A stretch of 64,000 bases of DNA from a virus (lineage: Duplodnaviria > Caudoviricetes). This document shows, one piece after another, positions 1 to 64,000 of the stretch. Numbering within the stretch: position 1 is the first letter of the stretch; the number at the start of each line of letters is the position of its first letter. The stretch lies in IMG/VR virus record IMGVR_UViG_3300025389_000011. The stretch is one strand, 5' to 3'. A program made the translations under genes and the position numbers. The notes below the pieces were generated by a model, which ran no database searches, was not told the origin of the DNA, and saw nothing but the letters and a program-made list of their open reading frames with translations.

Positions 1-567
1 ACCTGCAAAGATATTCAATTCTCCACGACTGAAACCACCATATAGTAGTTTATCCATTTGTGGCCAGCCTGTGCTGACTTGTCCACCTGCATTAAAATAC
101 TTGTTGATACGTGTTTTAGGGTCTGCAAAATAATCTGTACCCATGTCTTTTTGTAGACTGATTTGTACAGCATCTTTAATCATTTTCTCAATAGGGCCAT
201 AATCACCACGTTTATCCAACATGTCAGCCGCTTTAAGAATCGCACGTTCTAATTCTTGTCGTTTAGTGAATTGTTCAAAGTTATCTAGGAACCACTCAAA
301 ATGTCCTTCGTTTAGATTTTCAATGGGCTGAATATCAATACCCGTCAGTGCCTTAATCTGTGCAGGGTCTGGTAATACTTTATATTTGTCTGTGTGTTCT
401 TTGAACATTTCCGCTACTGGACGCAATGACTTATCAAAGTTTTCACTATTCATAATGTTCATGACCCGAGTATATAACTCAGCATTTGTCAACATCATGG
501 ACAAGAAAAACTGTTGCGTTGCAGTATTATATTCTATTTGTTCTTTAGAATCCGTTTTGTTTGCCAA
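1..567 (-). CDS. 41: Replicative DnaB/gp41-like helicase, N-terminal part (runs off window start)
   Basis: Manual translation from TTG at 567 (GAGG RBS 7 nt upstream): LANKTDSKEQIEYNTATQQFFLSMMLTNA...VSTGWPQMDKLLYGGFSRGELNIFAG, ending just before the Walker A; directly follows the primase. Confidence 0.85.
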   Translation of the reverse strand, partial: MANKTDSKEQIEYNTATQQFFLSMMLTNAELYTRVMNIMNSENFDKSLRPVAEMFKEHTDKYKVLPDPAQIKALTGIDIQPIENLNEGHFEWFLDNFEQFTKRQELERAILKAADMLDKRGDYGPIEKMIKDAVQISLQKDMGTDYFADPKTRINKYFNAGGQVSTGWPQMDKLLYGGFSRGELNIFAG

Positions 568-1522
568 TTTTTTTCCTCTGTATTTCTATCTTGATTTTAC
601 TACTTGTTGCACTCTGAAGTATACTAAGTAGGGTACTTAGTTTTCCATACTTTACTACAGCATCATTTACATCTTTTACATCACTTTCCCAATTGGGAAT
701 ACTAACTTGATATCCCAATTCTAGTGCCCTGTCACAACTTTCAAGTCCTGTTTTGTCTCTATCGGGAACAAAAATAATTCGTTTGTTCAATTGACTTAAT
801 AACAATGCTTGGTCATCGTTAATTGTGTTGTGTGTTAACGCACATGCATTCAAACTTAATGCGTCAAAAATACCTTCTACCAGTAAACATACTTCCCATT
901 CAGGTTTTTGAAAATCATAACCAAAAACGTAACCAGGCTGTTGTTCATTAATATATTTAGGTATCTTGTTGTCTAAAAATCTGCTTGTGTGACCTACAAT
1001 TTTGTTTTTGTAAGTATAGGGAATAATGATACGATTACTCATTCTTCCTGATTCATTGGGAGTAACCATGAAAGGATAATCATTACTATCTATTCCCCTA
1101 GCAGTTAGATAATCTACGTACACTTTATGATTTGGGTTATTACTATCTAACAACTCACCATCAGGTAATGTGTGGTCATTGAATTTAATTTTTACACGTT
1201 TTGCCTTAGGCTGTAGTAAGTCTAGTAAGTCTTTATGCTGTAGGCTTTCCAAACTCCAACGTTGAATTTGGCTATCATCAATACCGCACCATGTTAGCAG
1301 ATTACGTGTCTTTGCGCTAATCTGACGCCCTAATACAAAATTACATTTGTATCCGCAATTGAAACAATGCATAGACCAGTTATTGCCATCAAACTTAACT
1401 CCGCCACGCATTCTTCGGTCAGCTTTGTGACCAAAATGGCTACAACAAACTGCATTAAAGCTAGTCCAACCACTACTAGTTTGTTTCTTTTTGCCCGGAA
1501 GAATTGATAATATATCAAACAT
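545..1522 (-). CDS. 61: DNA primase, T4 gp61-like
   Basis: N-terminal zinc motif (C..C/H...HCFNC), TOPRIM EGIFDAL and PDRD..G, KDVNDAV. Confidence 0.9.
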   Translation of the reverse strand: MFDILSILPGKKKQTSSGWTSFNAVCCSHFGHKADRRMRGGVKFDGNNWSMHCFNCGYKCNFVLGRQISAKTRNLLTWCGIDDSQIQRWSLESLQHKDLLDLLQPKAKRVKIKFNDHTLPDGELLDSNNPNHKVYVDYLTARGIDSNDYPFMVTPNESGRMSNRIIIPYTYKNKIVGHTSRFLDNKIPKYINEQQPGYVFGYDFQKPEWEVCLLVEGIFDALSLNACALTHNTINDDQALLLSQLNKRIIFVPDRDKTGLESCDRALELGYQVSIPNWESDVKDVNDAVVKYGKLSTLLSILQSATSSKIKIEIQRKKIGKQNGF

Positions 1523-1570
1523 TCATACAGTATAACACTATTGTCACAACAAATCAACTGTTGTGGATAG

Positions 1571-2347
1571 TTATCTAGTTAATATGTTGCCCACTGCACC
1601 TGAATTGCTGATGAATTCCATGCGTATATATGGATGATATCCTTGAATGATATAACCTACAGTTTGCGTTACATTTGATACTTCTTCAGTAGTAACGATA
1701 TCATACCAATCACCATCTACCACTGCACTACCTTGAATGGTTGTGTTTCCGTAATATTCAATGTAATTGGTTTGAATTGTTAGTACAGGATTATCATTGG
1801 TGTCTAACACACTAGAATAATAGGTTAGATTAGATTCACCGTTACTATTCATATATGCTTGACTATTAGGGAACATTTGCGATGTGGGGATAGTCAATTG
1901 ATATGATGGAACAAAATTGGGTAACACACTATTCACGATATTCATAACACCACGTGCCCCTGCATTTTGGTCTACAAACACAGGGAAATCAAAATCTCCA
2001 ACTGGAATTTCTAGACTATAATATGCTTTCTGTGGTATAATATCTTCAATAGTTGCGGCATTAAGTATTAATGCACAAATGCCATTAGCTGGTAATTGTG
2101 GTACCAGTGTAGCTGACACTAATACTTCTGTACCTGCATTGTTAAGAATTCTGCACGTAATATCGATACCAGTGATATCGATAGGTTTTTGTTCCTGATT
2201 CAGGAATTGGAACTGAATCTGATTATCGACTCCCTTGTGCAATGTTAATGGTTTTGCATAGACTGGCATATAACTCCTTGGTGAATTGCCTGACAATAGC
2301 ACAACAATATTGCGTTGAATATAATAAAATACGGCTGTTGAATACAC
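1571..2347 (-). CDS. Hypothetical protein, probably virion structural (beta-rich)
   Basis: 258-aa ORF with a TAAATA late-type motif at 2368-2373 upstream. Confidence 0.55.
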   Translation of the reverse strand: MYSTAVFYYIQRNIVVLLSGNSPRSYMPVYAKPLTLHKGVDNQIQFQFLNQEQKPIDITGIDITCRILNNAGTEVLVSATLVPQLPANGICALILNAATIEDIIPQKAYYSLEIPVGDFDFPVFVDQNAGARGVMNIVNSVLPNFVPSYQLTIPTSQMFPNSQAYMNSNGESNLTYYSSVLDTNDNPVLTIQTNYIEYYGNTTIQGSAVVDGDWYDIVTTEEVSNVTQTVGYIIQGYHPYIRMEFISNSGAVGNILTR

Positions 2348-2428
2348 AAATGTAGGCTCCTATAACGTATTTAGTCTTTGAAATTTTTATTTAATTAACT
2401 TTGGTTACCCAGTAATAAATAGAGTAGT

Positions 2429-2815
2429 ATGACTTTACAACAACAAGAATTTTTTAGAAGATTAACAGATAACCATCCCTTTATCACAGTATGTTCGTAT
2501 GCAGGCCAAGATTATGTTGGCATAATACAAAATCGTGATGAGATGGTTACTACCATTTATGATTACGGTTCTATATTAGAATCGTCGGTCAAAGAAAAGT
2601 TTTTAGAATTAGGAGATGTTTGGTGGTGGGAAAGTAATAGACTTATACCCATTAATTTATTCTTAAAGAATGAATGGGCACCCTTTAAAGATTATCTAAG
2701 AACGTTCAATAACAAAAGTCTAGTTATCATTCACGGCCCCATTACTAGTTTGAATGAACTTAGCAAACGCCGTAGTAAACGCAAAAGCATTACATTAGTT
2801 AGGAAAGTTCCTTAA
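2429..2815 (+). CDS. Hypothetical protein (the only convincing plus-strand gene)
   Basis: 128-aa ORF filling the gap, ATAAATA upstream, basic C-terminus RRSKRKSITLVRK. Confidence 0.7.
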   Translation: MTLQQQEFFRRLTDNHPFITVCSYAGQDYVGIIQNRDEMVTTIYDYGSILESSVKEKFLELGDVWWWESNRLIPINLFLKNEWAPFKDYLRTFNNKSLVIIHGPITSLNELSKRRSKRKSITLVRKVP

Positions 2816-3371
2816 GTAAATTCATGTGAACTACTACTAAATGTGCATACGCTATAGCATGTGCTTTCTTAAACACATACCCATCATCGTTCTTATCCCA
2901 AACAGTTTTATTCACTTCACTCCATGTCTTACCGATTAAATGTTTTTTACCCGGTCTAATAACTGCTAAAAACATTGCCAATCGCGGAATACTATCAATC
3001 GGTTCAGGCATTTTTTGCATGTTATAGAACTGACCATTCAAGTGAATTAATTTTTCAACAAATGCGCTGTCTTTAAGTTTAGACCAGTCAGGCTCATTCA
3101 TTAACTCAATTAAATGTTTTTCATCACGAACCTTCTCGTAAACGTGTACATTCAATATATCTAGTTTAAAATAACCACGCTTGTCAGCCTCTGTGTAATC
3201 AATACTTGCCATATCATTGATTGGATCATATGGCACAGGAGTAACATAAACGCCACTGGCATGTTTGCGAATAGGATTAACATTACGCATACTTGCAGAT
3301 GTATGTTTAATAAGACTTAGTAATTTTTCTCTATCACCAAAGTCAATGTCAATATCACTATTAATTTTCAT
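2799..3371 (-). CDS. dnaE: Minimal DNA polymerase III alpha (family C) palm/thumb-like protein
   Basis: SDIDIDF, RKHASGV, GYFKLDILN and GYVFKKAHAIAYA match DnaE motifs PDFDVDF, GKHAGGV, KFDFLG and GYGFNKSHSAAYA. Confidence 0.85.
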   Translation of the reverse strand: MKINSDIDIDFGDREKLLSLIKHTSASMRNVNPIRKHASGVYVTPVPYDPINDMASIDYTEADKRGYFKLDILNVHVYEKVRDEKHLIELMNEPDWSKLKDSAFVEKLIHLNGQFYNMQKMPEPIDSIPRLAMFLAVIRPGKKHLIGKTWSEVNKTVWDKNDDGYVFKKAHAIAYAHLVVVHMNLLKELS

Positions 3372-3790
3372 TTTTTAAGATAGTCCAATACTCTAAGAAT
3401 TCTATCCGGATTGTCGGCTAATGCACCTATGCCCCTATTACAATCGTGACATAACCAACCTCTAAATAATCCTGTTACATGGTCATGGTCACAACACCAT
3501 GAACCTGATTTTCTACCACCTCTACCACGAACTTCTATTTCTGGTCGTAAACAGATAGGGCAACAGTAGTCAGGGGGTATCGGTGGTGCAGACTCTCTAG
3601 CAAGTTTCCTAGATGCCATGATTTTTTTGTTGCACTCTTTACATTCACCACGACCATAACTAGCACCATTGGCTTTGCCATAAGCACTTAATGGTAATTC
3701 TTTTTTACACTTAGTACAGGGTTTTGTTTTTTCTGTTTGTGTTTCTATTTTTTCTGTTGAACCCCCAAAATCAAACAACGATTCGGTCAT
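3368..3790 (-). CDS. Endonuclease VII-family HNH nuclease, probable free-standing homing endonuclease
   Basis: CTKC..CKEC zinc motif, CPIC, DHDHVTGLFRGWLCHDCNRGIG. Confidence 0.85.
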   Translation of the reverse strand: MTESLFDFGGSTEKIETQTEKTKPCTKCKKELPLSAYGKANGASYGRGECKECNKKIMASRKLARESAPPIPPDYCCPICLRPEIEVRGRGGRKSGSWCCDHDHVTGLFRGWLCHDCNRGIGALADNPDRILRVLDYLKK

Positions 3791-4341
3791 ACTGCTAATC
3801 CTGCTTTTATTAATTTCATATATGCACGTTGTACAACAATTGCTTGATGTTCAGCGTCATCAACTGCCTTGTGACTTGTCACGTGTTTTTCATCCTTAAG
3901 ACTAACGCCCGCTACTTCATACAATGTACGTGTGTCACGCATAGTCCAAAAGGGCCATGGTATGGGGTTTGGCTTGTCACTAGTTTGACGCCATGCATTT
4001 TCCATAACTACCAAGTCAAAAGGTGCTCCGTTACTCCATACTGCACGACGGTTCCAACAAAACTTATATAGAATGTCCATACAATCTTTGAATGACATTC
4101 TATCACGGTCACCCATAGCTTCTTCAATTGCCTCAGCACTTTGCTCACCCCACCAACGTAGGGTGTCATCGTTGATACTACGATTGTATATCTCAGTTTG
4201 ATCTTCAATTGTAGGGCGCAATTCTAATCGTTCTACAACACCCTGACCTTTAGGGTCAAAACGTACGGCACCGATAGTTAAGATAACACAGTTAGGTGTT
4301 GTATCTAAACTTTCAATGTCTATCATAATATCGTTTGCCAT
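3787..4341 (-). CDS. DEDDh 3'-5' exonuclease
   Basis: IMIDIESLD (Exo I), WSNGAPFD (Exo II), HKAVDDA (Exo III). Confidence 0.85.
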   Translation of the reverse strand: MANDIMIDIESLDTTPNCVILTIGAVRFDPKGQGVVERLELRPTIEDQTEIYNRSINDDTLRWWGEQSAEAIEEAMGDRDRMSFKDCMDILYKFCWNRRAVWSNGAPFDLVVMENAWRQTSDKPNPIPWPFWTMRDTRTLYEVAGVSLKDEKHVTSHKAVDDAEHQAIVVQRAYMKLIKAGLAV

Positions 4342-4350
4342 AATTATCCT

Positions 4351-4623
4351 TTAATTTTTCCACATCTCATACATGGTTATGTATTTGTCTTCCCACAATT
4401 CTATTGTAACACACCCTGATATAAATTGAAAGTCCCAACCACTACCACGTTCACCGAAATTTCTACGACACCATTTAATAAGTTGATTTGGGTCTTCTTT
4501 GCGCTTCTCACAGTCACGTACATATACTGTTTTATTTCCTGATTTGTATGTATGTTCTTTGTCAGGTGTGTTATACCTAAGACTATTAATAGGTATTAAT
4601 TTAGGTAGAGGTTGTATTGCCAT
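4351..4623 (-). CDS. Small hypothetical protein (paralog family)
   Basis: 90 aa, WC...FG...W pattern and aromatic C-terminal tail. Confidence 0.65.
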   Translation of the reverse strand: MAIQPLPKLIPINSLRYNTPDKEHTYKSGNKTVYVRDCEKRKEDPNQLIKWCRRNFGERGSGWDFQFISGCVTIELWEDKYITMYEMWKN

Positions 4624-4626
4624 AAG

Positions 4627-5277
4627 CTATTGTAACATGAGGTCATTAACAAAGTCAACTAAAAGGGTATAATGCTTTCCTTCATGCCATTTGTTTTCTA
4701 TATACTGCCAGGGTTTTTCATACCAATACTTTTGACTTTCAGGGTGACAGCCTATAATGCCAATGCGATTTTGCATGATAGCCATTGGGTCGCCATTACT
4801 ATAACGTGCAATTGTTTTGAATTTAGTTTCGTCACCCACTAATGCACAACCATCATAAAAGTACATATCTTGTTGTGTACCTTTCCAATCTACACTTGCA
4901 GTAGTACCATAACTACGTTTGATATCTGCTGTAGGACGTTTAATGTACTGTACAGCATCAACACCATCAAGTATGTCAAAGTATTGACTACCAGCCCAAT
5001 ATGCGCCCATGCATATACCCAAATATCGTCCACCATTGGTTACAAAATCAGCAATATAATTTTCTGTTTTACGTCTAAAAAACTTATCATAACTATCTGA
5101 ATCACCTATACCGCCGGGAAATGCAACAATATCAATACCATCTAACAAATTATTATTGATATCTTTTGTTCCAAATGTTTTAATGTCGTAATTATTACCT
5201 AATGCCAACGTCATACCATTCACGCAGTCTTGCGAACATTCAGGGTGATTTAAGAATAATGCTATTTTGGGTTTCAT
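4627..5277 (-). CDS. Class I glutamine amidotransferase-like protein (BPL_N type)
   Basis: AFPGG, YLGICMGAY nucleophile elbow, GCHPE triad. Confidence 0.75.
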   Translation of the reverse strand: MKPKIALFLNHPECSQDCVNGMTLALGNNYDIKTFGTKDINNNLLDGIDIVAFPGGIGDSDSYDKFFRRKTENYIADFVTNGGRYLGICMGAYWAGSQYFDILDGVDAVQYIKRPTADIKRSYGTTASVDWKGTQQDMYFYDGCALVGDETKFKTIARYSNGDPMAIMQNRIGIIGCHPESQKYWYEKPWQYIENKWHEGKHYTLLVDFVNDLMLQ

Positions 5278-5278
5278 T

Positions 5279-5506
5279 TTATTGCCATGTTAGTGTGAAC
5301 ATGATATAGTCACGTTCGTATCTGAATTTGAATTGTATTGTATCATCAATAATACGCCAACGTGCATGTCTTTCGGGCTTGCCCATGTTGGTGTACAACC
5401 AGTTAATCATTTCGGGAAACTTGCCTGGCGAAAAGTTTATTACTACTTTATGCCAATGTTTGTCATCGTCCCATTCTTTTGATGGATCATAGTTTTCAAA
5501 TATCAT
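5279..5506 (-). CDS. Small hypothetical protein (paralog family)
   Basis: Ends FKFRYERDYIMFTLTWQ. Confidence 0.7.
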   Translation of the reverse strand: MIFENYDPSKEWDDDKHWHKVVINFSPGKFPEMINWLYTNMGKPERHARWRIIDDTIQFKFRYERDYIMFTLTWQ

Positions 5507-5784
5507 TGGAACTTTAATAGAAAAACCAAATATAATTTTTCATCCATTATTTTATATCCATCGGTGATATTTCCGTTAACCATGTTCATTTTAATACCAT
5601 AGTATTTTTCTAAATAATCTTCAAACTCATAGGCATCAAACTCTTGACTACCCTTTTGTTCTAGGTATTCTTTGCGTACAAGTTTAAGTGCATTCCAATA
5701 GTCCCATCGATTTTTGCGACGGTCTATTTCTGGATCGTCATCATCATAATCTTGAAAGGGTTTTATTGTAGCCATAAATTTCAT
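5503..5784 (-). CDS. Small hypothetical protein
   Basis: 93 aa, 4-nt overlaps with neighbours, ends LYLVFLLKFQ. Confidence 0.7.
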   Translation of the reverse strand: MKFMATIKPFQDYDDDDPEIDRRKNRWDYWNALKLVRKEYLEQKGSQEFDAYEFEDYLEKYYGIKMNMVNGNITDGYKIMDEKLYLVFLLKFQ

Positions 5785-6020
5785 CTAGAAAATTTGATTG
5801 CAAAGAATGTAGCATATTTATCTTCTTCTAAAGTAAGATACCATTTCTTACTCACCATTCCCGGGTCCCATTCATGTTTAGCTATCCAACCTTGTCCACC
5901 TATACTATTGTGCAAATAGTGTAGGCGTGGTCCTATTGTTTTAGCAAGCCATTGTTCTTGCTCACCAGTGAGTCCTTCAGGTAAAGGTATGCGTATCATG
6001 ACCACCTCAAGATAAACCAC
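5781..6020 (-). CDS. Small hypothetical protein (paralog family)
   Basis: Ends LEEDKYATFFAIKFSR. Confidence 0.65.
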   Translation of the reverse strand: MVYLEVVMIRIPLPEGLTGEQEQWLAKTIGPRLHYLHNSIGGQGWIAKHEWDPGMVSKKWYLTLEEDKYATFFAIKFSR

Positions 6021-6277
6021 TCTAAGTCTTTTTTATCACGAAACCAAAACCTAGCATTATTAACATACCAACGTTGTTCGGGTAAACTAACAGTTATGGT
6101 GCCATATGTTTCGACTACCCATTTAACCATGTCATTCCAATACATGTTATCACCGTTAGCCATCCAGCCCTTAGGCTGTATAGTAAAATACTTTTCTCCA
6201 AACACGGTACCTTCATCGCATATTAGCTCCATATCAATAGCCACTTGACTTGAGTAGTTCTTTAATGTCTGAGACAT
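5996..6277 (-). CDS. Small hypothetical protein (paralog family); true start probably the later Met
   Basis: Ends FWFRDKKDLEWFILRWS. Confidence 0.65.
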   Translation of the reverse strand: MSQTLKNYSSQVAIDMELICDEGTVFGEKYFTIQPKGWMANGDNMYWNDMVKWVVETYGTITVSLPEQRWYVNNARFWFRDKKDLEWFILRWS

Positions 6278-6956
6278 TATCTGATTCTCTGTTAAACTTC
6301 AATGCCCATTGCTCTGGATTAATATAATCAATGATAAGTTTAACATGGTCTGCGTCCAAATTATCTAAAAATTGAACGCCACTATCACTTTGAAATAACA
6401 TCCATGGGCTTATTTTACCACGCACAATTTCATGGCAAATACGATTTACGTTAGCATAACGCAATACATCACGTGGTAATATGTTTGCAGATTCTGCAAG
6501 TTCTTCGCATGTTTTTATACTGCGATGGATAGCATCAACGTGATTTTCATGTCGTAGATATTCAATTAGATATCTGGTATAAACACTATCACTATACCAA
6601 GTATCTATTTTAATTTTATTCTTTAATAACCATTCAACATACTGACTGACATTGATTGCATTTACATCCGCACAATAATTTCCAAACTTAATAAAGGCTA
6701 TGTAATATGCACTCTTTACGAATTCTTCAAATGTTTTATTCTTTTTACTTGCTGTGTTTTTACTATAAAATTGCAACCAACATTGAAAGCCTATACGATT
6801 ACCTTGCTTGTCTTTATCTAGCCAACGTCTTTTGGTTTCACATATGTGTTTAACCATAGATGTTTCACGCAAGAATTCACGTTTACAAAAATCACAAGCA
6901 AATTTTGTGGGTGTGTTAATTTCCAATGTCTCGTTCATACTCTGCAAATTGCTCAT
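6234..6956 (-). CDS. Hypothetical protein with N-terminal C2H2-like zinc finger
   Basis: FACDFCKREFLRETSMVKHIC. Confidence 0.7.
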   Translation of the reverse strand: MSNLQSMNETLEINTPTKFACDFCKREFLRETSMVKHICETKRRWLDKDKQGNRIGFQCWLQFYSKNTASKKNKTFEEFVKSAYYIAFIKFGNYCADVNAINVSQYVEWLLKNKIKIDTWYSDSVYTRYLIEYLRHENHVDAIHRSIKTCEELAESANILPRDVLRYANVNRICHEIVRGKISPWMLFQSDSGVQFLDNLDADHVKLIIDYINPEQWALKFNRESDNVSDIKELLKSSGY

Positions 6957-7503
6957 CAGTTGTTATTTCATTTAACGTTTCAATATCACTTTGCTTTAAG
7001 TGAGGAAATAGCTCAGCCAAACGTCTTTTACGTTTATGACTATCAACGTATGCCTTACTAATTTCATCAATGTCATTGATATCAGCCTTAGGATATATCT
7101 TTTTATAATATTCTTTAATATCCTTTAGTTTAGCAGGTGATTCAAGTTTTGCAACCTTTTGACTGATGTTTGGTATCCATTGATGAAATTGCTTTCCCAA
7201 GCCAGGGCTAGCCGCACACAACATCAACCACTGAAGTTTAGGATGCTTGTACACGTTTTCATTAAAGAAATATTTATTGGCATAATACTCAGTACTGCTC
7301 AAGTAATAGTTTTGCAAATCACTATTACCTTTAATTGCACTAATCCATTGTATCATCATAAAAGGAACAAACTTCTTTTGTTGTTCTATTGTCAACCTAT
7401 CGTAGTAACCATAATCTTTTTTATCGATAGCGGCAAGCATATCAAACAAGTCCACGTCTTGTTTTTCAAACTTTTCATCGGTTGCTACTTTTTCTTTTGC
7501 CAT
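6916..7503 (-). CDS. Putative clamp-loader small subunit (gp62-like)
   Basis: Size, replication-cluster position, FVPFMM.QWIS and LMLCAASPG.GKQFHQW resembling gp62 pattern. Confidence 0.45.
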   Translation of the reverse strand: MAKEKVATDEKFEKQDVDLFDMLAAIDKKDYGYYDRLTIEQQKKFVPFMMIQWISAIKGNSDLQNYYLSSTEYYANKYFFNENVYKHPKLQWLMLCAASPGLGKQFHQWIPNISQKVAKLESPAKLKDIKEYYKKIYPKADINDIDEISKAYVDSHKRKRRLAELFPHLKQSDIETLNEITTDEQFAEYERDIGN

Positions 7504-7812
7504 TTATTTTCTTAACATTTCAAGTGTAATCACGTGTGCAATACTTTGACCTAAATCTTTGTCGCCCGGGATAAGATGTAGTGTGTTGATATTTTCATCT
7601 TTACGGTCGTCATACTGACAGTATTCTAACACATGTCCGCCATTTGCAGAATAGATGGTAAAATTCATAGAAGTTTTATGATTACGGCGCTGTAGTCTGT
7701 CATGACCATCGGTCTCACATATCAACATATTGCTTTCATCTTCTTCATTGTTAAGATGTTCCATTCCAATTCTGGCTCTGTTAGCTATCCATTTATCAAA
7801 CCACTTAAACAT
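7504..7812 (-). CDS. Hypothetical protein
   Basis: 102-aa ORF with GGAG RBS, abuts neighbours. Confidence 0.65.
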   Translation of the reverse strand: MFKWFDKWIANRARIGMEHLNNEEDESNMLICETDGHDRLQRRNHKTSMNFTIYSANGGHVLEYCQYDDRKDENINTLHLIPGDKDLGQSIAHVITLEMLRK

Positions 7813-7822
7813 TATTACTCCT

Positions 7823-8323
7823 TTAGAATGCTTGACTATAATCTACTATTTCACAGTTTCTACTGATTTCTTTTACAAAATAAACACATTTTGGTTGCTC
7901 ACCGTCTTCAATAGGAACACACAAAAATTGTCCATTTTTTAATCTAGGCGCATACCATGTAACATCATGATAGATATCTATAATTTCAATTGGCATAAAA
8001 GTAGGACTAAAACTACTCAATGGATTAAACTCAAACGCATTGAAACCTCTATCGTTGATACTTGTTAGCGGTAACGTTTCTAAGTCGCCATGTTCTTTTT
8101 CACCAATTAATATCTGCCAATCAACTGGCATTTTGACAATATATTTGCCAATTCTAAGTACCAGTGCAGGGGCACTAAAACTTTCCAAAAAGATTAATGG
8201 TATATAATGATAATCTACGTTGTTTGGATTACTGTTATCCAGTATTGCAAATCGTAGGTCATCTATTTCTTCTGGTAATGTTTCTAAGTTATAAAACTTG
8301 TTATCTAATGTTAGTATTCGCAT
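7823..8323 (-). CDS. Hypothetical beta-rich protein downstream of UvsW
   Basis: 166-aa ORF in operon context. Confidence 0.7.
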   Translation of the reverse strand: MRILTLDNKFYNLETLPEEIDDLRFAILDNSNPNNVDYHYIPLIFLESFSAPALVLRIGKYIVKMPVDWQILIGEKEHGDLETLPLTSINDRGFNAFEFNPLSSFSPTFMPIEIIDIYHDVTWYAPRLKNGQFLCVPIEDGEQPKCVYFVKEISRNCEIVDYSQAF

Positions 8324-8335
8324 CTTTGTAGTATA

Positions 8336-9814
8336 TCACTTATATTTTAGTTTTTCAACATCAAACGGGTAGTTAGCTTCTTTATAAAATGCTTTTCGTT
8401 GTGTTAAATGTCTTTTGGCAAATTTGCAATTACTTGTTATATCCCAAATCTGCACAAAATCTTTGTCTTCTGCTTTACGTATTCCTCGACCAATACTTTG
8501 TATAACTCTAACAAAACTCTTACCTGGTTCTAATAACATTACATTAAAGATACGGGGAATGTTAATACCAACTGCCGCTACACCATAAGTGGCAATAATG
8601 ATTTTGTTAGTAGCAGTAGCAATATCATCATAGTGTTCTGTACGTGTTGTACCTTTGGTATCTCCTGAAATGAACACTACATTTTCTTCTTTGATACCAT
8701 TTTCTTCTAATTTGAGGTGTAACAATTTACCAGCCTCAATTCTATCTACAAGTATTAGTGTGTTGCCTGTTTCTTTAATCTTAGTGGTTAACTCAGCAAT
8801 TTTATTCAGTCTTTTATCATCACTGGTTAAATATTTCAATTCACTTTGATAGTTACCAAACTCTACACCATCTTGTAACTGTACTATATTAACGTGACAC
8901 ATAGACAATACACCCATTTCTTGTAGTGTACTTGCGGCTAATTGATTGATGACAGGACCTATACTAACATGTAATGATGTTGATTCATGTTTAGCCTTAG
9001 GGATAGTTCCTGTTAGCCCCCAACGTAATGGTATATGGCTCATGACACCTGTCAATAATGTTTTCAGTACATCAGCCTTAGCCTGATGTACCTCGTCTAC
9101 AATAACACAAACCACGCCTTCTAAAAAGTCACCAATTGGTACCTCAGCTTCCCCTGCCTTGGTATTCTTTAACATGTTACCAAGACTTTGCCATGTGCAA
9201 ATAGTATGTGTCTTGTCATACTCTTTACGTCCACCATAGTAGACACCAACATTTAACCCCAAGTTAATATAGTCACGTTCTGTTTGTGTAACTAAACTTG
9301 TGTTAGGTACAATAACAATACTACGACCATATTGTTCAACACTATAGCTTAGTGCCGCGGTCATGATTGTTTTACCTGCACCTGTGGCAATTTCTTGTAA
9401 TGATTGCGGATTCTTTAGATAGTTATTGATGATTTCAATTTGATAGTCACGCAACACAATAGGCTGACCTTCTGCTGGATGCTTTTTAGGCCATACCTTG
9501 TGTTTGAAGGTATCCTCGGACACTTCAGCAAAATTAAACGTTGTTTGATATTGACGTACATCTTCCAATTCAATATCATAACCCGCGGCATCAAGTAATG
9601 GTAATATTTCTTCTAATAAATTTACATACGTACTACCAGCTAAACTAAAGAAACTTTGTTTACCATTCCAACGACCTAACCTTACACTTGGTAAGTATCT
9701 TGCCCCGGGAACTTCAAACTCAAATTTTTTCATCAATGCTTTGCGCTCAGGTAATTCTAAACCTTCAATCTTTACATTGACTTCGTCTTTAATAATTAAT
9801 TTACATTGTTTCAT
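8336..9814 (-). CDS. uvsW: UvsW-like SF2 DNA helicase
   Basis: ATGAGKT, IVDEVH, GLTGT, QSIGRGIR. Confidence 0.92.
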   Translation of the reverse strand: MKQCKLIIKDEVNVKIEGLELPERKALMKKFEFEVPGARYLPSVRLGRWNGKQSFFSLAGSTYVNLLEEILPLLDAAGYDIELEDVRQYQTTFNFAEVSEDTFKHKVWPKKHPAEGQPIVLRDYQIEIINNYLKNPQSLQEIATGAGKTIMTAALSYSVEQYGRSIVIVPNTSLVTQTERDYINLGLNVGVYYGGRKEYDKTHTICTWQSLGNMLKNTKAGEAEVPIGDFLEGVVCVIVDEVHQAKADVLKTLLTGVMSHIPLRWGLTGTIPKAKHESTSLHVSIGPVINQLAASTLQEMGVLSMCHVNIVQLQDGVEFGNYQSELKYLTSDDKRLNKIAELTTKIKETGNTLILVDRIEAGKLLHLKLEENGIKEENVVFISGDTKGTTRTEHYDDIATATNKIIIATYGVAAVGINIPRIFNVMLLEPGKSFVRVIQSIGRGIRKAEDKDFVQIWDITSNCKFAKRHLTQRKAFYKEANYPFDVEKLKYK

Positions 9815-10824
9815 TTAATATCCACTGGAGTTGAGTCTACCATTGTAATAATCTTTGCAAACCTATTTTTTGAATCATGTTCTGTTTGATTTCTAAATCC
9901 AACAGTAACTGGAAAATCATATTTTCTTTTAATGATTGTATCTTCAAGTATAACATCTATCGTTGTTTTTTGCAATATTTCTAGTAAATCACGTACAGGT
10001 TTTACATCAGTATATCTATATGTGTGCAAGAATACAGCATCACATCCTATTTCTTGTAACCATGGCACAATAATTGTTACCTCTGATACTTCTACTTTAG
10101 GAAACATATTAGCCATAAAATTTTGTTTTTTATCGCTTATGTCATAAACAGATTCATCTATTGTGACACCGTGATAAACTAAATTGGCAATTGTAATACT
10201 GTCAGTATTTAATACCATGTTACCTAAGGCCTCATCCAAATAAATATTTGTAGCAACAATATATAAATTACCATTGATATTACACAATGTGGGTTGCCAA
10301 TATCTAACATCTTTATAAGATTCTAGTTGATTTAGTAATGACTTGGTAATGTCACAGTAAAACATGTCCTTATAAAATTCATTAGCTACTTCTAACAATA
10401 TTTTTAGTTGAAATAATCCATAATCAACTTCATGCCTACGCAAATCCTTATTCCATTTAAAGTGATTATTAGGTTTTTTTCTAAAAGCATTTATAAAGTT
10501 TTTGTTGTAGGGACTTTTAAAATAAATTTTGTTATCTTCTATGGTAACATGACCTGTTGTATACTGTGGTGAACTTTCAATTACCTGCATGTCCCATGGT
10601 AAATAAATCAACTGGTCTACATCCAATTCATGTTTAACAAACTGTCTACGATACTTAAACACAATTTTATAAAACAATTCAACTTGATTAGTAGTAATTT
10701 GATCTAATGTTAGTAAATTGGTAACAAACCGTTCATCGAACCTACCTAGGCTGATGTTCTTTTTCATAAAGTGTGCAATATGCTCGGATGTTTTTAATTC
10801 TACCATTTTTATATTATAAAGCAA
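9811..10824 (-). CDS. Hypothetical protein
   Basis: 337-aa ORF with 4-nt overlap to uvsW. Confidence 0.7.
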   Translation of the reverse strand: MLYNIKMVELKTSEHIAHFMKKNISLGRFDERFVTNLLTLDQITTNQVELFYKIVFKYRRQFVKHELDVDQLIYLPWDMQVIESSPQYTTGHVTIEDNKIYFKSPYNKNFINAFRKKPNNHFKWNKDLRRHEVDYGLFQLKILLEVANEFYKDMFYCDITKSLLNQLESYKDVRYWQPTLCNINGNLYIVATNIYLDEALGNMVLNTDSITIANLVYHGVTIDESVYDISDKKQNFMANMFPKVEVSEVTIIVPWLQEIGCDAVFLHTYRYTDVKPVRDLLEILQKTTIDVILEDTIIKRKYDFPVTVGFRNQTEHDSKNRFAKIITMVDSTPVDIK

Positions 10825-10855
10825 TATACCAAGGAAAGCAAATAGAAAGGAAAAA

Positions 10856-10871
10856 AGGGACCGAAGTCCCT
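10856..10871 (-). terminator. Intrinsic terminator, AGGGAC-TTCG-GTCCCT followed by a T tract
   Basis: 6-bp stem, UUCG loop and U-run on minus strand after the AAA gene; same stem-loop at 29311-29326. Confidence 0.75.
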
Positions 10872-10892
10872 ATAAAATTGCATAAGCAATGA

Positions 10893-11924
10893 TTATGATT
10901 TCATGCAAGTTGTACGTGCAAGTGATTGCCAATTGCTAGGACTGATCTTAACCAAATCAGCAATTTTCAAACTCATACGCAAGGACACTTCACGCAATTT
11001 TGTATGATTGTCCCACATGAAGTCCAGTACCTCAGTTGCCTGAGCATCAGTGAAATCATAGTCTTTGAACAAGCCACCATCAGCATCACGATGGACCTGT
11101 TTGATACGCAACATCTTGTCACGCTCACTATCAATAGTGAGGTCCAAAAAGTGACAACGTGATTGCAATGCTTCCAAGTGATCCTGCATTTTTTTGCTTT
11201 TCACATTGTCAAACTTAATGTTTGTAATGAAAATTGCACTACCGTTGAAGTGAAACATGTTAGGAATACCTTCATCTTTCAACAAACGTGAATCACTGTT
11301 CCAGCAAATCTTACGTGTTTTGCCTGAATCCAGTGCAGCCTTGAGAATGTTCAATGCCAACTCATCACTAAAAACGCTGTCACAGTCATCGAAAATCAAT
11401 ACATTCTTTTTGTCGCTGTACTTGTACAATTGTGCATACAAGCCCAGTGCTGTCATAGCACCTTTGACAATATTGAAACGGACCTTCTTGCCAGCAATCT
11501 TGTCAAACATGCTAGCCTTTTCCATTTGTGTTTCAACCCCGTATGATTTACCAACACCAGGGGGGCCTGAAACAATCATAGCACGAATATCACCACTGAT
11601 ACATGCCTTAGACATTTCATCAAGCACCGCAAAACGTGTTGCAATACGATCCATAGCCTCTACCTCAGTTTCTTTAACTTCAGTCTGCACTTTTTTAAAC
11701 TCCACTGTATTTTCTTTCACGGCTTCTCCATTTAAAAATTGAATGTCTTCAATACTATCTACTTTAACTTTAACTTCATCAATTGCAATTGCAAATTGCC
11801 CATCATTTTTTACAGTAACAAAACTGCCTTTTTTACCTGTTTGAAAACCCTTGACTAGAGTAAACACTTCACCTGCTACTGGCTGATTGCGATATGACCC
11901 AGAAAGAATGCGAATCGTTGACAT
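10893..11924 (-). CDS. AAA+ / P-loop ATPase
   Basis: GPPGVGKS Walker A, LIFDDCD Walker B, ALQSRC arginine finger. Confidence 0.85.
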   Translation of the reverse strand: MSTIRILSGSYRNQPVAGEVFTLVKGFQTGKKGSFVTVKNDGQFAIAIDEVKVKVDSIEDIQFLNGEAVKENTVEFKKVQTEVKETEVEAMDRIATRFAVLDEMSKACISGDIRAMIVSGPPGVGKSYGVETQMEKASMFDKIAGKKVRFNIVKGAMTALGLYAQLYKYSDKKNVLIFDDCDSVFSDELALNILKAALDSGKTRKICWNSDSRLLKDEGIPNMFHFNGSAIFITNIKFDNVKSKKMQDHLEALQSRCHFLDLTIDSERDKMLRIKQVHRDADGGLFKDYDFTDAQATEVLDFMWDNHTKLREVSLRMSLKIADLVKISPSNWQSLARTTCMKS

Positions 11925-11958
11925 ATTTATATGCTCCGTTTAGTTAATCAATACAAGT

Positions 11959-11987
11959 ATTATAAGCCCAAAACGATTTATTGTCAA
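11959..11987 (-). promoter_or_regulatory. Consensus sigma70 early promoter
   Basis: TTGACA-17 nt-TATAAT. Confidence 0.85.
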
Positions 11988-11989
11988 AT

Positions 11990-12172
11990 TTAGGAGTTGG
12001 CTGTTGCAAAAGGGCTATATAATTCATCGTAGACTGATTCCAATACGTCATCAATCATTTCTACTGGAATATCCAATGTTCTGGCGATTTGCTCGGGGCA
12101 ACTACCATGATCCAACATAATACGAATTTCCATATCCAATTCAGCCATCTTTGACATTTTGTGTCCTTTCAA
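11990..12172 (-). CDS. Small hypothetical protein
   Basis: 60-aa ORF coupled to the upstream ORF. Confidence 0.55.
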   Translation of the reverse strand: MKGHKMSKMAELDMEIRIMLDHGSCPEQIARTLDIPVEMIDDVLESVYDELYSPFATANS

Positions 12173-12381
12173 AGTTTTGCAATTAATTGATTGTGAATGA
12201 GGTTCATCTCATCCTGCTCTACATAAAAATCAGTCCTAGGATCATAGTACTGACCTTCTTTGTTGTCATAATACAACACTCGACCGCTAAAATTGAACGG
12301 ACCTTCTAGACCTTTGCGTGGGCCATACTTGGTACGCATTTCATCCATTTGGTACTTGTCAGCAACGATTTTATAACTCAT
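12169..12381 (-). CDS. Small hypothetical protein
   Basis: 70 aa, GGAG RBS, promoter at 12417-12445. Confidence 0.7.
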   Translation of the reverse strand: MSYKIVADKYQMDEMRTKYGPRKGLEGPFNFSGRVLYYDNKEGQYYDPRTDFYVEQDEMNLIHNQLIAKL

Positions 12382-12416
12382 AATACCAGCTCCGTTTTGT
12401 TAGTGTCAATACAAGT

Positions 12417-12445
12417 ATTGTAGTCTAAAATGGATTTATTGTCAA
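12417..12445 (-). promoter_or_regulatory. Sigma70 early promoter
   Basis: TTGACA-17 nt-TACAAT. Confidence 0.8.
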
Positions 12446-12498
12446 ATAATTGAGACTAAAAAGTTGTTGCTTTTACACAACAACTTTTGTAGTACTAA

Positions 12499-12573
12499 TT
12501 ACTTACTGTCTTTGGGACAGGGGTTATATTTCCAGTGCCATTTTCTACATTTTGTGCATGTCCAAACTGTCAT
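12499..12573 (-). CDS. 24-aa Cys/His microprotein MTVWTCTKCRKWHWKYNPCPKDSK (not in ORF track)
   Basis: AAGGAG RBS 4 nt before ATG, own promoter 12602-12630, hairpin downstream at about 12458-12488. Confidence 0.7.
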   Translation of the reverse strand: MTVWTCTKCRKWHWKYNPCPKDSK

Positions 12574-12601
12574 ATAAACTCCTTTTTGTTAGTGAATATG
12601 T

Positions 12602-12630
12602 ATTATATGTGATAACGGATTTATTGTCAA
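12602..12630 (-). promoter_or_regulatory. Consensus sigma70 early promoter
   Basis: TTGACA-17 nt-TATAAT. Confidence 0.85.
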
Positions 12631-13232
12631 TAATTTAATTTCCAAATGCAATTAATAAGATATATTAACCGTTCACTTGTAGTTACAGGTACCCCGTGCC
12701 ATGAGTTTGGCATATTACCCCAAACGCTACCTGAAAATTTTTTTGAGGGACTTTGATGCTTTTGTGTCCACTCTCCGGTATTTGGATTATGTGCATAAAA
12801 GGTAGTACCGCAATCAATAGCATCTTGTAAATGTACCACACCTGCTAATACAGTATGATGAGGATCAGTATGTATAGCCTGACTAAATCCAACTGAATCT
12901 TTTATTAGAGTTGACCCAATTATTATATTATCCTTTATAAAAGATAAGGGCTGTGTATGATAGTATTTAAAGTGTTCGTGTTCATTTAGTTTAGGAAGAA
13001 TAATATCATAAATAAAATCTTTTGTCCATTTATTGATTTGTATCATGTTATCACAATCTACAATAGACCTATGCACAAATGGTTGTTGCCGGTCGTTTAT
13101 TCTAATGGGAACATGATACTGTTTAGTTTTTTCTTCATTAATAACAGGATTAATAGGAAGGGGAGGATTAACATCAGTAAAATCAATTACTGCGTTATAC
13201 ATATAAGGCCCCTCAACTGTGGTTAAATTCAT
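12627..13232 (-). CDS. 2OG-Fe(II) oxygenase superfamily protein
   Basis: HTD...WHGV...R facial triad and 2OG-binding Arg pattern. Confidence 0.7.
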   Translation of the reverse strand: MNLTTVEGPYMYNAVIDFTDVNPPLPINPVINEEKTKQYHVPIRINDRQQPFVHRSIVDCDNMIQINKWTKDFIYDIILPKLNEHEHFKYYHTQPLSFIKDNIIIGSTLIKDSVGFSQAIHTDPHHTVLAGVVHLQDAIDCGTTFYAHNPNTGEWTQKHQSPSKKFSGSVWGNMPNSWHGVPVTTSERLIYLINCIWKLNY

Positions 13233-14104
13233 AGTGCTGTGAAATCAATTTCCCAATTTTTAATATGGTAATAATCTACTCCATCTTTTGTAGAGTATTT
13301 ATAGTAACCTTGAATAGGGACCTCAGTTTGTTCAAAGAAATATTCCCATAAATGTGCTAATTTATTATCCAATGGGATTTCCAATTTATACATTTTTTTA
13401 GAATCATCTTTTAACCAATATTCAGTAAACTTACTTGTTCTCTTTTTTACAATCAATTTAGTTAAAGGATTAAGCCTTACTGTTTTTGAAAAATTATCAG
13501 TTGGTTCAAATTTTTTAGTTAATTCATTCATCATAACCATATCATCGAAACCAATATCATACTCATAAAATTCAGGCAAGCGATACACCAATGGCATCAT
13601 TTCTTCCTTAAAGATTTTCCCATCACTATGAATAAATGAATTTAAATCTTTTCTAAAGGCTGATAACTTGTGATCCTTCAATGCAAAAACCATAAACTTT
13701 TTGCTATAATAGTCACGAATTTCTTTTGCACGTTCTCTATCACAAGGTTCAATATTTTCAAATAAAGTATTATCTGTTAATGATGATGGGCGAGGAATAA
13801 TATGATTACCTGCTTTTCTTATCTTATGCCAAACAACACTTAATATTAGCAAATCTTCAGGGCTTTCAAATACTTCATATCTCTTAACCTGATTCATACG
13901 CATACTACTAAGCATTGACTCAAGTTTATCATGTGATGCATTTCCACCAAGTGTTAGATTACCCAATCCAATGCTAGACAATTGACCTTGACCATTTACT
14001 GATATTGAGGGGCTACCACTGATTGATAAACCCTGACCAGCAATAACAACATTAGGATGATTATGTCCGGTGATTTGCACAGTACCTCTTCCATTGTAAC
14101 TCAT
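13229..14104 (-). CDS. Hypothetical protein
   Basis: 291-aa ORF with 4-nt overlaps. Confidence 0.7.
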   Translation of the reverse strand: MSYNGRGTVQITGHNHPNVVIAGQGLSISGSPSISVNGQGQLSSIGLGNLTLGGNASHDKLESMLSSMRMNQVKRYEVFESPEDLLILSVVWHKIRKAGNHIIPRPSSLTDNTLFENIEPCDRERAKEIRDYYSKKFMVFALKDHKLSAFRKDLNSFIHSDGKIFKEEMMPLVYRLPEFYEYDIGFDDMVMMNELTKKFEPTDNFSKTVRLNPLTKLIVKKRTSKFTEYWLKDDSKKMYKLEIPLDNKLAHLWEYFFEQTEVPIQGYYKYSTKDGVDYYHIKNWEIDFTAL

Positions 14105-14556
14105 ATGATTATATCTTCCATTCCAGCAGTTCTTAATCTAACAATATGACCCATTTGCCATTGTTTGGCTTCAAGTCCCTTTAATATACCTAACCAACTA
14201 TTTCTTAGTAATGCTACCTCATTAATCAATACTTCAAAATCAATGACTTCATCTTCACCATCAACATACTTTTCAGCATCACGGCTTGTCAATGCTCTAT
14301 TATACGCTTCTAAATATTTTTGAAAATGTTTTCGGCGAATTTTCCGTAATTGAATGTTAAGGTAGTTTAGTACTGCCTCTATTTCTTGTAACTGATTGAA
14401 ACGGTGTTCTGTGACACCCGGAATAGCGGCAATGTTTTTTTCAACATTTCCGCTAATCTTTACTTCGTTTTTTGCCGACGTTAACTCTGATTCATAGTGT
14501 GTTATGAAATCAGGTATGACACTTAAATCATACGTGATACGTGTGTACCAGTTCAT
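14101..14556 (-). CDS. uvsY: UvsY-like recombination mediator
   Basis: Helical, RDAEKYVDGE...LKGLEAKQWQ, two genes downstream of uvsX. Confidence 0.8.
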   Translation of the reverse strand: MNWYTRITYDLSVIPDFITHYESELTSAKNEVKISGNVEKNIAAIPGVTEHRFNQLQEIEAVLNYLNIQLRKIRRKHFQKYLEAYNRALTSRDAEKYVDGEDEVIDFEVLINEVALLRNSWLGILKGLEAKQWQMGHIVRLRTAGMEDIII

Positions 14557-14820
14557 TTAATCCCAATCGTTGTCGTTGTCGTTGTAATCGTCTTCTTCGT
14601 ATTCGTCTTCATCGTACTCATCTTCTACAAAGTTTTCTTCTGCATATCCTTTTAATGCCTTAGTAATTATTTTATCACTAAATGCATCTTTGATATCATC
14701 AACTTCATAGTTGTTTTCCATTAGATAAGTAACCAATGCGTCAGCTGCCTCTGCACGGTCGTTTAAATCAATATGGTCGCATAGTACTTCCCATACTTCT
14801 GAAATTAAACTCAAACTCAT
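14557..14820 (-). CDS. Acidic hypothetical protein
   Basis: 87 aa, D/E-rich tail. Confidence 0.7.
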   Translation of the reverse strand: MSLSLISEVWEVLCDHIDLNDRAEAADALVTYLMENNYEVDDIKDAFSDKIITKALKGYAEENFVEDEYDEDEYEEDDYNDNDNDWD

Positions 14821-15881
14821 TCTGTTTCCTCCTCAGGTGTTACAGTACTTATCTTTGAGTTTGTTTTTTGTGTGTACTCTGCCATAACTTTATCTAGGCA
14901 ACCATCAGTATTTGCTTCCCATGCTTTGCGAAACTTTTTAATGATTTCACCATCAAGTGTAGTATAGACAAGACTGTTACCTTCTTTCTTAACAAGTTCA
15001 GCCTTCTCAATCATATCAAGCATGCCTGAGTAAGGACTCATACCTGTTTCATAAGGAATCTTAACTTGTACTGATTCAAAGGGTTTAGCGTAGCGTGTTT
15101 TCATAATCTTGCAACTTGCACGAATACCACGTACATCACTAATCTTGTTACCGTCTTCGTCTTCTTTAAGTTTAAGTTTCTTCATAGCAACTACAATACT
15201 ACTTGCATAAACGAAACCTTGACCACCACTGATTTTATCATCAGGGTCAAACATGTCTTGACTTGCGTATGTGTGATTAGTAGCAACTAATCCTACATTG
15301 TGATTACCAAACATGTTAACACAATTACGAACAAGTGCTGTTAGTGCTTTAGGCTTACGACCCATGTCACCTTTCATATCACCTGCTTCAAATTGATTCA
15401 CATCAGTTGGTGTCAATAGCATACCAAGACTGTCAATGATAAACAATACTTTAGGTTTATCTTCTGTTGGCAATACTTTATATGACTTCATGAATTCTGA
15501 AATAGTTTTACCTACATCATCAATCATAGCCATGTTTAGTTTCAATAATTTATCTTCACCTGTATCTACACCTAAAGCATGTAGCCAGGCTTCATCTAAC
15601 GCATTCTCTGTGTCAATTAAGACAACAAAGATGCCTTGTTGTTGTGCGTGTCTAACAAGGTTCCCTGAGCAGATAAAACTTTTTCCTGCTCCTGATTCTC
15701 CGGCAAAGACAGTAACTTTACCAAGAGGGACGCCTTTATTAAAATCACCGCTAATGAGGTAGTTGAGAGCATAATTTCCTGTCGAGATCCAATCAGTTGG
15801 GTCATTAAACCCAATAGACAGACCATCAATACTTTTTGTTATATCCTTGCGGAATTTACTTACATCAAATGGCTTAGCCAA
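14817..15881 (-). CDS. uvsX: UvsX/RecA-like recombinase
   Basis: FAGESGAGKS, IIDSLG, ISGGQG, KTRYAKPF. Confidence 0.93.
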   Translation of the reverse strand: MAKPFDVSKFRKDITKSIDGLSIGFNDPTDWISTGNYALNYLISGDFNKGVPLGKVTVFAGESGAGKSFICSGNLVRHAQQQGIFVVLIDTENALDEAWLHALGVDTGEDKLLKLNMAMIDDVGKTISEFMKSYKVLPTEDKPKVLFIIDSLGMLLTPTDVNQFEAGDMKGDMGRKPKALTALVRNCVNMFGNHNVGLVATNHTYASQDMFDPDDKISGGQGFVYASSIVVAMKKLKLKEDEDGNKISDVRGIRASCKIMKTRYAKPFESVQVKIPYETGMSPYSGMLDMIEKAELVKKEGNSLVYTTLDGEIIKKFRKAWEANTDGCLDKVMAEYTQKTNSKISTVTPEEETE

Positions 15882-15893
15882 GTTATTCTCCTG

Positions 15894-16133
15894 TTATCTG
15901 TTTATTGTACCGTTTAATCGTATTCTATCAGTATATGCAATTTTATCAAGTAAATCGGGACATTGGTCTGCCATCATGTCTATTTCATAGTCATTGGGAT
16001 AGTGTCGCAATGCGCCTCTAGCACGTTCACGGATAATGCCTGGTACCCTAGGTGTCTTACCTGGATCACATAATTCTTCCAATAGTTTTTTACCTTGCTT
16101 TAAGGAACGATATCTTTCGTCTGGTAATGTCAT
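15894..16133 (-). CDS. Hypothetical protein
   Basis: MTLPDERYR...LRHYP, GGAG RBS. Confidence 0.75.
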   Translation of the reverse strand: MTLPDERYRSLKQGKKLLEELCDPGKTPRVPGIIRERARGALRHYPNDYEIDMMADQCPDLLDKIAYTDRIRLNGTINR

Positions 16134-16147
16134 GGTTATTCTCCTAA

Positions 16148-16169
16148 TAGGGGGAGATACCTCCCCCTA
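16148..16169 (-). terminator. Hairpin after gp32
   Basis: TAGGGGGAG/CTCCCCCTA 9-bp inverted repeat, 4-nt loop. Confidence 0.55.
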
Positions 16170-16174
16170 ATACC

Positions 16175-17170
16175 TTATGCCGTTTTATTTTGTCTAGCAC
16201 GGATCATTGCTAGAATGTCGTTTGCCTTATCGCTACTTGGATTAGCTTTTGGGACTACGATAGGAGAATTAGTTGAAACTTCATCAGGCTCATCTTCTGC
16301 TACGGGCGCTGTTGCGGGAGAGGATGCGTTTTGTGAATTTCCCTCTGTTTGTTTGTCCGCTGTTGAACCTGCAGATGCTTCTAAACCATATGGACGATAG
16401 TATTGACCCCAACGCTCTAAGTCGTAAGGTTGACCATCTACTGATGCCTCAAACATTTCTTTGATGATACGCAATTCTGCTTCACCGGGTTTCTTAGGCA
16501 AAAAGTCTGTTAAATTAAACAAACCATGAGCCTCGATTGCCGCGGCTTCTGCCTCTGTTAATGCACTTTCTTTACGTGCCCAGTTACTTGTAGAGTAATC
16601 TGCGTAACCACCTTTACTAGTTTTCTTAACGTTAAAGTCAAGACCACGTAGATAGTCTGTTGGCAATTCTTCCATTTCAGGATCCATTAAGCTGGACTTG
16701 ATGATAGTGAAAATTTGTGGACTGATAATAAATCTACGAATTGGGTTAGTAGGAGTCTTGTCATCACCTAGTGGATTTTGACGAACAAAACCTTGGAATA
16801 GATAACTACGTTTCTTCCAATACTTGTTTGCCATTTCTTTCAATGTTTCGTCTTTATACCATGGACGAACTTCAGCTAAGATAGGACATGCATCACCATA
16901 CATTTCCATGCATGGTACTTGTACATCAATTTTCTTAACGTTAGGATCACCCTTAACGCCATTGAATGCTAGTTTAATGATTTGACGTTCTACCCAAAAG
17001 AATGTGTTCTTTGAGTCCGCATCTGGCAAGAAACGAACAGTCGCTGTTGCGCCTTCGTCAATGTTCCAGTGGGGGTAGATAGAATTATCAGATTGGGTGT
17101 TAGAACCCTTTTGATTTTGCTTTGTGTCTTGCGCTTGAATACGGGCGCGGATTTCTGCTAAAGATGCCAT
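16175..17170 (-). CDS. 32: Single-stranded DNA-binding protein, T4 gp32-like
   Basis: LAEIRARI N-terminus, VRFLPD, VPCMEMYGDACPI, GYADYSTS, ILAMIRARQ. Confidence 0.88.
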   Translation of the reverse strand: MASLAEIRARIQAQDTKQNQKGSNTQSDNSIYPHWNIDEGATATVRFLPDADSKNTFFWVERQIIKLAFNGVKGDPNVKKIDVQVPCMEMYGDACPILAEVRPWYKDETLKEMANKYWKKRSYLFQGFVRQNPLGDDKTPTNPIRRFIISPQIFTIIKSSLMDPEMEELPTDYLRGLDFNVKKTSKGGYADYSTSNWARKESALTEAEAAAIEAHGLFNLTDFLPKKPGEAELRIIKEMFEASVDGQPYDLERWGQYYRPYGLEASAGSTADKQTEGNSQNASSPATAPVAEDEPDEVSTNSPIVVPKANPSSDKANDILAMIRARQNKTA

Positions 17171-17245
17171 AATATATTTCCTTATAAATTGAGATGGTCT
17201 CGTTTTTAATGTCGCTACTCCCTATGAGTAACTAACACAAGTGTA

Positions 17246-17283
17246 AGTTTAGCATGTTCTTACAGATGCGTCAATAGTATTTA
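17246..17283 (-). promoter_or_regulatory. Sigma70-like promoter plus TAAATA late motif upstream of gp32
   Basis: TTGACG-17 nt-TAAACT at 17246-17274; TAAATA at 17278-17283. Confidence 0.55.
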
Positions 17284-17329
17284 TGCCGGATATGGTAAAC
17301 CTCACCTTTTAAGTGAGGTTTTGGGTGAA

Positions 17330-19339
17330 TTACTTTCTGATAATTCTTAAGATCGCATCAAGGTCCTCTTGTCCCTCTTTCACATCTTTTTTGTGTGCTT
17401 TGTCCATTGCCTTGTTTAGTGCTTTTTCACCTTTCTTAACAACGTCTTTGGGCTTGGCTGCTTTAACGTAATGTTCTTTGCCACCTGATTCATCATCACT
17501 GATATTCCATCCAGGGGCACCTTTTTGACTCTTGTCCATTTCGTTGATTTTGCTTTCATTAGCACCAACTAGTTTACCGATATTGTTATTCTTAACTTTT
17601 TCGGTTGGGCCCAATTGTCCTACACGCTTTTGATTAGCATCTAGTTCTTCCGCTACACTTTGTTCTAATGCAGGTCCAACTTTAATACCCTTACTTGCCA
17701 ACAAGTCTTTGATATGACCGGCTCTTTCGCTGGCCGCTTCATATTCTTGTTGTGTCTTGGCATTTTTTACAGCCATGACCGCTTGTTGATATTGTTGTTG
17801 CCATTCTTGTTTGCTTGGTGGTTTGATAGATGACCCGTCTGGATAGTCACTTTCGTCAACTTCTTCAAATGTTTGTACTTCACCTTCTTCTCCAATTCCT
17901 ATTCTGCGTTTGATTTCACGCTTCATATAGTCATTGTCTTGTTTGTTAATCTTACCTGATTTGGTAACTCTAGGTGACATTTTTCGTTGTAATGGATCGA
18001 TATCAAAACTGTGATTGTCTCTTGGGAAATGCATTTTGCCTGCACCAGCTTCAACTGTGTCAGCAATCTTATCTCCAAACTCTTGTCTTATTTGAGCAAT
18101 TACTTCATCACTATCTGGGTACTCATCATTAAGACCATAATATGCTTCTGGGTCTACAGAGTCCTTATATTTGTCAATTAAATCATCTAATCTGGCACGT
18201 TGTGTGTCATCAAGACCTTCCGCTACTGCCTGAGGAACCATGTTGATAAAGTTTTCTTCTACTTCTTCATCTTCAGGAATGCCAACTGGATTGTTACTTT
18301 GCATTCCATCATCTTCTTCTAAATCTTGGTCTAGACTTTCAGCCCACTCTGCTAATTGGTTTAGTTCTCTATCAATTTTTGTCTCTGCTACTTTTTTGTG
18401 TAGTCTTGATAGTATAGGCATTACGCTTTCAATTCTTGGATCAACGGTTTCTTGTACAAACAACTCATTGATATTTTCACCTTCACTATCATCTTCCATT
18501 AATGGAGGAGTCCAGCTTTCAAAGTATGCGTTATAACCACGATGACCTGTCATTTTACTTAATGATTCACGTAATGTGTAGTAATGTTGTATACCACTTT
18601 CAACTAACTGTTGTGCTGATTCATTAAACTGTTGACCACGTGTAGCACGTACAAATCCTGCCATTTTTTGATATTCTTCGCATAAACTGCCAATATGATT
18701 CCAACGCTCATCATGTGGTTTACCACCTTCAGCAATATGTCGTGCATATACACGTGCAATGCCTGGTTTTAATGTTGGTGCTAAGAAACGTTCACCATCT
18801 TGATTCTCTAAAAAGATTTTAGCGATATTGCGATAACGTTGTTCACCTTCTTCAATTTGACGGGTATGTTGAATAACCATCTTGATAGTTGGAACACTAT
18901 CGCTATAACTTGCTTTTTTACCCATTGGGTAATATGCTTCTCCTAAATTATCTTTTTTCTTCATATGATTTCTCCTAGCCATATCTGGTGCCAATTGGTC
19001 TTGATTCTTTAATTGCCAACCTTTAAATCCGTTGCGTGTTTTCCATGATTTTAAATCTTCTACAAATCCCAGCCATGTGTCATTGTATCCTATACCTGGT
19101 GTTGGTGTTTCTGGACTGTCACCTACATCATCACCATAATACAATATCAATCTACGCTCATCATCAACTGTGGCAAAAACGTCTCCGTATTCTTTACCAT
19201 CCATAGTAAACTTAAATTTGAAAACGTCGGCATCGTCCTCTACTGGAGTCACTTTACCACTAGAATCTAATGGTTTTGGTGAATACTTCGATAACTTGTT
19301 GTATAATTTGCGGTTGAGTGTTTCTGTATTAATTGGCAT
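17330..19339 (-). CDS. Putative late virion/head internal protein
   Basis: 669 aa, acidic low-complexity segments, TAAATA at 19344-19349, follows terminase. Confidence 0.55.
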   Translation of the reverse strand: MPINTETLNRKLYNKLSKYSPKPLDSSGKVTPVEDDADVFKFKFTMDGKEYGDVFATVDDERRLILYYGDDVGDSPETPTPGIGYNDTWLGFVEDLKSWKTRNGFKGWQLKNQDQLAPDMARRNHMKKKDNLGEAYYPMGKKASYSDSVPTIKMVIQHTRQIEEGEQRYRNIAKIFLENQDGERFLAPTLKPGIARVYARHIAEGGKPHDERWNHIGSLCEEYQKMAGFVRATRGQQFNESAQQLVESGIQHYYTLRESLSKMTGHRGYNAYFESWTPPLMEDDSEGENINELFVQETVDPRIESVMPILSRLHKKVAETKIDRELNQLAEWAESLDQDLEEDDGMQSNNPVGIPEDEEVEENFINMVPQAVAEGLDDTQRARLDDLIDKYKDSVDPEAYYGLNDEYPDSDEVIAQIRQEFGDKIADTVEAGAGKMHFPRDNHSFDIDPLQRKMSPRVTKSGKINKQDNDYMKREIKRRIGIGEEGEVQTFEEVDESDYPDGSSIKPPSKQEWQQQYQQAVMAVKNAKTQQEYEAASERAGHIKDLLASKGIKVGPALEQSVAEELDANQKRVGQLGPTEKVKNNNIGKLVGANESKINEMDKSQKGAPGWNISDDESGGKEHYVKAAKPKDVVKKGEKALNKAMDKAHKKDVKEGQEDLDAILRIIRK

Positions 19340-19358
19340 AATGTATTTATCTAATTTC

Positions 19359-20909
19359 TTATCCCATTACGGCAAAGAAGGGTAATGGTGCTATCATTTC
19401 TTCGTGGTCACGTACATAGTTGTCTAACTCTAAATGATATGATCCTAATTCTTGTATAATTCTAACAGTTAATAGTGTTGCCATAATCAAGTCATCAGTA
19501 TCACCTATCTTAGCGGCATAACTACCACCATGTGCTACAAACGCTTTCAATTCAGTTATAAGACTACGACTATTTATTTTCATCTTTTTGCTTTCAAGTA
19601 GCGTTTTAAATTTAGCACATGCTGTTAATTTACTTTTATTTGTTGTGTTAAAACCTTTGCGTTTTTTACCTGGCTCACTCATAAATATGCCAGGTATATT
19701 ATTTTCCCCATATTCATTTAATGACACTAATGCGGCTTCACCAATGCTGTTGTTTTCTATGCTATAATATAGACTGTTAGGTTCATTTGTACATTCTACT
19801 ATGTACTTATTGATTTGTGCTATCAGTTTAATTTGATTGGGGATATCCGTTCTATTGTGCTTCCATTCACCTATTTGTGTAAGTGTGTTTGCTTCAAACA
19901 CTTGTATACCTGCAGGATCGCCACCTGTACCTAGGCTTGGGTCTAGCCCAACTACATATAAATTTCCTTTAGTTGGTTTCTTATACCAGCGTATTTGCCC
20001 CATTCTTTCAATAGGTTCCATGCCTTCTAGTGTAATTAAGGTGTTAGGATTAATCAATGTTTCATCAGCAATAATGAACTCACAACCAATTTCTCGGTTG
20101 AAACGATCCTCACCTAATTGTGCTTTCATTTGGTCAGCCCAAACTTGGTCACGTCCTGGTTGTTCATTCCAATATGCACGATATGCTTTGAAACCGTTTA
20201 CACCTAATTCAGTTTGATTACCAAACTCATCTTCTGTTTTATTAGCACCTTTCCAAATGTACGCAAATTGATCCTCGTCACTATTTGGTGTACTTGTAAT
20301 AATCGCTTTACCACCAGTTGCTAGTGTTGGTGTAATAGCAGTCCAGAATTCTTTGGCAATGCTTGGTCTTACGAATGCAAACTCATCAAGATACAATAGT
20401 GTAATAGACATACCACGACCTGTATTTTCAGTAGTTGTTGCACTAACAATACGACTACCGTTTTCAAAGTCTAGTGATCCTTTGTTGTATGTAGTTACAC
20501 CTGCTTTAATGTGGTCGGGACAGTTTTCATATGCATAACGTATACGTTGCATAATCTCCTGTGAACCTGTGTATTTGTGTGCGGCAATTAGAATCGTACT
20601 ATCTGGTACAAACATTGCGTACCATAATAAGTAACCCGCGGCACTTGTTGATTTACCACTCTGTCGAGGCATCAAGCTAATACTATAACGATATTTGTGA
20701 TATGTTTCAATCAATCGTTCTTGATATGGCCAAGGATGATACAACATACTACCTTTTGTAGGATGTTGTATATAGAAAAAGTTATCCATGAAGTATAGAT
20801 AACCTGTATCAGGGTCACAACATTTTACAAAGTCTTGTAATTGTTGTTGTGTAAAAGTTGTCTTTTTATAAGGTGTCTTTACCAAAGACGTAGCATTAGT
20901 TGTAGCCAT
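19359..20909 (-). CDS. 17: Terminase large subunit, T4 gp17-like
   Basis: PRQSGKST, LDEFAF, ITSTPNG-like, GLDPSLG, DDLIMA. Confidence 0.95.
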   Translation of the reverse strand: MATTNATSLVKTPYKKTTFTQQQLQDFVKCCDPDTGYLYFMDNFFYIQHPTKGSMLYHPWPYQERLIETYHKYRYSISLMPRQSGKSTSAAGYLLWYAMFVPDSTILIAAHKYTGSQEIMQRIRYAYENCPDHIKAGVTTYNKGSLDFENGSRIVSATTTENTGRGMSITLLYLDEFAFVRPSIAKEFWTAITPTLATGGKAIITSTPNSDEDQFAYIWKGANKTEDEFGNQTELGVNGFKAYRAYWNEQPGRDQVWADQMKAQLGEDRFNREIGCEFIIADETLINPNTLITLEGMEPIERMGQIRWYKKPTKGNLYVVGLDPSLGTGGDPAGIQVFEANTLTQIGEWKHNRTDIPNQIKLIAQINKYIVECTNEPNSLYYSIENNSIGEAALVSLNEYGENNIPGIFMSEPGKKRKGFNTTNKSKLTACAKFKTLLESKKMKINSRSLITELKAFVAHGGSYAAKIGDTDDLIMATLLTVRIIQELGSYHLELDNYVRDHEEMIAPLPFFAVMG

Positions 20910-20952
20910 AACGTATTTAGCTAAAACTACGACTATTTAGAAAAAGGTTTAG

Positions 20953-21663
20953 TTATTTAATATCCAACGGTCGTTGTTTAGTAGCTACAATAATATAGAA
21001 AGTTTCGTCTACTTTTTTTCTTTCACCATCTGGATTGTTCATATCTACTGGATACTCTACATCAAATGTAAATGTTTGGAAACTATCAATATTAAATCCT
21101 GTACGTTGTATCAATGCACCTAATTGATTTTTACCAAGAATACTATAGTGATTTAAATTAAACTCATGTTGTCTGTCACAGTCAGGGGCAGGTACTTCAA
21201 TGTAAATTTTACCAAACTGTTTTAGTACACGATTGTATTCCATTAAACTAAAGATAGGATATGGACTATGCTCTAATGCTTGACGTAAGAAAATAAAATC
21301 TACACTTTCGTCATGATAACCATCTTTTTGTGGTAAGAAACTTAAATCATACTTTTTAATTGTATGACCTTTGTCTTCACATTTTTTAACATCACCGGGA
21401 CTTAGTGTTACACCAGTTAAATTTGTATACCCACGTTCTTTCATTTCATCTAAGAAATAACCAGGACCACATCCTAAATCTAAGATAGTAGCATTTTTCG
21501 GTAAGTTTAGTGGATCAATATAGTCTTTAACCATTTTTGCGGTTAGACTTTTGTGCATTTGGCTATCGCCCTCATCATAGATGTGAGCAGTATATAACCA
21601 TTCGTTATAAAATTTTAATTTAACTAGGTCAAGTGTTTGGTTGATATCAATCATGTCTTTCAT
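20953..21663 (-). CDS. Class I SAM-dependent methyltransferase
   Basis: ILDLGCGPG, LEHSPYP...RVLKQFG. Confidence 0.85.
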   Translation of the reverse strand: MKDMIDINQTLDLVKLKFYNEWLYTAHIYDEGDSQMHKSLTAKMVKDYIDPLNLPKNATILDLGCGPGYFLDEMKERGYTNLTGVTLSPGDVKKCEDKGHTIKKYDLSFLPQKDGYHDESVDFIFLRQALEHSPYPIFSLMEYNRVLKQFGKIYIEVPAPDCDRQHEFNLNHYSILGKNQLGALIQRTGFNIDSFQTFTFDVEYPVDMNNPDGERKKVDETFYIIVATKQRPLDIK

Positions 21664-21717
21664 TGAGAATAATCCTTAAATAGATATTATTACTTATTCT
21701 CAATAAGATGTCAACAA

Positions 21718-22092
21718 TTATTTTCTTTTGTAACCTTTAAAGGGCTTTGTAACACTTTGTTTATTAGTGTCAGCCATTTCAGTACTGCCCATTGGTGTTA
21801 ACATTTTTCCACCAGCTTCTCTGCCAAATGCTTTTTCAGCTTGTCTAACCATATCTGCTTCTGCTTTAGTATATGCAACTGTTATCAATGCTTGTCCGTT
21901 TGGACCTTCTCTTTCAGGTTCATGCTCATATGGATTTTTTCCATCTGCACCTGCTAAGTAATGTGCAGAATAACGCCATGGATGATATGGACTACTGTTA
22001 TCTAAGTTAGGATGCGAACGCATTCCCGGTGTAGCGTCTTGGTGACTCTCTGGAAATTTTTGATTTTCCGTAACGAATTCGTTTGCTCTCAT
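21718..22092 (-). CDS. Hypothetical late protein (MRANEF-type N-terminus)
   Basis: 124-aa ORF following the gp9/10-like gene. Confidence 0.65.
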   Translation of the reverse strand: MRANEFVTENQKFPESHQDATPGMRSHPNLDNSSPYHPWRYSAHYLAGADGKNPYEHEPEREGPNGQALITVAYTKAEADMVRQAEKAFGREAGGKMLTPMGSTEMADTNKQSVTKPFKGYKRK

Positions 22093-22093
22093 A

Positions 22094-22924
22094 TTATTGC
22101 TCCGTAGATATGGTAAATTCTAAATCTTCTGTGGCCATATCACTATCTATGTACCCATCTAATTGTATATCTAATCCACCTATTGTATTACCAATGTAAG
22201 TAACCTGAGATGCAATAAAATGCAATAGCACTTCATTAACTATAGGATTTGCTAATACCCTAACGTTACCTGCTGTTACATCCATTGAATAACGTGTTAA
22301 TGCGTTACCTGAAAAAGTAGTGCCGTACCCCGTCCATTTAACATCTAAATTATTATTTGTAATTTGTGCTGAAAGTATAACATCTTGGCTATCAGCAGTT
22401 GATGTATCACTACTGCGAATTTGAAAATTGCCTTGTGTAAAACTAGTAACAGGAATTTCACATAATACTTGATTGGCATCTAAACCTACAGTATAAGTTG
22501 TGAAAGTGTTTGTGGTTGTAAAGAAAAGATTACTAAAGTTATTATTAATCTTTTGGAAAGCTGTACGTAAAGGATCACCTTCACCGTCATTAGGTGTTGT
22601 ACCAATGTTAATATATTGCTGATTACCGTATGGACCTTGTGGTGTTGTGTCAAATGACAACATTTTTGCAGTTGGATTTTCAATAACTGCGGGTAAATTA
22701 TTAATATATAAATTGTTGGTAATATTTATATTACCAGAGTACTCTGGGCTAACATTAGCAGTAATTTCTGGAAATTGATTAGGATCAACCAACTCTACAT
22801 TGGCTGTTGGAACCAATGCCATTAGATTTGCAAAGTTATTATTAATTTTGTCAAACGCTACACGTAAAGGATCACCCGTGCCATCGTTTGGTAAACTACC
22901 TGTATCAATGATTTGTTGAGTCAT
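22094..22924 (-). CDS. Baseplate wedge gp9/gp10-like protein
   Basis: Two copies of G..PNDG.GDPLR.AF.KINNNF; TAAATA at 22946-22951. Confidence 0.7.
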   Translation of the reverse strand: MTQQIIDTGSLPNDGTGDPLRVAFDKINNNFANLMALVPTANVELVDPNQFPEITANVSPEYSGNINITNNLYINNLPAVIENPTAKMLSFDTTPQGPYGNQQYINIGTTPNDGEGDPLRTAFQKINNNFSNLFFTTTNTFTTYTVGLDANQVLCEIPVTSFTQGNFQIRSSDTSTADSQDVILSAQITNNNLDVKWTGYGTTFSGNALTRYSMDVTAGNVRVLANPIVNEVLLHFIASQVTYIGNTIGGLDIQLDGYIDSDMATEDLEFTISTEQ

Positions 22925-22965
22925 AATTATCCTAGAGATATAAAGTATTTATCTCTTTAATAGGA

Positions 22966-23241
22966 TTATTTATTGAACTTGTCCCAAAGACTTTTTTGAG
23001 TATTGTACCATTCTACCCAACCGTCTACTTTAAGTGAACATTCATGATATTGAGTATAGTTTTTGACTACCGTATCAGCAACTGTGCTTAGTTTGCTGTC
23101 ATTAGGTAATTGATTTAATTCTGGGCATGTAACAAGCAATTGTTCAGGAACATCAGGAAATTTGTTAGTAATAGGTACACCAACTTTAGTAGTAGAACAA
23201 CCTGCTAACAATACTGCAAAGATAATAGTAGCATATTTCAT
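22966..23241 (-). CDS. Outer-membrane lipoprotein o-spanin (Rz1-like)
   Basis: Lipobox LLAGC, Pro-rich segment, CP and HEC..K motif. Confidence 0.75.
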   Translation of the reverse strand: MKYATIIFAVLLAGCSTTKVGVPITNKFPDVPEQLLVTCPELNQLPNDSKLSTVADTVVKNYTQYHECSLKVDGWVEWYNTQKSLWDKFNK

Positions 23242-23693
23242 TTTAATGTGTCCTTGGATTGTTTACTAGCCGCTTGATTGTGTGCGTCTACAAATGCTTG
23301 TGGGATTTCACATTTGCTGTCATATTTTGTTACTTCTCTATCAACATAACGAACTATATCATCACCGCGTGTTTTATAATATTGCGTTTTTGTAATTACT
23401 TTTGTAACTATTTTTACGTTTTCTTTTTCTGATTCTGCTTGTACTTGTGCTACCTTAGCCTGTGCTTCTGCGGCTTCAACTTTGAATTCTGCACGTCCAG
23501 CTAAATCACCTTCAATATATATACCGGCTATAATTAATACTATGCTGATTGCTCTTACGGGAGTTACGTATATTTTAAGATACGGGAGTAATTCTAGTAT
23601 TGAGCCAACTAATGCTCCCACTATACCTATTATTAGTATTGAATGATACATCCACATAGGGATGGTTATTTGAGAAAATATAAATGACATCAT
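23238..23693 (-). CDS. Inner-membrane i-spanin (Rz-like)
   Basis: N-terminal TM segments, coiled coil, KCEIP near C-terminus, 4-nt overlap with the lipoprotein gene. Confidence 0.7.
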   Translation of the reverse strand: MMSFIFSQITIPMWMYHSILIIGIVGALVGSILELLPYLKIYVTPVRAISIVLIIAGIYIEGDLAGRAEFKVEAAEAQAKVAQVQAESEKENVKIVTKVITKTQYYKTRGDDIVRYVDREVTKYDSKCEIPQAFVDAHNQAASKQSKDTLK

Positions 23694-23701
23694 GCATATA
23701 T

Positions 23702-24712
23702 TTATGCAATTTTGAAAAAGGGATCGTTCTTAAGCCAATTATAATAGATTTCAAATCCTTCAGCTACGTCTACTTTAGGATCATAATTAAAGTCTTTTTT
23801 AGCGGCAGTACAATCTAATGCACCTCTGCTAGGAAAATCAAAGTCTTTATCACGTACTTCAATTGTGCCACGCCCGGCTAATGATACTGCTATTGATGCG
23901 GCATCATATAAAGTAACTGCATGACTTTTTGTAATGTTATATGTTTTATTGTCTGTGTTGTCACTTAATGATGCGGATACGATACCATCTGCGGCATCAT
24001 CTACGTAGGTGAAATCCAATGTCTCTGTACGTCCGTTAACTTTAAGTATTCCACCACGCATTGCTGTTAGTAAGAATTTACTAATTACTCTGTCTTCAAC
24101 ATCAAGAGGTCCGTATACTGCACTAGGGCGAATTATTGTATATGCTAAATTTTTACGTGCGTAATCTTTAACAAGATGTTCACCTGCAAGTTTCATAATA
24201 CCATATTGACCAATTGGATTACAAATTGCATCTTCTTTTACAACTCCAGTAAAGTCACCATACACCATTGAACTGCTGATATAAATGAATTTTCTAACTT
24301 CATACTTATTACTAGCTTCCAACAAGTTGAGTAATCCTTCACTCATCGTTCTGCTACCAAGTGCAGGATTTGCATTAACTACTTTTTGTCTTGGAAAACT
24401 AGCCATGTGAATTACAATCTCAGGTTCTTCAATTGCAAAAGTTCTATCTACTTTTTCTGCATCACATATATCTCTCAACCAAACTTCACTCTTAAATTTC
24501 TTGGCACGTTGTGTTAATAGGTAATCAATTTCATCTTGAGGTATAATACCGTAATTTGTTTGTGTGTCCATGATACATACATCATGTCCAAGGTCTTCTA
24601 ATCTACTAACAACGTTGTGTCCAATAAGACCGCACCCACCTGTTACTAAAATCTTCATAAGAAAAATATACCTTTTATATACAATCCACTCATAATCATG
24701 TTTAGTAACCAC
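23702..24712 (-). CDS. NAD-dependent epimerase/dehydratase (extended SDR); true start probably MKILVTGG
   Basis: TGGCGLIG, SSSMVYG, YGIMK, DFTYVDD. Confidence 0.9.
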   Translation of the reverse strand: MVTKHDYEWIVYKRYIFLMKILVTGGCGLIGHNVVSRLEDLGHDVCIMDTQTNYGIIPQDEIDYLLTQRAKKFKSEVWLRDICDAEKVDRTFAIEEPEIVIHMASFPRQKVVNANPALGSRTMSEGLLNLLEASNKYEVRKFIYISSSMVYGDFTGVVKEDAICNPIGQYGIMKLAGEHLVKDYARKNLAYTIIRPSAVYGPLDVEDRVISKFLLTAMRGGILKVNGRTETLDFTYVDDAADGIVSASLSDNTDNKTYNITKSHAVTLYDAASIAVSLAGRGTIEVRDKDFDFPSRGALDCTAAKKDFNYDPKVDVAEGFEIYYNWLKNDPFFKIA

Positions 24713-24876
24713 ATACTAGGTTGTTTCCACATGACACCTAACCAACCCCAAAGAATAGCGGTAATCAATCCAAAATATTTATTGATCGGTGTAATATCAT
24801 GTGAAGTTAAGTATACTGTTACTAATGCTAATAGTGTTGCACCCCACTTGACACAAAATTCTAATTTATTATTCAA
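24655..24876 (-). CDS. Small multi-pass membrane protein
   Basis: 73 aa, three hydrophobic segments. Confidence 0.6.
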   Translation of the reverse strand: MNNKLEFCVKWGATLLALVTVYLTSHDITPINKYFGLITAILWGWLGVMWKQPSMWLLNMIMSGLYIKGIFFL

Positions 24877-25117
24877 ACTTTAACCTAAAATATGTTAATT
24901 GCTTTGGGGTAAGATATGCTGTAATTGTGTACAGATAGCCCCATGTATTAGGGTGTCTATGCCAAATAGGTTTTTCTATAGTGCAATTTTCCATTACCCA
25001 CTTGCCAGCATCAGTTTGTTGCCATTTCCAAATGGGTTCGGCAACAAACAAGTCAGGGTCTTCCACGTCACCCATGTTAATTTTATGTACTATATATGGT
25101 ATTACTTCTTCTGTCAT
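24869..25117 (-). CDS. Small hypothetical protein (paralog family)
   Basis: Ends YLTPKQLTYFRLKFE. Confidence 0.7.
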   Translation of the reverse strand: MTEEVIPYIVHKINMGDVEDPDLFVAEPIWKWQQTDAGKWVMENCTIEKPIWHRHPNTWGYLYTITAYLTPKQLTYFRLKFE

Positions 25118-26025
25118 ACTGCCATCGGTGCCTTAATTGAGTCCATTGATTTATAATCTATTAATTTTACATCACTCATAGTGAATTTGTCAATAGATGT
25201 TACATCTGGATTCAACCAAAGTGTCGGTGGCTGTAATGGTGTACGTATAAGTTGTTCTTTAACTTGGTCGATGTGATTATTATAAATGTGCGTGTCACCT
25301 GTACTAATAATCAATTCACCAACCTTTAGTCCACATACATGTGCAATCATGTGTGTTAGTAATGCATAACTTGCAATGTTAAATGGTAGTCCCAAGAATA
25401 CATCTACGCTACGTTGATACATATGGCAACTTAGTTCGCCACTTTTACTTACATTAAATTGGCTCATAACATGACAGGGTGGTAATGCCATTTCATCTAA
25501 CTCACCTGCATTCCAAGCATTGATAATATGTCTACGACCATATGGGTCTTTTTTAATACCATCAATTAAATTTGAGAGTTGATCCGTTTCTTTGAAGTGT
25601 ACGTGACCTTGTCTGTGGAACCAATGGCCGAATTCATTCTTAAATGATTCCGTTTTATGTTCAATCGGTGTCTTCCAATGCCTCCACTGTACCCCGTAGA
25701 CACGACCCAAGTCGCCCTCAAATTTCGCTTTGTGTTTCCAATACGGTGCCAATGCGTTCGGCGTCCAAATCGTAGTCGTACCTTCTTTGTTTCCGTGTGT
25801 GATTTCTGCAAGACGCCTTTCATCACCACTGCCTTCAATAAACCAAAGAAGTTCACCGACGCAAGCCTTCCATGCAAGTTTTTTAGTAGTGACAGCGGGA
25901 AAAGATTTACGCAAATCAAAGCGAACACTACGTCCAAACACACTAATGGTACCCACACCAGTTCTATCATCTTTGGTTTCTCCGTTATCTAAAATGTCTT
26001 GCAACAAATCTAAATACTGTTTCAT
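25114..26025 (-). CDS. thyA: Thymidylate synthase
   Basis: DRTGVGT, ELLWF, MALPPCH, YQRSVD, PFNIASY, GDTHIY. Confidence 0.97.
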   Translation of the reverse strand: MKQYLDLLQDILDNGETKDDRTGVGTISVFGRSVRFDLRKSFPAVTTKKLAWKACVGELLWFIEGSGDERRLAEITHGNKEGTTTIWTPNALAPYWKHKAKFEGDLGRVYGVQWRHWKTPIEHKTESFKNEFGHWFHRQGHVHFKETDQLSNLIDGIKKDPYGRRHIINAWNAGELDEMALPPCHVMSQFNVSKSGELSCHMYQRSVDVFLGLPFNIASYALLTHMIAHVCGLKVGELIISTGDTHIYNNHIDQVKEQLIRTPLQPPTLWLNPDVTSIDKFTMSDVKLIDYKSMDSIKAPMAV

Positions 26026-26318
26026 AGCTTACCTAATAATTTATCCGTTTCAGGTTGAACAACATCTGCAATAGATTGTACGTTTAATATAAACTCCATG
26101 CTAACGATTTCATCATCTAATTCATGTAGTTTTCTACTAACTGCTTCCTCTATTTGGTCAGGGTCTAACCCTTGTTTTAGAAAACGTTCAATATTAATTG
26201 TATGTTGACGTTTGCCGTCCAATTTAATTACTAGTTTTCTAATAAACTGAACTGGAATTTTTTGTTTTTCAACATCTTCAAGGATGTGTTCCCATTTTTC
26301 AATGAACTCTGGACTCAT
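26022..26318 (-). CDS. Hypothetical protein
   Basis: 98-aa ORF, overlapping junctions. Confidence 0.7.
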   Translation of the reverse strand: MSPEFIEKWEHILEDVEKQKIPVQFIRKLVIKLDGKRQHTINIERFLKQGLDPDQIEEAVSRKLHELDDEIVSMEFILNVQSIADVVQPETDKLLGKL

Positions 26319-27022
26319 TATGCACTAACTTTAGCTTTTTTATTGTATGCTCTTTTTGCCTTAGGGGCTTCTACTGCTGGTTTTACTGGATCCATTTGTG
26401 CGGCTTCTTTTTCTAATCTAGCAGCCTCAGCTAATAATCCTTTTGCTTCCGAGGCCATTTTAGCAGCCTGTTGACGCAAATTATTTGCAATAGCATTGTC
26501 ACCCAATGCATCATTGCTAGTTGCAGTTAATGGTGCTACGGGTGGTGTATTAGTTGCAGGAACTTTTGCATCACGTGTTTGTTGCTCACGCATTCTACGT
26601 GCTACATCAGTTGGATCTTGTAATCCGCGGCTCTTGTCTAATTCAGCTAAACGCTTAACAGCCTCTTCACCTTTTTCCATTTCACTTAAAATCTTGTTAA
26701 GTTCACTTAACTTGACTTTGCTCTGTGGATTAGGAGTAACAACAACTTGCTCTGTTTGTACCTTCTTTAACAAACCTTCTGCATGAAGTGTTTGTAGAAT
26801 AGGTCTGCCATCTAATCCTAGTGTGCGATTCAATGCATCAGCTAGTGATTGACTGTTTTGGCCAATATCACTTTCAATACAACGAATCAATGGATCATGA
26901 ATGTGTTGATTCAATGTTTCTGTATATGTGACTAAACACATATGTGGTTCACCAGGGATCTCACGAAAAATGATTGCCACTTTTCTATCACCCATTTTAC
27001 CAACGTGTCGTAAAAAACTCAT
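26318..27022 (-). CDS. Hypothetical protein with coiled-coil C-terminus
   Basis: 234 aa, GAGGAG RBS, TAAATA at 27048-27053. Confidence 0.75.
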   Translation of the reverse strand: MSFLRHVGKMGDRKVAIIFREIPGEPHMCLVTYTETLNQHIHDPLIRCIESDIGQNSQSLADALNRTLGLDGRPILQTLHAEGLLKKVQTEQVVVTPNPQSKVKLSELNKILSEMEKGEEAVKRLAELDKSRGLQDPTDVARRMREQQTRDAKVPATNTPPVAPLTATSNDALGDNAIANNLRQQAAKMASEAKGLLAEAARLEKEAAQMDPVKPAVEAPKAKRAYNKKAKVSA

Positions 27023-27080
27023 ATTATTCTCCTCGAGTAGTTAAAGATATTTAACTTGAGAAAGTTTGCCCAATATATTT

Positions 27081-27377
27081 TTAGGACCAAACTAATTCAT
27101 AGGCGATTGCCTCTTTAGGATCTTCAAATGCAGGATATCCATTGAAGCCTAAAATTTGTAAAAATTCCATGTCATCTTTAACTTTATGCACGACAGAAAA
27201 TCTACCCCTAAGTTTATTCATTATCCAAATTCTAGACTCTTCGGTTAATTTGGTATTAGCAACAACAAAGTGCTTGGGGGTAAATTTTAACTCACGTCCA
27301 CTATACCAGGTTATTGGATCTGCAATATATTCTTCTATCATTGTGTAAGAGACACTAGCATCTTTAATTGTTCCCAT
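27081..27377 (-). CDS. Small hypothetical protein (paralog-family-like tail)
   Basis: Ends AFEDPKEAIAYELVWS; true start probably the second Met. Confidence 0.6.
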   Translation of the reverse strand: MGTIKDASVSYTMIEEYIADPITWYSGRELKFTPKHFVVANTKLTEESRIWIMNKLRGRFSVVHKVKDDMEFLQILGFNGYPAFEDPKEAIAYELVWS

Positions 27378-27745
27378 GTATTCTTAATTACCGGAATATT
27401 CATTTTTCTAGGTGGCAATACTTCTATCCAAATATTTTCCCCTAAATCAGGATGCACATAACCTTGGTCGGCTCCATAGGTTCTAGGTTGATGTATCTTT
27501 CCTTGCATCCAAAGTTTAGCGCCCAAATCTTGCACACTTTCTAGTGAGTATTCTGTTAAGTCGTAGCCTGAGGCATTTCTAGAATAAGGGTTACCTTGAT
27601 TATAGTAACCTTCTAATACGGCTAGTAGTTTAGAAATGTCAGGGCAGTCGGTACGTGTAACAATGAATAAAACATCATCCAAGGACACTTCGCCTGCTAG
27701 AATAGATTTTACACAACGACCTAGGCTTGTTCCAATGTACATCAT
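27338..27745 (-). CDS. Hypothetical protein
   Basis: 135 aa, YIGTSLGRC N-terminus. Confidence 0.7.
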   Translation of the reverse strand: MMYIGTSLGRCVKSILAGEVSLDDVLFIVTRTDCPDISKLLAVLEGYYNQGNPYSRNASGYDLTEYSLESVQDLGAKLWMQGKIHQPRTYGADQGYVHPDLGENIWIEVLPPRKMNIPVIKNTWEQLKMLVSLTQ

Positions 27746-27975
27746 TTCTTTAATTCCAATAATATTTCAACACGTTGTAATGCATCATCCATGGTCTTAT
27801 CATCTTGAGCCATTATTACAGCCTGTTTAAGATTTAACCAACGATTAGCAACCTTATCTTCAGGTGCTACTTTAATCATTTCACGTTCGGACGATCCACT
27901 CTTGCGAGAGTAGACCGTCTTACCGCCGTCAGGACTTTCGTATATGATTATTTCTTCAATACTTTTAACTGTCAT
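27742..27975 (-). CDS. Hypothetical protein
   Basis: IYESPDGGKTVY motif, 4-nt overlaps. Confidence 0.7.
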   Translation of the reverse strand: MTVKSIEEIIIYESPDGGKTVYSRKSGSSEREMIKVAPEDKVANRWLNLKQAVIMAQDDKTMDDALQRVEILLELKK

Positions 27976-29249
27976 TTCTCATCATAGAGAGCATAAGTAC
28001 CAAATGGGGGATTTGGATTTTTATCACCATGAATGATCCATGTAGTATCACAATAGTCAGGGTCGCCCCAGCTACCAAAGGGATATCCATCAGTAAACAC
28101 AATCAAACGTTTTGGTTCAATTGCGTTATCTTTAAGATACTTGAAAATACAATCAAAGTCAGTACCACCACCGCCCATTGGTTCGTATTCTGCAATGTCA
28201 TCCATGTTGTCACTATGAAAGTCTTTTGGATTATAAATTTCAGTATCAAAACAGAATACATGGACCTTATAACCATCAAACGCATTCATCATGCCACCGA
28301 TTTCACCTAAGAAATCTTGTGCTTGTTTTTGACTGATACTACCTGACATGTCAAGTGTCACAACAACATCAATTTCTTCACCGGGAGTCATGCCGGGCAT
28401 AATAGCATCAGTATGCCAACCTCTACGTGAAGGACGCATCCAACTATAATCAGTACGAATTGCACTTGTCAAGTTTGTTTGAATCAACTCACGCCAGGGC
28501 ATAACTGGATTAGTAGCCTGCTTGATTAATCGTTCAACACCTTTTGGCAACTGACCTGCCTCGCATGTACTTGCGGCATTAATAATAGCCTGTTTGACTT
28601 CTTGACGAACACGCTCACGTTCCTCAGGACTCATCTTTGGACGTTTATTTTTACCTGTTTGGTCACCATCACCATCACCATCCATGTCACCATCACCATC
28701 CATGTGGTCATCAATCATTTTATCAACCAAATCGTCAATATTGATATGTTGAACATTTTTCATGAGGTCATCATAGATTTCTTCGCTAGGTAGACCATCA
28801 TATTTTGCCTCATACAAACAAGGCACACTTGTAATAAACTCACCTACCTTATGTCGTTTCAAGTCTGCATTAACTGCATAGTCGTTTGCAATATTAAAGA
28901 TTTGATGGTCACGGTCACCTCTACGATCCATGTGGTCATATACCACGTGCAACACTTCATGACCTACTAAGAATTCAACTTCTTTAGGCTTTAGCAACAT
29001 AATGAAACGTGAATTGTAGTAAAACTTCAATCCATCAGTTGCCGCGGTTGAACACCATTCATCGGCATTAACCAATTGCAAACGTGTTGCAAGATTACCA
29101 AAAAATGATTGACGTAATAGTAAACCAACACGGGCAGTAATCAATCGTTCACGGGCTTGTGCATCAATTTTACTGTCAGTTGGACCTACTAGATTTTCAA
29201 ATTTTTTGCTACGCTTACTTTTTTTAGTTGGGGCAATAACGTCACTCAT
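27972..29249 (-). CDS. Metallopeptidase-VWA domain protein (DUF2201-like)
   Basis: HEVLH zinc motif, DMSGS MIDAS, GGGGTDF. Confidence 0.88.
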   Translation of the reverse strand: MSDVIAPTKKSKRSKKFENLVGPTDSKIDAQARERLITARVGLLLRQSFFGNLATRLQLVNADEWCSTAATDGLKFYYNSRFIMLLKPKEVEFLVGHEVLHVVYDHMDRRGDRDHQIFNIANDYAVNADLKRHKVGEFITSVPCLYEAKYDGLPSEEIYDDLMKNVQHINIDDLVDKMIDDHMDGDGDMDGDGDGDQTGKNKRPKMSPEERERVRQEVKQAIINAASTCEAGQLPKGVERLIKQATNPVMPWRELIQTNLTSAIRTDYSWMRPSRRGWHTDAIMPGMTPGEEIDVVVTLDMSGSISQKQAQDFLGEIGGMMNAFDGYKVHVFCFDTEIYNPKDFHSDNMDDIAEYEPMGGGGTDFDCIFKYLKDNAIEPKRLIVFTDGYPFGSWGDPDYCDTTWIIHGDKNPNPPFGTYALYDEK

Positions 29250-29275
29250 ATATGTTCCTTATTTACAATACTAGT

Positions 29276-29304
29276 AGTATACAATAATATTGATTTATTG
29301 TCAA
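29276..29304 (-). promoter_or_regulatory. Sigma70 early promoter
   Basis: TTGACA-17 nt-TATACT. Confidence 0.8.
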
Positions 29305-29332
29305 TTAAAGCGGGACCGAAGTCCCGTTTTAA

Positions 29333-30436
29333 TTAGTTACCGGCTTCTACAATGTATTTACCGTATTTCTTGTGAAACTCATCAAAGTGTTTCAATTGAC
29401 TTGGCTCGATTGGCAACTTGTAAGTTTTCAATGCAATCTTGGCACCCATCACAACCAATTCAGTTTCAAAGTTTTTCATGATGTATGACAAGAAATTGTC
29501 AGCCATGTCATGGAATTGTTTTTGATTAACTTTCTTACCTTCAAGTGCATCACGCAATTCATAGCACATTGAAACGGTCAATGAGTACATTGCACTAATT
29601 TCTTTTACATTAAGTTCAGTTACCTTACCTGACAAGATATCAGCAGGGTCGGGCATCTTACCTGCAATCTTGCGGTGTGCCGCAAACTTAACTGCAAGAC
29701 CTTCACCAACTGCACCTGCTACCAAGTTAAACAAGGTATCAGTATCGGTATCAGCCTCATCATTCAACAAGTCACTAACGAAACACCAGCTACGTGGAGT
29801 AGCGAATGCACGGCTAGCCGATTTGCTATCAAAATCATACAAGTCTTGTTTAGCGAAAGACAAGTAACCAACCACGTCCTTATGGATACCTTTTTCAACT
29901 GCCCAGTTTTGCCATGCAGTAAAGTCAGGGCGCATTTCTAAGTGCAAGAAACGATTAGCAAGGGGCATTGGCATACGATATGTAACACCTTTGTCACTAT
30001 CACGATTACCCGCCGCAACAATTACAACATTGTCAGGCAATACATACTTACCAACACGACGGTTAAGAATCAATTGATAACCCGCAGCCTGCACAGCTGG
30101 ACTTGCACTATTCATTTCATCTAAGAAAAGAACCACGATTGGATATTCTTTTGCAAGTTCCTCATCAGGCAAGTCAACTGGAGACGCCCAATCCATTTTA
30201 TTCAAGTCACGATTAAAGAATGGAATACCACGAATGTCAGTTGGTTCCATTTGCGCCATACGCAAATCAATCATGTGACCACCTAATTCTTCAGTAACTT
30301 CGGCTACCACTTCTGATTTACCGATACCGGGAGGTCCCCACAAAAAGATAGGACGCTTTGCTTTGAATGCACGTAAAATTGCTTTACGGGCCTGTACACT
30401 AGTAATAGTGAGATTGTCTGATACATGAGATGCCAT
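29333..30436 (-). CDS. MoxR-like AAA+ ATPase
   Basis: GPPGIGKS, LFLDEMN, AAGN, LANRF. Confidence 0.9.
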   Translation of the reverse strand: MASHVSDNLTITSVQARKAILRAFKAKRPIFLWGPPGIGKSEVVAEVTEELGGHMIDLRMAQMEPTDIRGIPFFNRDLNKMDWASPVDLPDEELAKEYPIVVLFLDEMNSASPAVQAAGYQLILNRRVGKYVLPDNVVIVAAGNRDSDKGVTYRMPMPLANRFLHLEMRPDFTAWQNWAVEKGIHKDVVGYLSFAKQDLYDFDSKSASRAFATPRSWCFVSDLLNDEADTDTDTLFNLVAGAVGEGLAVKFAAHRKIAGKMPDPADILSGKVTELNVKEISAMYSLTVSMCYELRDALEGKKVNQKQFHDMADNFLSYIMKNFETELVVMGAKIALKTYKLPIEPSQLKHFDEFHKKYGKYIVEAGN

Positions 30437-30464
30437 TTTAACTCCAGTCGTTTAAGATAGATAT

Positions 30465-30493
30465 AGTATAGTTGAAAATTGATTTATTGTCAA
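30465..30493 (-). promoter_or_regulatory. Sigma70 early promoter
   Basis: TTGACA-17 nt-TATACT. Confidence 0.8.
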
Positions 30494-30939
30494 ATTCTTT
30501 TACGTTTGTTGCCATTTATTTTATCGCACAATTGACCAAAAAGTATTTCTTCACGTTTAAAGGCTTCGATTTCCCATGGTCGGTTAAAGTAATCTGCCTT
30601 AACACGTTTACCACACCAACCTTGCATAATCCTACCATTTCTTGCCTTGCGTAATTGATACTGACCTCGAACCATTTGCTTAACGTGAACCATTTCATGT
30701 GCTAAGGTAATCAGTAATCGTGGCAACTTCAAATAGCTGTCCAATTCAATTGTCAATTCTCTGTGCCCTGAATAGTATACTTGACCGTTGAATTGGTGAT
30801 CCTTACGCAAAATCTTGTTGTTCTTTACAATGATTGTATAATTAAAATCCTTGACGTTCAACTGTTTTGCGTAAAAAGGTATTACCTTTTCAATGAGGTC
30901 CTTGCGAACCTCACTTTTAATTTGTATATCAAATTCCAT
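30490..30939 (-). CDS. Zinc metallopeptidase-like protein
   Basis: LAHEMVHVKQ ... PWEIEA. Confidence 0.75.
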   Translation of the reverse strand: MEFDIQIKSEVRKDLIEKVIPFYAKQLNVKDFNYTIIVKNNKILRKDHQFNGQVYYSGHRELTIELDSYLKLPRLLITLAHEMVHVKQMVRGQYQLRKARNGRIMQGWCGKRVKADYFNRPWEIEAFKREEILFGQLCDKINGNKRKRI

Positions 30940-31244
30940 TACAGGATCGCTTCCAAAATACGATTGTACACATCCTTCTTGGACATGTAATATTCGTAGT
31001 CACGTTCACCGGGGTGAAAGTTTTTCCATTGATTTTGACCTGCAAAACCAATGAGGTCATTCTTCAAGGACACATCACTATAAAAATCAATAAAGCCGTA
31101 CATGTTATAGTGAGCAATGAAACCACTTGCAAGATACAAAAAGTTGTAGCCTGTCTTATTCAGTTGGGTAATGTCTTTACATGCCTTGACCACGTTGTTT
31201 ACAATCAAAGTCTTTTGGCGTTCAGTTAATGGTGTCAATGACAT
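30939..31244 (-). CDS. Hypothetical protein
   Basis: 101 aa, GGAG RBS. Confidence 0.7.
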   Translation of the reverse strand: MSLTPLTERQKTLIVNNVVKACKDITQLNKTGYNFLYLASGFIAHYNMYGFIDFYSDVSLKNDLIGFAGQNQWKNFHPGERDYEYYMSKKDVYNRILEAIL

Positions 31245-31253
31245 ATAAGCTCC

Positions 31254-31502
31254 TTAAACTAAGTTAACTTGAAAACTGATGGTTTTAGCATTCATTTTTT
31301 CATCATAGACCCTGGTCTGTCCACCAAAGCCTTCGATTTTTTCACGACCGATAACTTCCAATGCATTCCAAACTGCAATCCGTTGCTCGGTAAAACACAT
31401 TTCAGTAGCACCTTGAACAGTAGTGTAGAACCCCACACCGTCTACAATAACACGGACTTTTTGACTGTTATTAAGACCTTGAATGATTTGTTTTCTACGC
31501 AT
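31254..31502 (-). CDS. Small early hypothetical protein (start MRRKQII)
   Basis: GGAG RBS before the ATG at 31502; promoter 31534-31562 lies within the longer ORF call, so the upstream start is unlikely. Confidence 0.65.
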   Translation of the reverse strand: MRRKQIIQGLNNSQKVRVIVDGVGFYTTVQGATEMCFTEQRIAVWNALEVIGREKIEGFGGQTRVYDEKMNAKTISFQVNLV

Positions 31503-31533
31503 TTTTAACTCCGTTTTCTGATTCAATACAAGT

Positions 31534-31562
31534 ATTATAGCAGATACCCGAATTATTGTCAA
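31534..31562 (-). promoter_or_regulatory. Consensus sigma70 early promoter
   Basis: TTGACA-17 nt-TATAAT. Confidence 0.85.
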
Positions 31563-31579
31563 ATTCGGGTATGTTGCTT

Positions 31580-31807
31580 TTATGCAACAAAATCGTATGC
31601 AAATTCGGGCATAACAGGGCCGTTCATTGGGCCACTAACTTGCACTTTACCCAAACCATAATCTTTGCTTAGTTTGTGAAAGACCTTGCGAGCCTCAGCC
31701 TCTGAACACTCAACAAAAAGTGTACCGCATGTAAAACTAGCGCGGTTATCATCTTTGAGAACCTTAGCAACTTTGTCTAGTACGATTTTTTCAAAAGCCA
31801 TTTTCAA
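31580..31807 (-). CDS. Small early hypothetical protein
   Basis: 75 aa, AAGGAG RBS, own promoter. Confidence 0.7.
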   Translation of the reverse strand: MKMAFEKIVLDKVAKVLKDDNRASFTCGTLFVECSEAEARKVFHKLSKDYGLGKVQVSGPMNGPVMPEFAYDFVA

Positions 31808-31831
31808 CTCCTTTAATCAATCAATACAAGT

Positions 31832-31860
31832 ATTATAGTCCCAAAACGATTTATTGTCAA
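31832..31860 (-). promoter_or_regulatory. Consensus sigma70 early promoter
   Basis: TTGACA-17 nt-TATAAT. Confidence 0.85.
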
Positions 31861-31882
31861 ATTTTGGGACTATAATTTTCAT

Positions 31883-32149
31883 TTATTTTTGAAAACGAAA
31901 GTATGCAGTTTTACTATTGTGAATGTCATAAGACTTTTCACTAGTTTTAACAACATACAATGCTTTGTTGCCACAACTAATTTTAGTTCGGCCCATATAT
32001 GGGGCTTTAGTCAATACTGGGATTTCTAGGCCCTGAAAGTTTTTCTCAAAAATAACACTAGTAACTTGGCCCTCGCTTGTTGGCAATTGAGAAACAATAG
32101 TATTATCTTGAGCAATTAAAGTATTGATTTCATTAAGTGACATTTTCAT
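31883..32149 (-). CDS. Small early hypothetical protein
   Basis: 88 aa, own promoter. Confidence 0.65.
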   Translation of the reverse strand: MKMSLNEINTLIAQDNTIVSQLPTSEGQVTSVIFEKNFQGLEIPVLTKAPYMGRTKISCGNKALYVVKTSEKSYDIHNSKTAYFRFQK

Positions 32150-32177
32150 ACTGTACCTTTCAAGTGATTAAGTACGT

Positions 32178-32206
32178 ATTATATGCCCAAAACGATTTAT
32201 TGTCAA
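32178..32206 (-). promoter_or_regulatory. Consensus sigma70 early promoter
   Basis: TTGACA-17 nt-TATAAT. Confidence 0.85.
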
Positions 32207-32222
32207 ATTTTGGATAGATTGA

Positions 32223-33227
32223 CTATTTGATAGGAACTAGGTTGTCTCTAAAGATTTCCCATGCACGTTTCCAAGACCAACGAAAACTACCTTTCAGTAC
32301 TTGATTTCTGTCTAATTGTAAACAGCTATCAATAGCATGGGTTAGGTTCTCATTCATGAACCCCGTGACCCCTTGTTCAATTACATCCATAGGACCTTGA
32401 CAAGGGTATGCCGCAACTGGCGTACCACACGCCATTGCCTCAATCATTACAATACCAAATGTTTCCCATTGGCTGGGGAATACAAATACATCAGCATTTG
32501 CATAATAGACTGCCAAGTCTTTACCTGTTTTGAAACCAACAAAATTAACATCAGGATATTTTTTCTTGTACGTTTCTAACATAGGACCATCACCAACCAT
32601 TGTTTTTCTTGCGCCCGGATAATCTAATTCAAAAAAGTCTTCTAAGTTTTTTTCTTTGCTAACACGTGCAACGCACAATAAATCAATTACACCCACTTCA
32701 CTATACTCATGTCTTTGTTTAGTATTGAAAATTGTTCTATCAACCCCACGTGTCCATGGAATAACTTCACCGTCAAATCCATGCTTACGTAATTCAGCAA
32801 CCATGCTGTCAGTCGTTGTTAAAACCTTGCCACTATGCTTATGAAACCAGCGTACAAAGCGCCAAGTAAGTGATTCAGGTATTCCAAATAGTTTGTTAAG
32901 TCCTTCAGGGAATTTAGTATGATAAGCAGTATTGTGCCTAATACCACATTTTGCAAGATATGCTCTAGCCCACAAACCAAGAGGACCTTCTGTGGCGATG
33001 TGGATATGATCCGGATCAATCTTCGCAATCTTCTTGCCCATGTTCCTTGGATAGCTAAGTTTGACTTCGTTGTAGCCAGGACAATCAATATAGCTGAACC
33101 ACCTGGGGTCAATATAATCAATAGTATAACCATCCAGTATCGCAGGAGCCTCAAGATTTTTGTAAGTCGTGACAACGCCATTGATTTGATCCGGTAAATT
33201 ATCCGTTATTATCAGTATTTTCTTCAT
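32223..33227 (-). CDS. agt: GT4 glycosyltransferase, Agt-like (glucosyl/glucuronosyl-diacylglycerol synthase type)
   Basis: TD...QINGVV, HIATEGPLG, YHTKFPE, RVSKEKN, ETFGIVMIEAMACGTPV. Confidence 0.75.
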   Translation of the reverse strand: MKKILIITDNLPDQINGVVTTYKNLEAPAILDGYTIDYIDPRWFSYIDCPGYNEVKLSYPRNMGKKIAKIDPDHIHIATEGPLGLWARAYLAKCGIRHNTAYHTKFPEGLNKLFGIPESLTWRFVRWFHKHSGKVLTTTDSMVAELRKHGFDGEVIPWTRGVDRTIFNTKQRHEYSEVGVIDLLCVARVSKEKNLEDFFELDYPGARKTMVGDGPMLETYKKKYPDVNFVGFKTGKDLAVYYANADVFVFPSQWETFGIVMIEAMACGTPVAAYPCQGPMDVIEQGVTGFMNENLTHAIDSCLQLDRNQVLKGSFRWSWKRAWEIFRDNLVPIK

Positions 33228-33299
33228 AAAATGTTTCTTTAATGGCTAAAATTAAAGTTAATCCAATCCAAAGCACAAACATGCTAATTATAAAATATT

Positions 33300-34184
33300 T
33301 CATTTTGCTTTGAATTTAATGTATTCTGTAATGATATCTGCAACGTCTACATTACAGAATTTTTCAAAGCCAAAGAATCCTGGATTACTGTTAGCCTCAC
33401 AAACTCTGAAACCGTTTTCGTCAAACAATAAATCAATACCGGCAATGTCTAAACCTAATACATGTGCTGTTTCTCTAGCCATGAATTCAATTTCTTCTGT
33501 GAGAGGGTAATTTTCACCAGTACCGCCACCTGTGATATTAGCACGGAAGTCTCCTTCAGGCGCTGTACGTTTCATTGCACCTACAACTTTACCGCCAATA
33601 ACTAACACACGCAAATCTTCACCTGGTCTATGGCCCATGTATTCTTGTACAATCATGGTTTTCTTGTTTCCAAGTTTTTCTACAAACTCTACAAGTTTTT
33701 TATAATCTTTTTTACGTTCACATAAATGAACACCTTCGCCATAGCTACCGGTAACAACTTTAACTACACAGGGGAATCCAATGTTTTCACTAACCAATTT
33801 ATCTTCAATAGGCCAACGTACCAACATTGTGTTCGGGATCGGAATTCCTGCACGACTTAGTATTTGACTGGTACGCAATTTATCTTTAACAGTTTCGATT
33901 GCAACGCTTCCATTTACACATGGAATACCGCATTGTTCAAAATGTCTGATAACTGCTAATTGGAATGGGAGAATACCTGCACCTAATCTAACTAGTACTA
34001 GTCTAGGTAACTCCATGTCTTGACCTTTATACTTGATACCTTTACGAATATCTCTATTCACGACAATATCAAAATCGTCAGGGTGAGCCATCATGGCTTT
34101 AATGCCCTTGCTTTCAAAACTTTCAATCAATTTATTTGATTCGTATTCGTTTCGTTCTAACTTAGTTAATACTAATACTGTCAT
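33300..34184 (-). CDS. rimK: RimK-family ATP-grasp glutamyl ligase
   Basis: DKLRT.Q.L, P.VVKV..GS.G.GV, QEY, DLRVLVIGG, FRANI..GG, CEANSNPG. Confidence 0.88.
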   Translation of the reverse strand: MTVLVLTKLERNEYESNKLIESFESKGIKAMMAHPDDFDIVVNRDIRKGIKYKGQDMELPRLVLVRLGAGILPFQLAVIRHFEQCGIPCVNGSVAIETVKDKLRTSQILSRAGIPIPNTMLVRWPIEDKLVSENIGFPCVVKVVTGSYGEGVHLCERKKDYKKLVEFVEKLGNKKTMIVQEYMGHRPGEDLRVLVIGGKVVGAMKRTAPEGDFRANITGGGTGENYPLTEEIEFMARETAHVLGLDIAGIDLLFDENGFRVCEANSNPGFFGFEKFCNVDVADIITEYIKFKAK

Positions 34185-34932
34185 CGTTTGCTTTCGTCCA
34201 AGTTATTATTTCCCAATGCCCATCATGATGTTCTACTAATGCAGTCATTGATTCTACCCAGTCACCGTCATTCATGTAAATCACATCATCTATCATTTTT
34301 ATTTCTGCATGATGTATGTGTCCGCATATTACTCCATCAAATCCACGCTTTTTACAATAAGCTGTTATATTTTTTTCAAACTGAAACACAAAGTCTGCGG
34401 CTTTTTTAACTTTGTGTTTCAAAAATTTACTTAAGCTCCAATAACCTAATCCTAGTTTATGTCGTAACGCATTGAATTTACTGTTTAATTCTAATACAAT
34501 ATCATACATCTTGTCACCTAAAAAGGCTAACCAGGGTGCTAATTTAGTAATCCCATCAAACAAATCCCCATGCGTTACCAAATAGTGTCTGCCATCAATA
34601 CCTATATGCTCAGTTTGATTAACAATTTCTACTGCACCAAATCCCAATCCATACGGTATTAACGGCCTAAGAAATTCATCGTGATTTCCTGCTACATACA
34701 CAACTCTAGTGCCACGTTTGGCATGTCCTAAAACTCTACGAACTACATTGCTATGACTTTGTTTCCAACGCCATTTATTTTGTTGAATTTTCCAAGCATC
34801 AATAATATCTCCCACTAAGTAAAGTGTTTCACACGTATTGTGTTTTAAGAAATTATTAAGTTGTTCTGCTTTACAATCTCTTGTACCAAGATGAACATCA
34901 CTAATAAAAATGGTTCGGTATGTTTTTTTCAT
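34162..34932 (-). CDS. plcP: PlcP-like metallophosphoesterase (often auto-annotated as UDP-2,3-diacylglucosamine hydrolase)
   Basis: RTIFISDVHLG, LVGDIID, GNHDEFLR, HGDLFD, CGHIH, NDGDWVES; GNHD rather than LpxH GNRD; TAAATA at 34938-34943. Confidence 0.78.
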   Translation of the reverse strand: MKKTYRTIFISDVHLGTRDCKAEQLNNFLKHNTCETLYLVGDIIDAWKIQQNKWRWKQSHSNVVRRVLGHAKRGTRVVYVAGNHDEFLRPLIPYGLGFGAVEIVNQTEHIGIDGRHYLVTHGDLFDGITKLAPWLAFLGDKMYDIVLELNSKFNALRHKLGLGYWSLSKFLKHKVKKAADFVFQFEKNITAYCKKRGFDGVICGHIHHAEIKMIDDVIYMNDGDWVESMTALVEHHDGHWEIITWTKANDDSISIN

Positions 34933-34955
34933 AGCAATATTTATCTTGCTAGGTG

Positions 34956-35174
34956 TTAAGGACTTTTGATTGTTTCATCTAATTTTGGAGATACTTTTTG
35001 ATAGTATTCCTCAGGTGGATTAAAATTCCAACTATCTGCTGTAAAGATACGTATTGGTTTCCAATAATGATGCATAATGTTATTGATAACAATAATACCA
35101 ACTACAACTACCACCAATGCTAACATTGTTAGAATGCTACCAGCCAAAACTCTTGCGGCTATTTCCATATCCAT
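34956..35174 (-). CDS. Small single-pass membrane protein
   Basis: Hydrophobic residues about 5-32. Confidence 0.6.
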   Translation of the reverse strand: MDMEIAARVLAGSILTMLALVVVVVGIIVINNIMHHYWKPIRIFTADSWNFNPPEEYYQKVSPKLDETIKSP

Positions 35175-35213
35175 GCTAATTCCTATTACAAAAAACTAAT
35201 TATACAAAAAAAC

Positions 35214-35235
35214 AAAGGCTCTGTACAGAGCCTTT
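35214..35235 (-). terminator. Intrinsic terminator
   Basis: AAAGGCTCT/AGAGCCTTT stem then T7 on minus strand. Confidence 0.75.
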
Positions 35236-35259
35236 GGGTATTAACATTTCAATCTAAGA

Positions 35260-35814
35260 TTAGAATGAACGTGTGTATGATAAGTTATAGCTATGATTTT
35301 GGCTATCACCACGAACGCGGTCATAACGTAAACCGATACTATCTTTCTTTGTCAATGCATAGCTTAAGCCAGCACGAACGGTATCTGTTGTATCATTGTA
35401 CACATTTGGGTCTACCATAGCAGTACGATAACGGAATCCAACTTTAGCAGTTGCTTTACCTAATGTGTAAGTAACACCAGGCTCAACGCTGTAGTAACCA
35501 AAATTAGCACCATTTGTATACTTTTCACCAACTGCAACACGTGTATAAACACCAGCTGGTCCGAATGATAATGCACCAGTTACACCAGCTTCCAAACGTG
35601 TACTTAATACGTCAGTTGCTTGTTGTTGATAATTGGTAAAACTTACGTCACCTGCAAAAGTATTGTTGATTGATTCTTTTACAGAAACTTGGTAGTTAGT
35701 TGAATTTTTAGCACCTTTGTCACCTAATTGGTCTTGACCTTCTAGGGTAACACTAGCGGCTGATACGAAACCAGCAAAAGCCATTAGGGCTAAAGTTAAA
35801 GCGAGTTTTTTCAT
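35260..35814 (-). CDS. Outer-membrane beta-barrel protein
   Basis: Sec signal peptide (VSA/AS), alternating amphipathic strands, C-terminal YxxxF (LSYTRSF). Confidence 0.8.
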   Translation of the reverse strand: MKKLALTLALMAFAGFVSAASVTLEGQDQLGDKGAKNSTNYQVSVKESINNTFAGDVSFTNYQQQATDVLSTRLEAGVTGALSFGPAGVYTRVAVGEKYTNGANFGYYSVEPGVTYTLGKATAKVGFRYRTAMVDPNVYNDTTDTVRAGLSYALTKKDSIGLRYDRVRGDSQNHSYNLSYTRSF

Positions 35815-35914
35815 TGTTATTTCCTTTTGTTAATGAATCGACAACTTCTTGTCTTGAACATGTATTTATTGTAAAATTAGTATTCTACAAAAAAATACAT
35901 GTGTTTTTGGTCAT

Positions 35915-36826
35915 TTACGCTGGAATAAAATCAATACCACTACCTGCTAATACGCCTGTAGTTGCTGGAGCAATACCAACTAATCCAATTGTTTGTTGGA
36001 ATGCTGTTAGATGTGCCGCGGCATTTAGTAATGATACTTCAGTCGCTGTACCTGTTGCTAGTTGAGTAACGAAAGGCAATGCTTGTGTTGGTGTGGGTGC
36101 AACACCCATAACGTTAGTATAAACGTTATTAACGAATGTAGCATAGTCTGGGTTAGCTGTTTTGAATGGTGTGCTACCAACAATAGCTTGTGCAATACCT
36201 AAACTAGTTGTACCTGCATCTTCTAATTTGATACCAAGACCTTCGTATGTAGTATTAACTGTTCCACCGAAACCTGCTTTAAGCAATGCATATACATCAC
36301 CGGCGTTACCATTGATGTCAAATGCTGTGGCTTTATCTGTAAAAACTACTCTCTCATGTTGTTCCAACTTGAATGATACTGTTGTATTCAAAGTACTTGT
36401 TACATTAATAACCTTGTTTGTAGTGTCATTAACCACTGTATAGTCTGCGCTCTTGTCATTGAATGTATATGTGTCAACACCTGTAGTGCCTGTTACATCA
36501 ATAACTGTGTTTATAGTTCCATTACCAATTGCGCCTGCACCAACTGAACCAAATGTTTTAATTGTACCATTTGTTCCGATTGATCCAACTGTGATAATGT
36601 CGTTGTTAACACCCGTTGTTCCACCTAAACTTGCGCCTGGGATAGTAATCGTGTCACCAACGGCATATCCTGTACCAAGATTTGCTGTTTCAATAACAGT
36701 AGTGTACACACCATTTGTTTTTGTTACATCAAATTTAGCACCAGTACCAGCACCAGTTGTAGTACCAGTAACTGCCGTGTAAGTTGAGTTGATTGGTAAT
36801 TCGCCAATTGTTATCGTAGTTGTCAT
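35915..36826 (-). CDS. Thr/Gly-rich surface protein with DUF4214/S-layer-like C-terminal domain
   Basis: G.GYAVGDTITI beta motif; FVNNVYTNVMG.AP helical motif; no signal peptide. Confidence 0.55.
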   Translation of the reverse strand: MTTTITIGELPINSTYTAVTGTTTGAGTGAKFDVTKTNGVYTTVIETANLGTGYAVGDTITIPGASLGGTTGVNNDIITVGSIGTNGTIKTFGSVGAGAIGNGTINTVIDVTGTTGVDTYTFNDKSADYTVVNDTTNKVINVTSTLNTTVSFKLEQHERVVFTDKATAFDINGNAGDVYALLKAGFGGTVNTTYEGLGIKLEDAGTTSLGIAQAIVGSTPFKTANPDYATFVNNVYTNVMGVAPTPTQALPFVTQLATGTATEVSLLNAAAHLTAFQQTIGLVGIAPATTGVLAGSGIDFIPA

Positions 36827-36905
36827 GTTTTTAATTCCTTTTTAAAACGTTATTATAATTTTTATTATCTAAGATGTATGTGATTGTAGTCACAAAGATT
36901 GAAAG

Positions 36906-36929
36906 AAAGCCCACATATAAGTGGGCTTT
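36906..36929 (-). terminator. Intrinsic terminator closing the tmRNA transcript
   Basis: AAAGCCCAC/GTGGGCTTT 9-bp stem followed by CTTTC on minus strand. Confidence 0.8.
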
Positions 36930-37090
36930 GGTATTTTCTGTTTCGAGGTATATCCTACCCAATAGTGGCTTACGCCGCTAAAGAATAAACGCTATCGTTT
37001 GCATTTATAAGTTTTGCTTGATTTACGGTCATCGCCTACCGAGTTGTCCATTTACGTACTTATCACCCTGTCGAAACCAAGTCAGGCCCA

Positions 37091-37213
37091 TCAAAAATTA
37101 TCATTCCATAGCTGTTCTAATTCAGGATCTACTGGGCCATGATCGGCAACAAGTGCCCATACATTTACTACTACCCAGATAATACCTATTGAATAAAACC
37201 AATGCCATTCCAT
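37091..37213 (-). CDS. 40-aa membrane microprotein inside the tmRNA intervening sequence: MEWHWFYSIGIIWVVVNVWALVADHGPVDPELEQLWNDNF
   Basis: ATG at 37213, TGA at 37093-37091, AAAGG RBS 6 nt upstream directly after the CCA; occupies 123 of 135 IVS nt. Confidence 0.7.
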   Translation of the reverse strand: MEWHWFYSIGIIWVVVNVWALVADHGPVDPELEQLWNDNF

Positions 37214-37295
37214 ATAATACCTTTTGGTGGACCTGGCGGGAGTCGAACCCGCGTCCAGAATGCCTTTCGGCTCACTTCATACAACAATAACTCTC

Positions 37296-37324
37296 AGTAT
37301 ATATTTATTTGATAATACTGTCAA
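37296..37324 (-). promoter_or_regulatory. tmRNA promoter: sigma70 consensus with embedded TAAATA
   Basis: TTGACA (37324-37319)-17 nt-TATACT (37301-37296); TAAATA at 37307-37302. Confidence 0.8.
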
Positions 37325-37490
37325 TAACGGATTTACCCGTTATTTTACGGCTTCTGTATGCTTACCGTCAAGACTTTTTTTCAATAACTTAAACCAAAGT
37401 TTTTTAACTTTTTCTAAATTATGTTCAAACTCAGCCTTGTTGAGTTTCATGATTAGTTTTTTAACTTTCATAATAAACCCTCCTTGACTA

Positions 37491-38078
37491 TTATTTATTC
37501 GCTAGGGGATTGTCTACAGCTTTTTGAATTTTAGCATCAACTTCTTTCTTTAATGCTACCATTTCACGGTCAATGTCTTTACGCATTTGAGCATTTTCTT
37601 GGCGCATTGCTTGAAGTTCTGCACGTTCTTTATCCAAATCTTCACGAACACCTTTACGCAAGTCACGCATTTCGGCGTCACTTTCACGGTTTGCATCCTT
37701 AACATAACGTTCAACTTGTTCAGTAACAGTTTCAGTTCTACGGATATCACCTTTTAAATCATTCTTGATGTCACGTGTATAGTCAGAAGTTTTTTCGCTA
37801 TTTTGTTCAATAACGGCTAGTCGTTTATCAAATTCACTTAAGTCTGGTGCTACATATTTGGCAATTTTATTTTTCATGTCCATATAGTCTTTGTACACCT
37901 CAAAACAACCATATAGTCCGCCCAATATAGAACTTACCAAGGTAAATGCTACCATTAGTTTTGCCGGAGTAAATTCATATCCACCAATACTAATAACAGT
38001 ATCTTTACTTGCGTATTTTTTTACAGCTTCTTCTGCTTGGTCAATTTTTTCATTGACATCTTTAATTTCTTCTGTCAT
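37491..38078 (-). CDS. Single-TM coiled-coil protein
   Basis: TM LMVAFTLVSSILGGLYG followed by a long heptad region. Confidence 0.75.
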   Translation of the reverse strand: MTEEIKDVNEKIDQAEEAVKKYASKDTVISIGGYEFTPAKLMVAFTLVSSILGGLYGCFEVYKDYMDMKNKIAKYVAPDLSEFDKRLAVIEQNSEKTSDYTRDIKNDLKGDIRRTETVTEQVERYVKDANRESDAEMRDLRKGVREDLDKERAELQAMRQENAQMRKDIDREMVALKKEVDAKIQKAVDNPLANK

Positions 38079-38079
38079 A

Positions 38080-40002
38080 TTATTTTCCTTTATATTGCTG
38101 GTCTACCATCTCTTGATGTAGTCTGTCGCTTGATAACTGTCTTAATGCTCTTACGTTATCAATCGTTGTTTGATTTTTATAAATTTCTTTTGGTTCATAA
38201 AAAGCCGCATCTTTCAAACTAAACCCATACATATCGTATCCAGCTGGTTGTGTTGCCATTAATGCTATACTTACACCATTGGCTGCTAAATCATTTGGTT
38301 CAACATTCTTTTTAACTGTATCTGTCTTTTGTTCTACTGTTGTAGTTTGTATTTCGGGTCTAACTTGATTAATGGGATCAGTAGGATCACCTGCTAATTT
38401 TGAAGTAGCAGTTGCACTTGATGTTAATGTAGGTGAAACTAAATTTAATGCACCTAAATCTGATTTTAATTGCATAGCCTGTAACGATAATGCTTGTTGC
38501 TGTTGCGTTTGTTGTACTGCTTGTTGTGTACTTTGTTGTTGGTTAGCAAAAACTAGTGGTTGTGAACTTAATGCAGTACTTGTACTTGCAGTTACTGGTC
38601 CTAAATTTTTACTTGTAATACTATTATTCACTACAGAATTTTGTGCCTTATAAGGGTTTAGTGCATCTACAGTTGAACCCTGTGCTTGTGACTGTGATGA
38701 AGTATCTTGCGTTGTGGCATTAACTGAATTTTGTGCATTCATGTTGTCTAAGATTTGCATTGCCAAATCTTGTTGTTTGTTGTTCGAACCCGGTTGGCCA
38801 GGCTGTTGAGGACCGGGTTTATTTTCATTTGTACCCCCTGGCTGAGGGCCAGTCTTTTGCTGTTGATTTTGTTGTGTATTAGTAGTTGCTTTAGCTTGTT
38901 GTGCAGATGTTTGTTGGCTAGATCCTGTTTTAGCTTGTTGTGTAACTGATTGTTGATTATTTGCAGAACCTGCTTGTTGTACAGGACTATTACTTGGACC
39001 CACAATAGGTCCAGCTGGTGTTGGCTGTGATTGTGTAGTTGTCGTTTGTGATTGCTGTGTAGTTTGTGTGCTACTTGTATTACTAGAATTACTATTTGAA
39101 ACAATTGCAGGAACACTATTACCTAAAGTATTGATATTTCCTGTACCAGAAATGCTTACACTTCCCACTGTTTGTGAGCCTGTGGATTTATTATCTGTAC
39201 TACTTGTGTCTGTTGTTGCGGCAGCTGTAAAAGTTGCAGTTGATTGGCTGGCAGCTTGTGTTGCTTGATTAGAGACTGTTGTTCCGGGATTAACAGTACC
39301 ACTAGATGAAGTTTCTGCTATACCGTAATTCAAACTTAAACTAGGGTCACGTACTCTTGGACCATAATAACCTGCCCAATATCTATCATCTTGGCCCGCA
39401 AATGCTACAGTTAAACTTCCTAAACTACTTGCTGAATAAATTGAATTAAAATTTTGTGTTCCTGAAATTGTTTGGAAATTATAATTTCCAGTTAGATTCA
39501 TTTTGTAGCTTTCTAACACGCTACCTGTGTTACTGGTTAACCCATAACCGGCATATAAAGTACCTGAAGTTTGCCCCTCATTATCAACAATAAAACTATA
39601 ATTAAATCCACTCACATAAATATTATTTCCTTTACCTGCTAATGCCGTACTGATTGCAATTGCTTGTTGTGCTATACCAAACCCATAACTAAAACGTATA
39701 GTGTTAGTATCTTGGTTCATAGCTGGATTAGGTCCACCACTACAACATTGACCTACCCCTGCATTATTAGTATACGTAATGCCGGACCATCCTGTTTTGT
39801 TGATAAGATTATCTGTAGTTGCCGTACTACTTAGAACCGGTGTTATTGATGAGGTATTTTGCCCAGTAACATTTGAAGTGGTATTTACCACTCCAGTGGT
39901 TAAATCAACTAGTACTTGGCTATTAGAATAACTTGTACACAAGAGCACCAAGCAAAGCGCCAAGGCCAATCTTTTCATAAGTGTCATCCTTTTTCGCCTC
40001 AT
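38080..40002 (-). CDS. Secreted protein with beta-sandwich-like N-domain and Q/T/S-rich linker
   Basis: Signal peptide LALALCLVLLC, low-complexity middle, conserved-looking C-terminal FY.PKEIYKNQ. Confidence 0.75.
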   Translation of the reverse strand: MRRKRMTLMKRLALALCLVLLCTSYSNSQVLVDLTTGVVNTTSNVTGQNTSSITPVLSSTATTDNLINKTGWSGITYTNNAGVGQCCSGGPNPAMNQDTNTIRFSYGFGIAQQAIAISTALAGKGNNIYVSGFNYSFIVDNEGQTSGTLYAGYGLTSNTGSVLESYKMNLTGNYNFQTISGTQNFNSIYSASSLGSLTVAFAGQDDRYWAGYYGPRVRDPSLSLNYGIAETSSSGTVNPGTTVSNQATQAASQSTATFTAAATTDTSSTDNKSTGSQTVGSVSISGTGNINTLGNSVPAIVSNSNSSNTSSTQTTQQSQTTTTQSQPTPAGPIVGPSNSPVQQAGSANNQQSVTQQAKTGSSQQTSAQQAKATTNTQQNQQQKTGPQPGGTNENKPGPQQPGQPGSNNKQQDLAMQILDNMNAQNSVNATTQDTSSQSQAQGSTVDALNPYKAQNSVVNNSITSKNLGPVTASTSTALSSQPLVFANQQQSTQQAVQQTQQQQALSLQAMQLKSDLGALNLVSPTLTSSATATSKLAGDPTDPINQVRPEIQTTTVEQKTDTVKKNVEPNDLAANGVSIALMATQPAGYDMYGFSLKDAAFYEPKEIYKNQTTIDNVRALRQLSSDRLHQEMVDQQYKGK

Positions 40003-41050
40003 CTAATTTTGGCATCTTTTGAGAATTTTCTTCCCAAGCTGCCTTAGCCTGTTCACCAATCTTACCTTCGTATGGGCAAGGTGTACCTGCCTGCATCATA
40101 GCATCAAACACACGACGGTCTTGACACATAGTAGCAACTGCGGCAACTTTCATACCCATGTCATATAGTGTTTTAGATAATTTTAATCTTTCACAATTCA
40201 TATCACGAACTGTGCCACCACTACTTACCCCAAATACTTGTGTTTGTACTGAACCAGATGAACCAGTTGTACACAAATCTTGATTACCACCGCTCATCAT
40301 AGCAGGGGCAACTGCTGTTGGTGGAGGTTGAATCACACGTTGTGTAATATCACTTGTATTGATATTGTTGTTAGTCATACTACCACTTTGTATATTTTGA
40401 TTAACATTATTGTTACTACTACTTGTGGTAGCAGTTGTTTGGTTAATGTTATTGTTTGTAGCAGTAGTTGTATTAACGTTGTTGTTATTGTTTGTTAATG
40501 TGCCACTTTGTACATTATTGTTATTATAAGTCATAGTACCGCTGTTAACATTGTTATTTGTATTAACGTTAGTACTCGTTGATGCTGAAGTATTAACGTT
40601 ATTATTGTTATTAGTCATTGTACCATAGTTATAATTTGTGTTAGTAGCAGTACTAGTACTTGTATTAACGTTATTGTTATTGTTCGTCATGGTACCTGTA
40701 TTGACATTGTTATTATTATATGTCATAGTACCAGAGTTAACGTTATTATTGTTATACGTCATTGTACCCGTATTAACATTATTGTTGTTATTGGTATTTG
40801 TTGCCGTTGAGGTACTAACATTGTTATTATTGTTAGTATTCGTAGACGTTTGATTTGCGTTAACCGTAGTTTGGTTAACGTTAGTAACAGTTCCACTATT
40901 AATTGTGTTTACTGTACTAGTACTTGTGCTGTTACTATCTACTAATGAACTAGTAGTATACCCACCCTGATTAATCAAGGTGTCTGCAAAAACATATGGC
41001 CCACACAGGTAAGCAAGGAGTATCCCCCCTGCGAGAATTCTTTTTATCAT
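39923..41050 (-). CDS. Secreted Asn/Thr repeat protein with Cys-containing C-domain
   Basis: Signal peptide, about 10 T(M/L)TxNNNNVN(S/T)G-type repeats, C-domain CERLKLSK..AA...MCQD..CP; TAAATA at 41092-41097. Confidence 0.8.
   Translation of the reverse strand: MIKRILAGGILLAYLCGPYVFADTLINQGGYTTSSLVDSNSTSTSTVNTINSGTVTNVNQTTVNANQTSTNTNNNNNVSTSTATNTNNNNNVNTGTMTYNNNNVNSGTMTYNNNNVNTGTMTNNNNNVNTSTSTATNTNYNYGTMTNNNNNVNTSASTSTNVNTNNNVNSGTMTYNNNNVQSGTLTNNNNNVNTTTATNNNINQTTATTSSSNNNVNQNIQSGSMTNNNINTSDITQRVIQPPPTAVAPAMMSGGNQDLCTTGSSGSVQTQVFGVSSGGTVRDMNCERLKLSKTLYDMGMKVAAVATMCQDRRVFDAMMQAGTPCPYEGKIGEQAKAAWEENSQKMPKLDEAKKDDTYEKIGLGALLGALVYKLF
40420..40870. repeat. Coding low-complexity repeat (AAT/AAC-rich Asn runs)
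   Basis: Recurrent ttattattgtt/gttattg units corresponding to NNNNVN. Confidence 0.7.
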
Positions 41051-41118
41051 AACTGATCCTCTCTAATGGTTGTTTAATACAACTCTAAGAGTATTTATCA
41101 GTCATTAGAGAAAAACCG

Positions 41119-44100
41119 TTATAAATCAATACTTTGTTGATAAATGTTAAATAACCATTCCCAGTCGTAACTTAACATTAATTTTTGCAAGTCTCCGCCC
41201 ACTGAGTCATAGTAATCCATAGCATCATGTGCGCCTTTTTTGCTTTCTTCACCAAAATTACCGTTACCAATATTTAACCAAGCATGTAAACGTTCTTTAT
41301 TTTCATCAGTGCCACTATGTCTTAGTTTGATTGTTTCACGGAAAGCAGTACGCCAAGTGTCCCATGCGCTAGAATTATACATAGCGATACCACAGTTTAA
41401 TGGGACTACTTCGTGTTCACTATCCAATGTAAAGTCTAACCCTCTTACTTTGGTGTTAAGAGTTAATATTTTATTGTTAGCAACAATAGCTTGGTGACCA
41501 TATTCTAATCCATTTACGGGATTAGTTGCATTAAAGATATAGTGTTTTGGTATTTGTAACCTGTCAGGCTGCCAACTAAAATCAAATGTTTTATTCACTT
41601 TTAATTTTGCGTTAACTAAGAAATACCATGGTGTTGATGAGTTATACGCCGCAGTATGTTGACTAAGTACACGACCTTTAATATTGTCCAAACGTATTAC
41701 TTTATTACCTAAGTTTTTAGTAACACTTAACAAATGCTCATAATTTGCATCAGCACATGCTTCACCATTACTTAAAAAGATAATATCTAACGGATTAGAT
41801 TTTAATAACTTAGGTGACCTAGTGATATAAGGATAATCATATAACTCACGCTCAACATAATTTTTAGCCTCACTAGGGACTGTAATTCTAGTGCCGCCAG
41901 TACTTTTAATAACAATGTTTTTGTGGTCAGGTGCCCATAAACTTATAGGTTCATTTTCATCTTTTAGATTGATTAAGTTTTCATTATCACCTGTAATAAA
42001 CTCTGCATACGGAAATGTAAAGTCATAGTTAGACAACTCAACGTGGGTATCTTCTTTTACCAATATAACTGGAGCAGATAGTCGTTTAACACGTTGATGT
42101 TGATTGAAGTTAACTTTTTCATAATCCTCTAGTCTAATCATATCATTAACAAGACTTAAAAATTTATTAACATCTACTAAGAACGTATCACCAAACTTTT
42201 GCTTGTCGCTAGGGAACACATGCAGTTGATCCTTAGCATATGGATCGCAAATATAACTAAAATCAAAATCTTTATAGTCACAAATGCTACTGCAAATCCA
42301 AACATAATGTTCTTTTTTAGTTTCTAATGTCTTTAAATAGTTTTTAAGTGTCTGTAAGTAACTGTTATCAAACTTAATGATAGTTGTTGGCTTAAGAGTT
42401 TTTTCAACGATAGTGTCATTTACAGCCCTGAATTCTTTTTTAAAGTTTCCATGATTACCATGGTCTATTAACACAACATCATACAAACAATCAGTGGCTA
42501 CTGCTATTTTCTTTTTAACAAAATTCAATACATTCAAGTGTTCAATCACTTTTACATATTTTGTATCTTCAGGGAATGTTTCTTTGTTTACCATGAATGT
42601 AGTTCCCCAATGACTCCATTGAGTTCCAAATACATGCACCATTTTCATTTGCCATGGGCTAGGATAAAAGTCAAATTGAAAATCAGTATAGTCTAACTCG
42701 CTGTTCAATATCCAACATAAATTGGTTTCCGATTTAGTTAAACAACGAGTGATGGTGTCTACCCAGCTGTTTAAATAACGTGTTTTTTGAATTTGCGGAT
42801 ATCTTAATTTGAGTGCGTTATATCTGTTTGTTGACTCAAGATTACCCCTATCCACAAAGAACATACTTAAGTTACTATCAATTTCTACTGTTTGACTGTC
42901 AACGTAATTATATTCACGGTGACCTAACATGTACATAGGAGCGTTAACATAGTATGTCTGTGTGTTCATACTATATTCATTACCAAATACATTTATGTGT
43001 AGAAAGTTTTCTTCGTTAGGTCTCCAACTAAAGTCAAACTTATCGTAACTTAAGTCAGGATTGATAGCCCAAAACACCTCATCTTGATGCTCATTAATTA
43101 AATCCTCAAGTGTTGTTTTAATCTTGTAATGTTTTACAATACTACGTGTGATTTCTTCAGTACGTTTCATAAAAACAACTTCGGCATCTTTTAGTACGTC
43201 AGGGTCTGCGTATCTGGGTCCGTTATCTTCCCACTGATAAATTTGCAACGGGCTATGTGGATTGGGTCTCCAACTAAAATCAAACGTTTCTAAATCATCA
43301 TTGTTACTAATATGCCAATACTTTAAGTCTGGTCTTGGTGTAGCTACAATATCTTTAATGTACTTGAATTCTGTAGCACCCTCTACATAGTATTCTAATG
43401 TGGCTTCAACTGTGGCGTCATTCCATTTGTTTCCAAACACATAGATATAAGGAGGATCCATTGGATCAGGTCTCCAACTATAATCAAAACTTTCTACAGG
43501 AATTAATGTTTTCCATTTGCTCATGTCAGGCAACGTTGATGCTACTTTGTCATGCATGTATTTCTTTTCAGTAGCACCTGGGCAATGATACTCTACTGTT
43601 GGTTCAAATTCTGCGCTGTTAAACTTATTACCCCATACATAAATGAATGCTGGTTCACGTGGGTCAGGTCTCCACTTAAAGTCAAAACTATTTTTATTTA
43701 CTGGAATAAGAATATTCCATTTATCCCATTCAGGTTGCACATCAACTTCACCGATATACTTGCGTTCAGTAGCGCCCGGGCAATGATACTCTAATGTAGC
43801 CTGTAACTCAGCGTTGATATATTTGTTACCCCACACATAGATGTAATCAGGCTCACGTGGATCTGGTCTCCAACTAAAATCAAAATTTTCTACGTTTTGT
43901 AGTATCTTCCAATTTTCTATAATAGGCAATACTTCAGCAGGTTCTGCCATGTATTTCTTTTCAGTAGCACCGGGGCAACGATATTCTATTGTTGGTTGTA
44001 GTTCTCCAGCAATCCATTTGTTACCCCATACATAAATGTATGCTGGTTCTCTTGGATCAGGTCTCCAACTCATATCAAACTTGTTTCTGTCTACAGGTTG

Positions 44101-46431
44101 ATATTCTATCCAACGTTCATATTGAGGGACAACTTCAACATCGCCCATGTACTTGCGTTCACTTGCTCCTAGACAATGGTATTCTATTGTGGGCTGTAAT
44201 TCACCTGCAATCCATTTATTACCCCATACATAAATGTACGCTGGTTCTCTTGGGTCGGGACGCCATGTCATATCAAAGTCTACAGGTTCTTGATAAACAC
44301 GCCACAACTCTTGTTCAGGTAATACTTCAACATCACCCATATATTTGCGCTCAGTTGCGCCTGGATAATGATATTCTATTGTAGATTTTAATTCACCGGG
44401 TATCCATTTATTACCCCATACATAAATGTATGCTGGTTCACGTGGATCTGGGCGCCATGTCAAGTCAAATTTCTTTATATCAATTGCCTGAACCATTGTC
44501 CATCGTTCAAATTCAGGTACCACTTCTAATAGTTCTTCCATAAATTTGTATTCTGTTGCACCTTCAACAATATATTCAAGTGTGGGAATAATATTCCCTG
44601 GCACATGTTTGTTACCCCATACATAAATATAGGGAGGGCTTGTTGGATCCGGTCTCCATGTCATGTCAAATTTAGTTTTATCAACTTCTGAAGGATGTAG
44701 TTTCCAATTCTTACTAACAGCCAATTTAACATCTTGCGACATGTGTTTGATTTGTGTTGCACCTGGTACAATATATTCTACAGTGGGTTTTAATTCACTA
44801 CTATAATGTTTATTGCCCCATTGGTAAATGTATGGTTCTTCAGTTGCATCAGGATGCCAGCTATAATCAAAATCTAACACATCTTCATGTGTTACCCAAT
44901 TTTCTGTTGTTGATTGAGCAATTGCTTTAATCGTGTCAACATACTTGATAGGCGAATCCATAGTGCATCCAACAGCAGTAAAGATAGGTCCACCTGTTTT
45001 TTGATGCTGTGTACCAAACTGATATATCATTGGTTCATCTTGTATATCAGGATGCCAACTAAAATCAAAACCTTCTGTGATACAGCCTTCAGGTATTGCC
45101 CAATGATCCATATCAACTTTGGCAGTTGCTGTCTGTACATCAATATACTTAAACTCAGTTGCACCCTCTACAACAAAGCGTGGTCCACCTGAATGTTGCC
45201 ATTGACTTGGAAACTGATAGATATATGGATCTTCTGTTAAGTCTGGATGCCAACTAAAGTCAAACGTACTTCTATCAATGTTCATTGGAATTTGCCAATT
45301 TAAAAATTGATAGCAAACCACTAGTGATACCGGATTATCAACATATTTTAACTCAGTAGCACCTTCAATATAGTATTGTGGGCCATCTGTTTTTTGCCAT
45401 TGTGTTCCAAATTGATATACATAGGGAGGGTCATTGGGATTTGGTTCCCAACTATAATCAAAGCTACCTTCTGCAACGTGTACAGGTACTCGCCAATTAT
45501 CCATACAAGGTAAACGTATTGCACGTTCTTCCATGTACTTGATTTCTGTTGCGCCTTCTACAACATATCTAACACTTGCTTTATCTTCTGGCTTATTCCA
45601 TTGATTGCCCCATACATAAATGTAGGGAGGACTTGTTGGATCGGGTACCCAACTAAAATTAAATGCCAACTTATCAATATCTTCTAGTATTTCAAAATCT
45701 TCTGGTCTACGTACTAATTCAGGAGTAAAGTCATCAATATACTTACGTTCGGTGGCACCTTCTACATGAAACTCAATCGTTGGCATAATTGTGCCAGGGT
45801 ATTGATTGTTACCAAACACATAGATATAAGGAGGGCTAGTTGGATCAGGTACCCAACTAAAATCAAATTTAATAACTGGATGTATTATTTTAAATAGTCT
45901 TGGACTTTGTGCAAGTATTGCTATTTTGTCTATAACATATTTTCTATTGATAGCACCGGGTACATGATATTCTACCGTTGGCATGATAGCACCACTGTGC
46001 CATTGATTACCAAACACATAGATATAGGGAGGGTCACTGGGATCAGGATGCCACTTAAAATCAAACTGCTCTCTATCAATATTTTCTAGTATCTTCCAAT
46101 TTTTACTTATTTCTAATTCTTTGAATTGTAGAGGGTCTACATCAGCCCTGTAAACCATTAAATAATCACTACGATTAGGACACAACCATGTACCACTGTC
46201 TTTTTGATATTGACTGGGCCAGACATTAATATGATCTTGTGCCCATACATCTTCATCTGGTAATAACTCAAAATCAAAGTCCCAGTCAAAGTCACGATAA
46301 TCACACCGTTCGTTGATTATCCAAAAATGTTCTGTAGTGGCCTGTGATAATGCATCTTCAAATGAAGTTGCATGTTTTTCTCTAGGGTGGGCGTTTGGTT
46401 TTTCGCCATAGTAAAATACATCTCTTAGCAT
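41119..46431 (-). CDS. 1770-aa tandem-repeat protein with C-terminal GT-A-like domain
   Basis: About 15 clear and 5 degenerate ~60-aa units FD(F/M)SW(R/H)PDP..P.YIYV(W/F)GN.W...P..EY..PGATE.KY; C-terminal LDIIFLSNGE... Confidence 0.8.
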   Translation of the reverse strand: MLRDVFYYGEKPNAHPREKHATSFEDALSQATTEHFWIINERCDYRDFDWDFDFELLPDEDVWAQDHINVWPSQYQKDSGTWLCPNRSDYLMVYRADVDPLQFKELEISKNWKILENIDREQFDFKWHPDPSDPPYIYVFGNQWHSGAIMPTVEYHVPGAINRKYVIDKIAILAQSPRLFKIIHPVIKFDFSWVPDPTSPPYIYVFGNNQYPGTIMPTIEFHVEGATERKYIDDFTPELVRRPEDFEILEDIDKLAFNFSWVPDPTSPPYIYVWGNQWNKPEDKASVRYVVEGATEIKYMEERAIRLPCMDNWRVPVHVAEGSFDYSWEPNPNDPPYVYQFGTQWQKTDGPQYYIEGATELKYVDNPVSLVVCYQFLNWQIPMNIDRSTFDFSWHPDLTEDPYIYQFPSQWQHSGGPRFVVEGATEFKYIDVQTATAKVDMDHWAIPEGCITEGFDFSWHPDIQDEPMIYQFGTQHQKTGGPIFTAVGCTMDSPIKYVDTIKAIAQSTTENWVTHEDVLDFDYSWHPDATEEPYIYQWGNKHYSSELKPTVEYIVPGATQIKHMSQDVKLAVSKNWKLHPSEVDKTKFDMTWRPDPTSPPYIYVWGNKHVPGNIIPTLEYIVEGATEYKFMEELLEVVPEFERWTMVQAIDIKKFDLTWRPDPREPAYIYVWGNKWIPGELKSTIEYHYPGATERKYMGDVEVLPEQELWRVYQEPVDFDMTWRPDPREPAYIYVWGNKWIAGELQPTIEYHCLGASERKYMGDVEVVPQYERWIEYQPVDRNKFDMSWRPDPREPAYIYVWGNKWIAGELQPTIEYRCPGATEKKYMAEPAEVLPIIENWKILQNVENFDFSWRPDPREPDYIYVWGNKYINAELQATLEYHCPGATERKYIGEVDVQPEWDKWNILIPVNKNSFDFKWRPDPREPAFIYVWGNKFNSAEFEPTVEYHCPGATEKKYMHDKVASTLPDMSKWKTLIPVESFDYSWRPDPMDPPYIYVFGNKWNDATVEATLEYYVEGATEFKYIKDIVATPRPDLKYWHISNNDDLETFDFSWRPNPHSPLQIYQWEDNGPRYADPDVLKDAEVVFMKRTEEITRSIVKHYKIKTTLEDLINEHQDEVFWAINPDLSYDKFDFSWRPNEENFLHINVFGNEYSMNTQTYYVNAPMYMLGHREYNYVDSQTVEIDSNLSMFFVDRGNLESTNRYNALKLRYPQIQKTRYLNSWVDTITRCLTKSETNLCWILNSELDYTDFQFDFYPSPWQMKMVHVFGTQWSHWGTTFMVNKETFPEDTKYVKVIEHLNVLNFVKKKIAVATDCLYDVVLIDHGNHGNFKKEFRAVNDTIVEKTLKPTTIIKFDNSYLQTLKNYLKTLETKKEHYVWICSSICDYKDFDFSYICDPYAKDQLHVFPSDKQKFGDTFLVDVNKFLSLVNDMIRLEDYEKVNFNQHQRVKRLSAPVILVKEDTHVELSNYDFTFPYAEFITGDNENLINLKDENEPISLWAPDHKNIVIKSTGGTRITVPSEAKNYVERELYDYPYITRSPKLLKSNPLDIIFLSNGEACADANYEHLLSVTKNLGNKVIRLDNIKGRVLSQHTAAYNSSTPWYFLVNAKLKVNKTFDFSWQPDRLQIPKHYIFNATNPVNGLEYGHQAIVANNKILTLNTKVRGLDFTLDSEHEVVPLNCGIAMYNSSAWDTWRTAFRETIKLRHSGTDENKERLHAWLNIGNGNFGEESKKGAHDAMDYYDSVGGDLQKLMLSYDWEWLFNIYQQSIDL

Positions 46432-46439
46432 ATTACTAC

Positions 46440-47921
46440 TTATGAAAGTACTGTTATACCATAAAGTTTTTCAAATCTATCTGCATCATTACGGTCATTG
46501 ACCATGGGCTCACCACGTATGTTTAAACTTGTGTTTAATAACATAGGGCAACCGGTTAGTACATACCATTTTTCGAGTAGTTCTCGAATACCTGATCCAT
46601 CTTTAGGAACAGTTTGGATACGACTAGTGCCGTCATGATGAACGATAGCAGGAAATAAGTCAGGATACCTACAAGTACCGACGACTTGCATATACCTACT
46701 GTTATGCCAATTGAGAGGCATAGTAAAATAATCATTAACATACTCTTCCAGAATAACTGGGGCAAATGGTCTAAATTTTTGTCTACGTTTGATTTCATTT
46801 ACTTTATCCTTAATTTCATTTCCTCTAGGGTCTGCTAATAAACTACGATTGCCTAACGCTCTTGGTCCAAACTCTGCTCGTCCGTTTGCAACTCCCACGA
46901 TTTTACCATTAAGTAAAATATCAAGCAACTTGTTAGTAGGATAAGCCCCGGTAATATCAGTACCGAGAAAAGCATTATTCCAATTAACACGCTTACTATA
47001 ACCCAAGCCGGCACTGCCAAGACTATTCCCAGCATCGCCAGGATTAGGCATAATCCAAATGTTTTCATAGTATTTTCCTAAAATTCTATTTGCTACACAA
47101 TTAAGTGCTACTCCCCCACCATATACCAAATTTTTACTTGGTCCCAACACCTTTGCAAGTGTCACCACATTGGTTATTAATTGTTCAGTTAGCAACTGAG
47201 TACTTGTTGCCAAATCCATTGGATCAGCATTATGTATAAATTCTTTATCAACACCCGTGTGTAAATTTTCTTTAAATGTTATTGTAAGACTATCTTGTAG
47301 TAACTGTCTATGTAACTGGGCATAGTGTTTATTTTCACCATATGCTGCCATACCCATAAAAATATATTCTTCTTCGTTGGCTTTTAACCCAACGCTATCA
47401 GTCATGGCACTATAAAACAAACCAATACTATGTGGGTATTTTTTACCCCATAATTTTTTATATGTTGCAACACCATTAACATAACGTGCGTCCCAAATAC
47501 TTATAGTATCAAACTCACCTATCGCATCAATTACAACAACGGTTGCATCAACAAAACTGCTTGTTTGAAATCCACCAGCCGCATGACACAAATGATGTCC
47601 ATGTGTATGTATCTTTTTATTACCTAATAACTTCATATTTTCCTTGCCAATGATGTTACTAGCAAACAAACTACTAAGTTTAGGTTGTTCCCCGCTACGC
47701 AATTGTCTTAGAAATTTAATGGTAGGACGTTCATAGTAGTGCAATTCATAATCACCCTTAACATATGATAGTGCATCTAATATCAATTCACGATTTAAGT
47801 CTTTATCGTTTTTGATTTTACTATAGCGTTCGCTATGACCAGCGAACAAAATATTACCACTATCATCTATTACACTCAATGCACCATCATGAAATCCACA
47901 ACTAATGCCTATGTAGTTCAT
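46440..47921 (-). CDS. Carbamoyltransferase (NodU/CmcH family), start MNYIGIS
   Basis: GFHDGA, HH.CHAA, DAIGE, GGVALNC, PGDAG, EFGPRALGNRS, KRRQ.FRPFAP, LNTSLN. Confidence 0.93.
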   Translation of the reverse strand: MNYIGISCGFHDGALSVIDDSGNILFAGHSERYSKIKNDKDLNRELILDALSYVKGDYELHYYERPTIKFLRQLRSGEQPKLSSLFASNIIGKENMKLLGNKKIHTHGHHLCHAAGGFQTSSFVDATVVVIDAIGEFDTISIWDARYVNGVATYKKLWGKKYPHSIGLFYSAMTDSVGLKANEEEYIFMGMAAYGENKHYAQLHRQLLQDSLTITFKENLHTGVDKEFIHNADPMDLATSTQLLTEQLITNVVTLAKVLGPSKNLVYGGGVALNCVANRILGKYYENIWIMPNPGDAGNSLGSAGLGYSKRVNWNNAFLGTDITGAYPTNKLLDILLNGKIVGVANGRAEFGPRALGNRSLLADPRGNEIKDKVNEIKRRQKFRPFAPVILEEYVNDYFTMPLNWHNSRYMQVVGTCRYPDLFPAIVHHDGTSRIQTVPKDGSGIRELLEKWYVLTGCPMLLNTSLNIRGEPMVNDRNDADRFEKLYGITVLS

Positions 47922-48760
47922 TTGATATACTCTTTGGTTTTTTCTGCCCAATATTCGTGATGTATAGGTCCAAGATGACTTTTGTCTCTAGCCAAATCTT
48001 TTTCGATATCAGTTTCAGTATATTGTTTGTAAAATCTATCAAATACTCTACCAAATTGTGGTATAATTACTGCACTGGTTAAATCCATGTGTTTCAAAAA
48101 TTCGTATGTGTTACCGTCCCACGCTGAAAGATATATTTTGATATTTCTTTCTTTGGCAATTTTTTCTGCCAAATAAATATCATTCCTAAGGTTCTTGTAC
48201 ATATCTTCCTCAGGTGTACCTTTATACAATGATTCAACATCAACTTTGTATTTTTTTAACATAGGATCAGTAGATTGAGCTGATGACATATACAATATTT
48301 TATGTGTCTCTGCGTTAATTTTAGCTATCTGTAATCGCATATAGGGAGATAACACCAATATTGCATGTTTCATGGTTACATGTTTAGATATAATTAAAAA
48401 TAAATCTATGATACTTTTAGGTGACAATCCATTCATTGCAAAGTTCAAATGCGACATGTTTAATTGTTTAGCCAATAATGTATGCCACAACATGTCTACG
48501 GGTAATCCCAATCCTGCACAATAGCTACAACCAAAAATACCAATATCAGTTGTCGAAGGTATTTCATCGCTATCCATGCGAAATCCAAATTTATTATAGT
48601 TGTAATTAAATTTTGAATATTTCTTTTCCCATTCACTGGAAAATTTCATGTCATCGAGGCTAGCAAATTCAAGTTGAAATGAACTAGTCGCAGTTGTGTA
48701 AGAAGATACATCACTTATATTTTTTGAATCTAATAAATTCAATTTAGCTATACTTTTCAT
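47918..48760 (-). CDS. SGNH-like hydrolase/acyltransferase
   Basis: YNYNKFGFR, FGCSYCAG.G, LNFAMNG.S, RDKSHLGP..H. Confidence 0.7.
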   Translation of the reverse strand: MKSIAKLNLLDSKNISDVSSYTTATSSFQLEFASLDDMKFSSEWEKKYSKFNYNYNKFGFRMDSDEIPSTTDIGIFGCSYCAGLGLPVDMLWHTLLAKQLNMSHLNFAMNGLSPKSIIDLFLIISKHVTMKHAILVLSPYMRLQIAKINAETHKILYMSSAQSTDPMLKKYKVDVESLYKGTPEEDMYKNLRNDIYLAEKIAKERNIKIYLSAWDGNTYEFLKHMDLTSAVIIPQFGRVFDRFYKQYTETDIEKDLARDKSHLGPIHHEYWAEKTKEYIK

Positions 48761-48783
48761 TTATAAATCCAATGTCATTGTTT

Positions 48784-48888
48784 TCATTTATAAATAAAAG
48801 GATCTCTTTTACGTAATTCTTTAATGCGTTTACGATAACGTAATTCCATTTTGATTTTATAGTATATATTTTTAATCCAACTAAACAT
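48784..48888 (-). CDS. 34-aa basic microprotein MFSWIKNIYYKIKMELRYRKRIKELRKRDPFIYK (not in ORF track)
   Basis: Fills the gap exactly; start overlaps the upstream stop region; manual translation. Confidence 0.7.
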   Translation of the reverse strand: MFSWIKNIYYKIKMELRYRKRIKELRKRDPFIYK

Positions 48889-50155
48889 TTGTGTTCTCCT
48901 TGTTTATAGTGTCAATGATTTCTACAATGTCAGGGTAAATCTTTTTCCAATCTAGATTTCTTCTAACATCTAAATCATCTAAGAATCCATGTAAGTCGTT
49001 TACAGCTTTAACACTTACGGGAGTAGCCAACATTTGCTTTTTAATACCGGTTAATGAATTGATTTCCGGGCTATAATCTTTTTTATATTTATTAAGTGCT
49101 TCAATGGCTTTGTCTACATATGGCACCAAGTGCTTTCCAAAGTTATACGGGTTAAAGCAGTCAGGTCTAACCACTGTGTTCCAATTGAGGTTGGCAGTTT
49201 TATTTTTCAATATCCATTGACCACAGAACATGTCAATTAATTTATGCAATGCAGGTAATGTTACAGCAGTTAGTGTAGCATGTATTTGCAACACAACTCC
49301 CCAACTTTCTAACACGGTATTGATATTCTTTTCGCAATTTTCTAAGTTAAGACCATAACGTGCATACTCTAATTCTGGTCCCCAACAATCAATACTTGCA
49401 GTAATTTCAAAACGTTTTAATTTTTTAGCTTCTACTAATTTTTGAATTCTATTGATTTTTTCCTTGAACTTTTCAGGCTCATGATTTAGATTTGAAAAGA
49501 TACGCCAAATTAAATTTGGATTGTCATGTGTTTCAAAAAATTCTAAATGCTGTTCAAATTCTTTTTGATACATGGGCTCTCCACCCAATGTATTGTAAAT
49601 TACTAAATCTTTTGAGTTTTCATGCATCCATTCCCAGAATTGTTTTACATACTCATCATAGTTATCTCTGTCATCTGCTCTAAAGTTACTATAGTCATCA
49701 TTGAATTGGCTTTTACCATACTTACGTACTTCTTGTTCAATAACGCTACTAAAGCCGGGGGTACAATAAACGCATGATTGATTGCACACGTTGCTAAAGT
49801 ATACTTCCAACAGTCTAGGGTTTACGTTGATTTCTTTAGGGTTTGTTTCTAATTCATACGGAAGCAATTCAACTGATTTGTTTGCAAATCCAATTCTATC
49901 GCTTACCCCACCTGCTTGTTCAACATTGCGACAATATTCGCAACCGTTACCTGGCCATATACCTTCTAACATTTTTTCTCTATCACCTAATTTGCCCGGA
50001 TGATTATGAAAATCTTTTAGTGTATCTTTATTTAATTTCCAATGAAATCCACGATGGCAACTAGCAGTAGTTCCTCGATTTAAGAATAATGTGCTCCATG
50101 TCCATTTATATAGACATGCGGCATCGTTTACTATAGGGAATGTTTTTTTGTTCAT
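48881..50155 (-). CDS. Radical SAM protein
   Basis: CNQSCVYC, GGEP, SIDCWG, N-terminal C..KW...SCH. Confidence 0.9.
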   Translation of the reverse strand: MNKKTFPIVNDAACLYKWTWSTLFLNRGTTASCHRGFHWKLNKDTLKDFHNHPGKLGDREKMLEGIWPGNGCEYCRNVEQAGGVSDRIGFANKSVELLPYELETNPKEINVNPRLLEVYFSNVCNQSCVYCTPGFSSVIEQEVRKYGKSQFNDDYSNFRADDRDNYDEYVKQFWEWMHENSKDLVIYNTLGGEPMYQKEFEQHLEFFETHDNPNLIWRIFSNLNHEPEKFKEKINRIQKLVEAKKLKRFEITASIDCWGPELEYARYGLNLENCEKNINTVLESWGVVLQIHATLTAVTLPALHKLIDMFCGQWILKNKTANLNWNTVVRPDCFNPYNFGKHLVPYVDKAIEALNKYKKDYSPEINSLTGIKKQMLATPVSVKAVNDLHGFLDDLDVRRNLDWKKIYPDIVEIIDTINKENTNV

Positions 50156-50922
50156 ACTATATTTAAGGTTCTTTTAACCAATGGGAATAATTCTTGTCTG
50201 AAATACATTAAATGTCCGGCTTCATTAACATGATTGTCGATAAAATGATAATGGTTCCAATTGTGTTCAAAGTCCATACGCCCAGAAAAATCATACCTAG
50301 CTATATGTCTATATTGCAAATGTTTAAGTATTTCTAATTCTTTGAATTTAGTATTCATATCAGAATGTATTGTTTCGGGATTACACCATAAAAATTTTAT
50401 ATTTTTAGATGTTACAAACGAATAAGTTGCCAATGTTGACATTAAACTTTGATAATACATTATTGTGTCATTTGTAAGATATTTGTAAAACTGAACTCTT
50501 GCATTTCTATATTCATTATATGCGATTGGATATAATGGATTATTTATTTTATCCGGGTCATCGCCCCAAGCAGGGCACCACGGCACAATCATTTCAGGAT
50601 CTTTATACCCTGCTAAACTAAAACGATCCATGAATGTTCCATTAAATAACACCAATGCTATATCGTCATGTTGATTGATATAATCAACTGTGTCCTTGAA
50701 AATTCCAAATTGACTATTGCCCGGGCTTGCTAAATTAACTACATTATAATATGGTAACTGTTGATTTAATAATGTTGCCCAGCAGTATTCGCTAGAAGGG
50801 TCATTGGGATATTCAAAGGGTTTACCTAAATGAGTTTTTGTTTTCTCATCAAAATAATATATTCTATCCTTACAACCTTGACCATATGTATAGCTATCCC
50901 CTACTACTAATATTGTACTCAT
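50152..50922 (-). CDS. SGNH/GDSL-like hydrolase
   Basis: GDSYTYG, NLASPGNS, DNHVNEAGH. Confidence 0.8.
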   Translation of the reverse strand: MSTILVVGDSYTYGQGCKDRIYYFDEKTKTHLGKPFEYPNDPSSEYCWATLLNQQLPYYNVVNLASPGNSQFGIFKDTVDYINQHDDIALVLFNGTFMDRFSLAGYKDPEMIVPWCPAWGDDPDKINNPLYPIAYNEYRNARVQFYKYLTNDTIMYYQSLMSTLATYSFVTSKNIKFLWCNPETIHSDMNTKFKELEILKHLQYRHIARYDFSGRMDFEHNWNHYHFIDNHVNEAGHLMYFRQELFPLVKRTLNIV

Positions 50923-51674
50923 TAACTAATTCCTAACTGTTTCATAAAGGGCATTATAACTCTATCAAAATAAATTTTATGTCCTGTGTCATTGCAATGT
51001 CCATCAGGCTGATAACATGTTTTATTAAATTCTTCATTTTCTCTTCCTGAAAAATCATACCTAAATATATGAGGGAAATAGTTAGGTACTAGTTTTGATA
51101 TTTTGTACTTTAGTTTAGAATAATCAACGCCAACCAGAGGCATAGACCAAGCAAATTGTGCGTTACATGCTTTGGCTACCCCATATATTCCCATGATACT
51201 GGTAAATGCATTTTGTAGACCAATACTATCATTATACAAGTATTTTGCATACATCATTTTTGCAGTACTATAATCTTTAGGATCATTGTCTCTGTAAAAA
51301 GAACCATCAAATTTGATAGACCAAGTTACTGGATCTTCTGGATTAAGATAGCTTGCCACTTCAATTCTGTCCATAAAAGCTCCGGCCGCTACAATTAAAT
51401 AGTCTGAATTTATATTGCTACTGGCATGTAGTGTCATTAAATCTCTAAACATTCCTGAATATGAATGTCCCGGTTTACTTGCATTTATTACCAATGCATT
51501 GTTAATATTGTTTTGTAACAAAGAACCCCAGCAATAATTGCTAGGTTTCAAGTGAAAGTCGGATGCCATACTTCCCACCCATACTTTCTTTTCAATATCA
51601 AAGTAATAATTTTTGTCTGAGCACCCATGTCCAAATGTAAAACTATCACCTAGCAGTATAATTCGTTTTATCAT
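50922..51674 (-). CDS. SGNH/GDSL-like hydrolase
   Basis: GDSFTFG, NASKPG.S, DGHCNDTGH. Confidence 0.8.
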   Translation of the reverse strand: MIKRIILLGDSFTFGHGCSDKNYYFDIEKKVWVGSMASDFHLKPSNYCWGSLLQNNINNALVINASKPGHSYSGMFRDLMTLHASSNINSDYLIVAAGAFMDRIEVASYLNPEDPVTWSIKFDGSFYRDNDPKDYSTAKMMYAKYLYNDSIGLQNAFTSIMGIYGVAKACNAQFAWSMPLVGVDYSKLKYKISKLVPNYFPHIFRYDFSGRENEEFNKTCYQPDGHCNDTGHKIYFDRVIMPFMKQLGIS

Positions 51675-51675
51675 T

Positions 51676-52428
51676 TCAATCTTTTTTGTCTAAATCTGTG
51701 GAGTATCTTTCGATAATTTCTTTGTTCTTGCAAGTAAGTTCAGGATTTTTATACAAGTCAATAATTTCAGGATATAGTTCCCAACACTCAGAAATTATTT
51801 TAGCAAAAATCATGTTTCTTTCTTTAGATAAATGACACCAACGATTGTCAACACGATTCATATTGGGCAATTCATTTCTACTTACTGATATTAAATTGTA
51901 TAAACATGGACCATGACGGTTATCTAAGTTGGTACTTAAATGTTTGTCTCTACGGTCTTCAAATGTTAACACATTTACTAATTTAATATTTTTGTTTCTG
52001 CATATATCATTTACATCATTGAAGATTTTTTGTTTTACCCAAACATCAAACTCAGTATCTATATTTATAGCACGACCAGTAAGAATTCTTACCATTTCAA
52101 GTTCTTGTTCAATTGTTAATTCTTTGTTTCTGCGTGTTTCATATAACTCATCGGGAGTGTTTAAGAAATGTAATCCTTCACAACCATGTGGCAAATGATG
52201 TATACGATGCAATGAAGAATGCATGAACACAATGTGGTCAAATTGGTCATGATGTGCTAAAAATTGCTGATATGCATACCACGTGCTGGTACCTGTTTTA
52301 CCATAAGTGGTTATCTTGTTTCCACCTTCTTCAATAAATCTAATCCAAGATTCGTCTTCCTTAAAGGGACTATCAGGATTGTGCGGAGCTCTATCCGCAA
52401 AACTATCTCCAAATACACCTATTCTCAT
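51676..52428 (-). CDS. SGNH-like hydrolase
   Basis: GVFGDSF, GKTGTS, WCHLS..RN. Confidence 0.75.
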   Translation of the reverse strand: MRIGVFGDSFADRAPHNPDSPFKEDESWIRFIEEGGNKITTYGKTGTSTWYAYQQFLAHHDQFDHIVFMHSSLHRIHHLPHGCEGLHFLNTPDELYETRRNKELTIEQELEMVRILTGRAINIDTEFDVWVKQKIFNDVNDICRNKNIKLVNVLTFEDRRDKHLSTNLDNRHGPCLYNLISVSRNELPNMNRVDNRWCHLSKERNMIFAKIISECWELYPEIIDLYKNPELTCKNKEIIERYSTDLDKKD

Positions 52429-52431
52429 ATA

Positions 52432-53628
52432 TCATCCTTTTTTGATTACTTTATTTACATATAACTTGTCCATGGCAGATTTTTTACCACATGTTTCTAA
52501 ACAGAATAACAATTTACCACCTTCAATAGTTGGTCTACTCCATCCATCTAAAAAGAATTTTTGAAAGTAAGGACCGTTTAATACTTCTACCATATTATAT
52601 ACTTTCAAATCAAATTTATCAAGCCCATATTCTCTAATCAATGTGTTAAACTGAAAACGTGAATATGAACTATGAAATTGACCAAATACTCCACCCAAGA
52701 AACAACAAGGTAACATATACCCATTGGCTGATATGTATACTTCACCATGTTCAGGGTGTTCAATTGATTTACACGCTATGCCATCATTTTCTAAACTTTT
52801 ACCAAACTCGCTAATAATAGGTATATGTCTATCTTGTGCAGTACTTAATACACCTTTACTAAAATCAACTTTGTAACCTAAAGGCGGAGTATAAACTTCT
52901 TCTTTAGAAAAACTAGCATTTGCAGGCCAAATACTGTACTCGAAATATCCTTCTTTGTCATAAACATTAATAGGAGTTGGTTTGTCATCGTATTCACCAA
53001 AACCTAAAGGATTTTTCATTGAGAATATAAATCCCAACTCTTTTGCCAACTTTTGTGCTTCTTCTACTTGATGTTTATTGTGGTCAAATAACAGCCATTC
53101 CCATATTGCTTTGGCCCCGGTAGCACTATATGCTCTCATGTTAGCAATAACTTTTTCCCACTTGACCCCTCTGCGATAAATGTGATTTGTGTCTTCTAGT
53201 CCATCAACACTAAACACAACACCCGGTTGGTTAAACAAGTGATTGTCCCAAAATTTGGGAGTACGGTTTTGTTGTTCCGCAAAAAACTCACCCATGCTAG
53301 TCCAAAACTCAGTATTACGCATACCACCATTGGTTCTTACTTGTTGTATAACTTTACTTGAATGCTCTGAAAAATATTTCATGATTGGTAACAAGTCAGG
53401 AGCCATTCCAGGATCTCCAACATTACCGCAATAATTAATTCCAATTAAGTTTTGTGCTATCTCTACCGGAACCATTCTTTTAATATCTTCAAGCGATAGT
53501 TCTGTAAGTTCTAAGTCTGGTACTACTGCACCACCAGAAAAATTTCTACTACATGCCGGGCAACTGGCATTGCATCTACTTGATAACTCAATGTGCAGTC
53601 TTGCCACTTTATGATACATCTTATCCAT
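52432..53628 (-). CDS. Radical SAM protein with C-terminal SPASM/twitch-like Cys
   Basis: CNASCPAC, CGNVGDP, SVDGL, PCC...CLETC. Confidence 0.9.
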   Translation of the reverse strand: MDKMYHKVARLHIELSSRCNASCPACSRNFSGGAVVPDLELTELSLEDIKRMVPVEIAQNLIGINYCGNVGDPGMAPDLLPIMKYFSEHSSKVIQQVRTNGGMRNTEFWTSMGEFFAEQQNRTPKFWDNHLFNQPGVVFSVDGLEDTNHIYRRGVKWEKVIANMRAYSATGAKAIWEWLLFDHNKHQVEEAQKLAKELGFIFSMKNPLGFGEYDDKPTPINVYDKEGYFEYSIWPANASFSKEEVYTPPLGYKVDFSKGVLSTAQDRHIPIISEFGKSLENDGIACKSIEHPEHGEVYISANGYMLPCCFLGGVFGQFHSSYSRFQFNTLIREYGLDKFDLKVYNMVEVLNGPYFQKFFLDGWSRPTIEGGKLLFCLETCGKKSAMDKLYVNKVIKKG

Positions 53629-54881
53629 TATTTTTTTCCTATATATTTTGCTAAATTGTCCGGTTTATTTCTACGCTTAGTGTACTGTTCAAAAAAGATA
53701 TCACTATCAACACGCAATTGTTGTTGATTTTCTTTCACTAAACCACTATCTAACATAGTTAATAATCTGTTGCAATGTTCTTGTTCAACAGGTAACAAAT
53801 CATTACTAATACTATCGTAAAATTTTGTATACTTGTCAATATAAAAATCACGTTCTTGTCGTGTTAGGCAACCAAAACCTTGAAAGTCTGGCTTGTCAAC
53901 CATGTTAATTGATATATAAGGTTTTACTTTGGTACGCTTACGTATGTCAATAATATCCAAATACATTTGATCCAAACTCTGTAACGCAATTGCGCTTACT
54001 GTGGTGCTGATTGTAAATTCTTTAACTGTACTGTTACCTAGTCTTTCTACATTTTCTAACCATTCACTATATACCATACCCTCACGAATAAACTCCGCAG
54101 TTTCTCCTGCGCTTTCATTACTGATATTCATGCGTAAGTTTGTAAGTTTACTAATCTTGTCAAAAAATCTGTCCATAACAACGGGCTTTTGACATAAGTT
54201 ACTGTGTATCACGCATTCAATGTGTGGGTTCATTTGTGTCATCATTTCAAACACACGAAACACTTCTTCATGCATTAAGGGTTCGCCACCACTAACACGT
54301 ATGCTTTCTAGTCCATCTGCAACGGTAGTGAACCAATCCCAAAACAAATTCATATCGGGAGGGTCAATCATTTGTTGTATCTCAGCAATATCTTTTTGAT
54401 AATGTCTGCGGTCGTCAGTTGTAATGTCCTGATAGACTCCTTGATTTCTAATATCATTCATCCATGCTGTACTGAACTGCGGACTGCAATAGCTACATGC
54501 TAAGTTACATGTATTCTGAAATGCTAATTCTAATGCTTTGGGCTTGAATACGTAGTTAGGATTTTTATAATCATCTGCACTTAGATGGTCTTTGAAACTT
54601 AAACTTTTACGTGTTCTGTCACTACGCAAGCCTAAGTTTTCATAATGCCAACAGCTATTACATGCAGGAGGTTGTTCACCTGCTAACATACGCTTTTGTT
54701 GTTCACGTTTTTCAGCAGGATTATAAAATGTATCTACTGTGTTGCCCACTTGAATAAAGGGAGTATAATGACAACTTGCTATTTTACCCGAGTATACCCA
54801 AATACTTGCTTCATGGAACTTAGCCAAACACATTGTTGGACTGGTTTCATCACGTATCTTGAAAAGTTTTTTCTCATCCAT
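53628..54881 (-). CDS. Radical SAM protein
   Basis: CNLACSYC, SGGEP, N-terminal CLAKF...SCH. Confidence 0.9.
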   Translation of the reverse strand: MDEKKLFKIRDETSPTMCLAKFHEASIWVYSGKIASCHYTPFIQVGNTVDTFYNPAEKREQQKRMLAGEQPPACNSCWHYENLGLRSDRTRKSLSFKDHLSADDYKNPNYVFKPKALELAFQNTCNLACSYCSPQFSTAWMNDIRNQGVYQDITTDDRRHYQKDIAEIQQMIDPPDMNLFWDWFTTVADGLESIRVSGGEPLMHEEVFRVFEMMTQMNPHIECVIHSNLCQKPVVMDRFFDKISKLTNLRMNISNESAGETAEFIREGMVYSEWLENVERLGNSTVKEFTISTTVSAIALQSLDQMYLDIIDIRKRTKVKPYISINMVDKPDFQGFGCLTRQERDFYIDKYTKFYDSISNDLLPVEQEHCNRLLTMLDSGLVKENQQQLRVDSDIFFEQYTKRRNKPDNLAKYIGKK

Positions 54882-56224
54882 TATAATACCTTGATTTTAT
54901 TGTACTGTTCTTTTTGCAATGTTACGTTTAAGTTGTTGTGTATAATATAATTTTTCATATTGATATGTTCTGGATAAACATCAAAAAAACTTTGACTGCG
55001 AATATCATCTAGTTTTGTTGTGATATGCCAAAAGTCTCTAAGACTTTCATCAATACCCGCATGGTATTTTGATGTATCCGACCACATAAATTTAATTGCA
55101 GTATCATACATACTTACCACATGTTCGCAGTTACCAAAAGTTTTTAGCCACTCAATGTTTTCATTTAGTTTGATTTCAATTTCACGCTTTTTCCAATCAG
55201 GAATATTCTTCAAACAATAATAGGGAGGAGTATCTAATGGATTAACCATGATTTTATCAGGTTGAATATATCCCAATTCAGTCCATTCTCTATGAAACTC
55301 TACCAAGTTAAATGCATTAGGCCAACTTAATGTATATGCTATACTAAAGTTAACGTGCGGAGTTTGTTCCATCATGCGTTTACGATTTTCTACAACTTGT
55401 TTCCAATCTGTGCCATTACGCCAGTATTCGGCTTTTTCATGACTGCCATCTAAACTTGCATATACATTTACGTCTTTGAACTTTTTCCAATACTCTAACA
55501 CATTATCAAAATTCTTTAACTTGAAATTAGTAAAGTTTGTGTTGTATCTGATAGTAATATCTGTGTTGCCAAACTCAATCAATTTATCTAAAATTTGATA
55601 GTGTTCTTTTTGCATCAATGGCTCACCACCTGCAAAGTAAATGCACTTAGCTGTTGCTAAGTGTGGTAATGTTTCTAAAAATGCTTGTTCTTCAGTTTTA
55701 CCTGGATATTGAAATCCATCGTCTTTGTCTCTGCGCTCAACCAAATTGTATAGTTTTCTATGGTCTAATATCCATCCAGTGCTATAGTGAGGGGCACAAC
55801 TACGGCAACTTAAATTACATAGGTTATTAAATCGTACATCAATGTAATACAATTTATGTTCATCTAATGAACCATCAGGGTTAGTACTTGCTACAATATC
55901 TTGTATGTCTTTGCTTTTTTCAAAAAACAATTTGTTGTATTCATTCTTGTGTGCGTAATCAATTTCCGCACGTTGGTTACATATGTGACAATTGGGTTCT
56001 TCAATGCCGTTTAAGAAATCTAAACGCATTTTTTTCATTTTGTCATTGTTCCATATTTCTTCTAATGTGTTTTCTTTAAGACTACCCACTTGTTCATTGT
56101 GGCTATACACACAGCAAGGTTTAACATCACCTGGTGGACCTACATATTGATGAATCCATGGAAAGATACAAAATGTTTTACTTGTTTTAGCTAATGCTAA
56201 TGGATCAAACGTTTGATTGGACAT
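54881..56224 (-). CDS. Twitch/SPASM-domain radical SAM protein
   Basis: CIFPW...PCC...CHIC, CNLSCRSC, AGGEP, SLDG. Confidence 0.92.
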   Translation of the reverse strand: MSNQTFDPLALAKTSKTFCIFPWIHQYVGPPGDVKPCCVYSHNEQVGSLKENTLEEIWNNDKMKKMRLDFLNGIEEPNCHICNQRAEIDYAHKNEYNKLFFEKSKDIQDIVASTNPDGSLDEHKLYYIDVRFNNLCNLSCRSCAPHYSTGWILDHRKLYNLVERRDKDDGFQYPGKTEEQAFLETLPHLATAKCIYFAGGEPLMQKEHYQILDKLIEFGNTDITIRYNTNFTNFKLKNFDNVLEYWKKFKDVNVYASLDGSHEKAEYWRNGTDWKQVVENRKRMMEQTPHVNFSIAYTLSWPNAFNLVEFHREWTELGYIQPDKIMVNPLDTPPYYCLKNIPDWKKREIEIKLNENIEWLKTFGNCEHVVSMYDTAIKFMWSDTSKYHAGIDESLRDFWHITTKLDDIRSQSFFDVYPEHINMKNYIIHNNLNVTLQKEQYNKIKVL

Positions 56225-57521
56225 AATTTGTTATTTTTTCATACATATAGGGAAATACATCGCTGAACTTTTCATTTCTAACATTATCTAATAGTTCAGT
56301 TTCGTGTAAGAATTTTTTCAACATTTCTTTATCACTTGGTTGACTATTCATTAATATGATAGCATTTTCCCAATGACTTATTGATTGGTCATATGTAAAA
56401 TTCTTTTCTTGTGTTTCTTCTAACCATTTTAAATGATTTTTAATTTTTTCTGTTACTTCTTGTTTAACATCAGGAGGCAATATATTGGTTCTGAAATGTT
56501 GTGGGTAATGTAATGTGTTCAAATAAAACCCAAACTTATCAAACAATTTATTCTCACACATGTATCTATGCAAATCAACTGCTTGGTAACAATTTAATAA
56601 ACTATATACTGCGGTGATGCCATAATCTTTATTAGGCAAATATTCTTTAGCGGTCTTGATCCATTCAAGTGCAACGTTCCAATCAAAACCTTTACGTATA
56701 TATTCACCTTCTGCGCCCATTGCATCAACACTACCCACAATAAACACATTGTCAAACTTCTGTAGTAACTCAAATGCATTATCGTCTTTAAGTGTATATG
56801 TTGTAAGATTGGTATTGTAACGTATCTTAACATCAGTTTTGTTTTTAGCAATCAATAATTTTAAGAAATCATAGTGGTCTTGTTGCAACATAACCTCACC
56901 ACCGCTAAAGTGTACTTCAGTATATGTATCAATGATATTAACCAGTTCTTCTAAATCTGTGTGTACATTTTCTGAATCATTGCTTAACAATCTTGAGTTT
57001 GTGGTAAAATGATGACGACCTAATTTAATTTCATCAGGAATCCAAGCTGTGCTACAACGTGTACCACAACTACGGCATTTCAAATTACACAAGTTATTAA
57101 AGATTAAATCAACTGTTGAGATTTTTAAATCATTATCAACTGTGCCATCTGTGTCACTATGCTTTAATATGTCTTCTAATTTGTTGGCATTGGTTTGACT
57201 TAATGCATCAGGGAATCGTGAATAGCGTTCATTAAATCTTTCACGCATACTAACAATACCACTATCCTCTTCGCTCCAACATTTAGTGCAAGGTTCAGGC
57301 TTTTTACCATCTAAAAAGTCCTTACGTAACTGATTCCATTTGTCATTGTGAAATGTATCAATCAATGTACTGTTGTTCCAATTGCCTAATACATTGTCTT
57401 TGGTATGTGCAGGATTATAATAACAGCATGGTGTTATCTCTCCGTCTGGTTCTGTATGTATTTGTAGCCAAGGTAGACTGCAAAATGTTTTTGGTAATTG
57501 TTCTACTGTTAAATTAATCAT
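56205..57521 (-). CDS. Twitch/SPASM-domain radical SAM protein
   Basis: CSLPW...PCC...CTKC, CNLKCRSC, SGGE. Confidence 0.92.
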   Translation of the reverse strand: MINLTVEQLPKTFCSLPWLQIHTEPDGEITPCCYYNPAHTKDNVLGNWNNSTLIDTFHNDKWNQLRKDFLDGKKPEPCTKCWSEEDSGIVSMRERFNERYSRFPDALSQTNANKLEDILKHSDTDGTVDNDLKISTVDLIFNNLCNLKCRSCGTRCSTAWIPDEIKLGRHHFTTNSRLLSNDSENVHTDLEELVNIIDTYTEVHFSGGEVMLQQDHYDFLKLLIAKNKTDVKIRYNTNLTTYTLKDDNAFELLQKFDNVFIVGSVDAMGAEGEYIRKGFDWNVALEWIKTAKEYLPNKDYGITAVYSLLNCYQAVDLHRYMCENKLFDKFGFYLNTLHYPQHFRTNILPPDVKQEVTEKIKNHLKWLEETQEKNFTYDQSISHWENAIILMNSQPSDKEMLKKFLHETELLDNVRNEKFSDVFPYMYEKITNYVQSNV

Positions 57522-58671
57522 GTTTTATAAATTCAATTATTTGGTTAAACGCATTTTGGTATGTTGTATTTCTTAAGATATCTATATTATTTAAAGTATC
57601 TATTGCTATATCAAATTTTCGTGTATCAAAATCTTTTGGCACAGAATAATCCATATGTTGTTTAAATATTTCTATACCACGTAGTATAGTTTTGTTGGTT
57701 ATGTTGGGATTTATACCATTAATAACATATTCACATATTTGTCGTTTGTTGTCAGAAGATAATATGTCAACAGAATAATAATTAGGACCAATTAATTTAG
57801 TTACCAATAAATCTGATAATTTTGGATAATCCGTACTTATCCAATTAATAAATTCTTTGAAATTACTAGAGTTCATCCATGACAATGTATAATTAAAACC
57901 AAAAGTCATGTTTGATGCATTGGTATAATATTGATAAAAATAATCAATTGTTTCTTTAGTTGATTGATAATTTGCACCAGACCTAATATATTCAAATACA
58001 TTATCTGTACCGTCTATACTTAATTGAATACCCACCATGCTGAATTTGTTTAGGTATTTTTGTATGTTTTCACATTTGGTTGTTCCATTGGTTGTGATAA
58101 CTATCACAGTATTCTTTGCATAAGGCTGTTCTGCTAACCAATCAATAAACTCTAGTACCATTGGGTTAATCAATGGTTCACCGCCTAACACTTCAAATCT
58201 AAATTCTTCAAAATCACGTTCTGCCAGTAATTGTTTAATAAAGTCAATTTTTTCAGGTGCCGGACTCTTTATTACTTTATTAAACCATTTTATATCTTTA
58301 CCTTCTATTTGTAGTTTTTCTGCGGCAATACGTGTGCTATTTTCAGGTATACATGTAATGCATTTTAAATTGCATAAGTTATCAAACGATGCAGTAACAA
58401 CCAATACTTTATCCGAACGTATGCTATCCTTAAAGGATGTTCTTAGACTCCATGGACCTGATTTCTCCATGTCAATACATCCTTTACAATTGGTTTCAAT
58501 ATCACACTCAGCTAATTGAGAATAAAAATCATTAGGTGTTTTAGCTTCAATGCTAGATTTGAACCAACAGCAAGGTTTATATACTTTTGCTGATTCAATC
58601 TGACTAGCATTGGCAATAAAAATCCATTGCTTATGTGCAGAGCATTCTTTATAAGGTGTTAAATCAATCAT
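57514..58671 (-). CDS. Radical SAM protein
   Basis: PCC...CKGC, CNLKCITC, GGEP, SIDG. Confidence 0.9.
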   Translation of the reverse strand: MIDLTPYKECSAHKQWIFIANASQIESAKVYKPCCWFKSSIEAKTPNDFYSQLAECDIETNCKGCIDMEKSGPWSLRTSFKDSIRSDKVLVVTASFDNLCNLKCITCIPENSTRIAAEKLQIEGKDIKWFNKVIKSPAPEKIDFIKQLLAERDFEEFRFEVLGGEPLINPMVLEFIDWLAEQPYAKNTVIVITTNGTTKCENIQKYLNKFSMVGIQLSIDGTDNVFEYIRSGANYQSTKETIDYFYQYYTNASNMTFGFNYTLSWMNSSNFKEFINWISTDYPKLSDLLVTKLIGPNYYSVDILSSDNKRQICEYVINGINPNITNKTILRGIEIFKQHMDYSVPKDFDTRKFDIAIDTLNNIDILRNTTYQNAFNQIIEFIKHD

Positions 58672-58672
58672 T

Positions 58673-59806
58673 TTACTTATAGCCTATAAATTGTAAAAAA
58701 TCTTGTACCAATGGTTGATGTGTATTACCACGTCTACCATCAAAGACATTTAACGAATTTATTCCACTTCTTAATAACTCTTTGTCATATGAATCATAGG
58801 TTGTGGATAGCATATGCTCTTTGTAAAGAAACAAGCAACGTTCATAATTTTCATTAACTGGGGTGTCCAATTCGGTCATAACTTTATTGAACACACGTGT
58901 TTTCATATCTACGGATAACAAATCAATTGAAAAATGTTCTGGTACATCTAGTTTACTAACATAGATATTCCATTTTGGATATCTGCGTTGTGCCCAATTG
59001 TAGTATTGTGCGAAATGCAAACAATTCATCCAGCTTAATGTATAGTGACTTCCTATAAAAAAGTTACTGTGTGTTTCAGTTAATTTATAAAATTCATCAC
59101 ATACTTTTTCTAATGTGGTAAAATCATTTCCATATCGCAAATATTCATACTCTTGATTAATACCATCAATACTTAACTGAATGATAACGTTAGAAAACTT
59201 ATCCAAATACTTAAGTATTTTGTCGCTGTATGTGGTACCATTTGTAGTAATACTAATCATGGTATTTTTTGCATAAGATTGTTCGCTTAACCAATCTAAA
59301 AATTCAAAGATAGCAGGATTAATCAATGGTTCACCGCCCAATATGTCTACACGTATTGTTTTGAATGTATTGTTGGCTAGAGTTGTTTTAACAAAATCTA
59401 CTTTCTTAGGAGCTTGTTGTTGCAAACGTGTGTAATACTTTTTATCTTTACCCATTACTCCGTCAGGCCAATCAACAAAAAATTCTTTAATCAATGTTGT
59501 TGAATTTGAAGGAGTGCAGGTAATGCAACCCAAGTTACAAATATTGTCAAATGAAACTGTTAATATCAATTCGTCTGGTTTATCAAATTGTTGTCTATAA
59601 CTATATTGCCCACCTTGATCCTGCTTGATACAATAATCGCAATTATACTCTAAGTCCATTTCACTTAGTTGTTTTCTATAATCATCTGCATCAACTGCAT
59701 CAATATAAGTTTTGAACCAACAGCAAGGTCTGTAGGGTTTTTCTTCATTAGCAATAAAAATACTATTTGTTAGTGCTAGACAATTTTTGTAAGGTGTTAA
59801 ATCCAT
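58673..59806 (-). CDS. Radical SAM protein (paralog of the next gene)
   Basis: PCC...CDYC, CNLGCITC, GGEP, SIDG. Confidence 0.9.
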   Translation of the reverse strand: MDLTPYKNCLALTNSIFIANEEKPYRPCCWFKTYIDAVDADDYRKQLSEMDLEYNCDYCIKQDQGGQYSYRQQFDKPDELILTVSFDNICNLGCITCTPSNSTTLIKEFFVDWPDGVMGKDKKYYTRLQQQAPKKVDFVKTTLANNTFKTIRVDILGGEPLINPAIFEFLDWLSEQSYAKNTMISITTNGTTYSDKILKYLDKFSNVIIQLSIDGINQEYEYLRYGNDFTTLEKVCDEFYKLTETHSNFFIGSHYTLSWMNCLHFAQYYNWAQRRYPKWNIYVSKLDVPEHFSIDLLSVDMKTRVFNKVMTELDTPVNENYERCLFLYKEHMLSTTYDSYDKELLRSGINSLNVFDGRRGNTHQPLVQDFLQFIGYK

Positions 59807-61080
59807 CCTGATAACTCCGGGAAATTCATGTTAAAGTTTTTATTTCTGCGTTTGTCATACTCATTAACAAACTTACTAAACTGGTCTGTACGCCAATCTC
59901 TGTCTTCTGTTGTCATTGTGTCGTGTCGTGCTTTCCAAAAGTCATAAACCATTTGCCACGTTTCTTCTTCTACATTAGTTACATTATTGTTTTTAATAAA
60001 ATCATTTGTATCATCAAAGTACTTATCGCAATAATCAGGGAGAATTCTTAAATCAAACTGTTTAGGGTCAACAAGTCTTGCACAATTAAACATAATGTCT
60101 ATGCCATCATTGCGTAGTTCAATAACTTTCTGTATAAATGTTTTAAAGTTAAAAATACTCATTAACCCAAACGTTACCATAATACGAATAGGTACATTAA
60201 ATGTTGTACTTACTTTGCGTACAGTATTTTCCCAACGTTCAATATCTAACCCATCACGAATGTACTCAGCTTGTGGGCCCCATGTATCCATGCTTGTATA
60301 TACTTCTAAGCCTTTGATTGTTTTAGCATTTAATAATGTTGTTGCTTTTTCAAAGAACATGTTTAAGTTCTTATCAGGTACACACAAGTTTGTGTTTACA
60401 ACCAATGTTAAGTTGGGGTTATGATTTGTTGCAACAAAGTCTAACAACTTCATAAAGTTGCGAGTTGCAAGTGGTTCACCCCCTGTAATGCGTAGATATT
60501 TTAAGTCTTTGTAAGCATCTGGTAACCACTGCCAAAATGCATCAATATATGGATTGTCATCTTCTAATAACATGTCATGCATTTTGTCTTTGTGTACTGT
60601 AGGGTCTTCAATGGGGTAACTACCATACTTGCGTACTTCTGTTTCCCACTTACTACTTTGTCCAGGACTGCAATAACTGCAACCAAAGTTACACACGTTA
60701 CTAAAACTTAGTTCCAAATAACTGGGATTGATATGTTTATCATAAGGTGCATTGATAATTTCTTCTCTGCGTTCAATAGCATATTGTTCGTTGGTAAAAC
60801 GTTTTCTATCACTAATCACATCTGGATTAATCTTTTCCATGTCAAAACAGTAATAGCATTCGTTAGGTTTTTCACCATTCATCATTTGTCTACGTTGCTC
60901 AATTTTATGTGCGGTGTTGTGCAACATGCTTGGGTCACGTTTTACATCTTCTAAGTTCCAACGATGTATTGGTGGGTGGTAGCAACTGTGATTTTCTCCC
61001 ATACCAAAGTGCATGGTAGCCATTAACCATTTGGCTGAACAAAAACTATCTTTAATCTTATCTGGAATAATTGGTATCAT
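59797..61080 (-). CDS. Radical SAM protein
   Basis: CSAKW...SCYH...CYYC, CNFGCSYC, TGGEP. Confidence 0.9.
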   Translation of the reverse strand: MIPIIPDKIKDSFCSAKWLMATMHFGMGENHSCYHPPIHRWNLEDVKRDPSMLHNTAHKIEQRRQMMNGEKPNECYYCFDMEKINPDVISDRKRFTNEQYAIERREEIINAPYDKHINPSYLELSFSNVCNFGCSYCSPGQSSKWETEVRKYGSYPIEDPTVHKDKMHDMLLEDDNPYIDAFWQWLPDAYKDLKYLRITGGEPLATRNFMKLLDFVATNHNPNLTLVVNTNLCVPDKNLNMFFEKATTLLNAKTIKGLEVYTSMDTWGPQAEYIRDGLDIERWENTVRKVSTTFNVPIRIMVTFGLMSIFNFKTFIQKVIELRNDGIDIMFNCARLVDPKQFDLRILPDYCDKYFDDTNDFIKNNNVTNVEEETWQMVYDFWKARHDTMTTEDRDWRTDQFSKFVNEYDKRRNKNFNMNFPELSGWI

Positions 61081-62255
61081 AAAAATTTCTCTAATTCTGG
61101 TATGTAATCATTATATCTTATATTACGTGCATTGTCAACTGCTACAATAAAGTCTTTGGCTTTAGTTAGTAGTTCAGGTTGAAACTCTATGTTAAGTTTA
61201 GCAAACAAATCATTGCGTTGATATTCGGGTAACTTGTCAGCATAGTATTCTTTCAACTCAGTTTTGATATGGTTGGGCAATACTGCTAGACTTAAGTAGT
61301 CTGGGTATAACACATAATTGTGATGTGGGTGTTTGTTGTATTCACTACTTAACCAATCGCTAAACTTGTCTAAGTTATAGATATTGAAAATGCTAACAGT
61401 CTGCGTAACATGCCAGTCTACATTCTTTAGTTTGTTTAGTTTTTTAATACTGTTAAGTGTCTGTTCCCATTTGGTTGGGTAACGAATATAATAGTTGCGT
61501 TCATTCAAGTCATCAATACTTGCGTTGACTGTAACCTTTTTAAAACTTTTCCATAATGCAATTAAGTTGCTGGGAATATCCATCATGTTCAAGCTGTAAA
61601 CCAAATGTACATTTTGTGCAACATCTAACAATATCAATTTCTTTAAGTATTCAAAGTGTGCTTTAATCAATGTAGGTTCACCACCATTGATGTAAATTTC
61701 TTCTACGTCTTTACTGTGTTCTGCTAAGTCTTGATAGAACTCGGGTTTTTCAAACCATTTGAAATTTTCAAGCGGGCGCAATTCGAACCAAGGCAACACT
61801 TTAGCAATTTTCTTTTCATCAGGATACCATTTGCTACTGCTATAACTGTTGCAAGTTAAACAAGCATTGTTACATACATTACCCAATCGTAACTCTACAT
61901 AACGCAAGTCTACGTTTTGTAACTTAGCAGATTTTTCTAGTAAAGGTATAATGTGCGCCCAACGTTCGTTTTCATATTGACGTTTGCTTTTAATGCCCTT
62001 GTCTTCGTCACTCCAACAGCCTTCACACTCAACAGGACGTTGTCCATCTATCATAGCTTGGCGAACTTCAATAAACTTTTTACTGTTCATAATGTCACTA
62101 ACACTATCATTGTCAAGCATAACTAGACTTTGTGTGTCATCTTTCTTTGCCCAACTGATTGCATTTGTATGATTGCTACGGCAACATAGGCTAGCTCCTC
62201 CGTTAGGGTGCGTAGCCAAATGCATCCAGGGTAGTACGCATAATGTATCACTCAT
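61077..62255 (-). CDS. Twitch/SPASM-domain radical SAM protein
   Basis: CVLPW...LCC...CEGC, CNNACLTC, NGGEP. Confidence 0.92.
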   Translation of the reverse strand: MSDTLCVLPWMHLATHPNGGASLCCRSNHTNAISWAKKDDTQSLVMLDNDSVSDIMNSKKFIEVRQAMIDGQRPVECEGCWSDEDKGIKSKRQYENERWAHIIPLLEKSAKLQNVDLRYVELRLGNVCNNACLTCNSYSSSKWYPDEKKIAKVLPWFELRPLENFKWFEKPEFYQDLAEHSKDVEEIYINGGEPTLIKAHFEYLKKLILLDVAQNVHLVYSLNMMDIPSNLIALWKSFKKVTVNASIDDLNERNYYIRYPTKWEQTLNSIKKLNKLKNVDWHVTQTVSIFNIYNLDKFSDWLSSEYNKHPHHNYVLYPDYLSLAVLPNHIKTELKEYYADKLPEYQRNDLFAKLNIEFQPELLTKAKDFIVAVDNARNIRYNDYIPELEKFL

Positions 62256-63657
62256 TGTAAATATTATCCCACCATTTTAATAATTCAGGGTTACGACTGT
62301 AAATGTCACGTAGGGTTAACGGATTCTCACGAATTTGCTCTAGTCTTTCTACCCAACCTTTACCGTTTTTAGCACCCTGTTTGTATGTTTCTGGCCACTC
62401 TTCGGCATGTGTTTTACGTGTTTCTTTTAATGCCTTTAAGTTACCAATCAAGGTGTCTTGTTTCCACGTAGCACGTGGTGTAATGTACTCTAAGATATCA
62501 TCTACCATGTCGTTGAGTATAGGACGTGGCCAACTTAATGGTGTCCACATGATATCATTGTGAAAGCCAAACGTTGTTTTAGTTTCAATCTTAACATCTA
62601 ATTCAATACTCAAGTCAAACAAGTCTTTAATTGAAAACATGCCTGGAGCAGTTAGTGTTAAATCAAGAACCATTTTGTCTTTACCATTTGGTAATGCTAG
62701 TCCTTGCTTGAAGTTTTCTAACCACTTGTCCCATTTAATGCCTGTGCGAATGTATTCAACAATTTCACCAGTGCCATCAATACTTGCACACATCATCCAG
62801 TCTTTGTACAATGGAAGATAATCATATAAGTTTTTCTTTCCAAATTGTACACGACTTAAGTTACTGTTATAACGCATGTAACATTTCTCATTACTCCCGT
62901 TATTCAGCATTTCTTCTAATGTCCACCAATGTATATCATACATCAATGGCTCACCACCAACCCAATACATTTCTTCAACAATACCCCTGCGTACCGCATC
63001 CTTAAATTCTGCTTCCACAACATTAACTTGAAAGTCTTGCATGGCACTTTTGATTTCCGGAATCATAAAAGGTTGATTCTTTGGTGTCCACATATCATGT
63101 GTTTTCTTTTCAGTTTCCCATGCGCTACTTAATTGTTCTCCGCACATACGACATTTGAAATTGCATAGATTGCTAAAGCGATAATCGAAACTAATTGGTT
63201 CCATCGTGGTGTAACCATTATCGTCTGTGCTATCAAATGCTTGTTGTATTTTGTCACGGAACAATGCACCGGTAAACCAACCGCGGTAGCTATAACCTTC
63301 CATCAATAGATTTTTGTTGCATACATCACATTGTGGAATCTCTTCGCCACGCATTAACTTAACACGTATGTCACGCATGTATGGACTGTTCCAATGTTCT
63401 TTTAGACTAATAGGCTTATATGCATCAAGTGAAGTACCGCTTTCTTTTACATTGCCATACTTGCTATCATTACTACTGTCAATATATTGTTTTTGAAAGC
63501 TATGTTCTTCACGACTGGCACAACATAATCTGCGTTCGCTTTGTGGGCTTATGTAAGTGTGTGTCCATGGCGCCATGCAAAACACTTTGTTTTTGCTTTC
63601 AGGAGCAGGCTTTGCATTATCTCCCCATATAGGGATTATTCTGTTATTAGTATCCAT
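62248..63657 (-). CDS. Twitch/SPASM-domain radical SAM protein
   Basis: CMAPW...LCC...CDVC, CNFKCRMC, VGGEP, SIDG. Confidence 0.92.
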   Translation of the reverse strand: MDTNNRIIPIWGDNAKPAPESKNKVFCMAPWTHTYISPQSERRLCCASREEHSFQKQYIDSSNDSKYGNVKESGTSLDAYKPISLKEHWNSPYMRDIRVKLMRGEEIPQCDVCNKNLLMEGYSYRGWFTGALFRDKIQQAFDSTDDNGYTTMEPISFDYRFSNLCNFKCRMCGEQLSSAWETEKKTHDMWTPKNQPFMIPEIKSAMQDFQVNVVEAEFKDAVRRGIVEEMYWVGGEPLMYDIHWWTLEEMLNNGSNEKCYMRYNSNLSRVQFGKKNLYDYLPLYKDWMMCASIDGTGEIVEYIRTGIKWDKWLENFKQGLALPNGKDKMVLDLTLTAPGMFSIKDLFDLSIELDVKIETKTTFGFHNDIMWTPLSWPRPILNDMVDDILEYITPRATWKQDTLIGNLKALKETRKTHAEEWPETYKQGAKNGKGWVERLEQIRENPLTLRDIYSRNPELLKWWDNIYNE

Positions 63658-64000
63658 ATTCTATCGCCATTTCTTTGTATTCGGGAAACGCATTAATAAA
63701 TGATTCTTCCCTACGTAAATCAACTTCTTTTAATCTTGCTATTGCCGCTGTCATCAAATTTGATTTATCTTTACTGTTCATAAATAAAACCATTCCCTTC
63801 AATGTATCCATATTAACTTTATTTTTATCAATACTATTAAAATATTTTTCAACACGTGTTTTGATATTTTTAGGTAATACTTGCAAATTAAACAAATCTG
63901 AGTATACTGTATTAAAATTAATTTGTGGTTTATTATCAAAAGAAGCTAGTGCATCAATTATCTTTTCTACATGAAAAACATTTGGCCAAGATATAGTTAC
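63647..64000 (-). CDS. C-terminal part of a further radical SAM paralog (runs off window end)
   Basis: Open frame VTISWPNVFHVEK...LQVLPKNIK...DLRREESFINAFPE, resembling the C-termini of neighbours (TLSWPNAFNL...DDIRSQSFFDVYPE). Confidence 0.7.
   Translation of the reverse strand, partial: VTISWPNVFHVEKIIDALASFDNKPQINFNTVYSDLFNLQVLPKNIKTRVEKYFNSIDKNKVNMDTLKGMVLFMNSKDKSNLMTAAIARLKEVDLRREESFINAFPEYKEMAIEYGY

Follow-up and report, generated by a model that had tools for sequence, protein, structure and literature searches.

A probable phage-borne copy of the bacterial PlcP–Agt lipid renovation pathway, with a RimK-family gene inserted, in an uncultured jumbo myophage

What would a phosphoesterase and a glycosyltransferase of the kind used in bacterial membrane lipid remodelling do in a phage genome? 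This question is raised by positions 32223-34932 of the analysed stretch of viral DNA (64,000 nt, hereafter the window). An earlier note, made from the sequence letters, read the two genes as a PlcP–Agt module by which the phage strips phosphate from host phospholipids for genome synthesis and keeps the membrane intact with glycolipids. The window is phage DNA, carrying genes for the large terminase, UvsX, gp32 and gp9/10, and the owner of the module is an uncultured, very large (jumbo) myophage. The coordinates given for the module are exact, and both named genes are real and co-oriented on the minus strand. However, they are not adjacent: a RimK-family gene at 33300-34184, overlooked in the two-gene description, lies between them and takes up one third of the interval. 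The features of the locus are as follows.

35236-35213, minus strand: intrinsic terminator of the upstream porin-like gene (10-bp stem and T run)
35227-35199, minus strand: sigma-70-like promoter TGTACA-17-TATAAT, matching at 10 of 12 positions and overlapping the terminator
34956-35174, minus strand: 72-aa ORF with one hydrophobic helix, the first gene after the promoter, without a Pfam family
34162-34932, minus strand: PlcP-type metallophosphoesterase, 256 aa, ATG at 34932 (Pfam Metallophos)
33300-34184, minus strand: RimK-family ATP-grasp ligase, 294 aa (TIGR00768; Pfam RimK and Rimk_N)
32223-33227, minus strand: Agt-type GT4 glycosyltransferase, 334 aa (Pfam Glyco_transf_4 and Glycos_transf_1), with the stop codon ending at 32223
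32178-32206, minus strand: sigma-70 promoter with perfect consensus, TTGACA-17-TATAAT, shortly after the GT4 stop codon

The transcription unit likely starts in the promoter region at 35199-35236. From the sigma-70-like site observed there, the 72-aa ORF, plcP, rimK and agt would be transcribed together. The consensus promoter at 32178-32206 initiates the unit of small genes that follows, so the 3′ boundary of the module lies there. We rejected the 72-aa ORF as a conserved member, as its homologues (43–60% identical) lie near the module in few relatives and their adjacency is inconsistent. All three module genes are under purifying selection (dN 0.09–0.17, dS above 1 or saturated; for the phosphoesterase, dN 0.09–0.14 and dS saturated). 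The TAAATA motif to which the earlier note drew attention carries no significance: it reads GATAAATA, 5 nt upstream of the plcP start codon. By chance, 10.7 copies of the exact T4 late motif TATAAATA would be expected in the window; a scan of all 64,000 nt gives 5, none of them in front of the module. The TAAATA site is therefore evidence of nothing, and a T4 late promoter ahead of the module was rejected.

The phosphoesterase contains a Metallophos domain (Pfam, E = 1.6e-10) with the complete metal-binding set DxH, GD, GNH[D/E], H and GHxH, and residues D12, H14, D42, N83, H84, H121, H205 and H207 are invariant among 42 aligned homologues. The motifs quoted from the two proteins were all found: GNHDEFLR in the phosphoesterase, and QINGVV (14-19), HIATEGPLG (76-84) and YHTKFPE (102-108) in the GT4. 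GNHD is shared by the window protein and 96 of 96 PlcP-type sequences, whereas four of four true LpxH proteins have GNRD. The phylogeny used LpxH as outgroup, as in PMC9239053, and its tips do not include experimentally characterised PlcP sequences; in it the phage clade lies within a set of proteins whose genes immediately precede agt-type GT4 genes, and the true LpxH proteins (E. coli, Pseudomonas graminis, Chromobacterium and Limnohabitans) form a very long branch split off with support 100. By these sequence criteria the phosphoesterase is one of the PlcP-type paralogues and not an LpxH, in agreement with the original assignment. It is a predicted phospholipase C that would release diacylglycerol and a phospho-head group.

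The opposite view, that the phosphoesterase is the lipid A enzyme LpxH, that the GT4 is an LPS or cell-wall glycosyltransferase and that the phage alters LPS, agrees with the source annotations of relatives, which read 'UDP-2,3-diacylglucosamine pyrophosphatase LpxH' and 'glycosyltransferase involved in cell wall biosynthesis'. It also draws on structure, as the nearest solved fold to the AlphaFold model (pLDDT 89) is LpxH, which supplies the top 25 PDB matches at 17–22% identity. Both proteins share a calcineurin-like fold with a helical lipid-binding cap, seen in the model as a helical insertion at residues 127-196. However, identity to LpxH remains at 17–22%, compared with 49–57% to bacterial PlcP-type paralogues, and the NCBIfam LpxH equivalogs score far under their cut-offs (49.7 bits vs 134 and 38.1 vs 190). 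The tree separates the two groups, and the LpxH-specific arginine is a histidine in the phage protein. Moreover, the genomes supplying the true LpxH also hold a PlcP-type paralogue as a second gene; such a paralogue is present in 144 of 401 sampled genomes from the class of Azospirillum. Taken together, we consider the LpxH interpretation very improbable.

The glycosyltransferase combines an N-terminal GT4 domain (PF13439) with a C-terminal GT1 domain (PF00534) in a GT-B fold, modelled as two Rossmann-like halves (pLDDT 92). Its nine best Swiss-Prot fold matches are all glycolipid-forming GT4s, including SQD2 and alpha-monoglucosyl-DAG synthases. The sequence comparison covered plcP-adjacent, neighbouring and reviewed GT4s but not the characterised Agt sequences themselves; within it, the protein is 38–43% identical over its full length to GT4s encoded directly downstream of bacterial plcP, 29% identical to an unrelated neighbouring GT4 (L026) and 13–24% identical to the reviewed GT4s of the fold search. 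Members of the Agt/GTcp clade share about 35–58% identity with one another and less than 25% with other GT4s. In SAR11 GTcp, the essential residues are G16, G82, G85, R190, K195, T257, F258, G259 and E264, with a catalytic dyad H104-D256, and the UDP-sugar motifs of the clade are GRVAxEKN and FPSxTDTFG, in addition to Gly-rich motifs (PMC8231724). The window GT4 carries ARVSKEKN and FPSQWETFG and conserves G17, G81, G84, H103, R188, K193, E255, T256, F257, G258 and E263, positions that were matched to GTcp by motif rather than by alignment. The catalytic Asp256 of GTcp is thus replaced with Glu; 31% of the aligned Agt-type GT4s, most of which are bacterial proteins encoded beside plcP, share this residue, as do 33 of 49 phage relatives. 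The identities and the retained GTcp-essential residues support placing the enzyme, on sequence, in the GT4 group encoded after bacterial plcP genes, in line with the Agt assignment of the earlier note, and it is predicted to glycosylate diacylglycerol using a UDP-sugar.

Bacterial PlcP is exemplified by S. meliloti SMc00171, Phaeobacter MED193_17359, P. aeruginosa PA3219, B. cenocepacia BCAL2364 and the enzyme of M. trichosporium OB3b, and Agt by A. tumefaciens Atu2297, SAR11 HTCC7211 GTcp, PA3218/PA0842 and BCAL2365. The plcP-agt operon arrangement has been described (PMC4796936, PMC9239053), and operon types with plcP beside a glycolipid glycosyltransferase gene were reported by Sebastian et al. 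2016. Among the 80 nearest bacterial loci, 52 carry a full-length, co-oriented homologue of the window GT4 as the next gene after the phosphoesterase. The phage locus shows both families in the same order (plcP upstream of agt) and orientation, the pair being separated by rimK alone, along with the GNHD metal-binding motifs, the UDP-sugar motifs and the GTcp-essential residues. Published identities are 46–51% between characterised PlcPs and 35–58% between Agts, and identity of the phage proteins to the operon-encoded bacterial ones falls in the range seen between characterised members. Since the trees contain no characterised sequence, PlcP and Agt membership rests on synteny, these published ranges and the motifs. 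The phage version differs from the bacterial operon in its jumbo-phage owner, its own clades, identities of at most 57% (PlcP) and 43% (Agt) to any bacterial copy found, the inserted RimK-family gene and the Glu in place of GTcp Asp256. Unlike in the bacterial system, neither dagK nor a Pho box was found at the phage module.

The plcP-type gene is very common in phages: at least 600 IMG/VR contigs, some of them 265–345 kb long, carry a copy at least 80% identical to that of the window. In the best 80 IMG/VR relatives the GT4 gene follows the phosphoesterase gene directly in 47 and with RimK in between in 6, while 20 have plcP without agt; whatever benefit the phage draws can thus be had without the glycosyltransferase. 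In the phosphoesterase and GT4 trees the phage copies form a clade of their own (support 99 and 100, respectively). The pair was probably acquired a single time in the distant past, and its evolution has since proceeded within the phage lineage. Recent capture from a host was considered and rejected, as a search of 1.8 billion representatives gave no full-length match above 54% identity outside the phage's own cluster. The matches above that value are short fragments only, with the nearest bacterial genomes at 49–57%, and the GC content of the module (0.35–0.38) matches the rest of the window, which also counts against recent capture.

Pelagibacter phage Mosig encodes a homologue 51% identical to the window phosphoesterase, which groups with the phage clade. 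Mosig and Synechococcus phage S-SRM01 possess a lone 'lpxH-like' phosphoesterase with a lipid A annotation, to which the window phage adds a glycolipid synthase; unlike in those two phages, the whole lipid-substitution pathway is therefore predicted to be phage-encoded here. A literature search returned no publication on a phage-borne PlcP–Agt pair. As a separate observation, a protein from a 348-kb contig labelled a 'MAG' groups with that of Mosig; the dense overlapping ORFs of this contig look bacterial.

We propose that the locus is a phage-borne copy of the bacterial PlcP–Agt lipid renovation pathway with RimK inserted, a reading to which we assign a probability of about 0.72. PlcP, an LpxH-like and presumably Mn-dependent enzyme with a lipid-binding helical cap, would cut host PE or PG into diacylglycerol and a soluble phospho-head group. 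Host phosphatases would then strip the head groups of their phosphate, which phage DNA synthesis would use. Agt, judging from its family, would transfer glucose or glucuronic acid from a UDP-sugar to diacylglycerol, leaving a membrane that is intact without phosphorus. RimK would be co-expressed and would most likely act on a separate target, e.g., a protein C-terminus. The phage thus probably frees phosphorus from the host membrane during infection, and it is reasonable to infer, along with the earlier note, that the phosphate serves genome synthesis while the membrane is kept intact. The logic is that of pstS, phoA and phoH in aquatic T4-like phages, where a host phosphorus-stress function resides on a lytic aquatic phage.

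The link to phosphate starvation is not visible in this window, as neither a Pho box near the module nor pstS was found. No match to the Pho box CTGTCATNNNNCTGTCAT with three or fewer mismatches lies near the module, a weak negative given that the host consensus may differ; the best match in 34900-36000 has four mismatches and is located inside the porin-like coding gene, and upstream of the module there is none even with up to five mismatches allowed. A search of the window with Mosig pstS found no homologue. These absences suit another purpose for the same enzymes, an altered cell surface that blocks superinfecting phages, grazers or membrane-active antimicrobials, or a membrane tuned for assembly of the large virion or for lysis. 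Genes found near the module in relatives point the same way, namely a fatty-acid desaturase (21 of 80 loci), a porin-like protein and curli CsgF/CsgG; neither the desaturase nor the GATase that also occurs near the module in relatives was found in the window. In addition, lipid renovation is reported to alter how susceptible cells are to grazers and to a last-resort antibiotic, and aminolipids, another lipid class, to affect phage attachment (PMC9457565, PMC9938194 and PMC8528852). However, the 20 relatives mentioned above, Mosig and S-SRM01 keep plcP only, and in such phages head-group release fits better than glycolipid display. The plcP of Mosig, moreover, adjoins a gene annotated 'putative phosphate ABC transporter'. 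We therefore regard a surface benefit as unlikely and prefer phosphorus release.

The lipid renovation model does not account for the presence of RimK. The first 23 nt of this gene are shared with the end of plcP, and RimK occupies the same slot in some relatives. Its product scores 229 bits against TIGR00768 (cut-off 143) and has the full RimK pre-ATP-grasp and ATP-grasp architecture (PF18030 and PF08443), in common with RimK of E. coli, MptN, CofF and LysX. It nevertheless stays under the cut-off of every RimK, MptN, LysX and CofF equivalog (for RimK proper, NF007764, 158.5 bits vs 331), and no substrate can be assigned to it on this basis. The ligase could be a working third component, adding glutamate or another amino acid to a pathway carboxylate such as glucuronosyl-diacylglycerol, or acting on the PlcP product or the released head group. 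This would agree with the overlap in the window, with the substrate left undefined by the equivalog scores, and with the neighbourhoods of RimK relatives (53–83% identical) in IMG/VR, where plcP is the commonest neighbour (34 of 82 loci), in four gene orders and often with overlapping reading frames. If true, these phages would make a class of membrane lipid or metabolite not described in bacteria.

The same survey also tells against a third enzyme, as about 42 of the 82 loci lack plcP within a distance of 3.5 kb from RimK. Conversely, among the 80 closest phage plcP loci only about 10 include RimK, scattered on the plcP tree (7 changes for 10 rows), and among 80 bacterial plcP loci none does. 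The 'ribosomal protein S6 glutaminyl transferase' of cyanophages S-RIM8, S-RIM12 and S-RIM32 is 44–47% identical to the window ligase; the cyanophages examined have RimK without plcP, whereas in many related phages it is embedded in or located beside plcP-agt. Large phages often gather their auxiliary genes in variable islands, and this tendency by itself could account for RimK lying close to plcP. An explanation of RimK through the Burkholderia lipid 'KGADG' as an amino-acylated glucuronosyl lipid was discarded, since KGADG is keto-glucuronosyl-DAG. On balance, a role of RimK in the pathway appears improbable, and PlcP–Agt lipid renovation, with RimK directed elsewhere, remains our preferred interpretation.

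Known phosphorus-related auxiliary genes of phages serve uptake (pstS) or scavenging outside the cell (phoA). If our interpretation is true, PlcP–Agt would open a third route, in which phosphorus is drawn from the membrane of the host itself and the membrane nevertheless stays intact. By a rough estimate, each copy of a genome of about 340 kb takes up about 7e5 phosphorus atoms. Compared with the few million phospholipids of a small planktonic cell this amount is considerable, so membrane phosphorus could limit the burst size of jumbo phages in phosphorus-poor water. Virome surveys file such genes as the lipid A gene lpxH (e.g., the AMG table of PMC9611531). With this labelling, the viral input to lipid-based phosphorus cycling and to lake glycolipid signals has probably been misfiled.

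Three genes occupy positions 32223-34932 of the window on the minus strand, all assigned with Pfam and NCBIfam models:

34162-34932, minus strand: calcineurin-like phosphoesterase, 256 aa
33300-34184, minus strand: RimK-family ATP-grasp ligase, 294 aa
32223-33227, minus strand: GT4 glycosyltransferase, 334 aa

The start of rimK shares 23 nt with the phosphoesterase gene, and a gap of 72 nt separates rimK from the GT4 gene. The earlier note had described a two-gene, co-oriented module; the shared strand and all motifs cited for the phosphoesterase and the GT4 are found in the translated genes, but the RimK-family ligase between them makes the module one of three genes.

By sequence, the phosphoesterase is classed as PlcP-type, the phospholipase C of bacterial lipid renovation, and not as the lipid A enzyme LpxH. 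It scores 49.7 and 38.1 bits against two LpxH equivalog models (curated, single-function), far under their cut-offs of 134 and 190. Solved LpxH structures match its sequence marginally (E about 1e-4), with its GNHD motif aligned opposite LpxH GNRD. Its AlphaFold model (pLDDT 89) is built like LpxH, with residues 127-196 forming a helical insertion, and the top 25 PDB and top 30 Swiss-Prot matches in a fold search are all LpxH, at 16-22% identity. Bacterial homologues at 80 genome loci are 48-57% identical. Limnohabitans, Pseudomonas graminis and Chromobacterium possess such a PlcP-type paralogue together with a true, above-cut-off LpxH elsewhere in the genome; Azospirillum and Caulobacter have the paralogue only, and it occurs in 144 of the 401 genomes sampled from Azospirillum's class. 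A maximum-likelihood phylogeny places the window protein outside LpxH, as the note had proposed: the four true LpxH sequences (E. coli included) are set apart from the rest by a very long branch with support 100, and the window protein lies inside a phage clade (support 99) nested in the non-LpxH group. All 96 sequences of that group have GNHD or GNHE; all 4 LpxH have GNRD.

A PlcP-type protein 57% identical to that of the window is encoded on JBCCBQ010000005.1 (L014), a 348-kb contig from a 'Pseudomonadota' MAG. It groups with the homologue of Pelagibacter phage Mosig, apart from other bacteria, and agt is not adjacent. This contig is comparable in size to jumbo-phage contigs; its ORF pattern is bacterial-looking.

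At 52 of the 80 bacterial loci, the phosphoesterase gene is followed directly, on the same strand, by a gene for a full-length homologue of the window GT4 (38-43% identity). Such plcP-agt operons are known from marine heterotrophs, methanotrophs, Pseudomonas and Burkholderia (including PMC4796936, PMC9239053). Characterized PlcPs share 46-51% identity and characterized Agts 35-58%, and the identities of the phage proteins to operon-encoded bacterial members fall inside these ranges. On this sequence evidence, the phosphoesterase and GT4 pairing is identified as a plcP-agt operon.

The GT4 itself looks like a diacylglycerol glycosyltransferase, in agreement with its earlier reading as Agt. GTcp, the Agt-type enzyme of SAR11 (334 aa), requires G16, G82, G85, R190, K195, T257, F258, G259 and E264 as well as a His104-Asp256 dyad, and carries the motifs GRVAxEKN and FPSxTDTFG (PMC8231724). 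The window GT4 has the same length, with ARVSKEKN and FPSQWETFG as the corresponding motifs. In an alignment of 52 sequences, made up of the window GT4, three phage relatives and 48 bacterial GT4s encoded next to plcP, its G17, G81, G84, H103, R188, K193, T256, F257, G258 and E263 are invariant or nearly so. The sole difference from the essential set is Glu at the Asp256 position, where 31% of these aligned sequences and 33/49 phage relatives have Glu as well. The structural model (pLDDT 92) adopts a GT-B fold, and the nine top-ranking reviewed proteins in its fold search are all enzymes that act on glycerolipids of membranes: MgtA-type mannosyltransferases of corynebacteria and mycobacteria, SQD2 of plants, a PI-dimannoside mannosyltransferase, and Streptococcus and Acholeplasma alpha-monoglucosyl-DAG synthases. 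MgtA mannosylates glucuronosyl-DAG, which is also a product of SQD2. PMC3586718 agrees with the latter activity.

Among the phage Agt-type GT4s (loci L101-L180), two active-site types are found, FPSxWETFG (33/49, the window among them) and FPSx[A/T/S]DTFG (13/49), with about 50-60% mutual identity; they may use different sugar donors. An NAD-dependent sugar-nucleotide epimerase/dehydratase (23702-24712, minus), below every equivalog cut-off, is encoded 10 kb away from the module; it might provide or alter a nucleotide sugar, with no specific tie to Agt.

The RimK-family ligase exceeds the RimK-subfamily cut-off; since it clears no equivalog cut-off, we leave it without a substrate assignment. 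Cyanophages that lack plcP carry 'S6 glutaminyl transferase' genes whose products share 44-47% identity with the ligase. A biochemical link between RimK and the PlcP-Agt pathway would account for plcP being the commonest neighbour of RimK relatives (34/82 IMG/VR loci, L181-L262, 53-83% identity), in four orders (plcP-rimK-agt, plcP-rimK, plcP-agt-rimK and rimK-plcP), often with overlapping frames. Such a link is nevertheless improbable: RimK occurs in 0/80 bacterial plcP loci and in only roughly an eighth of the closest phage plcP loci, scattered across the plcP tree. We read RimK as a co-expressed auxiliary gene, probably independent of the pathway, with a tendency to sit in one island with plcP. 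In a 341-kb relative (L003 9922-10626; L116), a class-I glutamine amidotransferase-like gene comes after the pair, which has no RimK inside.

The porin-like gene upstream of the module has a strong intrinsic terminator; a sigma-70-like promoter (10/12 positions matched) and an ORF for a 72-aa membrane protein also lie upstream. The TAAATA motif highlighted earlier (GATAAATA, 5 nt 5′ of the ATG) is given no weight because the window has fewer copies of the exact T4 late motif than chance predicts, not more (5 observed vs 10.7 expected). A perfect-consensus sigma-70 promoter directly 3′ of the GT4 stop begins the next unit. Three 12/12 promoters (TTGACA-17-TATAAT; 32206-32178, 31860-31832 and 31562-31534, minus) each precede a small uncharacterized ORF directly 3′ of the module, and the region resembles an early-gene block transcribed by host RNA polymerase. 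No Pho box was found upstream of the module with a consensus that may not be the host's, and no pstS, desaturase or GATase gene within the 64-kb window.

The porin-like gene (35260-35814, minus) encodes a 184-aa protein that resembles an outer-membrane beta-barrel and has a signal peptide, a C-terminal Phe and a weak Porin_4 match; about a dozen related contigs have homologues (32-64% identity) just 5′ of plcP. Relatives also carry a fatty-acid desaturase within 6 kb of plcP (21/80 loci; L005, L009, L101 and others), in some cases a 680-aa CHASE2-guanylate cyclase directly 3′ of agt (L005 9010-11052), or curli CsgF/CsgG genes 5′ of the module. The window showed none of these, with a dedicated search made for the desaturase. 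Elsewhere on the minus strand of the window are a circularly permuted, two-piece tmRNA gene (36879-37317; tag ANDSVYSLAA; about 2 kb 5′ of the module), a long back-to-back run of radical-SAM-like genes (48881-63657) with a Nol-type carbamoyltransferase gene downstream (46440-47951), and a MoxR-like AAA ATPase adjoining a DUF2201 metallopeptidase/VWA protein (27972-30436), a pair typical of large phages. A 1770-aa ORF spans 41119-46431.

The window is phage DNA. Its long ORFs all lie on one strand and encode a large terminase, UvsX-like recombinase, helicase, gp32-like and gp9/10-like proteins and thymidylate synthase. The nearest terminases (50% identity) are those of jumbo Pseudomonas phages resembling PA5oct and of other 290-470 kb phages. 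Module relatives reside on 265-345 kb metagenome contigs composed of small genes that lack Pfam hits, and the module has the GC content of the remaining window.

Phosphoesterase and GT4 each have thousands of close metagenome relatives, and at least 600 IMG/VR contigs carry a phosphoesterase at least 80% identical. Among the best 80 of these, GT4 is directly 3′ in 47, RimK intervenes in 6, and in 20 neither was detected directly downstream. In a library of 1.8 billion proteins, no full-length match beyond the phage cluster exceeds 54% identity. The phage GT4s form a single clade (support 100), as do the phage phosphoesterases, Mosig included. Against relatives, dN is 0.09-0.17 and dS exceeds 1 or is saturated. 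Together, the identity gap, clades and dN/dS data indicate an old acquisition, long phage residence and strong purifying selection; the module is no recent pick-up and no decaying passenger.

Family membership, synteny, conservation, selection and phage ownership of the module are documented, and its action would proceed as follows. PlcP would cut host PE or PG into diacylglycerol and phospho-head groups, from which host phosphatases would release phosphate for DNA synthesis; Agt would form glucosyl- or glucuronosyl-diacylglycerol, so that the membrane lasts until lysis. Alternatively, the benefit may be surface remodelling, excluding other phages or conferring resistance to grazers or antimicrobials. 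We favour head-group release as the core benefit because plcP is kept without agt in many relatives and in the cultured phages Mosig and S-SRM01 (Synechococcus), and Mosig plcP adjoins a gene annotated 'putative phosphate ABC transporter'.

Full-text searches of the literature found no description of a phage-borne PlcP or PlcP-Agt pair. 'lpxH' appears in the viral auxiliary gene list of one lake virome study (PMC9611531), and GenBank labels the Mosig and S-SRM01 homologues as the lipid A enzyme. Since the pathway is already well known in bacteria, we count the module as a variant of it; new here are the phage owner, the phage proteins' own clades and the RimK insertion.

Follow-up and report, generated by a model that had tools for sequence, protein, structure and literature searches.

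The locus studied here raised two questions: whether a phage carries a complete two-piece tmRNA gene of its own, and what occupies the spacer between the two halves of that gene. The locus was analysed within a window, as we call the whole stretch of 64,000 nucleotides of viral DNA. An earlier note on this DNA had described a circularly permuted, phage-encoded tmRNA at 36905-37289; the 40-codon open reading frame (ORF) that fills the tmRNA spacer had been overlooked in it.

Anatomy of the tmRNA gene

The search with ARAGORN gave a permuted tmRNA on the minus strand (36879-37317), with the tag ANDSVYSLAA*, as the sole RNA gene of the window. It was placed in the class "Permuted", with the 3′ tRNA domain (37263-37225) ahead of the 5′ domain. 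With the covariance models of Rfam the scores were 134.4 bits for beta_tmRNA (RF01850; E 8e-41; gathering score 84), all the model positions 1-331 being matched between 37338 and 36904, and 138.8 bits for tmRNA_permuted (RF04321; gathering score 47). Both are significant, and this was one of the checks that the earlier note had proposed. The coordinates that it gave were accurate for the RNA itself, the ARAGORN call being wider. Its remark that the usual callers often miss permuted tmRNAs did not apply to this gene, which ARAGORN and Rfam detected immediately.

All the elements of the gene were located on the minus strand. A sigma-70-type promoter, TTGACA-17 nt-TATACT (37296..37324; 11 of 12 matches), lies in a region that is within the Rfam beta_tmRNA model, and the transcript start predicted from it, at about 37289, is the 5′ end of the acceptor piece. 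This piece, the 3′ tRNA-like half (~37225..37289), comprises the P2 5′ strands, the T-arm GCGGG/UUCGACU/CCCGC (37252-37236, with UUCGACU as the T-loop), the acceptor 3′ strand CAGGUCC (37235-37229), the discriminator A (37228), and the encoded CCA (37227-37225). A spacer of 135 nt (37090..37224), whose excision in maturation is expected, separates the CCA from the 5′ GGGCCUG. The coding piece (36904..37089) was matched by the covariance model at every position and begins with the acceptor 5′ strand GGGCCUG (37089-37083), which is followed by the D-loop-like UUGGUUUCGAC, the P2 3′ strands, the pseudoknot region, the tag frame, the 3′ helices, and a terminal hairpin. In the tag frame (37002->36970) ARAGORN identified the GCA resume codon, the peptide ANDSVYSLAA, and a UAA stop. 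The G+C-rich terminal hairpin and the U-rich run after it (36930->36904) serve as the terminator and close the coding piece at its 3′ end.

This anatomy agrees fully with what had been read earlier from the same letters. The 3′ tRNA-like half, with its T-arm, discriminator A, and encoded CCA, does precede the 5′ half; direct reading of the sequence gave a GGGCCUG/CAGGUCC acceptor stem of 7 bp that includes the G3:U70 pair; the AGGGUG-CAUUCU pairing that had been noticed is the P2 helix of the Rfam model; and the unit has its own promoter and terminator. Taken together, analysis of the sequence confirmed that the locus is a two-piece tmRNA gene, complete and of the beta type, in an uncultured jumbo myophage of fresh water.

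The possibility of an independent permutation, which had been raised before, found no support. The gene fits the beta-lineage model end to end, promoter included, and it shares the pseudoknot-region sequence, the stem that closes the spacer, and a UGAU motif with bacterial beta-lineage tmRNAs (RF01850; the Alcaligenaceae Advenella, Pelistega, and Brackiella). By this full-length match and these shared elements an independent origin was excluded. The tags are also similar, ANDESYALAA being a bacterial one and ANDSVYSLAA that of the window.

Phage context and host factors

The surroundings of the gene were examined as well. As many as 73 of the 80 window ORFs lie on one strand, and genes for a T4-type large terminase (Terminase_6N/6C), a gp32-like protein, a RecA/UvsX-like protein, and a UvsW-like helicase were recognized in the window, which by this gene content is phage DNA. 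The best match of the terminase was that of the Pseudomonas jumbo phage PA5oct (50% identity), and the next ones belonged to other jumbo phages. No nucleotide relative of the 20 kb around the locus was found among 50,697 INPHARED phage records; in other phage records the nucleotide matches to the tmRNA were confined to the T-arm region. Identical copies of the locus were present on freshwater metagenome contigs with lengths up to 224-252 kb.

As tmRNA genes are common integration sites and IMG/VR includes prophage ends, the gene could be thought bacterial, whether as host DNA from an att site or the end of a prophage, or as part of a mis-assembled contig. Against this, the locus is mid-way in 64 kb of co-oriented phage genes, at least 7 independent metagenome contigs carry the tmRNA unit with 100% identity between the same phage flanks, and no integrase was detected among about 45 window ORFs scanned, a subset of all. 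Related jumbo-phage records carry permuted tmRNAs too, with 4 of the 5 related viral records containing one. We consider a bacterial or artefactual origin highly improbable.

For the gene just upstream of the tmRNA (37491-38078), over 550 relatives were found in IMG/VR, the longest of their contigs reaching 339 kb, and the homology to these relatives ends at 37489; therefore the tmRNA occupies a variable slot. The flanking genes (35915-36826, 37491-38078, and 38080-40002) gave nothing informative in PHROGs and Pfam.

Several other genes of the window deserve mention, all on the minus strand. Between the 195-aa gene and the promoter of the tmRNA there is a lysine-rich ORF of 43 codons (37340-37471), which in all the sibling contigs is called as a gene of 36-43 aa. 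Located 3 kb downstream of the tmRNA, a RimK-like ATP-grasp protein (33300-34184; phrog_2599, ribosomal protein S6 glutaminyl transferase) is the product of a second translation-related gene of the window. Ten radical-SAM genes, of 377-469 aa each, extend over 48881-63657, with three unannotated ORFs of about 250 aa (50152-52428) splitting the first from nine contiguous ones; in 4 of the 10 proteins the SPASM iron-sulfur domain is N-terminal, before the radical-SAM core, which is an unusual order. At 27972-30436 a MoxR-type AAA+ ATPase adjoins a DUF2201 metallopeptidase/VWA protein, forming a pair. Finally, the gene at 39923-41050 has internal repeats, with many offset BLAST alignments to relatives within 40350-40900, which suggests a repeat-rich tail-fibre-like protein.

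SmpB was searched for in three ways. It was found neither when two bacterial SmpB proteins were compared by tblastn with all six frames of the window (best E 1.2), nor by a Pfam scan of the 15 size-compatible window ORFs, nor in a search of five related viral records, of which three have a completeness of 95% or more. The earlier statement that smpB is absent from the window was therefore correct, and the borrowing of host SmpB that it proposed is reasonable to infer from the lack of the gene in the window and in the related records. A dependence on host SmpB, AlaRS, and RNase P would be consistent with these searches. As to the host, a pattern scan of genome contigs detected the same pseudoknot-region sequence as in the window in Alcaligenaceae and in some lake MAGs, and the 401 sampled genomes of that bacterial order gave 5 tmRNA-type matches (72-83% identity) and 3 short terminator-hairpin matches. 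Our guess is that the phage infects a freshwater betaproteobacterium.

By comparison with published phages, the OM43 phage Melnitz has a two-piece ssrA (Buchholz et al. 2022, PMC9004378), and the same work reported 53 two-piece tmRNAs in public phage genomes, mostly aquatic, with 17 of 47 Melnitz-like contigs carrying one. The earlier proposal that the phage supplies its own trans-translation RNA stands as far as a complete phage gene is concerned, but not as a new kind of thing: phage two-piece tmRNAs as such are already known, and the window adds one more case. The tmRNAs of Melnitz, pelagimyophages, and cyanophages (PMC9004378) are, like that of the window, permuted ssrA genes on large lytic-type aquatic phages, with their own early-type promoter and without a phage smpB. 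The differences are that the window belongs to another lineage, that of a jumbo phage with PA5oct as the closest cultured relative, and that its tmRNA is beta-type, not alpha-type. Unlike the Melnitz-type ssrA, the window locus had no match to a glutamine-riboswitch family when scanned with Rfam, whether the gathering score or E<=1 was applied. With the tmRNA alone, a freshwater jumbo-phage lineage would join the phages that have their own ribosome-rescue RNA and depend on host SmpB. A coding spacer is not mentioned in the Melnitz paper (PMC9004378), whereas the spacer of the window is coding. No description of a coding tmRNA spacer was found in the literature searched, whose coverage was incomplete.

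The spacer ORF and its closing stem

The spacer ORF (P0001; 40 codons, ATG to TGA, minus strand, 37213->37091) covers 91% of the spacer, and a single base separates its TGA from the 5′ G of the coding piece, which is the predicted RNase P site. Directly after the CCA there is a Shine-Dalgarno (SD)-like AAAGG followed by a 6-nt gap to the ATG (37214..37224, minus strand), and this segment doubles as the 5′ strand of the closing stem. The 3′ strand, AUGAUAAUUUUU (37094..37105, minus strand), overlaps the last codons of the ORF and in the fold pairs with AAAAGGUAUUAU (37225-37214) at 11 of 12 positions.

When 131 viral and 24 bacterial spacers were compared, 92% of the closing-stem positions paired in register, against 41-73% when the strands were slid, and several pair types were observed per position, indicating covariation. 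From this comparison we take the closing stem beside the processing sites to be real. Of the 24 bacterial genes, ORF-less ones included, 22 kept the UGAU motif ahead of the 5′ G. Since the stem and the UGAU pre-exist, the phage ORFs would use the 5′ strand of the stem as their ribosome-binding site and the UGAU for their stop. It may be that the SD is masked in the precursor until the closing stem opens. The fold of the whole spacer was not unusually stable (z -1.28).

Taking these features into account, one may suppose that the tmRNA is real and the spacer merely a structured non-coding processing element, the frame being a by-product of RNA constraint and AT-rich composition. Conservation and covariation of the stem in phages and bacteria alike, and a UGA stop that lies within a UGAU also kept by ORF-less genes, are what such an element would present; with the z value given above, structure alone is not decisive. 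The evidence that opposes it comes from the distribution of the ORFs among spacers and from the way in which the peptide varies.

The IMG/VR scans yielded at least 168 permuted tmRNA genes in at least 301 loci. Among the matches listed, the unique viral spacers of 84 nt or more numbered 63, and in 27 of these an ATG-ORF occupied at least 80% of the spacer. The same criterion gave 0 on the reverse complement, and when the spacers were shuffled 300 times with the terminal UGAU kept, the mean was 1.3 and the maximum 7. Moreover, the SD-like motif right after the CCA accompanied the ORFs, being present in 22 of the 27 ORF-bearing viral spacers versus 8 of the 36 ORF-less ones. The viral spacer ORFs encode 23-73 aa and are mostly mutually unrelated; several would be single transmembrane helices.

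The bacterial beta-type genes examined were 29, with the spacer extracted in 24 and five sized whole. The 24 spacers were hairpins of 29-75 nt, except for three longer ones of 99, 114, and 147 nt, and the five further genes measured 326-336 nt in all. In comparison with these relatives, whose spacers are short hairpins without an SD-led ORF, the spacer of the window is about 100 nt longer and coding. One of the three longer bacterial spacers does carry an ORF, TAAGGAAAT-led and of 37 codons (L336, 583-1031); it belongs to a beta-type permuted tmRNA on a 46-kb contig binned in an "Alteromonadales" MAG, and this is probably a phage contig that was mis-binned.

In the protein database the P0001 peptide was identical on 13 contigs, and nine close variants were found, eight of 40 aa and the ninth a 53-aa call in the same frame with a start further upstream. 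A frameshift or stop occurred in none of 10 natural variants, and the frame was intact as well in 7 distant members of the family. In an alignment of 12 distinct tmRNA units from siblings, the SD was 100% identical and the acceptor strands 93-100%; the ORF, as the best-conserved part of the locus, was 92-100% identical, against only 26-81% for the tmRNA bodies. Identity was lower in the T-arm (53%), the D-loop region (54%), and the pseudoknot region (57-81%), and it was 26-88% in the tag, 32-68% in the 3′ helices, and 45-57% in the promoter. Two qualifications apply to these values: the SD and the last codons are inside the closing stem, so that RNA-level constraint accounts for part of the conservation at the two ends of the ORF, and the sibling spacers could owe part of their high nucleotide identity to recent recombination and not to selection.

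The proportion of synonymous changes exceeded that of nonsynonymous ones (pS > pN) in 10 of 10 P0001 pairs, and dN/dS was 0.16-0.64 in the eight pairs with estimable dS and saturated in two, values that are noisy for so short an ORF. The variable columns by codon position were 21/13/27. An exhaustive profile search delineated a wider family of 32-50 aa, numbered P0001-P0017, in which the motifs MEWHWFY and DPE-x-E-x-x-W-x-DN flank a core that varies yet remains hydrophobic. In the structure of P0001 predicted with AlphaFold (pLDDT 83) a helix at residues 5-22, a loop, and a helix at 30-39 are seen; the first helix is strongly hydrophobic and predicted to be transmembrane, the tail is acidic, and the net charge of the peptide is -6. 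A feature search of the ESM Atlas with the peptide gave best scores of 0.80-0.82, which is chance level.

Family members were also located in other settings. In L355-L357 one is inside the spacer of another beta-type tmRNA. In L358 a homologue lies between tRNA-Ala(UGC) and tRNA-Gly(GCC); it starts 14 nt from the CCA and ends 6 nt short of the next tRNA, and its junction is CCA-AAAGG-N6-ATG as in the window, and in L359 another is about 150 nt upstream of an alpha-like tmRNA. These homologues outside tmRNA spacers keep the amino-acid motifs with synonymous or conservative codon changes, which argues against a frame imposed by the RNA of the spacer. For so short a sequence the evidence is of moderate strength, but it indicates purifying selection on the ORF at the protein level, outside the RNA context too. 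Considering all these lines, a spacer that is only a processing element is unlikely, and the comparisons of sequence favour a real gene for a small predicted membrane peptide.

Mosaic siblings and the proposed mechanism

The siblings of the locus have one cargo gene and differing tmRNA bodies. Those of the window, L312, L319, L321, and L322 are of the beta type, while L302 and L313-L316 have another tRNA-like domain, with the T-loop GGCAGUG, for which only the alpha model passes the gathering score; their coding regions are beta-like. A classification of the latter as plain "alpha-type" was rejected, L313 scoring 79.6 bits with the alpha model but 73.6 with the beta model. By these features the GGCAGUG siblings are mosaics of an alpha-like tRNA-like domain and a beta-like coding region.

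Other combinations were observed. L321 is a recombinant in which the upstream flank is of the window type and the downstream flank of the L322 type, with the junction within the tmRNA unit. In the viral L161 (4516-4911) the tag is that of the window and the pseudoknot module almost exactly so, while the tRNA-like domain differs; its acceptor piece ends in ACC-G, the CCA not being fully encoded, and its spacer is unrelated, of 95 nt and without an ORF. In L234 the tmRNA is in the genomic slot of the window with an unrelated cargo of 49 codons. From all these loci it follows that the tRNA-like domain, the spacer cargo, and the coding region assort as separate modules. The siblings, with one cargo and a varied tRNA-like domain, tag, and pseudoknot region, constitute a natural experiment on interchangeable tmRNA parts within one phage-host system.

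In two sibling phage tmRNAs (L312, 1554-2043, and L355, 1316-1808) the tag is long, with 27-29 residues, and terminates in LAV or ALV instead of the canonical LAA. Such tags may go unread by the usual proteases.

Taking the tmRNA and its spacer together, we consider it likely that the locus combines a working, host-factor-dependent two-piece tmRNA with an excised spacer that encodes a small membrane peptide, both under the same early-type promoter. Processing, charging, tagging, and translation, as we infer them from the sequence, would proceed in this way. Host RNA polymerase would produce a single precursor from the phage sigma-70-type promoter, and the two halves would pair to form the acceptor stem. 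Host RNase P would cleave 5′ of G37089 and host 3′-processing enzymes would expose the CCA at 37225, leaving an acceptor piece and a coding piece joined by base pairing. Host AlaRS would then charge the tmRNA via G3:U70, and together with host SmpB the charged tmRNA would rescue stalled ribosomes and append ANDSVYSLAA, a tag that resembles the host type. The spacer ORF would be translated from the same early transcript, either from the precursor or from the excised fragment closed by the stem. In this scheme the coding spacer outweighs the tmRNA in interest; if true, a stable-RNA precursor doubles as a messenger, tRNA-processing enzymes participate in phage gene expression, and a class of small phage proteins escapes the annotation pipelines in which RNA genes are masked.

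As purposes of the phage RNA the earlier note had suggested that it might allow survival when host tmRNA or tRNA is cleaved, or that it might redirect rescue. In the second case the RNA would be a decoy or competitor that titrates host SmpB, or would re-route tagging, instead of serving ordinary rescue. Compatible with it are the SmpB searches of the window and the five related records, in which no phage SmpB was found, the long LAV or ALV tags of siblings, and the precedent of a phage tmRNA reduced to the tRNA-like domain (mycobacteriophage DS6A type), which inhibits host tmRNA (PMC4131195). The gene of the window, however, is full length, with an intact resume codon, a host-like tag ending in LAA, G3:U70, and a canonical T-loop; this is the anatomy expected of a working tmRNA and not that of a truncated decoy. 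We regard the decoy or re-routing function as decidedly unlikely for this gene, and ordinary rescue with host factors is the reading retained.

Since unrelated cargos fill the slot in other phages, we think that the slot is a general expression site and not a functional partner of trans-translation. A broader proposal is that the spacers of permuted tmRNAs and the gaps between tRNAs are a hot-swappable expression slot of phages, and for this we would give about an even chance. According to it, host tRNA-processing enzymes would free a stem-closed mini-mRNA, whose ribosome-binding site and stop would be made from the closing stem and the UGAU, and different phages would insert different small early genes. 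In the lineage of the window the cargo would have been kept more faithfully than the tmRNA, and recombined with both beta-like and alpha-like tRNA-like domains.

Two known arrangements help to place such a slot. Mitochondrial transcripts are processed by tRNA punctuation, and phage tRNA gene clusters contain small ORFs. The likeness is that a message between tRNA-like 3′ and 5′ ends could be freed by RNase P and 3′ processing; the difference is that in the window the two "tRNA ends" are halves of one permuted tmRNA, and the message would be the piece removed. The intervening sequences of 23S rRNA contain S23p ORFs. Group I introns with homing-endonuclease ORFs are inserted in tmRNA T-loops (PMC11915505). 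In both of these cases, as proposed here, a coding insert is taken out of a stable RNA precursor during maturation. Unlike them, the window has no intron or self-splicing, the spacer being native to the permuted gene, and, by comparison with intron ORFs, the spacer cargo consists of small, diverse, non-nuclease peptides.

Follow-up and report, generated by a model that had tools for sequence, protein, structure and literature searches.

Protein genes whose messages are bounded by stable RNAs are familiar from tRNA-punctuated mRNAs, both in the mitochondrial punctuation model and in bacterial tRNA operons that include a protein gene, for example tufB. The 23S rRNA of Coxiella burnetii contains an intervening sequence (IVS) that carries the open reading frame (ORF) of S23p, which is apparently not made in vivo (PMC4990558), and some group I introns in tmRNA genes carry homing-endonuclease genes (PMC11915505). 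Two-piece tmRNAs, in turn, are produced from a single precursor that is cut by tRNA-processing enzymes (PMC11915505, PMC9004378). As to what their spacers contain, a tRNA-Ala and a repetitive element are the sole contents recorded in the 2025 tmRNA database paper (PMC11915505), and in full-text searches, with PMC11915505, PMC9004378, PMC4131195, and PMC10117765 read, we found no published description of protein genes in tmRNA spacers; such a gene is apparently undescribed in print. Small genes within these spacers would be missed or called without their context, as the spacers are regarded as disposable linkers and annotation takes tmRNA genes to be non-coding. Here we describe a phage tmRNA gene whose spacer is almost filled by an ORF. 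We consider it probable that this ORF is a real 40-aa gene within an intact-looking two-piece tmRNA unit, that a hairpin spacer has been turned into a gene slot, and that the peptide is translated from the precursor or from the released spacer.

Genes for a large terminase (7e-110), a helicase, and further phage proteins mark the window, i.e., the whole 64,000-nt stretch of viral DNA analyzed here, as phage DNA; it comes from a freshwater phage, and related IMG/VR contigs reach 330 to 360 kb. On the minus strand, ARAGORN called a permuted tmRNA with the tag ANDSVYSLAA at 36879..37317, and Rfam returned full-length model matches to both tmRNA_permuted (RF04321; 138.8 bits against a gathering score of 47) and beta_tmRNA (RF01850; 134.4 bits against a gathering score of 84). 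Both ARAGORN and the sequence itself place the 3′ tRNA domain with its CCA before the 5′ domain starting at G1, which is the permuted order. The acceptor piece (37225..37289, minus strand), recognized by ARAGORN as the 3′ tRNA domain and aligned to RF04321 from 37286, consists of a P2 strand, the T arm with a canonical T loop, the 3′ acceptor strand, and ACCA; it ends in ...GGUCCACCA at 37225, and its 5′ end, or the transcription start, would lie at 37289. The coding piece (36930..37089, minus strand; Rfam and ARAGORN) starts with GGGCCUG at 37089 and contains the 5′ acceptor strand, a D-like loop, and the tag frame, which occupies 37002-36970 (minus strand) from the resume codon GCA onward, is intact, and ends in LAA. 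Pairing of G37087 with U37231 provides the G3:U70 alanine identity pair. Upstream lies a sigma-70-type site, TTGACA-17-TATACT (37296..37324, minus strand), to which we ascribe a putative promoter function by its sequence: it matches the consensus in 11 of 12 positions, is the best site of the region, and has -35 and -10 blocks that are invariant in the related loci L201 and L211 despite different flanks. The unit is closed by an intrinsic-terminator-like hairpin (36906..36929, minus strand), a palindrome followed by a T-run (CTTTCTTTC), which was called on the plus-strand list and corresponds to the 3′ hairpin of RF01850; between promoter and terminator, the minus strand holds no comparable promoter. 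The two pieces are separated by an IVS of 135 nt (37090..37224, minus strand), between the CCA (37225) and G1 (37089), which by analogy with known two-piece tmRNAs would be excised and thus be absent from the mature tmRNA.

Direct reading of the sequence bears out what a preliminary description of this DNA had stated, namely that the 135-nt spacer is nearly all ORF, with the coordinates and the 40-aa product quoted there. The CCA is followed immediately by AAAGG (37224-37220), the ATG (37213-37211) stands 11 nt after the CCA, and the TGA (37093-37091) is separated from G1 by a single U, which delimits a candidate membrane-peptide gene at 37091..37213 (minus strand). An ORF of such length arose in only 6 of 1,000 shuffles of the IVS (p = 0.006). 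AlphaFold2 (AF2), run from the family alignment described below, models the peptide with helices at residues 5-22 and 30-39 (mean pLDDT 82.6), a pattern that fits a single transmembrane helix followed by a conserved acidic, amphipathic C-terminal helix and agrees with the one transmembrane helix and the acidic tail suggested previously. Searches of Pfam, PHROGs, NCBIfam, PADLOC, and the ESM Atlas gave no match of known function, and the product can be described no further than as, according to the model, a membrane-inserted micro-protein. In type I toxin-antitoxin systems of the Hok/TisB kind, a small hydrophobic peptide is combined with a controlling cis or trans antisense RNA. When compared with these systems, our locus has the hydrophobic peptide and a pairing between 5′ and 3′ ends, with no PADLOC or Pfam match. 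An antisense promoter-like site, TTGAAT-18-TATAAT (37189-37218, plus strand; 10 of 12 consensus positions), is located in the 5′ part of the ORF and faces the Shine-Dalgarno (SD) sequence and the acceptor piece, but it is probably a chance occurrence in AT-rich DNA, where the region contains 9 such sites against 2.9 expected.

An exhaustive phmmer search of 1.84 billion representatives placed the peptide in a small family. Besides the exact peptide (at least 13 contigs) and one relative of 88% identity, which were all that a word-based search retrieved, there are seven more-distant relatives of 37-50 aa (E 4e-18 to 1e-3; P0002-P0009 without P0005), and the family as a whole consists of peptides of 37-42 aa with identities of 46 to 88%. 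The contigs that encode the peptide derive from JGI samples such as 3300025781 and 3300006127 and from ENA ERZ272719xx. Its members, which carry no family name, share six invariant columns and the motifs MEWHWFY..G, WAL, and DPE[IL]E[KQ][LM]W[NQ]DNF. We rejected P0005 (1426 aa), whose match to the PVDPELE motif is inflated by repeats, as well as the product encoded in the spacer of L089, which has a similar architecture yet no detectable similarity to the window peptide. Members of the family are found within permuted-tmRNA spacers in the window, in L201, in L211, and in L429-431, the latter being 50% identical and located in a different tmRNA with a 29-aa tag. Others lie directly upstream of a permuted tmRNA (L433 and L435) or stand alone with no tRNA-like neighbor (L428 and L436), and one is situated between tRNA-Ala and tRNA-Gly (L432:1411-1708), with the same start layout as in the window, CCA-A(n)GG-6 nt-ATG. 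This last ORF lies 14 nt past the CCA and 6 nt ahead of the next tRNA, and its leader pairs with its own last two codons; small ORFs punctuated by tRNAs may be a wider habit of these phages.

The family alignment displays a consistent pattern of constraint: pS exceeds pN in 21 of 21 pairs (Nei-Gojobori), omega is 0.24 between the window and L201 and 0.1-0.7 for the other pairs, where dS is partly saturated, substitutions by codon position follow the order 3 > 1 > 2, and all indels comprise whole codons. The C-terminal motif is kept even where no stem partner exists, showing that it is selected as protein. Judged by these sequence comparisons, the IVS ORF is a genuine, selected protein gene. 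The preliminary description had named conservation of the ORF with dN/dS < 1 in related phages as the check on its proposal, and frameshifts or stops in homologous IVSs as the finding that would speak against it; the former is what we found, with the family present in spacers under this excess of pS, and clear decayed copies were not seen.

To place this gene among other phage tmRNAs, we used an ORF-blind sample of 120 IMG/VR loci, retrieved by exact identity to 32 nt from the T arm and acceptor end, in which ARAGORN called 103 permuted tmRNAs with 81 distinct spacers. We counted as cargo any ORF that starts at most 16 nt from the CCA and fills at least 75% of the spacer. By this definition, 26 of the 81 distinct IVSs contain cargo, among them 14 of the 16 that are at least 120 nt long, with a shuffle p ≤ 0.015 for each cargo-filled spacer of this long class, while the antisense strand of the sample held no ORF at 80% spacer coverage. 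Cargo is strongly associated with an SD-like 5′ end (21/5 versus 10/45 among the 81 IVSs; odds ratio 18.9, p = 9e-8). A second scan, biased to SD-like starts, returned many more cargo types. The frame of the cargo ends 1 nt before G1 in 40 distinct cases, against 9 that stop earlier. Many IVSs of 62-90 nt have read-through frames that begin with TTG or GTG; these are probably due to chance and were left out of the cargo.

The cargo is diverse, and the codon comparisons indicate that its multi-member families are under purifying selection, with omega between 0.08 and 0.6. Specifically, omega is 0.10 between the cargo genes of L235 and L257, where 33 of 50 changes fall at third positions, 0.12-0.18 within a 62-aa four-cysteine family, and 0.08-0.6 among transmembrane peptides of 22-24 aa. 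The products of L235 and L257 belong to Pfam DUF2061 (72-76 bits, cutoff 23.1, full model) and that of L083 to phrog_13558 (1.6e-12), and the product of L051 comes near DUF6552 with 23 bits, below the cutoff. In two further loci (L230 and L246), a 115-nt IVS is open in one frame throughout and has no ATG, GTG, or TTG start; its CCGRGCEGCVW...Y motif resembles what we take to be the Pfam "Oxidored-like" motif. Among cultured phages of Stenotrophomonas and Xanthomonas (Bhz51, BUDD, JGB6, QDWS359, and DLP_6), the spacers of 31-127 nt have the closing stem and the TGAT end described below and carry no convincing cargo, so that there is no laboratory system at hand among these Xanthomonadaceae phages; a frame in JGB6 that starts 1 nt past the CCA, without an SD, was treated as chance.

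We then turned to the two ends of the spacer, since these supply the start and stop signals of the ORF. In the minimum free energy (MFE) fold of the window, the acceptor stem (37235-37229 with 37083-37089) is followed by a partial pairing of ACCA with UGAU and then by a closing stem, in which AAAG pairs with UUUU (37224-37221 with 37094-37097) and UAUUAU with AUGAUA (37219-37214 with 37099-37104). The 5′ strand of this stem (37214..37224, minus strand; MFE pairs and comparison of the 81 IVSs) includes the SD-like AAAGG (37224-37220) and the spacer to the ATG, and its 3′ strand (37094..37104, minus strand; MFE pair list and compensatory change) is formed by the last codons, N-D-N-F. Across the 81 phage IVSs, with 48 distinct 5′ 9-mers among them, the first 9 nt pair with the 9 nt ahead of the last four bases in 8.5 of 9 positions, against 5.4 of 9 in mismatched controls in which the 3′ strand was taken from another locus. 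Moreover, the window (UUAU/AUGA) and L429 (UCUU/AAGA) differ by a compensatory change that turns an N codon into a Q codon (AAU -> CAA) while the stem is kept. The window's own duplex is weak (-2.9 kcal/mol, with means of -8.2 kcal/mol for cargo spacers and -11.2 kcal/mol for the others), and so is the SD (AAGG) that it sequesters. As for the other end, the last four bases are TGAT in 54, TAAT in 25, and TGAC in 2 of the 81 distinct phage IVSs, and the conserved UGAU before G1 (37090..37093, minus strand; 81-IVS comparison) is the source of the stop codon in the window.

The same design is present in bacteria. We compared 16 permuted tmRNAs of bacteria, most of which are Betaproteobacteria of the Rhodocyclales type (Azonexus, Dechloromonas, Thauera, Accumulibacter, and relatives); their IVSs measure 3-43 nt and none contains an ORF, in line with the earlier view of bacterial spacers as short, non-coding linkers. 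Those of at least 24 nt are just a hairpin, CAAGGGCA...TGCCCTT.GAT, i.e., an AAGG...CCTT design, and the ORF-free bacterial spacers of 24-43 nt end in GAT or GGT ahead of G1. These comparisons change the reading of two elements. The AAAGG had been described as a ribosome-binding site, and it does stand right after the CCA, but it is not purpose-built: it forms the 5′ strand of a closing stem kept with and without an ORF, also in bacteria. Similarly, the TGA is indeed positioned 1 nt before G1, yet it is part of a T[GA]AT end found in 79 of 81 phage IVSs, coding or not. Since both the stem and the end motif also occur in ORF-free spacers, we regard AAAGG and the stop as ancestral RNA features that were co-opted by the cargo. 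In this scenario, the spacer would have descended from the short hairpin that parts the two pieces in bacterial tmRNA genes, and in this phage lineage small genes would have come to occupy the hairpin loop; AAGG, once just the 5′ side of the stem, would now act as Shine-Dalgarno sequence, the old UGAU as stop, and the last cargo codons as the 3′ strand of the stem.

Because the ORF lies inside a single promoter-terminator unit, any translation must use the pre-tmRNA or a piece cut from it, and we infer transcription from the tmRNA promoter, excision of the IVS, and translation of its ORF. RNase P would cut at G1, 1 nt past the stop, and 3′ processing would trim to the CCA, 11 nt before the ATG, so that ribosomes might make the peptide on the precursor during transcription or on the spacer after its release, as in tRNA-punctuated mRNAs. 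If, instead, exonucleases trimmed the acceptor end back from a cleavage within the spacer, the SD would be missing from the excised RNA and only the precursor would be translatable. In either case, an initiating ribosome would cover ACCA and a terminating one the stretch from G1 to about G12; this overlap with ACCA and G1 suggests that translation would momentarily interfere with the folding and processing of the tRNA-like domain. It is tempting to go one step further and to speculate, as the preliminary description did, that a ribosome bound at the SD prevents the tRNA-like domain from folding or being processed, and vice versa, and that the two form a switch, with a regulated trade of peptide against tmRNA maturation. 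A 30S subunit at an ATG 11 nt past the CCA would reach the end of the acceptor stem in addition to ACCA, a ribosome on the stop codon would sit on G1 and the bases after it, and the acceptor stem is prolonged by the helix between the SD and the final codons. The weaker closing duplexes of cargo IVSs (-8.2 versus -11.2 kcal/mol) and the preference of the cargo frame for ending 1 nt before G1 (40 versus 9) point in the same direction. However, the argument is geometric, and steric overlap is no proof of regulation; the stem and UGAU are older than the cargo, so that their positions need no regulatory explanation, and the stem in the window is weak. We therefore treat a regulated switch as a tentative possibility.

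A second class of cargo has no stop within the IVS. Most of the 12 IVSs of at least 100 nt without an in-IVS ORF carry an ORF that reads through G1 (L011 family and L003). The class comprises L011, L016, L018, L075, L084, and L114, which have a 101-nt IVS, together with L221 and L285, L229 and L245, L003, and L303. Its ORFs start at +11 behind AAAGGA, out of frame with the conserved TGAT, and their frame continues through G1 into the coding piece. The L011 family encodes a CPxC...HKC peptide, with pS (0.06-0.24) above pN (0-0.065), and the L221/L285 product resembles the N-terminal half of the window peptide. When cut by RNase P, messages of this class would become non-stop mRNAs. Conceivably, then, cargo expression is coupled to trans-translation, whereby the RNase P cut, next to a stop that lies 1 nt before the cleavage site or in a frame that has no stop in the spacer, would create an end-of-message or a true non-stop mRNA and the very tmRNA from which it came would set the fate of the product, either released or tagged and degraded. 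We think this unlikely on present evidence, although, if true, the phage would thereby time or dose its small membrane and zinc-ribbon proteins by an inherent mechanism.

The surroundings of the slot indicate that its contents move. L211 has an acceptor piece and spacer identical to those of the window, joined to a different coding piece with a 27-aa tag, whereas L201 combines a 92% identical spacer, whose cargo has 88% aa identity, with a much more divergent tmRNA body. Tags differ in length: those of the window and of its bacterial relatives measure ~10 aa, many of those in L001-L120, L211, and L429 are very long (23-32 aa; e.g., ANADTFDFSAMSFTGNTV...ALAA or ANANT..VTVSGKN.KFSART...), and coding pieces with either kind of tag can follow the same acceptor piece and IVS. 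A 43-aa basic ORF (37340..37471, minus strand), which immediately precedes the tmRNA promoter, is homologous to the cargo in the spacers of L253 and L273 (56% identity, E = 4e-13), so that the same small genes evidently enter and leave the slot. The closest relatives, L121-L127, are similar at the DNA level (~80% identity) exactly as far as 37489, the stop of an upstream 195-aa gene, beyond which the 43-aa ORF, the tmRNA, and a 303-aa protein are replaced in those relatives. Since, in addition, only 4 of 80 relatives of the 195-aa protein have a tmRNA within 4 kb, the tmRNA is not syntenic. Taken together, cargo and tmRNA modules evidently recombine through conserved flanks.

Such mobility raises the question of whether the peptide gene is only a hitch-hiker in a tolerated site, silent or barely translated, with its conservation stemming from other locations or from recent transfer. 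The occurrence of the peptide family outside IVSs, the association of the same IVS with different tmRNA bodies (L211 and L201), and the precedent of the Coxiella 23S IVS, whose S23p is apparently not made in vivo (PMC4990558), would agree with this. Nevertheless, purifying selection is evident when the IVS copies of the window, L201, and L429 are compared with one another, and likewise in cargo families that have been seen in IVSs only, cargo goes along with an SD at the right spacing, and the sampled IVSs showed no clear copies decayed by frameshifts or internal stops, which makes a silent passenger improbable. It is even harder to believe that the tmRNA is defunct and that its halves are kept merely as a promoter, processing, and terminator scaffold for the peptide gene. 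The one locus that lends this some color is L201 (L201:1444-1884), which has the same cargo. Its tmRNA departs from the usual T loop, with GGCAGTG in place of TTCGACT, shows corresponding changes in the D-like loop, and is either a decaying tmRNA or a co-varying variant. The window tmRNA, on the other hand, scores far above both Rfam thresholds over the full models, and its G3:U70 pair, T loop, and terminator are all regular, as is the tag frame, which is intact and ends in LAA. Finally, although the ORF has only 40 codons, lies in AT-rich DNA, and would find a UGAU stop and a stem-strand "RBS" present anyway, that it is a chance open frame in a non-coding, excised linker can be dismissed almost entirely in view of the shuffle test (p = 0.006), the 46-88% identical family in unrelated contexts without a tmRNA stem (with L428 and L436 excluding an artefact of shared RNA structure), the excess of pS over pN in 21/21 pairs with indels in threes, and the 14/16 long IVSs filled by sense ORFs as opposed to 0 by antisense ones.

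If spacers regularly serve as gene slots, a phage tmRNA gene would be a bifunctional transcription unit, with one strong promoter for a ribosome-rescue RNA and for a small protein that is often a membrane peptide. This would be a compact natural design for the co-expression of an RNA and a peptide, a new place to search for phage micro-proteins involved in host takeover, and an opportunity to test whether translation and stable-RNA processing compete or are coupled. It would also bear on annotation pipelines and on how cargo moves among phages by recombination in conserved tmRNA flanks. Should the proposed translation hold, a "throw-away" segment of a stable RNA would double as a messenger.

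Among the described systems, group I introns in tmRNA genes are alike in that a protein gene sits inside a segment removed during tmRNA maturation; they are, however, self-splicing, interrupt the T loop, and carry an ORF for intron mobility, whereas no intron is present here and the cargo consists of diverse small proteins of host-interaction type. In tRNA-punctuated mRNAs, as would be the case here, the ends of the message are set by processing of flanking tRNA-like structures (compare L432), but in our locus the flanking "tRNA halves" belong to one tRNA-like domain and are paired across the gene. The closest analogue is the 23S rRNA IVS with S23p, likewise a stem-closed spacer with an ORF inside that is excised from a stable-RNA precursor and leaves its host RNA as two paired pieces. 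It is an analogue only, since the host RNA here is tmRNA rather than 23S rRNA and the peptide has no Pfam, NCBIfam, or PHROG match; RNase P and 3′-end processing would be expected instead of RNase III, and in place of a single, decaying ORF family, the phage cargo comprises many unrelated families under purifying selection, each with an SD. In its RNA, the locus most resembles the betaproteobacterial two-piece tmRNA (RF01850; RF04321), with which it shares the order of acceptor piece, IVS, and coding piece, the tRNA-like domain, the tag type ANDxxxxLAA, and the closing stem formed from AAGG after CC(A), with GAT or GGT ahead of G1. Where the sampled betaproteobacterial IVSs are 3-43 nt long and free of ORFs, though, the phage IVS extends to 135 nt and holds a selected gene.

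Follow-up and report, generated by a model that had tools for sequence, protein, structure and literature searches.

Hundreds of large phages carry a basic set of five radical SAM (rSAM) genes, which in many uncultured ones form a cassette of five orthogroups in the order 2-1-4-0-3, and the window analysed here (the whole 64,000-nucleotide stretch of the IMG/VR virus record IMGVR_UViG_3300025389_000011) contains an enlarged version of it. The cassette is a block within a larger module, which begins behind a tail-fibre-like gene and whose genes run in one direction and are translationally coupled. Its family membership, domain architecture, orthogroup structure, selection, synteny and gene fusions are observed directly and are described below. 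On its function, we consider it an evenly balanced question whether the cassette tailors a sugar or glycan step by step through radical chemistry, which is the reading that we prefer.

All genes of the array lie on the minus strand (Table 1). The first-pass annotation had reported ten complete CxxxCxxC genes and a partial eleventh, and the ORF coordinates and motif count agree: the window holds ten complete rSAM ORFs, each with exactly one such motif, together with the 3′ end of another. Its statement that nine complete genes run contiguously from 52432, mostly with overlaps, is also borne out, as the junctions between 52432 and 63657 overlap by 1, 1, 20, 8, 10, 4 and 8 nt with a single 1-nt gap, and the gene at 62248 overlaps the partial one by 11 nt. 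The expectation that the array of at least 11 paralogs continues off the window was correct as well. Contig L003, which is longer and contains the window's last 354 bases exactly, carries the eleventh gene in complete form (L003:4426-5559, 377 aa) and two more beyond it; the 521-aa gene is followed there by non-rSAM genes, so the row ends at that point with a total of 13.

Table 1. Radical SAM genes of the array and neighbouring features of the module (bits, score against NF033640)
Position	Strand	Feature	Remarks
contig L003, past window end		Two more rSAM genes, 510 and 521 aa	289.3 and 288.1 bits
63647..64000	-	rSAM, N-twitch, 3′ part; orthogroup 7	C-terminal part of eleventh gene; 259.8 bits (complete gene)
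62248..63657	-	N-twitch rSAM, 469 aa; core orthogroup 3	295 bits; tree
61077..62255	-	N-twitch rSAM, 392 aa; core orthogroup 0	345 bits
59797..61080	-	N-twitch rSAM, 427 aa; core orthogroup 2 (second copy)	283 bits
58673..59806	-	N-twitch rSAM, 377 aa; divergent pair with 57514	166.2 bits, just below 170
57514..58671	-	N-twitch rSAM, 385 aa; divergent pair with 58673	170.0 bits, at cut-off
56205..57521	-	N-twitch rSAM, 438 aa; orthogroup 11	338 bits; Pfam SPASM at residues 14-82
54881..56224	-	N-twitch rSAM, 447 aa; orthogroup 9	365 bits; AF2-modelled copy, pLDDT 89.9
53628..54881	-	N-twitch rSAM, 417 aa; core orthogroup 1 (second copy)	242 bits
52432..53628	-	rSAM, conventional order, 398 aa	38 bits, non-member
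51676..52428	-	250-aa protein, cluster 14	N-terminal GDS motif; may be SGNH-like
50922..51674 and 50152..50922	-	Two SGNH/GDSL-type hydrolase paralogues	in 40/80 loci
48881..50155	-	N-twitch rSAM, 424 aa; orthogroup 6	232 bits; apart from main row
48784..48888	-	Conserved 34-codon ORF ending ...RKRDPFIYK	3′ of detached rSAM gene 48881-50155
47918..48760	-	280-aa protein, cluster 13	in 15 loci
46440..47951	-	NodU/CmcH-type carbamoyltransferase	Pfam Carbam_trans_N E 1e-30, Carbam_trans_C E 3e-48
41119..46431	-	1770-aa protein, 16 tandem repeats of ~66 aa (FDFSWxPDP...YIYVWGN)	specific to this lineage

That this is a row of radical SAM genes is far beyond chance, because Pfam Radical_SAM matches all ten complete genes (E 1e-3 to 2e-10, with seven exceeding the cut-off that Pfam itself sets) and nine of the ten match the NCBIfam model NF033640 at E 1e-48 to 4e-109. 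This model (N_Twi_rSAM, "twitch domain-containing radical SAM protein") has a curated cut-off of 170 bits for the whole-protein HMM score. Counting the genes on L003, 12 of the 13 match it end to end, and 10 are clearly above the cut-off; the 58673 gene falls just short, and the 52432 gene stands outside the family. What the 12 have in common is an N-terminal four-Cys twitch, the CxxxCxxC core and a helical C-terminal part. GGEP, the SAM-binding GGE motif, is invariant, and the array genes show the CxxxCxxC and GGE signatures in a partial TIM barrel that mark radical SAM enzymes; the AF2 core of the 54881 copy matches rSAM structures at Z 10-13. Among 614 NF033640 members, the four twitch Cys (95-99%), CxxxCxxC and GGEP are conserved in at least 95%. 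The family also has four Arg that hardly vary, suggestive of a handle for an anionic substrate.

The first-pass annotation had described an N-terminal auxiliary-cluster motif in most of the genes as a departure from the canonical SPASM/twitch order. The four-Cys form of this motif, C-x17-23-C...C-x2-C, does precede the CxxxCxxC core in nine of the ten complete genes, but the literal "PW...PCC" occurs only in 54881 and 56205, with the PW or CC doublet alone in four further complete genes. Pfam SPASM also matches the N-terminal region (residues 6-114) in four copies. Altogether, the auxiliary-cluster domain is N-terminal in 12 genes and C-terminal, as in the canonical order, only in 52432-53628, where CxxxCxxC stands at residue 19 and further Cys at 286, 308/309, 376 and 380 carry a twitch-like hairpin motif. 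The unusual order is, however, already the defining trait of NF033640. The papers that we searched do not describe how the family is organised in phages, with its five orthogroups in fixed order, its fusions and its arrays, which reach 13 genes. An uncultured large phage with a dozen rSAM genes was published in 2017 (PMC5332604), and in that paper's discussion of Fe-S metabolism the genes are only counted, without family, order or function.

It had been allowed that the paralogs might all map to one characterised family with one known reaction. Twelve of the 13 copies do belong to one family, but it is one without a characterised reaction: NF033640 comprises thousands of proteins (7,588 clusters at 50% identity score E 1e-30 or better), and its ESM Atlas neighbours are mostly viral.

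Another possibility raised against a diversified array, degenerate paralogs, is contradicted by the presence of orthologues and by dN values far below a saturated dS. Pairwise identity among the array copies is 13-44%, and every copy except 57514 (best match 37-44%) has orthologues in related phages at 57-89% identity, with dN of 0.07-0.35. Judging from these comparisons, the copies are under purifying selection and not degenerate, and they are old, individually conserved and not redundant. The tree contains two deep superclades and at least 10 orthogroups; core orthogroup 4 and 56205 share superclade I, and the divergent pair 57514 and 58673 are 44% identical. Subtypes thus exist, as had been proposed, but the three or more of them do not follow a simple alternation.

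A comparison across loci reveals what the cassette looks like in its basic form. Each of the 79 IMG/VR loci retrieved has three or more copies within ±10 kb, typically five or six and at most 11, while 55 of 80 bacterial loci have a single copy. Five orthogroups occur one per locus, all five being present in 59 of the 79 viral loci, 32 of which show the exact order given above. Natural fusions join neighbours in this order (4-0 four times, 2-1 once and 0-3 once). In the lineage of the source phage, orthogroups 1 and 2 are duplicated, orthogroup 4 is absent and further copies have been added; its two superclade I copies outside orthogroup 4 are 56205 and 54881. Relatives are also present in cultured phages, namely Vibrio phage K566 and Ralstonia phage RsoM2USA, whose gp202 is 34% identical to the 59797-61080 gene. 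Because the copies have their own orthologues, five orthogroups occur once per genome in a fixed order and neighbouring copies are sometimes fused, the array fits a multi-step or multi-site tailoring pathway. The proposal of a diversified pathway in which each paralog handles its own site or substrate is partly supported, in that the copies are not redundant; its target and chemistry are inferred.

The structure prediction that had been suggested as a check did not discriminate among possible substrates. The top structural match of the modelled 54881 copy is BlsE, the cytosylglucuronate decarboxylase of blasticidin S biosynthesis and thus a sugar-nucleoside rSAM (Z 13.0 over 223 residues, rmsd 4.8, identity 14%; Foldseek E 2e-5), in an alignment that covers the core and C-terminal parts only. 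CteB (12.5) and SkfB (12.3) tie with it, and the peptide and protein maturases CteB, SkfB, anSME and SuiB, at Z 11.6-12.5, all lie within 1.5 of BlsE. Because of this tie, the BlsE match gives no functional assignment. DesII reaches Z 10.6 and AprD4 Z 8.3, and the fold searches also turned up GDGT-MAS, MoaA and viperin. No Swiss-Prot protein matched the whole fold (TM at most 0.37), and no solved structure or reviewed protein with the N-twitch architecture was found. For the twitch itself, the likeness is to BtrN, the 2-deoxy-scyllo-inosamine dehydrogenase of butirosin biosynthesis and the founding twitch rSAM, which acts on a carbohydrate-like substrate and has the same Cys spacing (C-x17/18-C...C-x2-C) and four Cys ligands. 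In BtrN, however, the twitch follows the core instead of preceding it, and the enzyme acts alone, whereas sets of 5-13 are found here; the sequence match (our N-terminal domain against BtrN residues 158-256, E 0.04) is weak and limited to the twitch region.

The module contains GT8-like and GT-A-like transferases, the rSAMs, SGNH/GDSL hydrolases and a carbamoyltransferase, and its head lies just past the window end, where a tail-fibre-like gene with a Peptidase_G2 domain is followed by protein clusters 6, 7, 3, 3, 8 and 1. The carbamoyltransferase is present in 58 of 80 loci and an APS-kinase-like gene in 16, and the SGNH family profile matches the GDSL proteins 4rsh (E 3e-4) and 4rw0 (E 1e-3). 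The transferase assignments are weak: the cluster 3 profile matches glycogenin/GT8 at E 0.004, the top Foldseek matches of the cluster 1 model are all GT-A/GT2 glycosyltransferases at E 4e-3, and cluster 5 has a weak Atlas lead at 0.79, with no match to clusters 1, 3 or 5 in Pfam and PHROGs. Clustering grouped the 1770-aa repeat protein with the GT-A-like proteins, and the protein at 47918 has no Pfam or NCBIfam match. One natural GT2-rSAM fusion protein exists, and the window also encodes a GT4 glycosyltransferase and a sugar-nucleotide epimerase/dehydratase. Genes for glycan export or lipid carriers did not turn up in the module genes scanned, and the bacterial single-copy homologues have no conserved sugar neighbourhood. 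Virion proteins, glycans and DNA bases had been named as possible targets; because the conserved neighbours include GT8-like, GT-A-like, SGNH and carbamoyltransferase genes, as expected of a carbohydrate cluster, and because of the GT2 fusion, the glycan fits best of the three, even with several of these assignments weak. A virion protein is a possible target, and DNA bases find no support.

For a glycan target, we infer the substrate class, reaction types and product location as follows. SAM would be cleaved at the CxxxCxxC cluster of each enzyme, and the resulting 5′-deoxyadenosyl radical would abstract hydrogen from an unactivated C-H of a sugar, which could be part of the finished glycan or still a precursor on a nucleotide or lipid. 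The twitch auxiliary [4Fe-4S] cluster, held by four Cys ligands, would pass an electron on. Oxidation, epimerisation, dehydration, decarboxylation or C-C bond formation might be the outcome, with one step or one site per orthogroup. The resulting glycan would be extensively tailored, would in addition be carbamoylated and either acylated or deacylated, and would be located on the virion (tail fibres) or on the envelope of the infected cell. More tentatively, and with some doubt, we suggest that large phages carry a radical "glycan-editing line" of at least five N-twitch rSAMs, in fixed order and sometimes fused, each rewriting a different unactivated C-H of a sugar chain built by neighbouring transferases on the virion or cell surface.

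It is unlikely, but well worth considering, that the target of the rSAMs is instead a virion protein, for instance the tail fibre or the 1770-aa repeat protein, or else a small ribosomal peptide. The transferases would then act on the modified product, as happens with RiPPs or with a cofactor like glycosylated mycofactocin. Most characterised SPASM/twitch rSAMs act on peptides or proteins, and CteB, SkfB, anSME and SuiB, which rank among the best structural matches, belong to the same superfamily branch and use the auxiliary cluster for redox steps after H-abstraction. These enzymes, however, have a C-terminal cluster domain, often an N-terminal peptide-recognition domain and a specific precursor adjacent, none of which was found here. 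Fusions to the protein-binding TPR or Sel1 repeats occur in some NF033640 members, and the best Foldseek matches of the GT-A-like protein, although weak, are the peptide S-glycosyltransferases SunS and ThuS. The aromatic-rich repeat protein adjoins the module, but only in this lineage.

A candidate peptide substrate is the only conserved small ORF, next to the detached rSAM gene. The first-pass annotation had seen no precursor inside the array, and the contiguous row itself indeed contains no additional ORF, but the conserved 34-codon ORF lies within the region so described, shows clear peptide-level selection and is present in the module in 62 of 79 loci. Among 120 loci with this peptide, however, the carbamoyltransferase is found in 103 (as the immediate next gene in 78) and rSAMs in 31, so that the ORF tracks the carbamoyltransferase and not the rSAM genes. 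We rejected it as an rSAM-specific precursor, given that no rSAM is present in 43 of the 66 peptide loci with at least 4 kb upstream of the peptide. Neither tails rich in Cys, Ser or His-x-Ser nor small Cys-rich ORFs were found on the coding strand of the window or upstream. In the module genes scanned with Pfam, NCBIfam and PHROGs, of which several encode proteins of no recognisable family, there was no match to a peptide-recognition domain (RRE), a leader peptidase or an exporter.

We regard it as improbable that the substrates are free small molecules of the infected cell, with the enzymes making unusual nucleotide-sugars or modified nucleotides or rewiring a cofactor or lipid, and with the transferases linked only through precursor supply. 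The near-invariant Arg would fit a phosphate-bearing substrate, and BtrN, BlsE and MoaA are twitch enzymes that act on small molecules. The fold matches to GDGT-MAS, MoaA and viperin point the same way, as do weak secondary NCBIfam matches to MoaA, viperin-like and QueE models, although the latter are all far under the cut-offs and concern the common core only. Moreover, 5-13 distinct enzymes in a fixed order, sometimes fused, exceed the needs of known precursor routes. That the module tailors hypermodified DNA, for example glycans on bases, is very improbable: DNA glycosylation by phages is known from cited papers and nucleotide-metabolism genes occur in the window, but the thymidylate synthase homologue is genuine, scoring above the curated equivalog cut-offs set for true ThyA, the window and module proteins scanned included neither a hydroxymethylase nor any base-modifying enzyme, and the module starts behind the tail-fibre-like gene, away from replication genes.

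Glycan tailoring, which we continue to prefer, has parallels in the capsid glycans of chlorovirus PBCV-1 and in mycobacteriophage virion glycosylation (Freeman et al. 2023, as cited in PMC12619734), where viral glycosyltransferase sets are tied to structural genes. One of the weak fold matches to the GT-A-like protein is PBCV-1 A64R. To our knowledge, neither of these glycosylation systems includes radical SAM enzymes. If the glycan-editing line is real, it would be the first multi-enzyme radical SAM carbohydrate-tailoring pathway in a virus and would provide the first function for the NF033640 family. A glycan substrate would add multi-step carbohydrate tailoring in viruses to the range of radical SAM chemistry, and it would be relevant to the way in which large phages coat their particles or hosts. 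Five ancient orthogroups in a fixed order, with natural fusions, beside transferases and behind a tail-fibre gene, constitute a defined target for enzymology. As a separate observation, one enzyme set commits this phage from oxic freshwater to some 25 Fe-S clusters that are sensitive to oxygen, which is a physiological puzzle.

The radical SAM (rSAM) array is present as the first-pass annotation described it, with ten complete genes and a partial eleventh running past the window end. A contig that extends the window (L003), with an exact match to its last 354 bases, brings the total to 13 genes, 12 of them in a contiguous row and one (gene 48881, named like the others by its start coordinate) detached from the row by three small hydrolase-like genes. 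L003 has the partial gene in full (377 aa), and the row ends two genes further upstream, with products of 510 and 521 aa. A single CxxxCxxC is found in each of the 10 complete ORFs. In gene order, the array reads 2, 1, 7, 3, 0, 2', 13, 31, 11, 9, 1', conventional rSAM, hydrolases and 6 (numbers denote clades of the family tree, and 2' and 1' second copies), an order common to the close relatives L088, L091 and L092; it looks like a cassette that has been partly doubled and extended. The genes of the region all lie on the minus strand, and between 64000 and 41119 neighbouring genes either overlap by 1-34 nt or are separated by 1-8 nt, except at a single 120-nt spacer. Scans for T4-type late promoters (TATAAATA), sigma-70 promoters and terminators gave no excess over chance. 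A sulfotransferase reading of a 224-aa gene upstream of the array found no support, as neither Pfam nor NCBIfam gave a match. The window is a portion of a large phage genome; its large terminase shares 50% identity with that of PA5oct-like jumbo phages, and it also has genes for a UvsX-like recombinase, a gp32-like SSB and a helicase. Its genes recur on contigs of up to 224 kb, assembled from environmental metagenomes (JGI, ENA, Logan); no cultured phage gave a megablast match to the region.

Nine of the ten complete genes, together with the three beyond the window, match the NCBIfam family NF033640 (N_Twi_rSAM) over their full length; ten of these score 232-365 bits and the other two 170.0 and 166.2 bits, at a cut-off of 170 bits. 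The N-terminal position of the auxiliary cluster domain, which had been set against the C-terminal position of canonical SPASM/twitch domains, is real, but because it is the defining trait of this catalogued family, it does not amount to a departure. Its four-Cys motif, C-x17-23-C...C-x2-C, is matched by Pfam SPASM in four copies and weakly matches BtrN residues 158-256 (E 0.04), and its spacing is that of the BtrN twitch domain. The rSAM machinery of the enzymes is complete, and their auxiliary cluster is ligated throughout by Cys. The NF033640 genes are members of a known, uncharacterised family, for which 7,588 clusters at E <= 1e-30 emerged when 1.8 billion representatives were searched with a profile. 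The thirteenth gene (52432) falls outside NF033640; its domains follow the usual order, the CxxxCxxC lying at residue 19 and the Cys set C-terminally.

An AlphaFold model of the gene 54881 product (pLDDT 89.9) matched solved structures in the common core only, the matches being BlsE (Z 13.0), CteB (Z 12.5), SkfB (Z 12.3), MoaA (Z 11.7) and anSME (Z 11.6). No reviewed UniProt protein has the whole fold (TM <= 0.37), which is present in many unnamed clusters of the AlphaFold DB and the ESM Atlas (TM 0.7-0.88), those of the ESM Atlas being 93-100% viral. Four Arg residues are near-invariant in the family and hint at an anionic handle, for example, a phosphate, carboxylate or sulfate; an active-site scan for orthogroup-specific residues gave 2 sites. 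The 13 copies share 13-44% pairwise identity, and in the related phage contigs L088-L093 each has its own orthologue at 57-89% identity, except gene 57514, whose top match reaches only 37-44%. Orthologue pairs have a dN of 0.07-0.35 and a dN/dS ratio of about 0.2 or less, a rough figure because dS is saturated, although the direction is clear. The degeneration of paralogs considered in the first-pass annotation is therefore not seen, given the low dN and the separate orthologues (57514 excepted), and the array is neither recent nor decaying.

A scan of IMG/VR found relatives in at least 555 viral stretches. All 79 viral loci fetched hold at least 3 family members within +-10 kb, usually 5 or 6 and at most 11; in bacterial genomes, 55 of 80 loci have a single copy. 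A tree of 614 family members resolves five large orthogroups, each occurring about once per viral locus. All five are found in 59 of the 79 loci, the exact order 2-1-4-0-3 is kept in 32, and most others show the same order with insertions. The single-copy bacterial genes form separate clades, and no shared or conserved partner was found in their neighbourhoods. Of the best 150 representatives, 29 (about one-fifth) are natural fusions, single polypeptides of 790-1466 aa with two or three N-twitch rSAM units (among proteins P0121-P0202). Several link cassette neighbours (four fusions are 4-0, one is 2-1 and one 0-3), which argues that adjacent enzymes act together. The rSAM types number at least five, are non-redundant, keep their order and are fused in some cases. 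The system is real, widespread and unexplained, and the window is one of its largest instances. Cultured phages offer only a few, distant relatives: five paralogues of this architecture in Vibrio phage K566/K567 and two relatives in Ralstonia phage RsoM2USA. In the literature searched, neither the family nor the cassette nor the 34-aa peptide discussed below was the subject of any paper found, and there was no description of the phage cassette with its five orthogroups, fixed order, fusions and expansion to 13; what comes closest is a paper that counts "12 radical SAM genes" in a marine T4-like genome (PMC5332604).

Clustering the genes of 80 loci defined a conserved module whose head sits just past the window end. 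It begins with a tail-fibre-like protein that carries a Peptidase_G2 chaperone domain, followed by neighbour-protein families designated cluster 6, cluster 7 (104 aa), cluster 3 (two proteins), cluster 8 (116 aa) and cluster 1, then the rSAM genes, among which cluster 5 is interspersed, and finally cluster 4 and a carbamoyltransferase. Ranked from most to least secure, the assignments begin with the carbamoyltransferase, a solid prediction (Pfam E 3e-48), and the putative SGNH/GDSL hydrolases, which rest on a profile match (E 3e-4). Cluster 3 resembles glycogenin/GT8 across the DxD half (E 0.004); a cluster 1 model (pLDDT 85) has top fold matches that are mostly GT-A-type, chiefly GT2 glycosyltransferases, at a weak E of 4e-3, and the DGD motif is kept; cluster 5 is at best GT10-like (Atlas lead 0.79). 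Pfam and PHROGs gave no match for clusters 1, 3, 4, 5, 6, 7 and 8, nor did PDB profile searches for clusters 1, 4 and 5. Cluster 4, ranked last, is a 359-aa family with about 46 invariant residues and 52% mean identity, which in 56 of 80 loci separates the rSAM genes from the peptide/carbamoyltransferase (e.g., L122:15638-16717 and L129:13690-14757); it also lacks an Atlas match and is missing from the window's lineage. Clusters 7 and 8 were rejected as precursors for their ordinary folded-protein look. The rSAM enzymes are embedded in a module of transferase-like, esterase-like and carbamoylating enzymes that starts behind a tail-fibre-like gene. Sixteen loci have an APS-kinase-like gene. Fusion partners in the family include a GT2 glycosyltransferase domain in one member (P0247) and TPR or Sel1 repeats in others. 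Outside the module, an epimerase/dehydratase and a GT4 glycosyltransferase point to additional sugar chemistry in the phage, and the ferritin-like protein could have a bearing on iron supply for about 25 Fe-S clusters. The 1770-aa repeat protein clusters with GT-A-like proteins and, outside the window, was found only in the close relatives L088, L091 and L092; this restriction to the window's lineage led us to reject it as a universal rSAM substrate.

Features of the window referred to in the text
Coordinates	Strand	Feature	Remarks
23702-24712	-	Sugar-nucleotide epimerase/dehydratase (SDR family)	Outside module
32223-33227	-	GT4 glycosyltransferase	Outside module
33300-34184	-	RimK-type ATP-grasp ligase	
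35260-35814	-	Porin-like fragment	
37491-38078	-	Ferritin-like protein	Weak match, E 5e-4
41119-46431	-	1770-aa protein, 16 tandem repeats of ~66 aa	Repeat FDFSWxPDP..PPYIYVWGN...GATExKY
48761-48880		120-nt spacer	Mostly filled by the 34-codon ORF
48784-48888	-	34-codon ORF	In spacer downstream of the detached rSAM gene
48881-50155	-	rSAM gene	Detached from the row
52432-53628	-	Conventional rSAM gene	
54881-56224	-	rSAM gene	
63647-64000	-	Eleventh rSAM gene	Tail only

The first-pass annotation saw no precursor peptide in the array. It missed a small conserved ORF, but this ORF is not specific to rSAM genes. As a 33-34-aa ORF ending in ...RKRDPFIYK, it is kept in 62 of 79 loci, and it is unannotated in RsoM2USA; across phages, where it is widespread, it has 33-40 aa, ends in ...KKRLxELRKRDPFIYK and is also seen at L168:14183-14293 and in loci L170-L289. 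Many synonymous codons are used at the invariant residues, which indicates selection on the peptide. A search with a degenerate 24-mer for the C-terminus, for which we estimate about 1 match by chance, found at least 120 viral IMG/VR stretches. Among the 120 peptide loci listed, the carbamoyltransferase is present in 103 and is directly the next gene in 78, the ORF usually being ATGA-coupled to this NodU/CmcH-type gene, while N-twitch rSAM genes are present in just 31. Where at least 4 kb lies upstream of the peptide, 43 of the 66 listed loci have no rSAM gene, and in rSAM-less loci a Toprim-domain protein often adjoins the peptide. Thus, the partner of the peptide is the carbamoyltransferase, the peptide is not specific to the rSAM cassette, and we rejected it as an rSAM precursor; it could be a regulatory leader, an arrest peptide, or a small subunit or substrate of the carbamoyltransferase. 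In two peptide-bearing phage loci (e.g., L278:3497-4636), the gene after the small ORF encodes a SAM synthetase.

We give about an even chance to the proposal that the rSAM set carries out the stepwise radical editing of a sugar or glycan. In each enzyme, a 5'-deoxyadenosyl radical would take H from a sugar C-H, the twitch cluster would provide an electron path, as in BtrN-type dehydrogenases, and successive steps would leave the virion or cell envelope with a heavily edited glycan. That the substrate is instead a protein or peptide, as the structural neighbours of the model, the TPR fusions and general precedent would suggest, seems to us a possible though rather unlikely explanation, as no specific precursor was found, nor, among the module genes scanned, a recognition domain, protease or exporter; searches for Ser-rich, His-x-Ser, Cys-rich and Gly-rich tails returned antisense frames only. 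The synthesis of a free small molecule or precursor by these enzymes appears improbable, and DNA modification by the module is very hard to credit, given that ThyA is a genuine thymidylate synthase.

The multi-copy "bacterial" loci examined share synteny with the phage module and probably represent binned phage contigs. The array is found on contigs filed as MAGs of Haliscomenobacter (L006/L086 and L008), Legionellales (L005) and Rickettsiales (L026), as well as on several contigs of Elusimicrobia bin-0981. The 34-aa peptide ORF was not found in the bin-0981 contigs and is present in L005, L006, L008 and L026. Module synteny was checked in L006/L086 only, where the tail-fibre-side genes are present. 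These contigs are probably phage contigs put in bins, and their placement could give a hint of the hosts.
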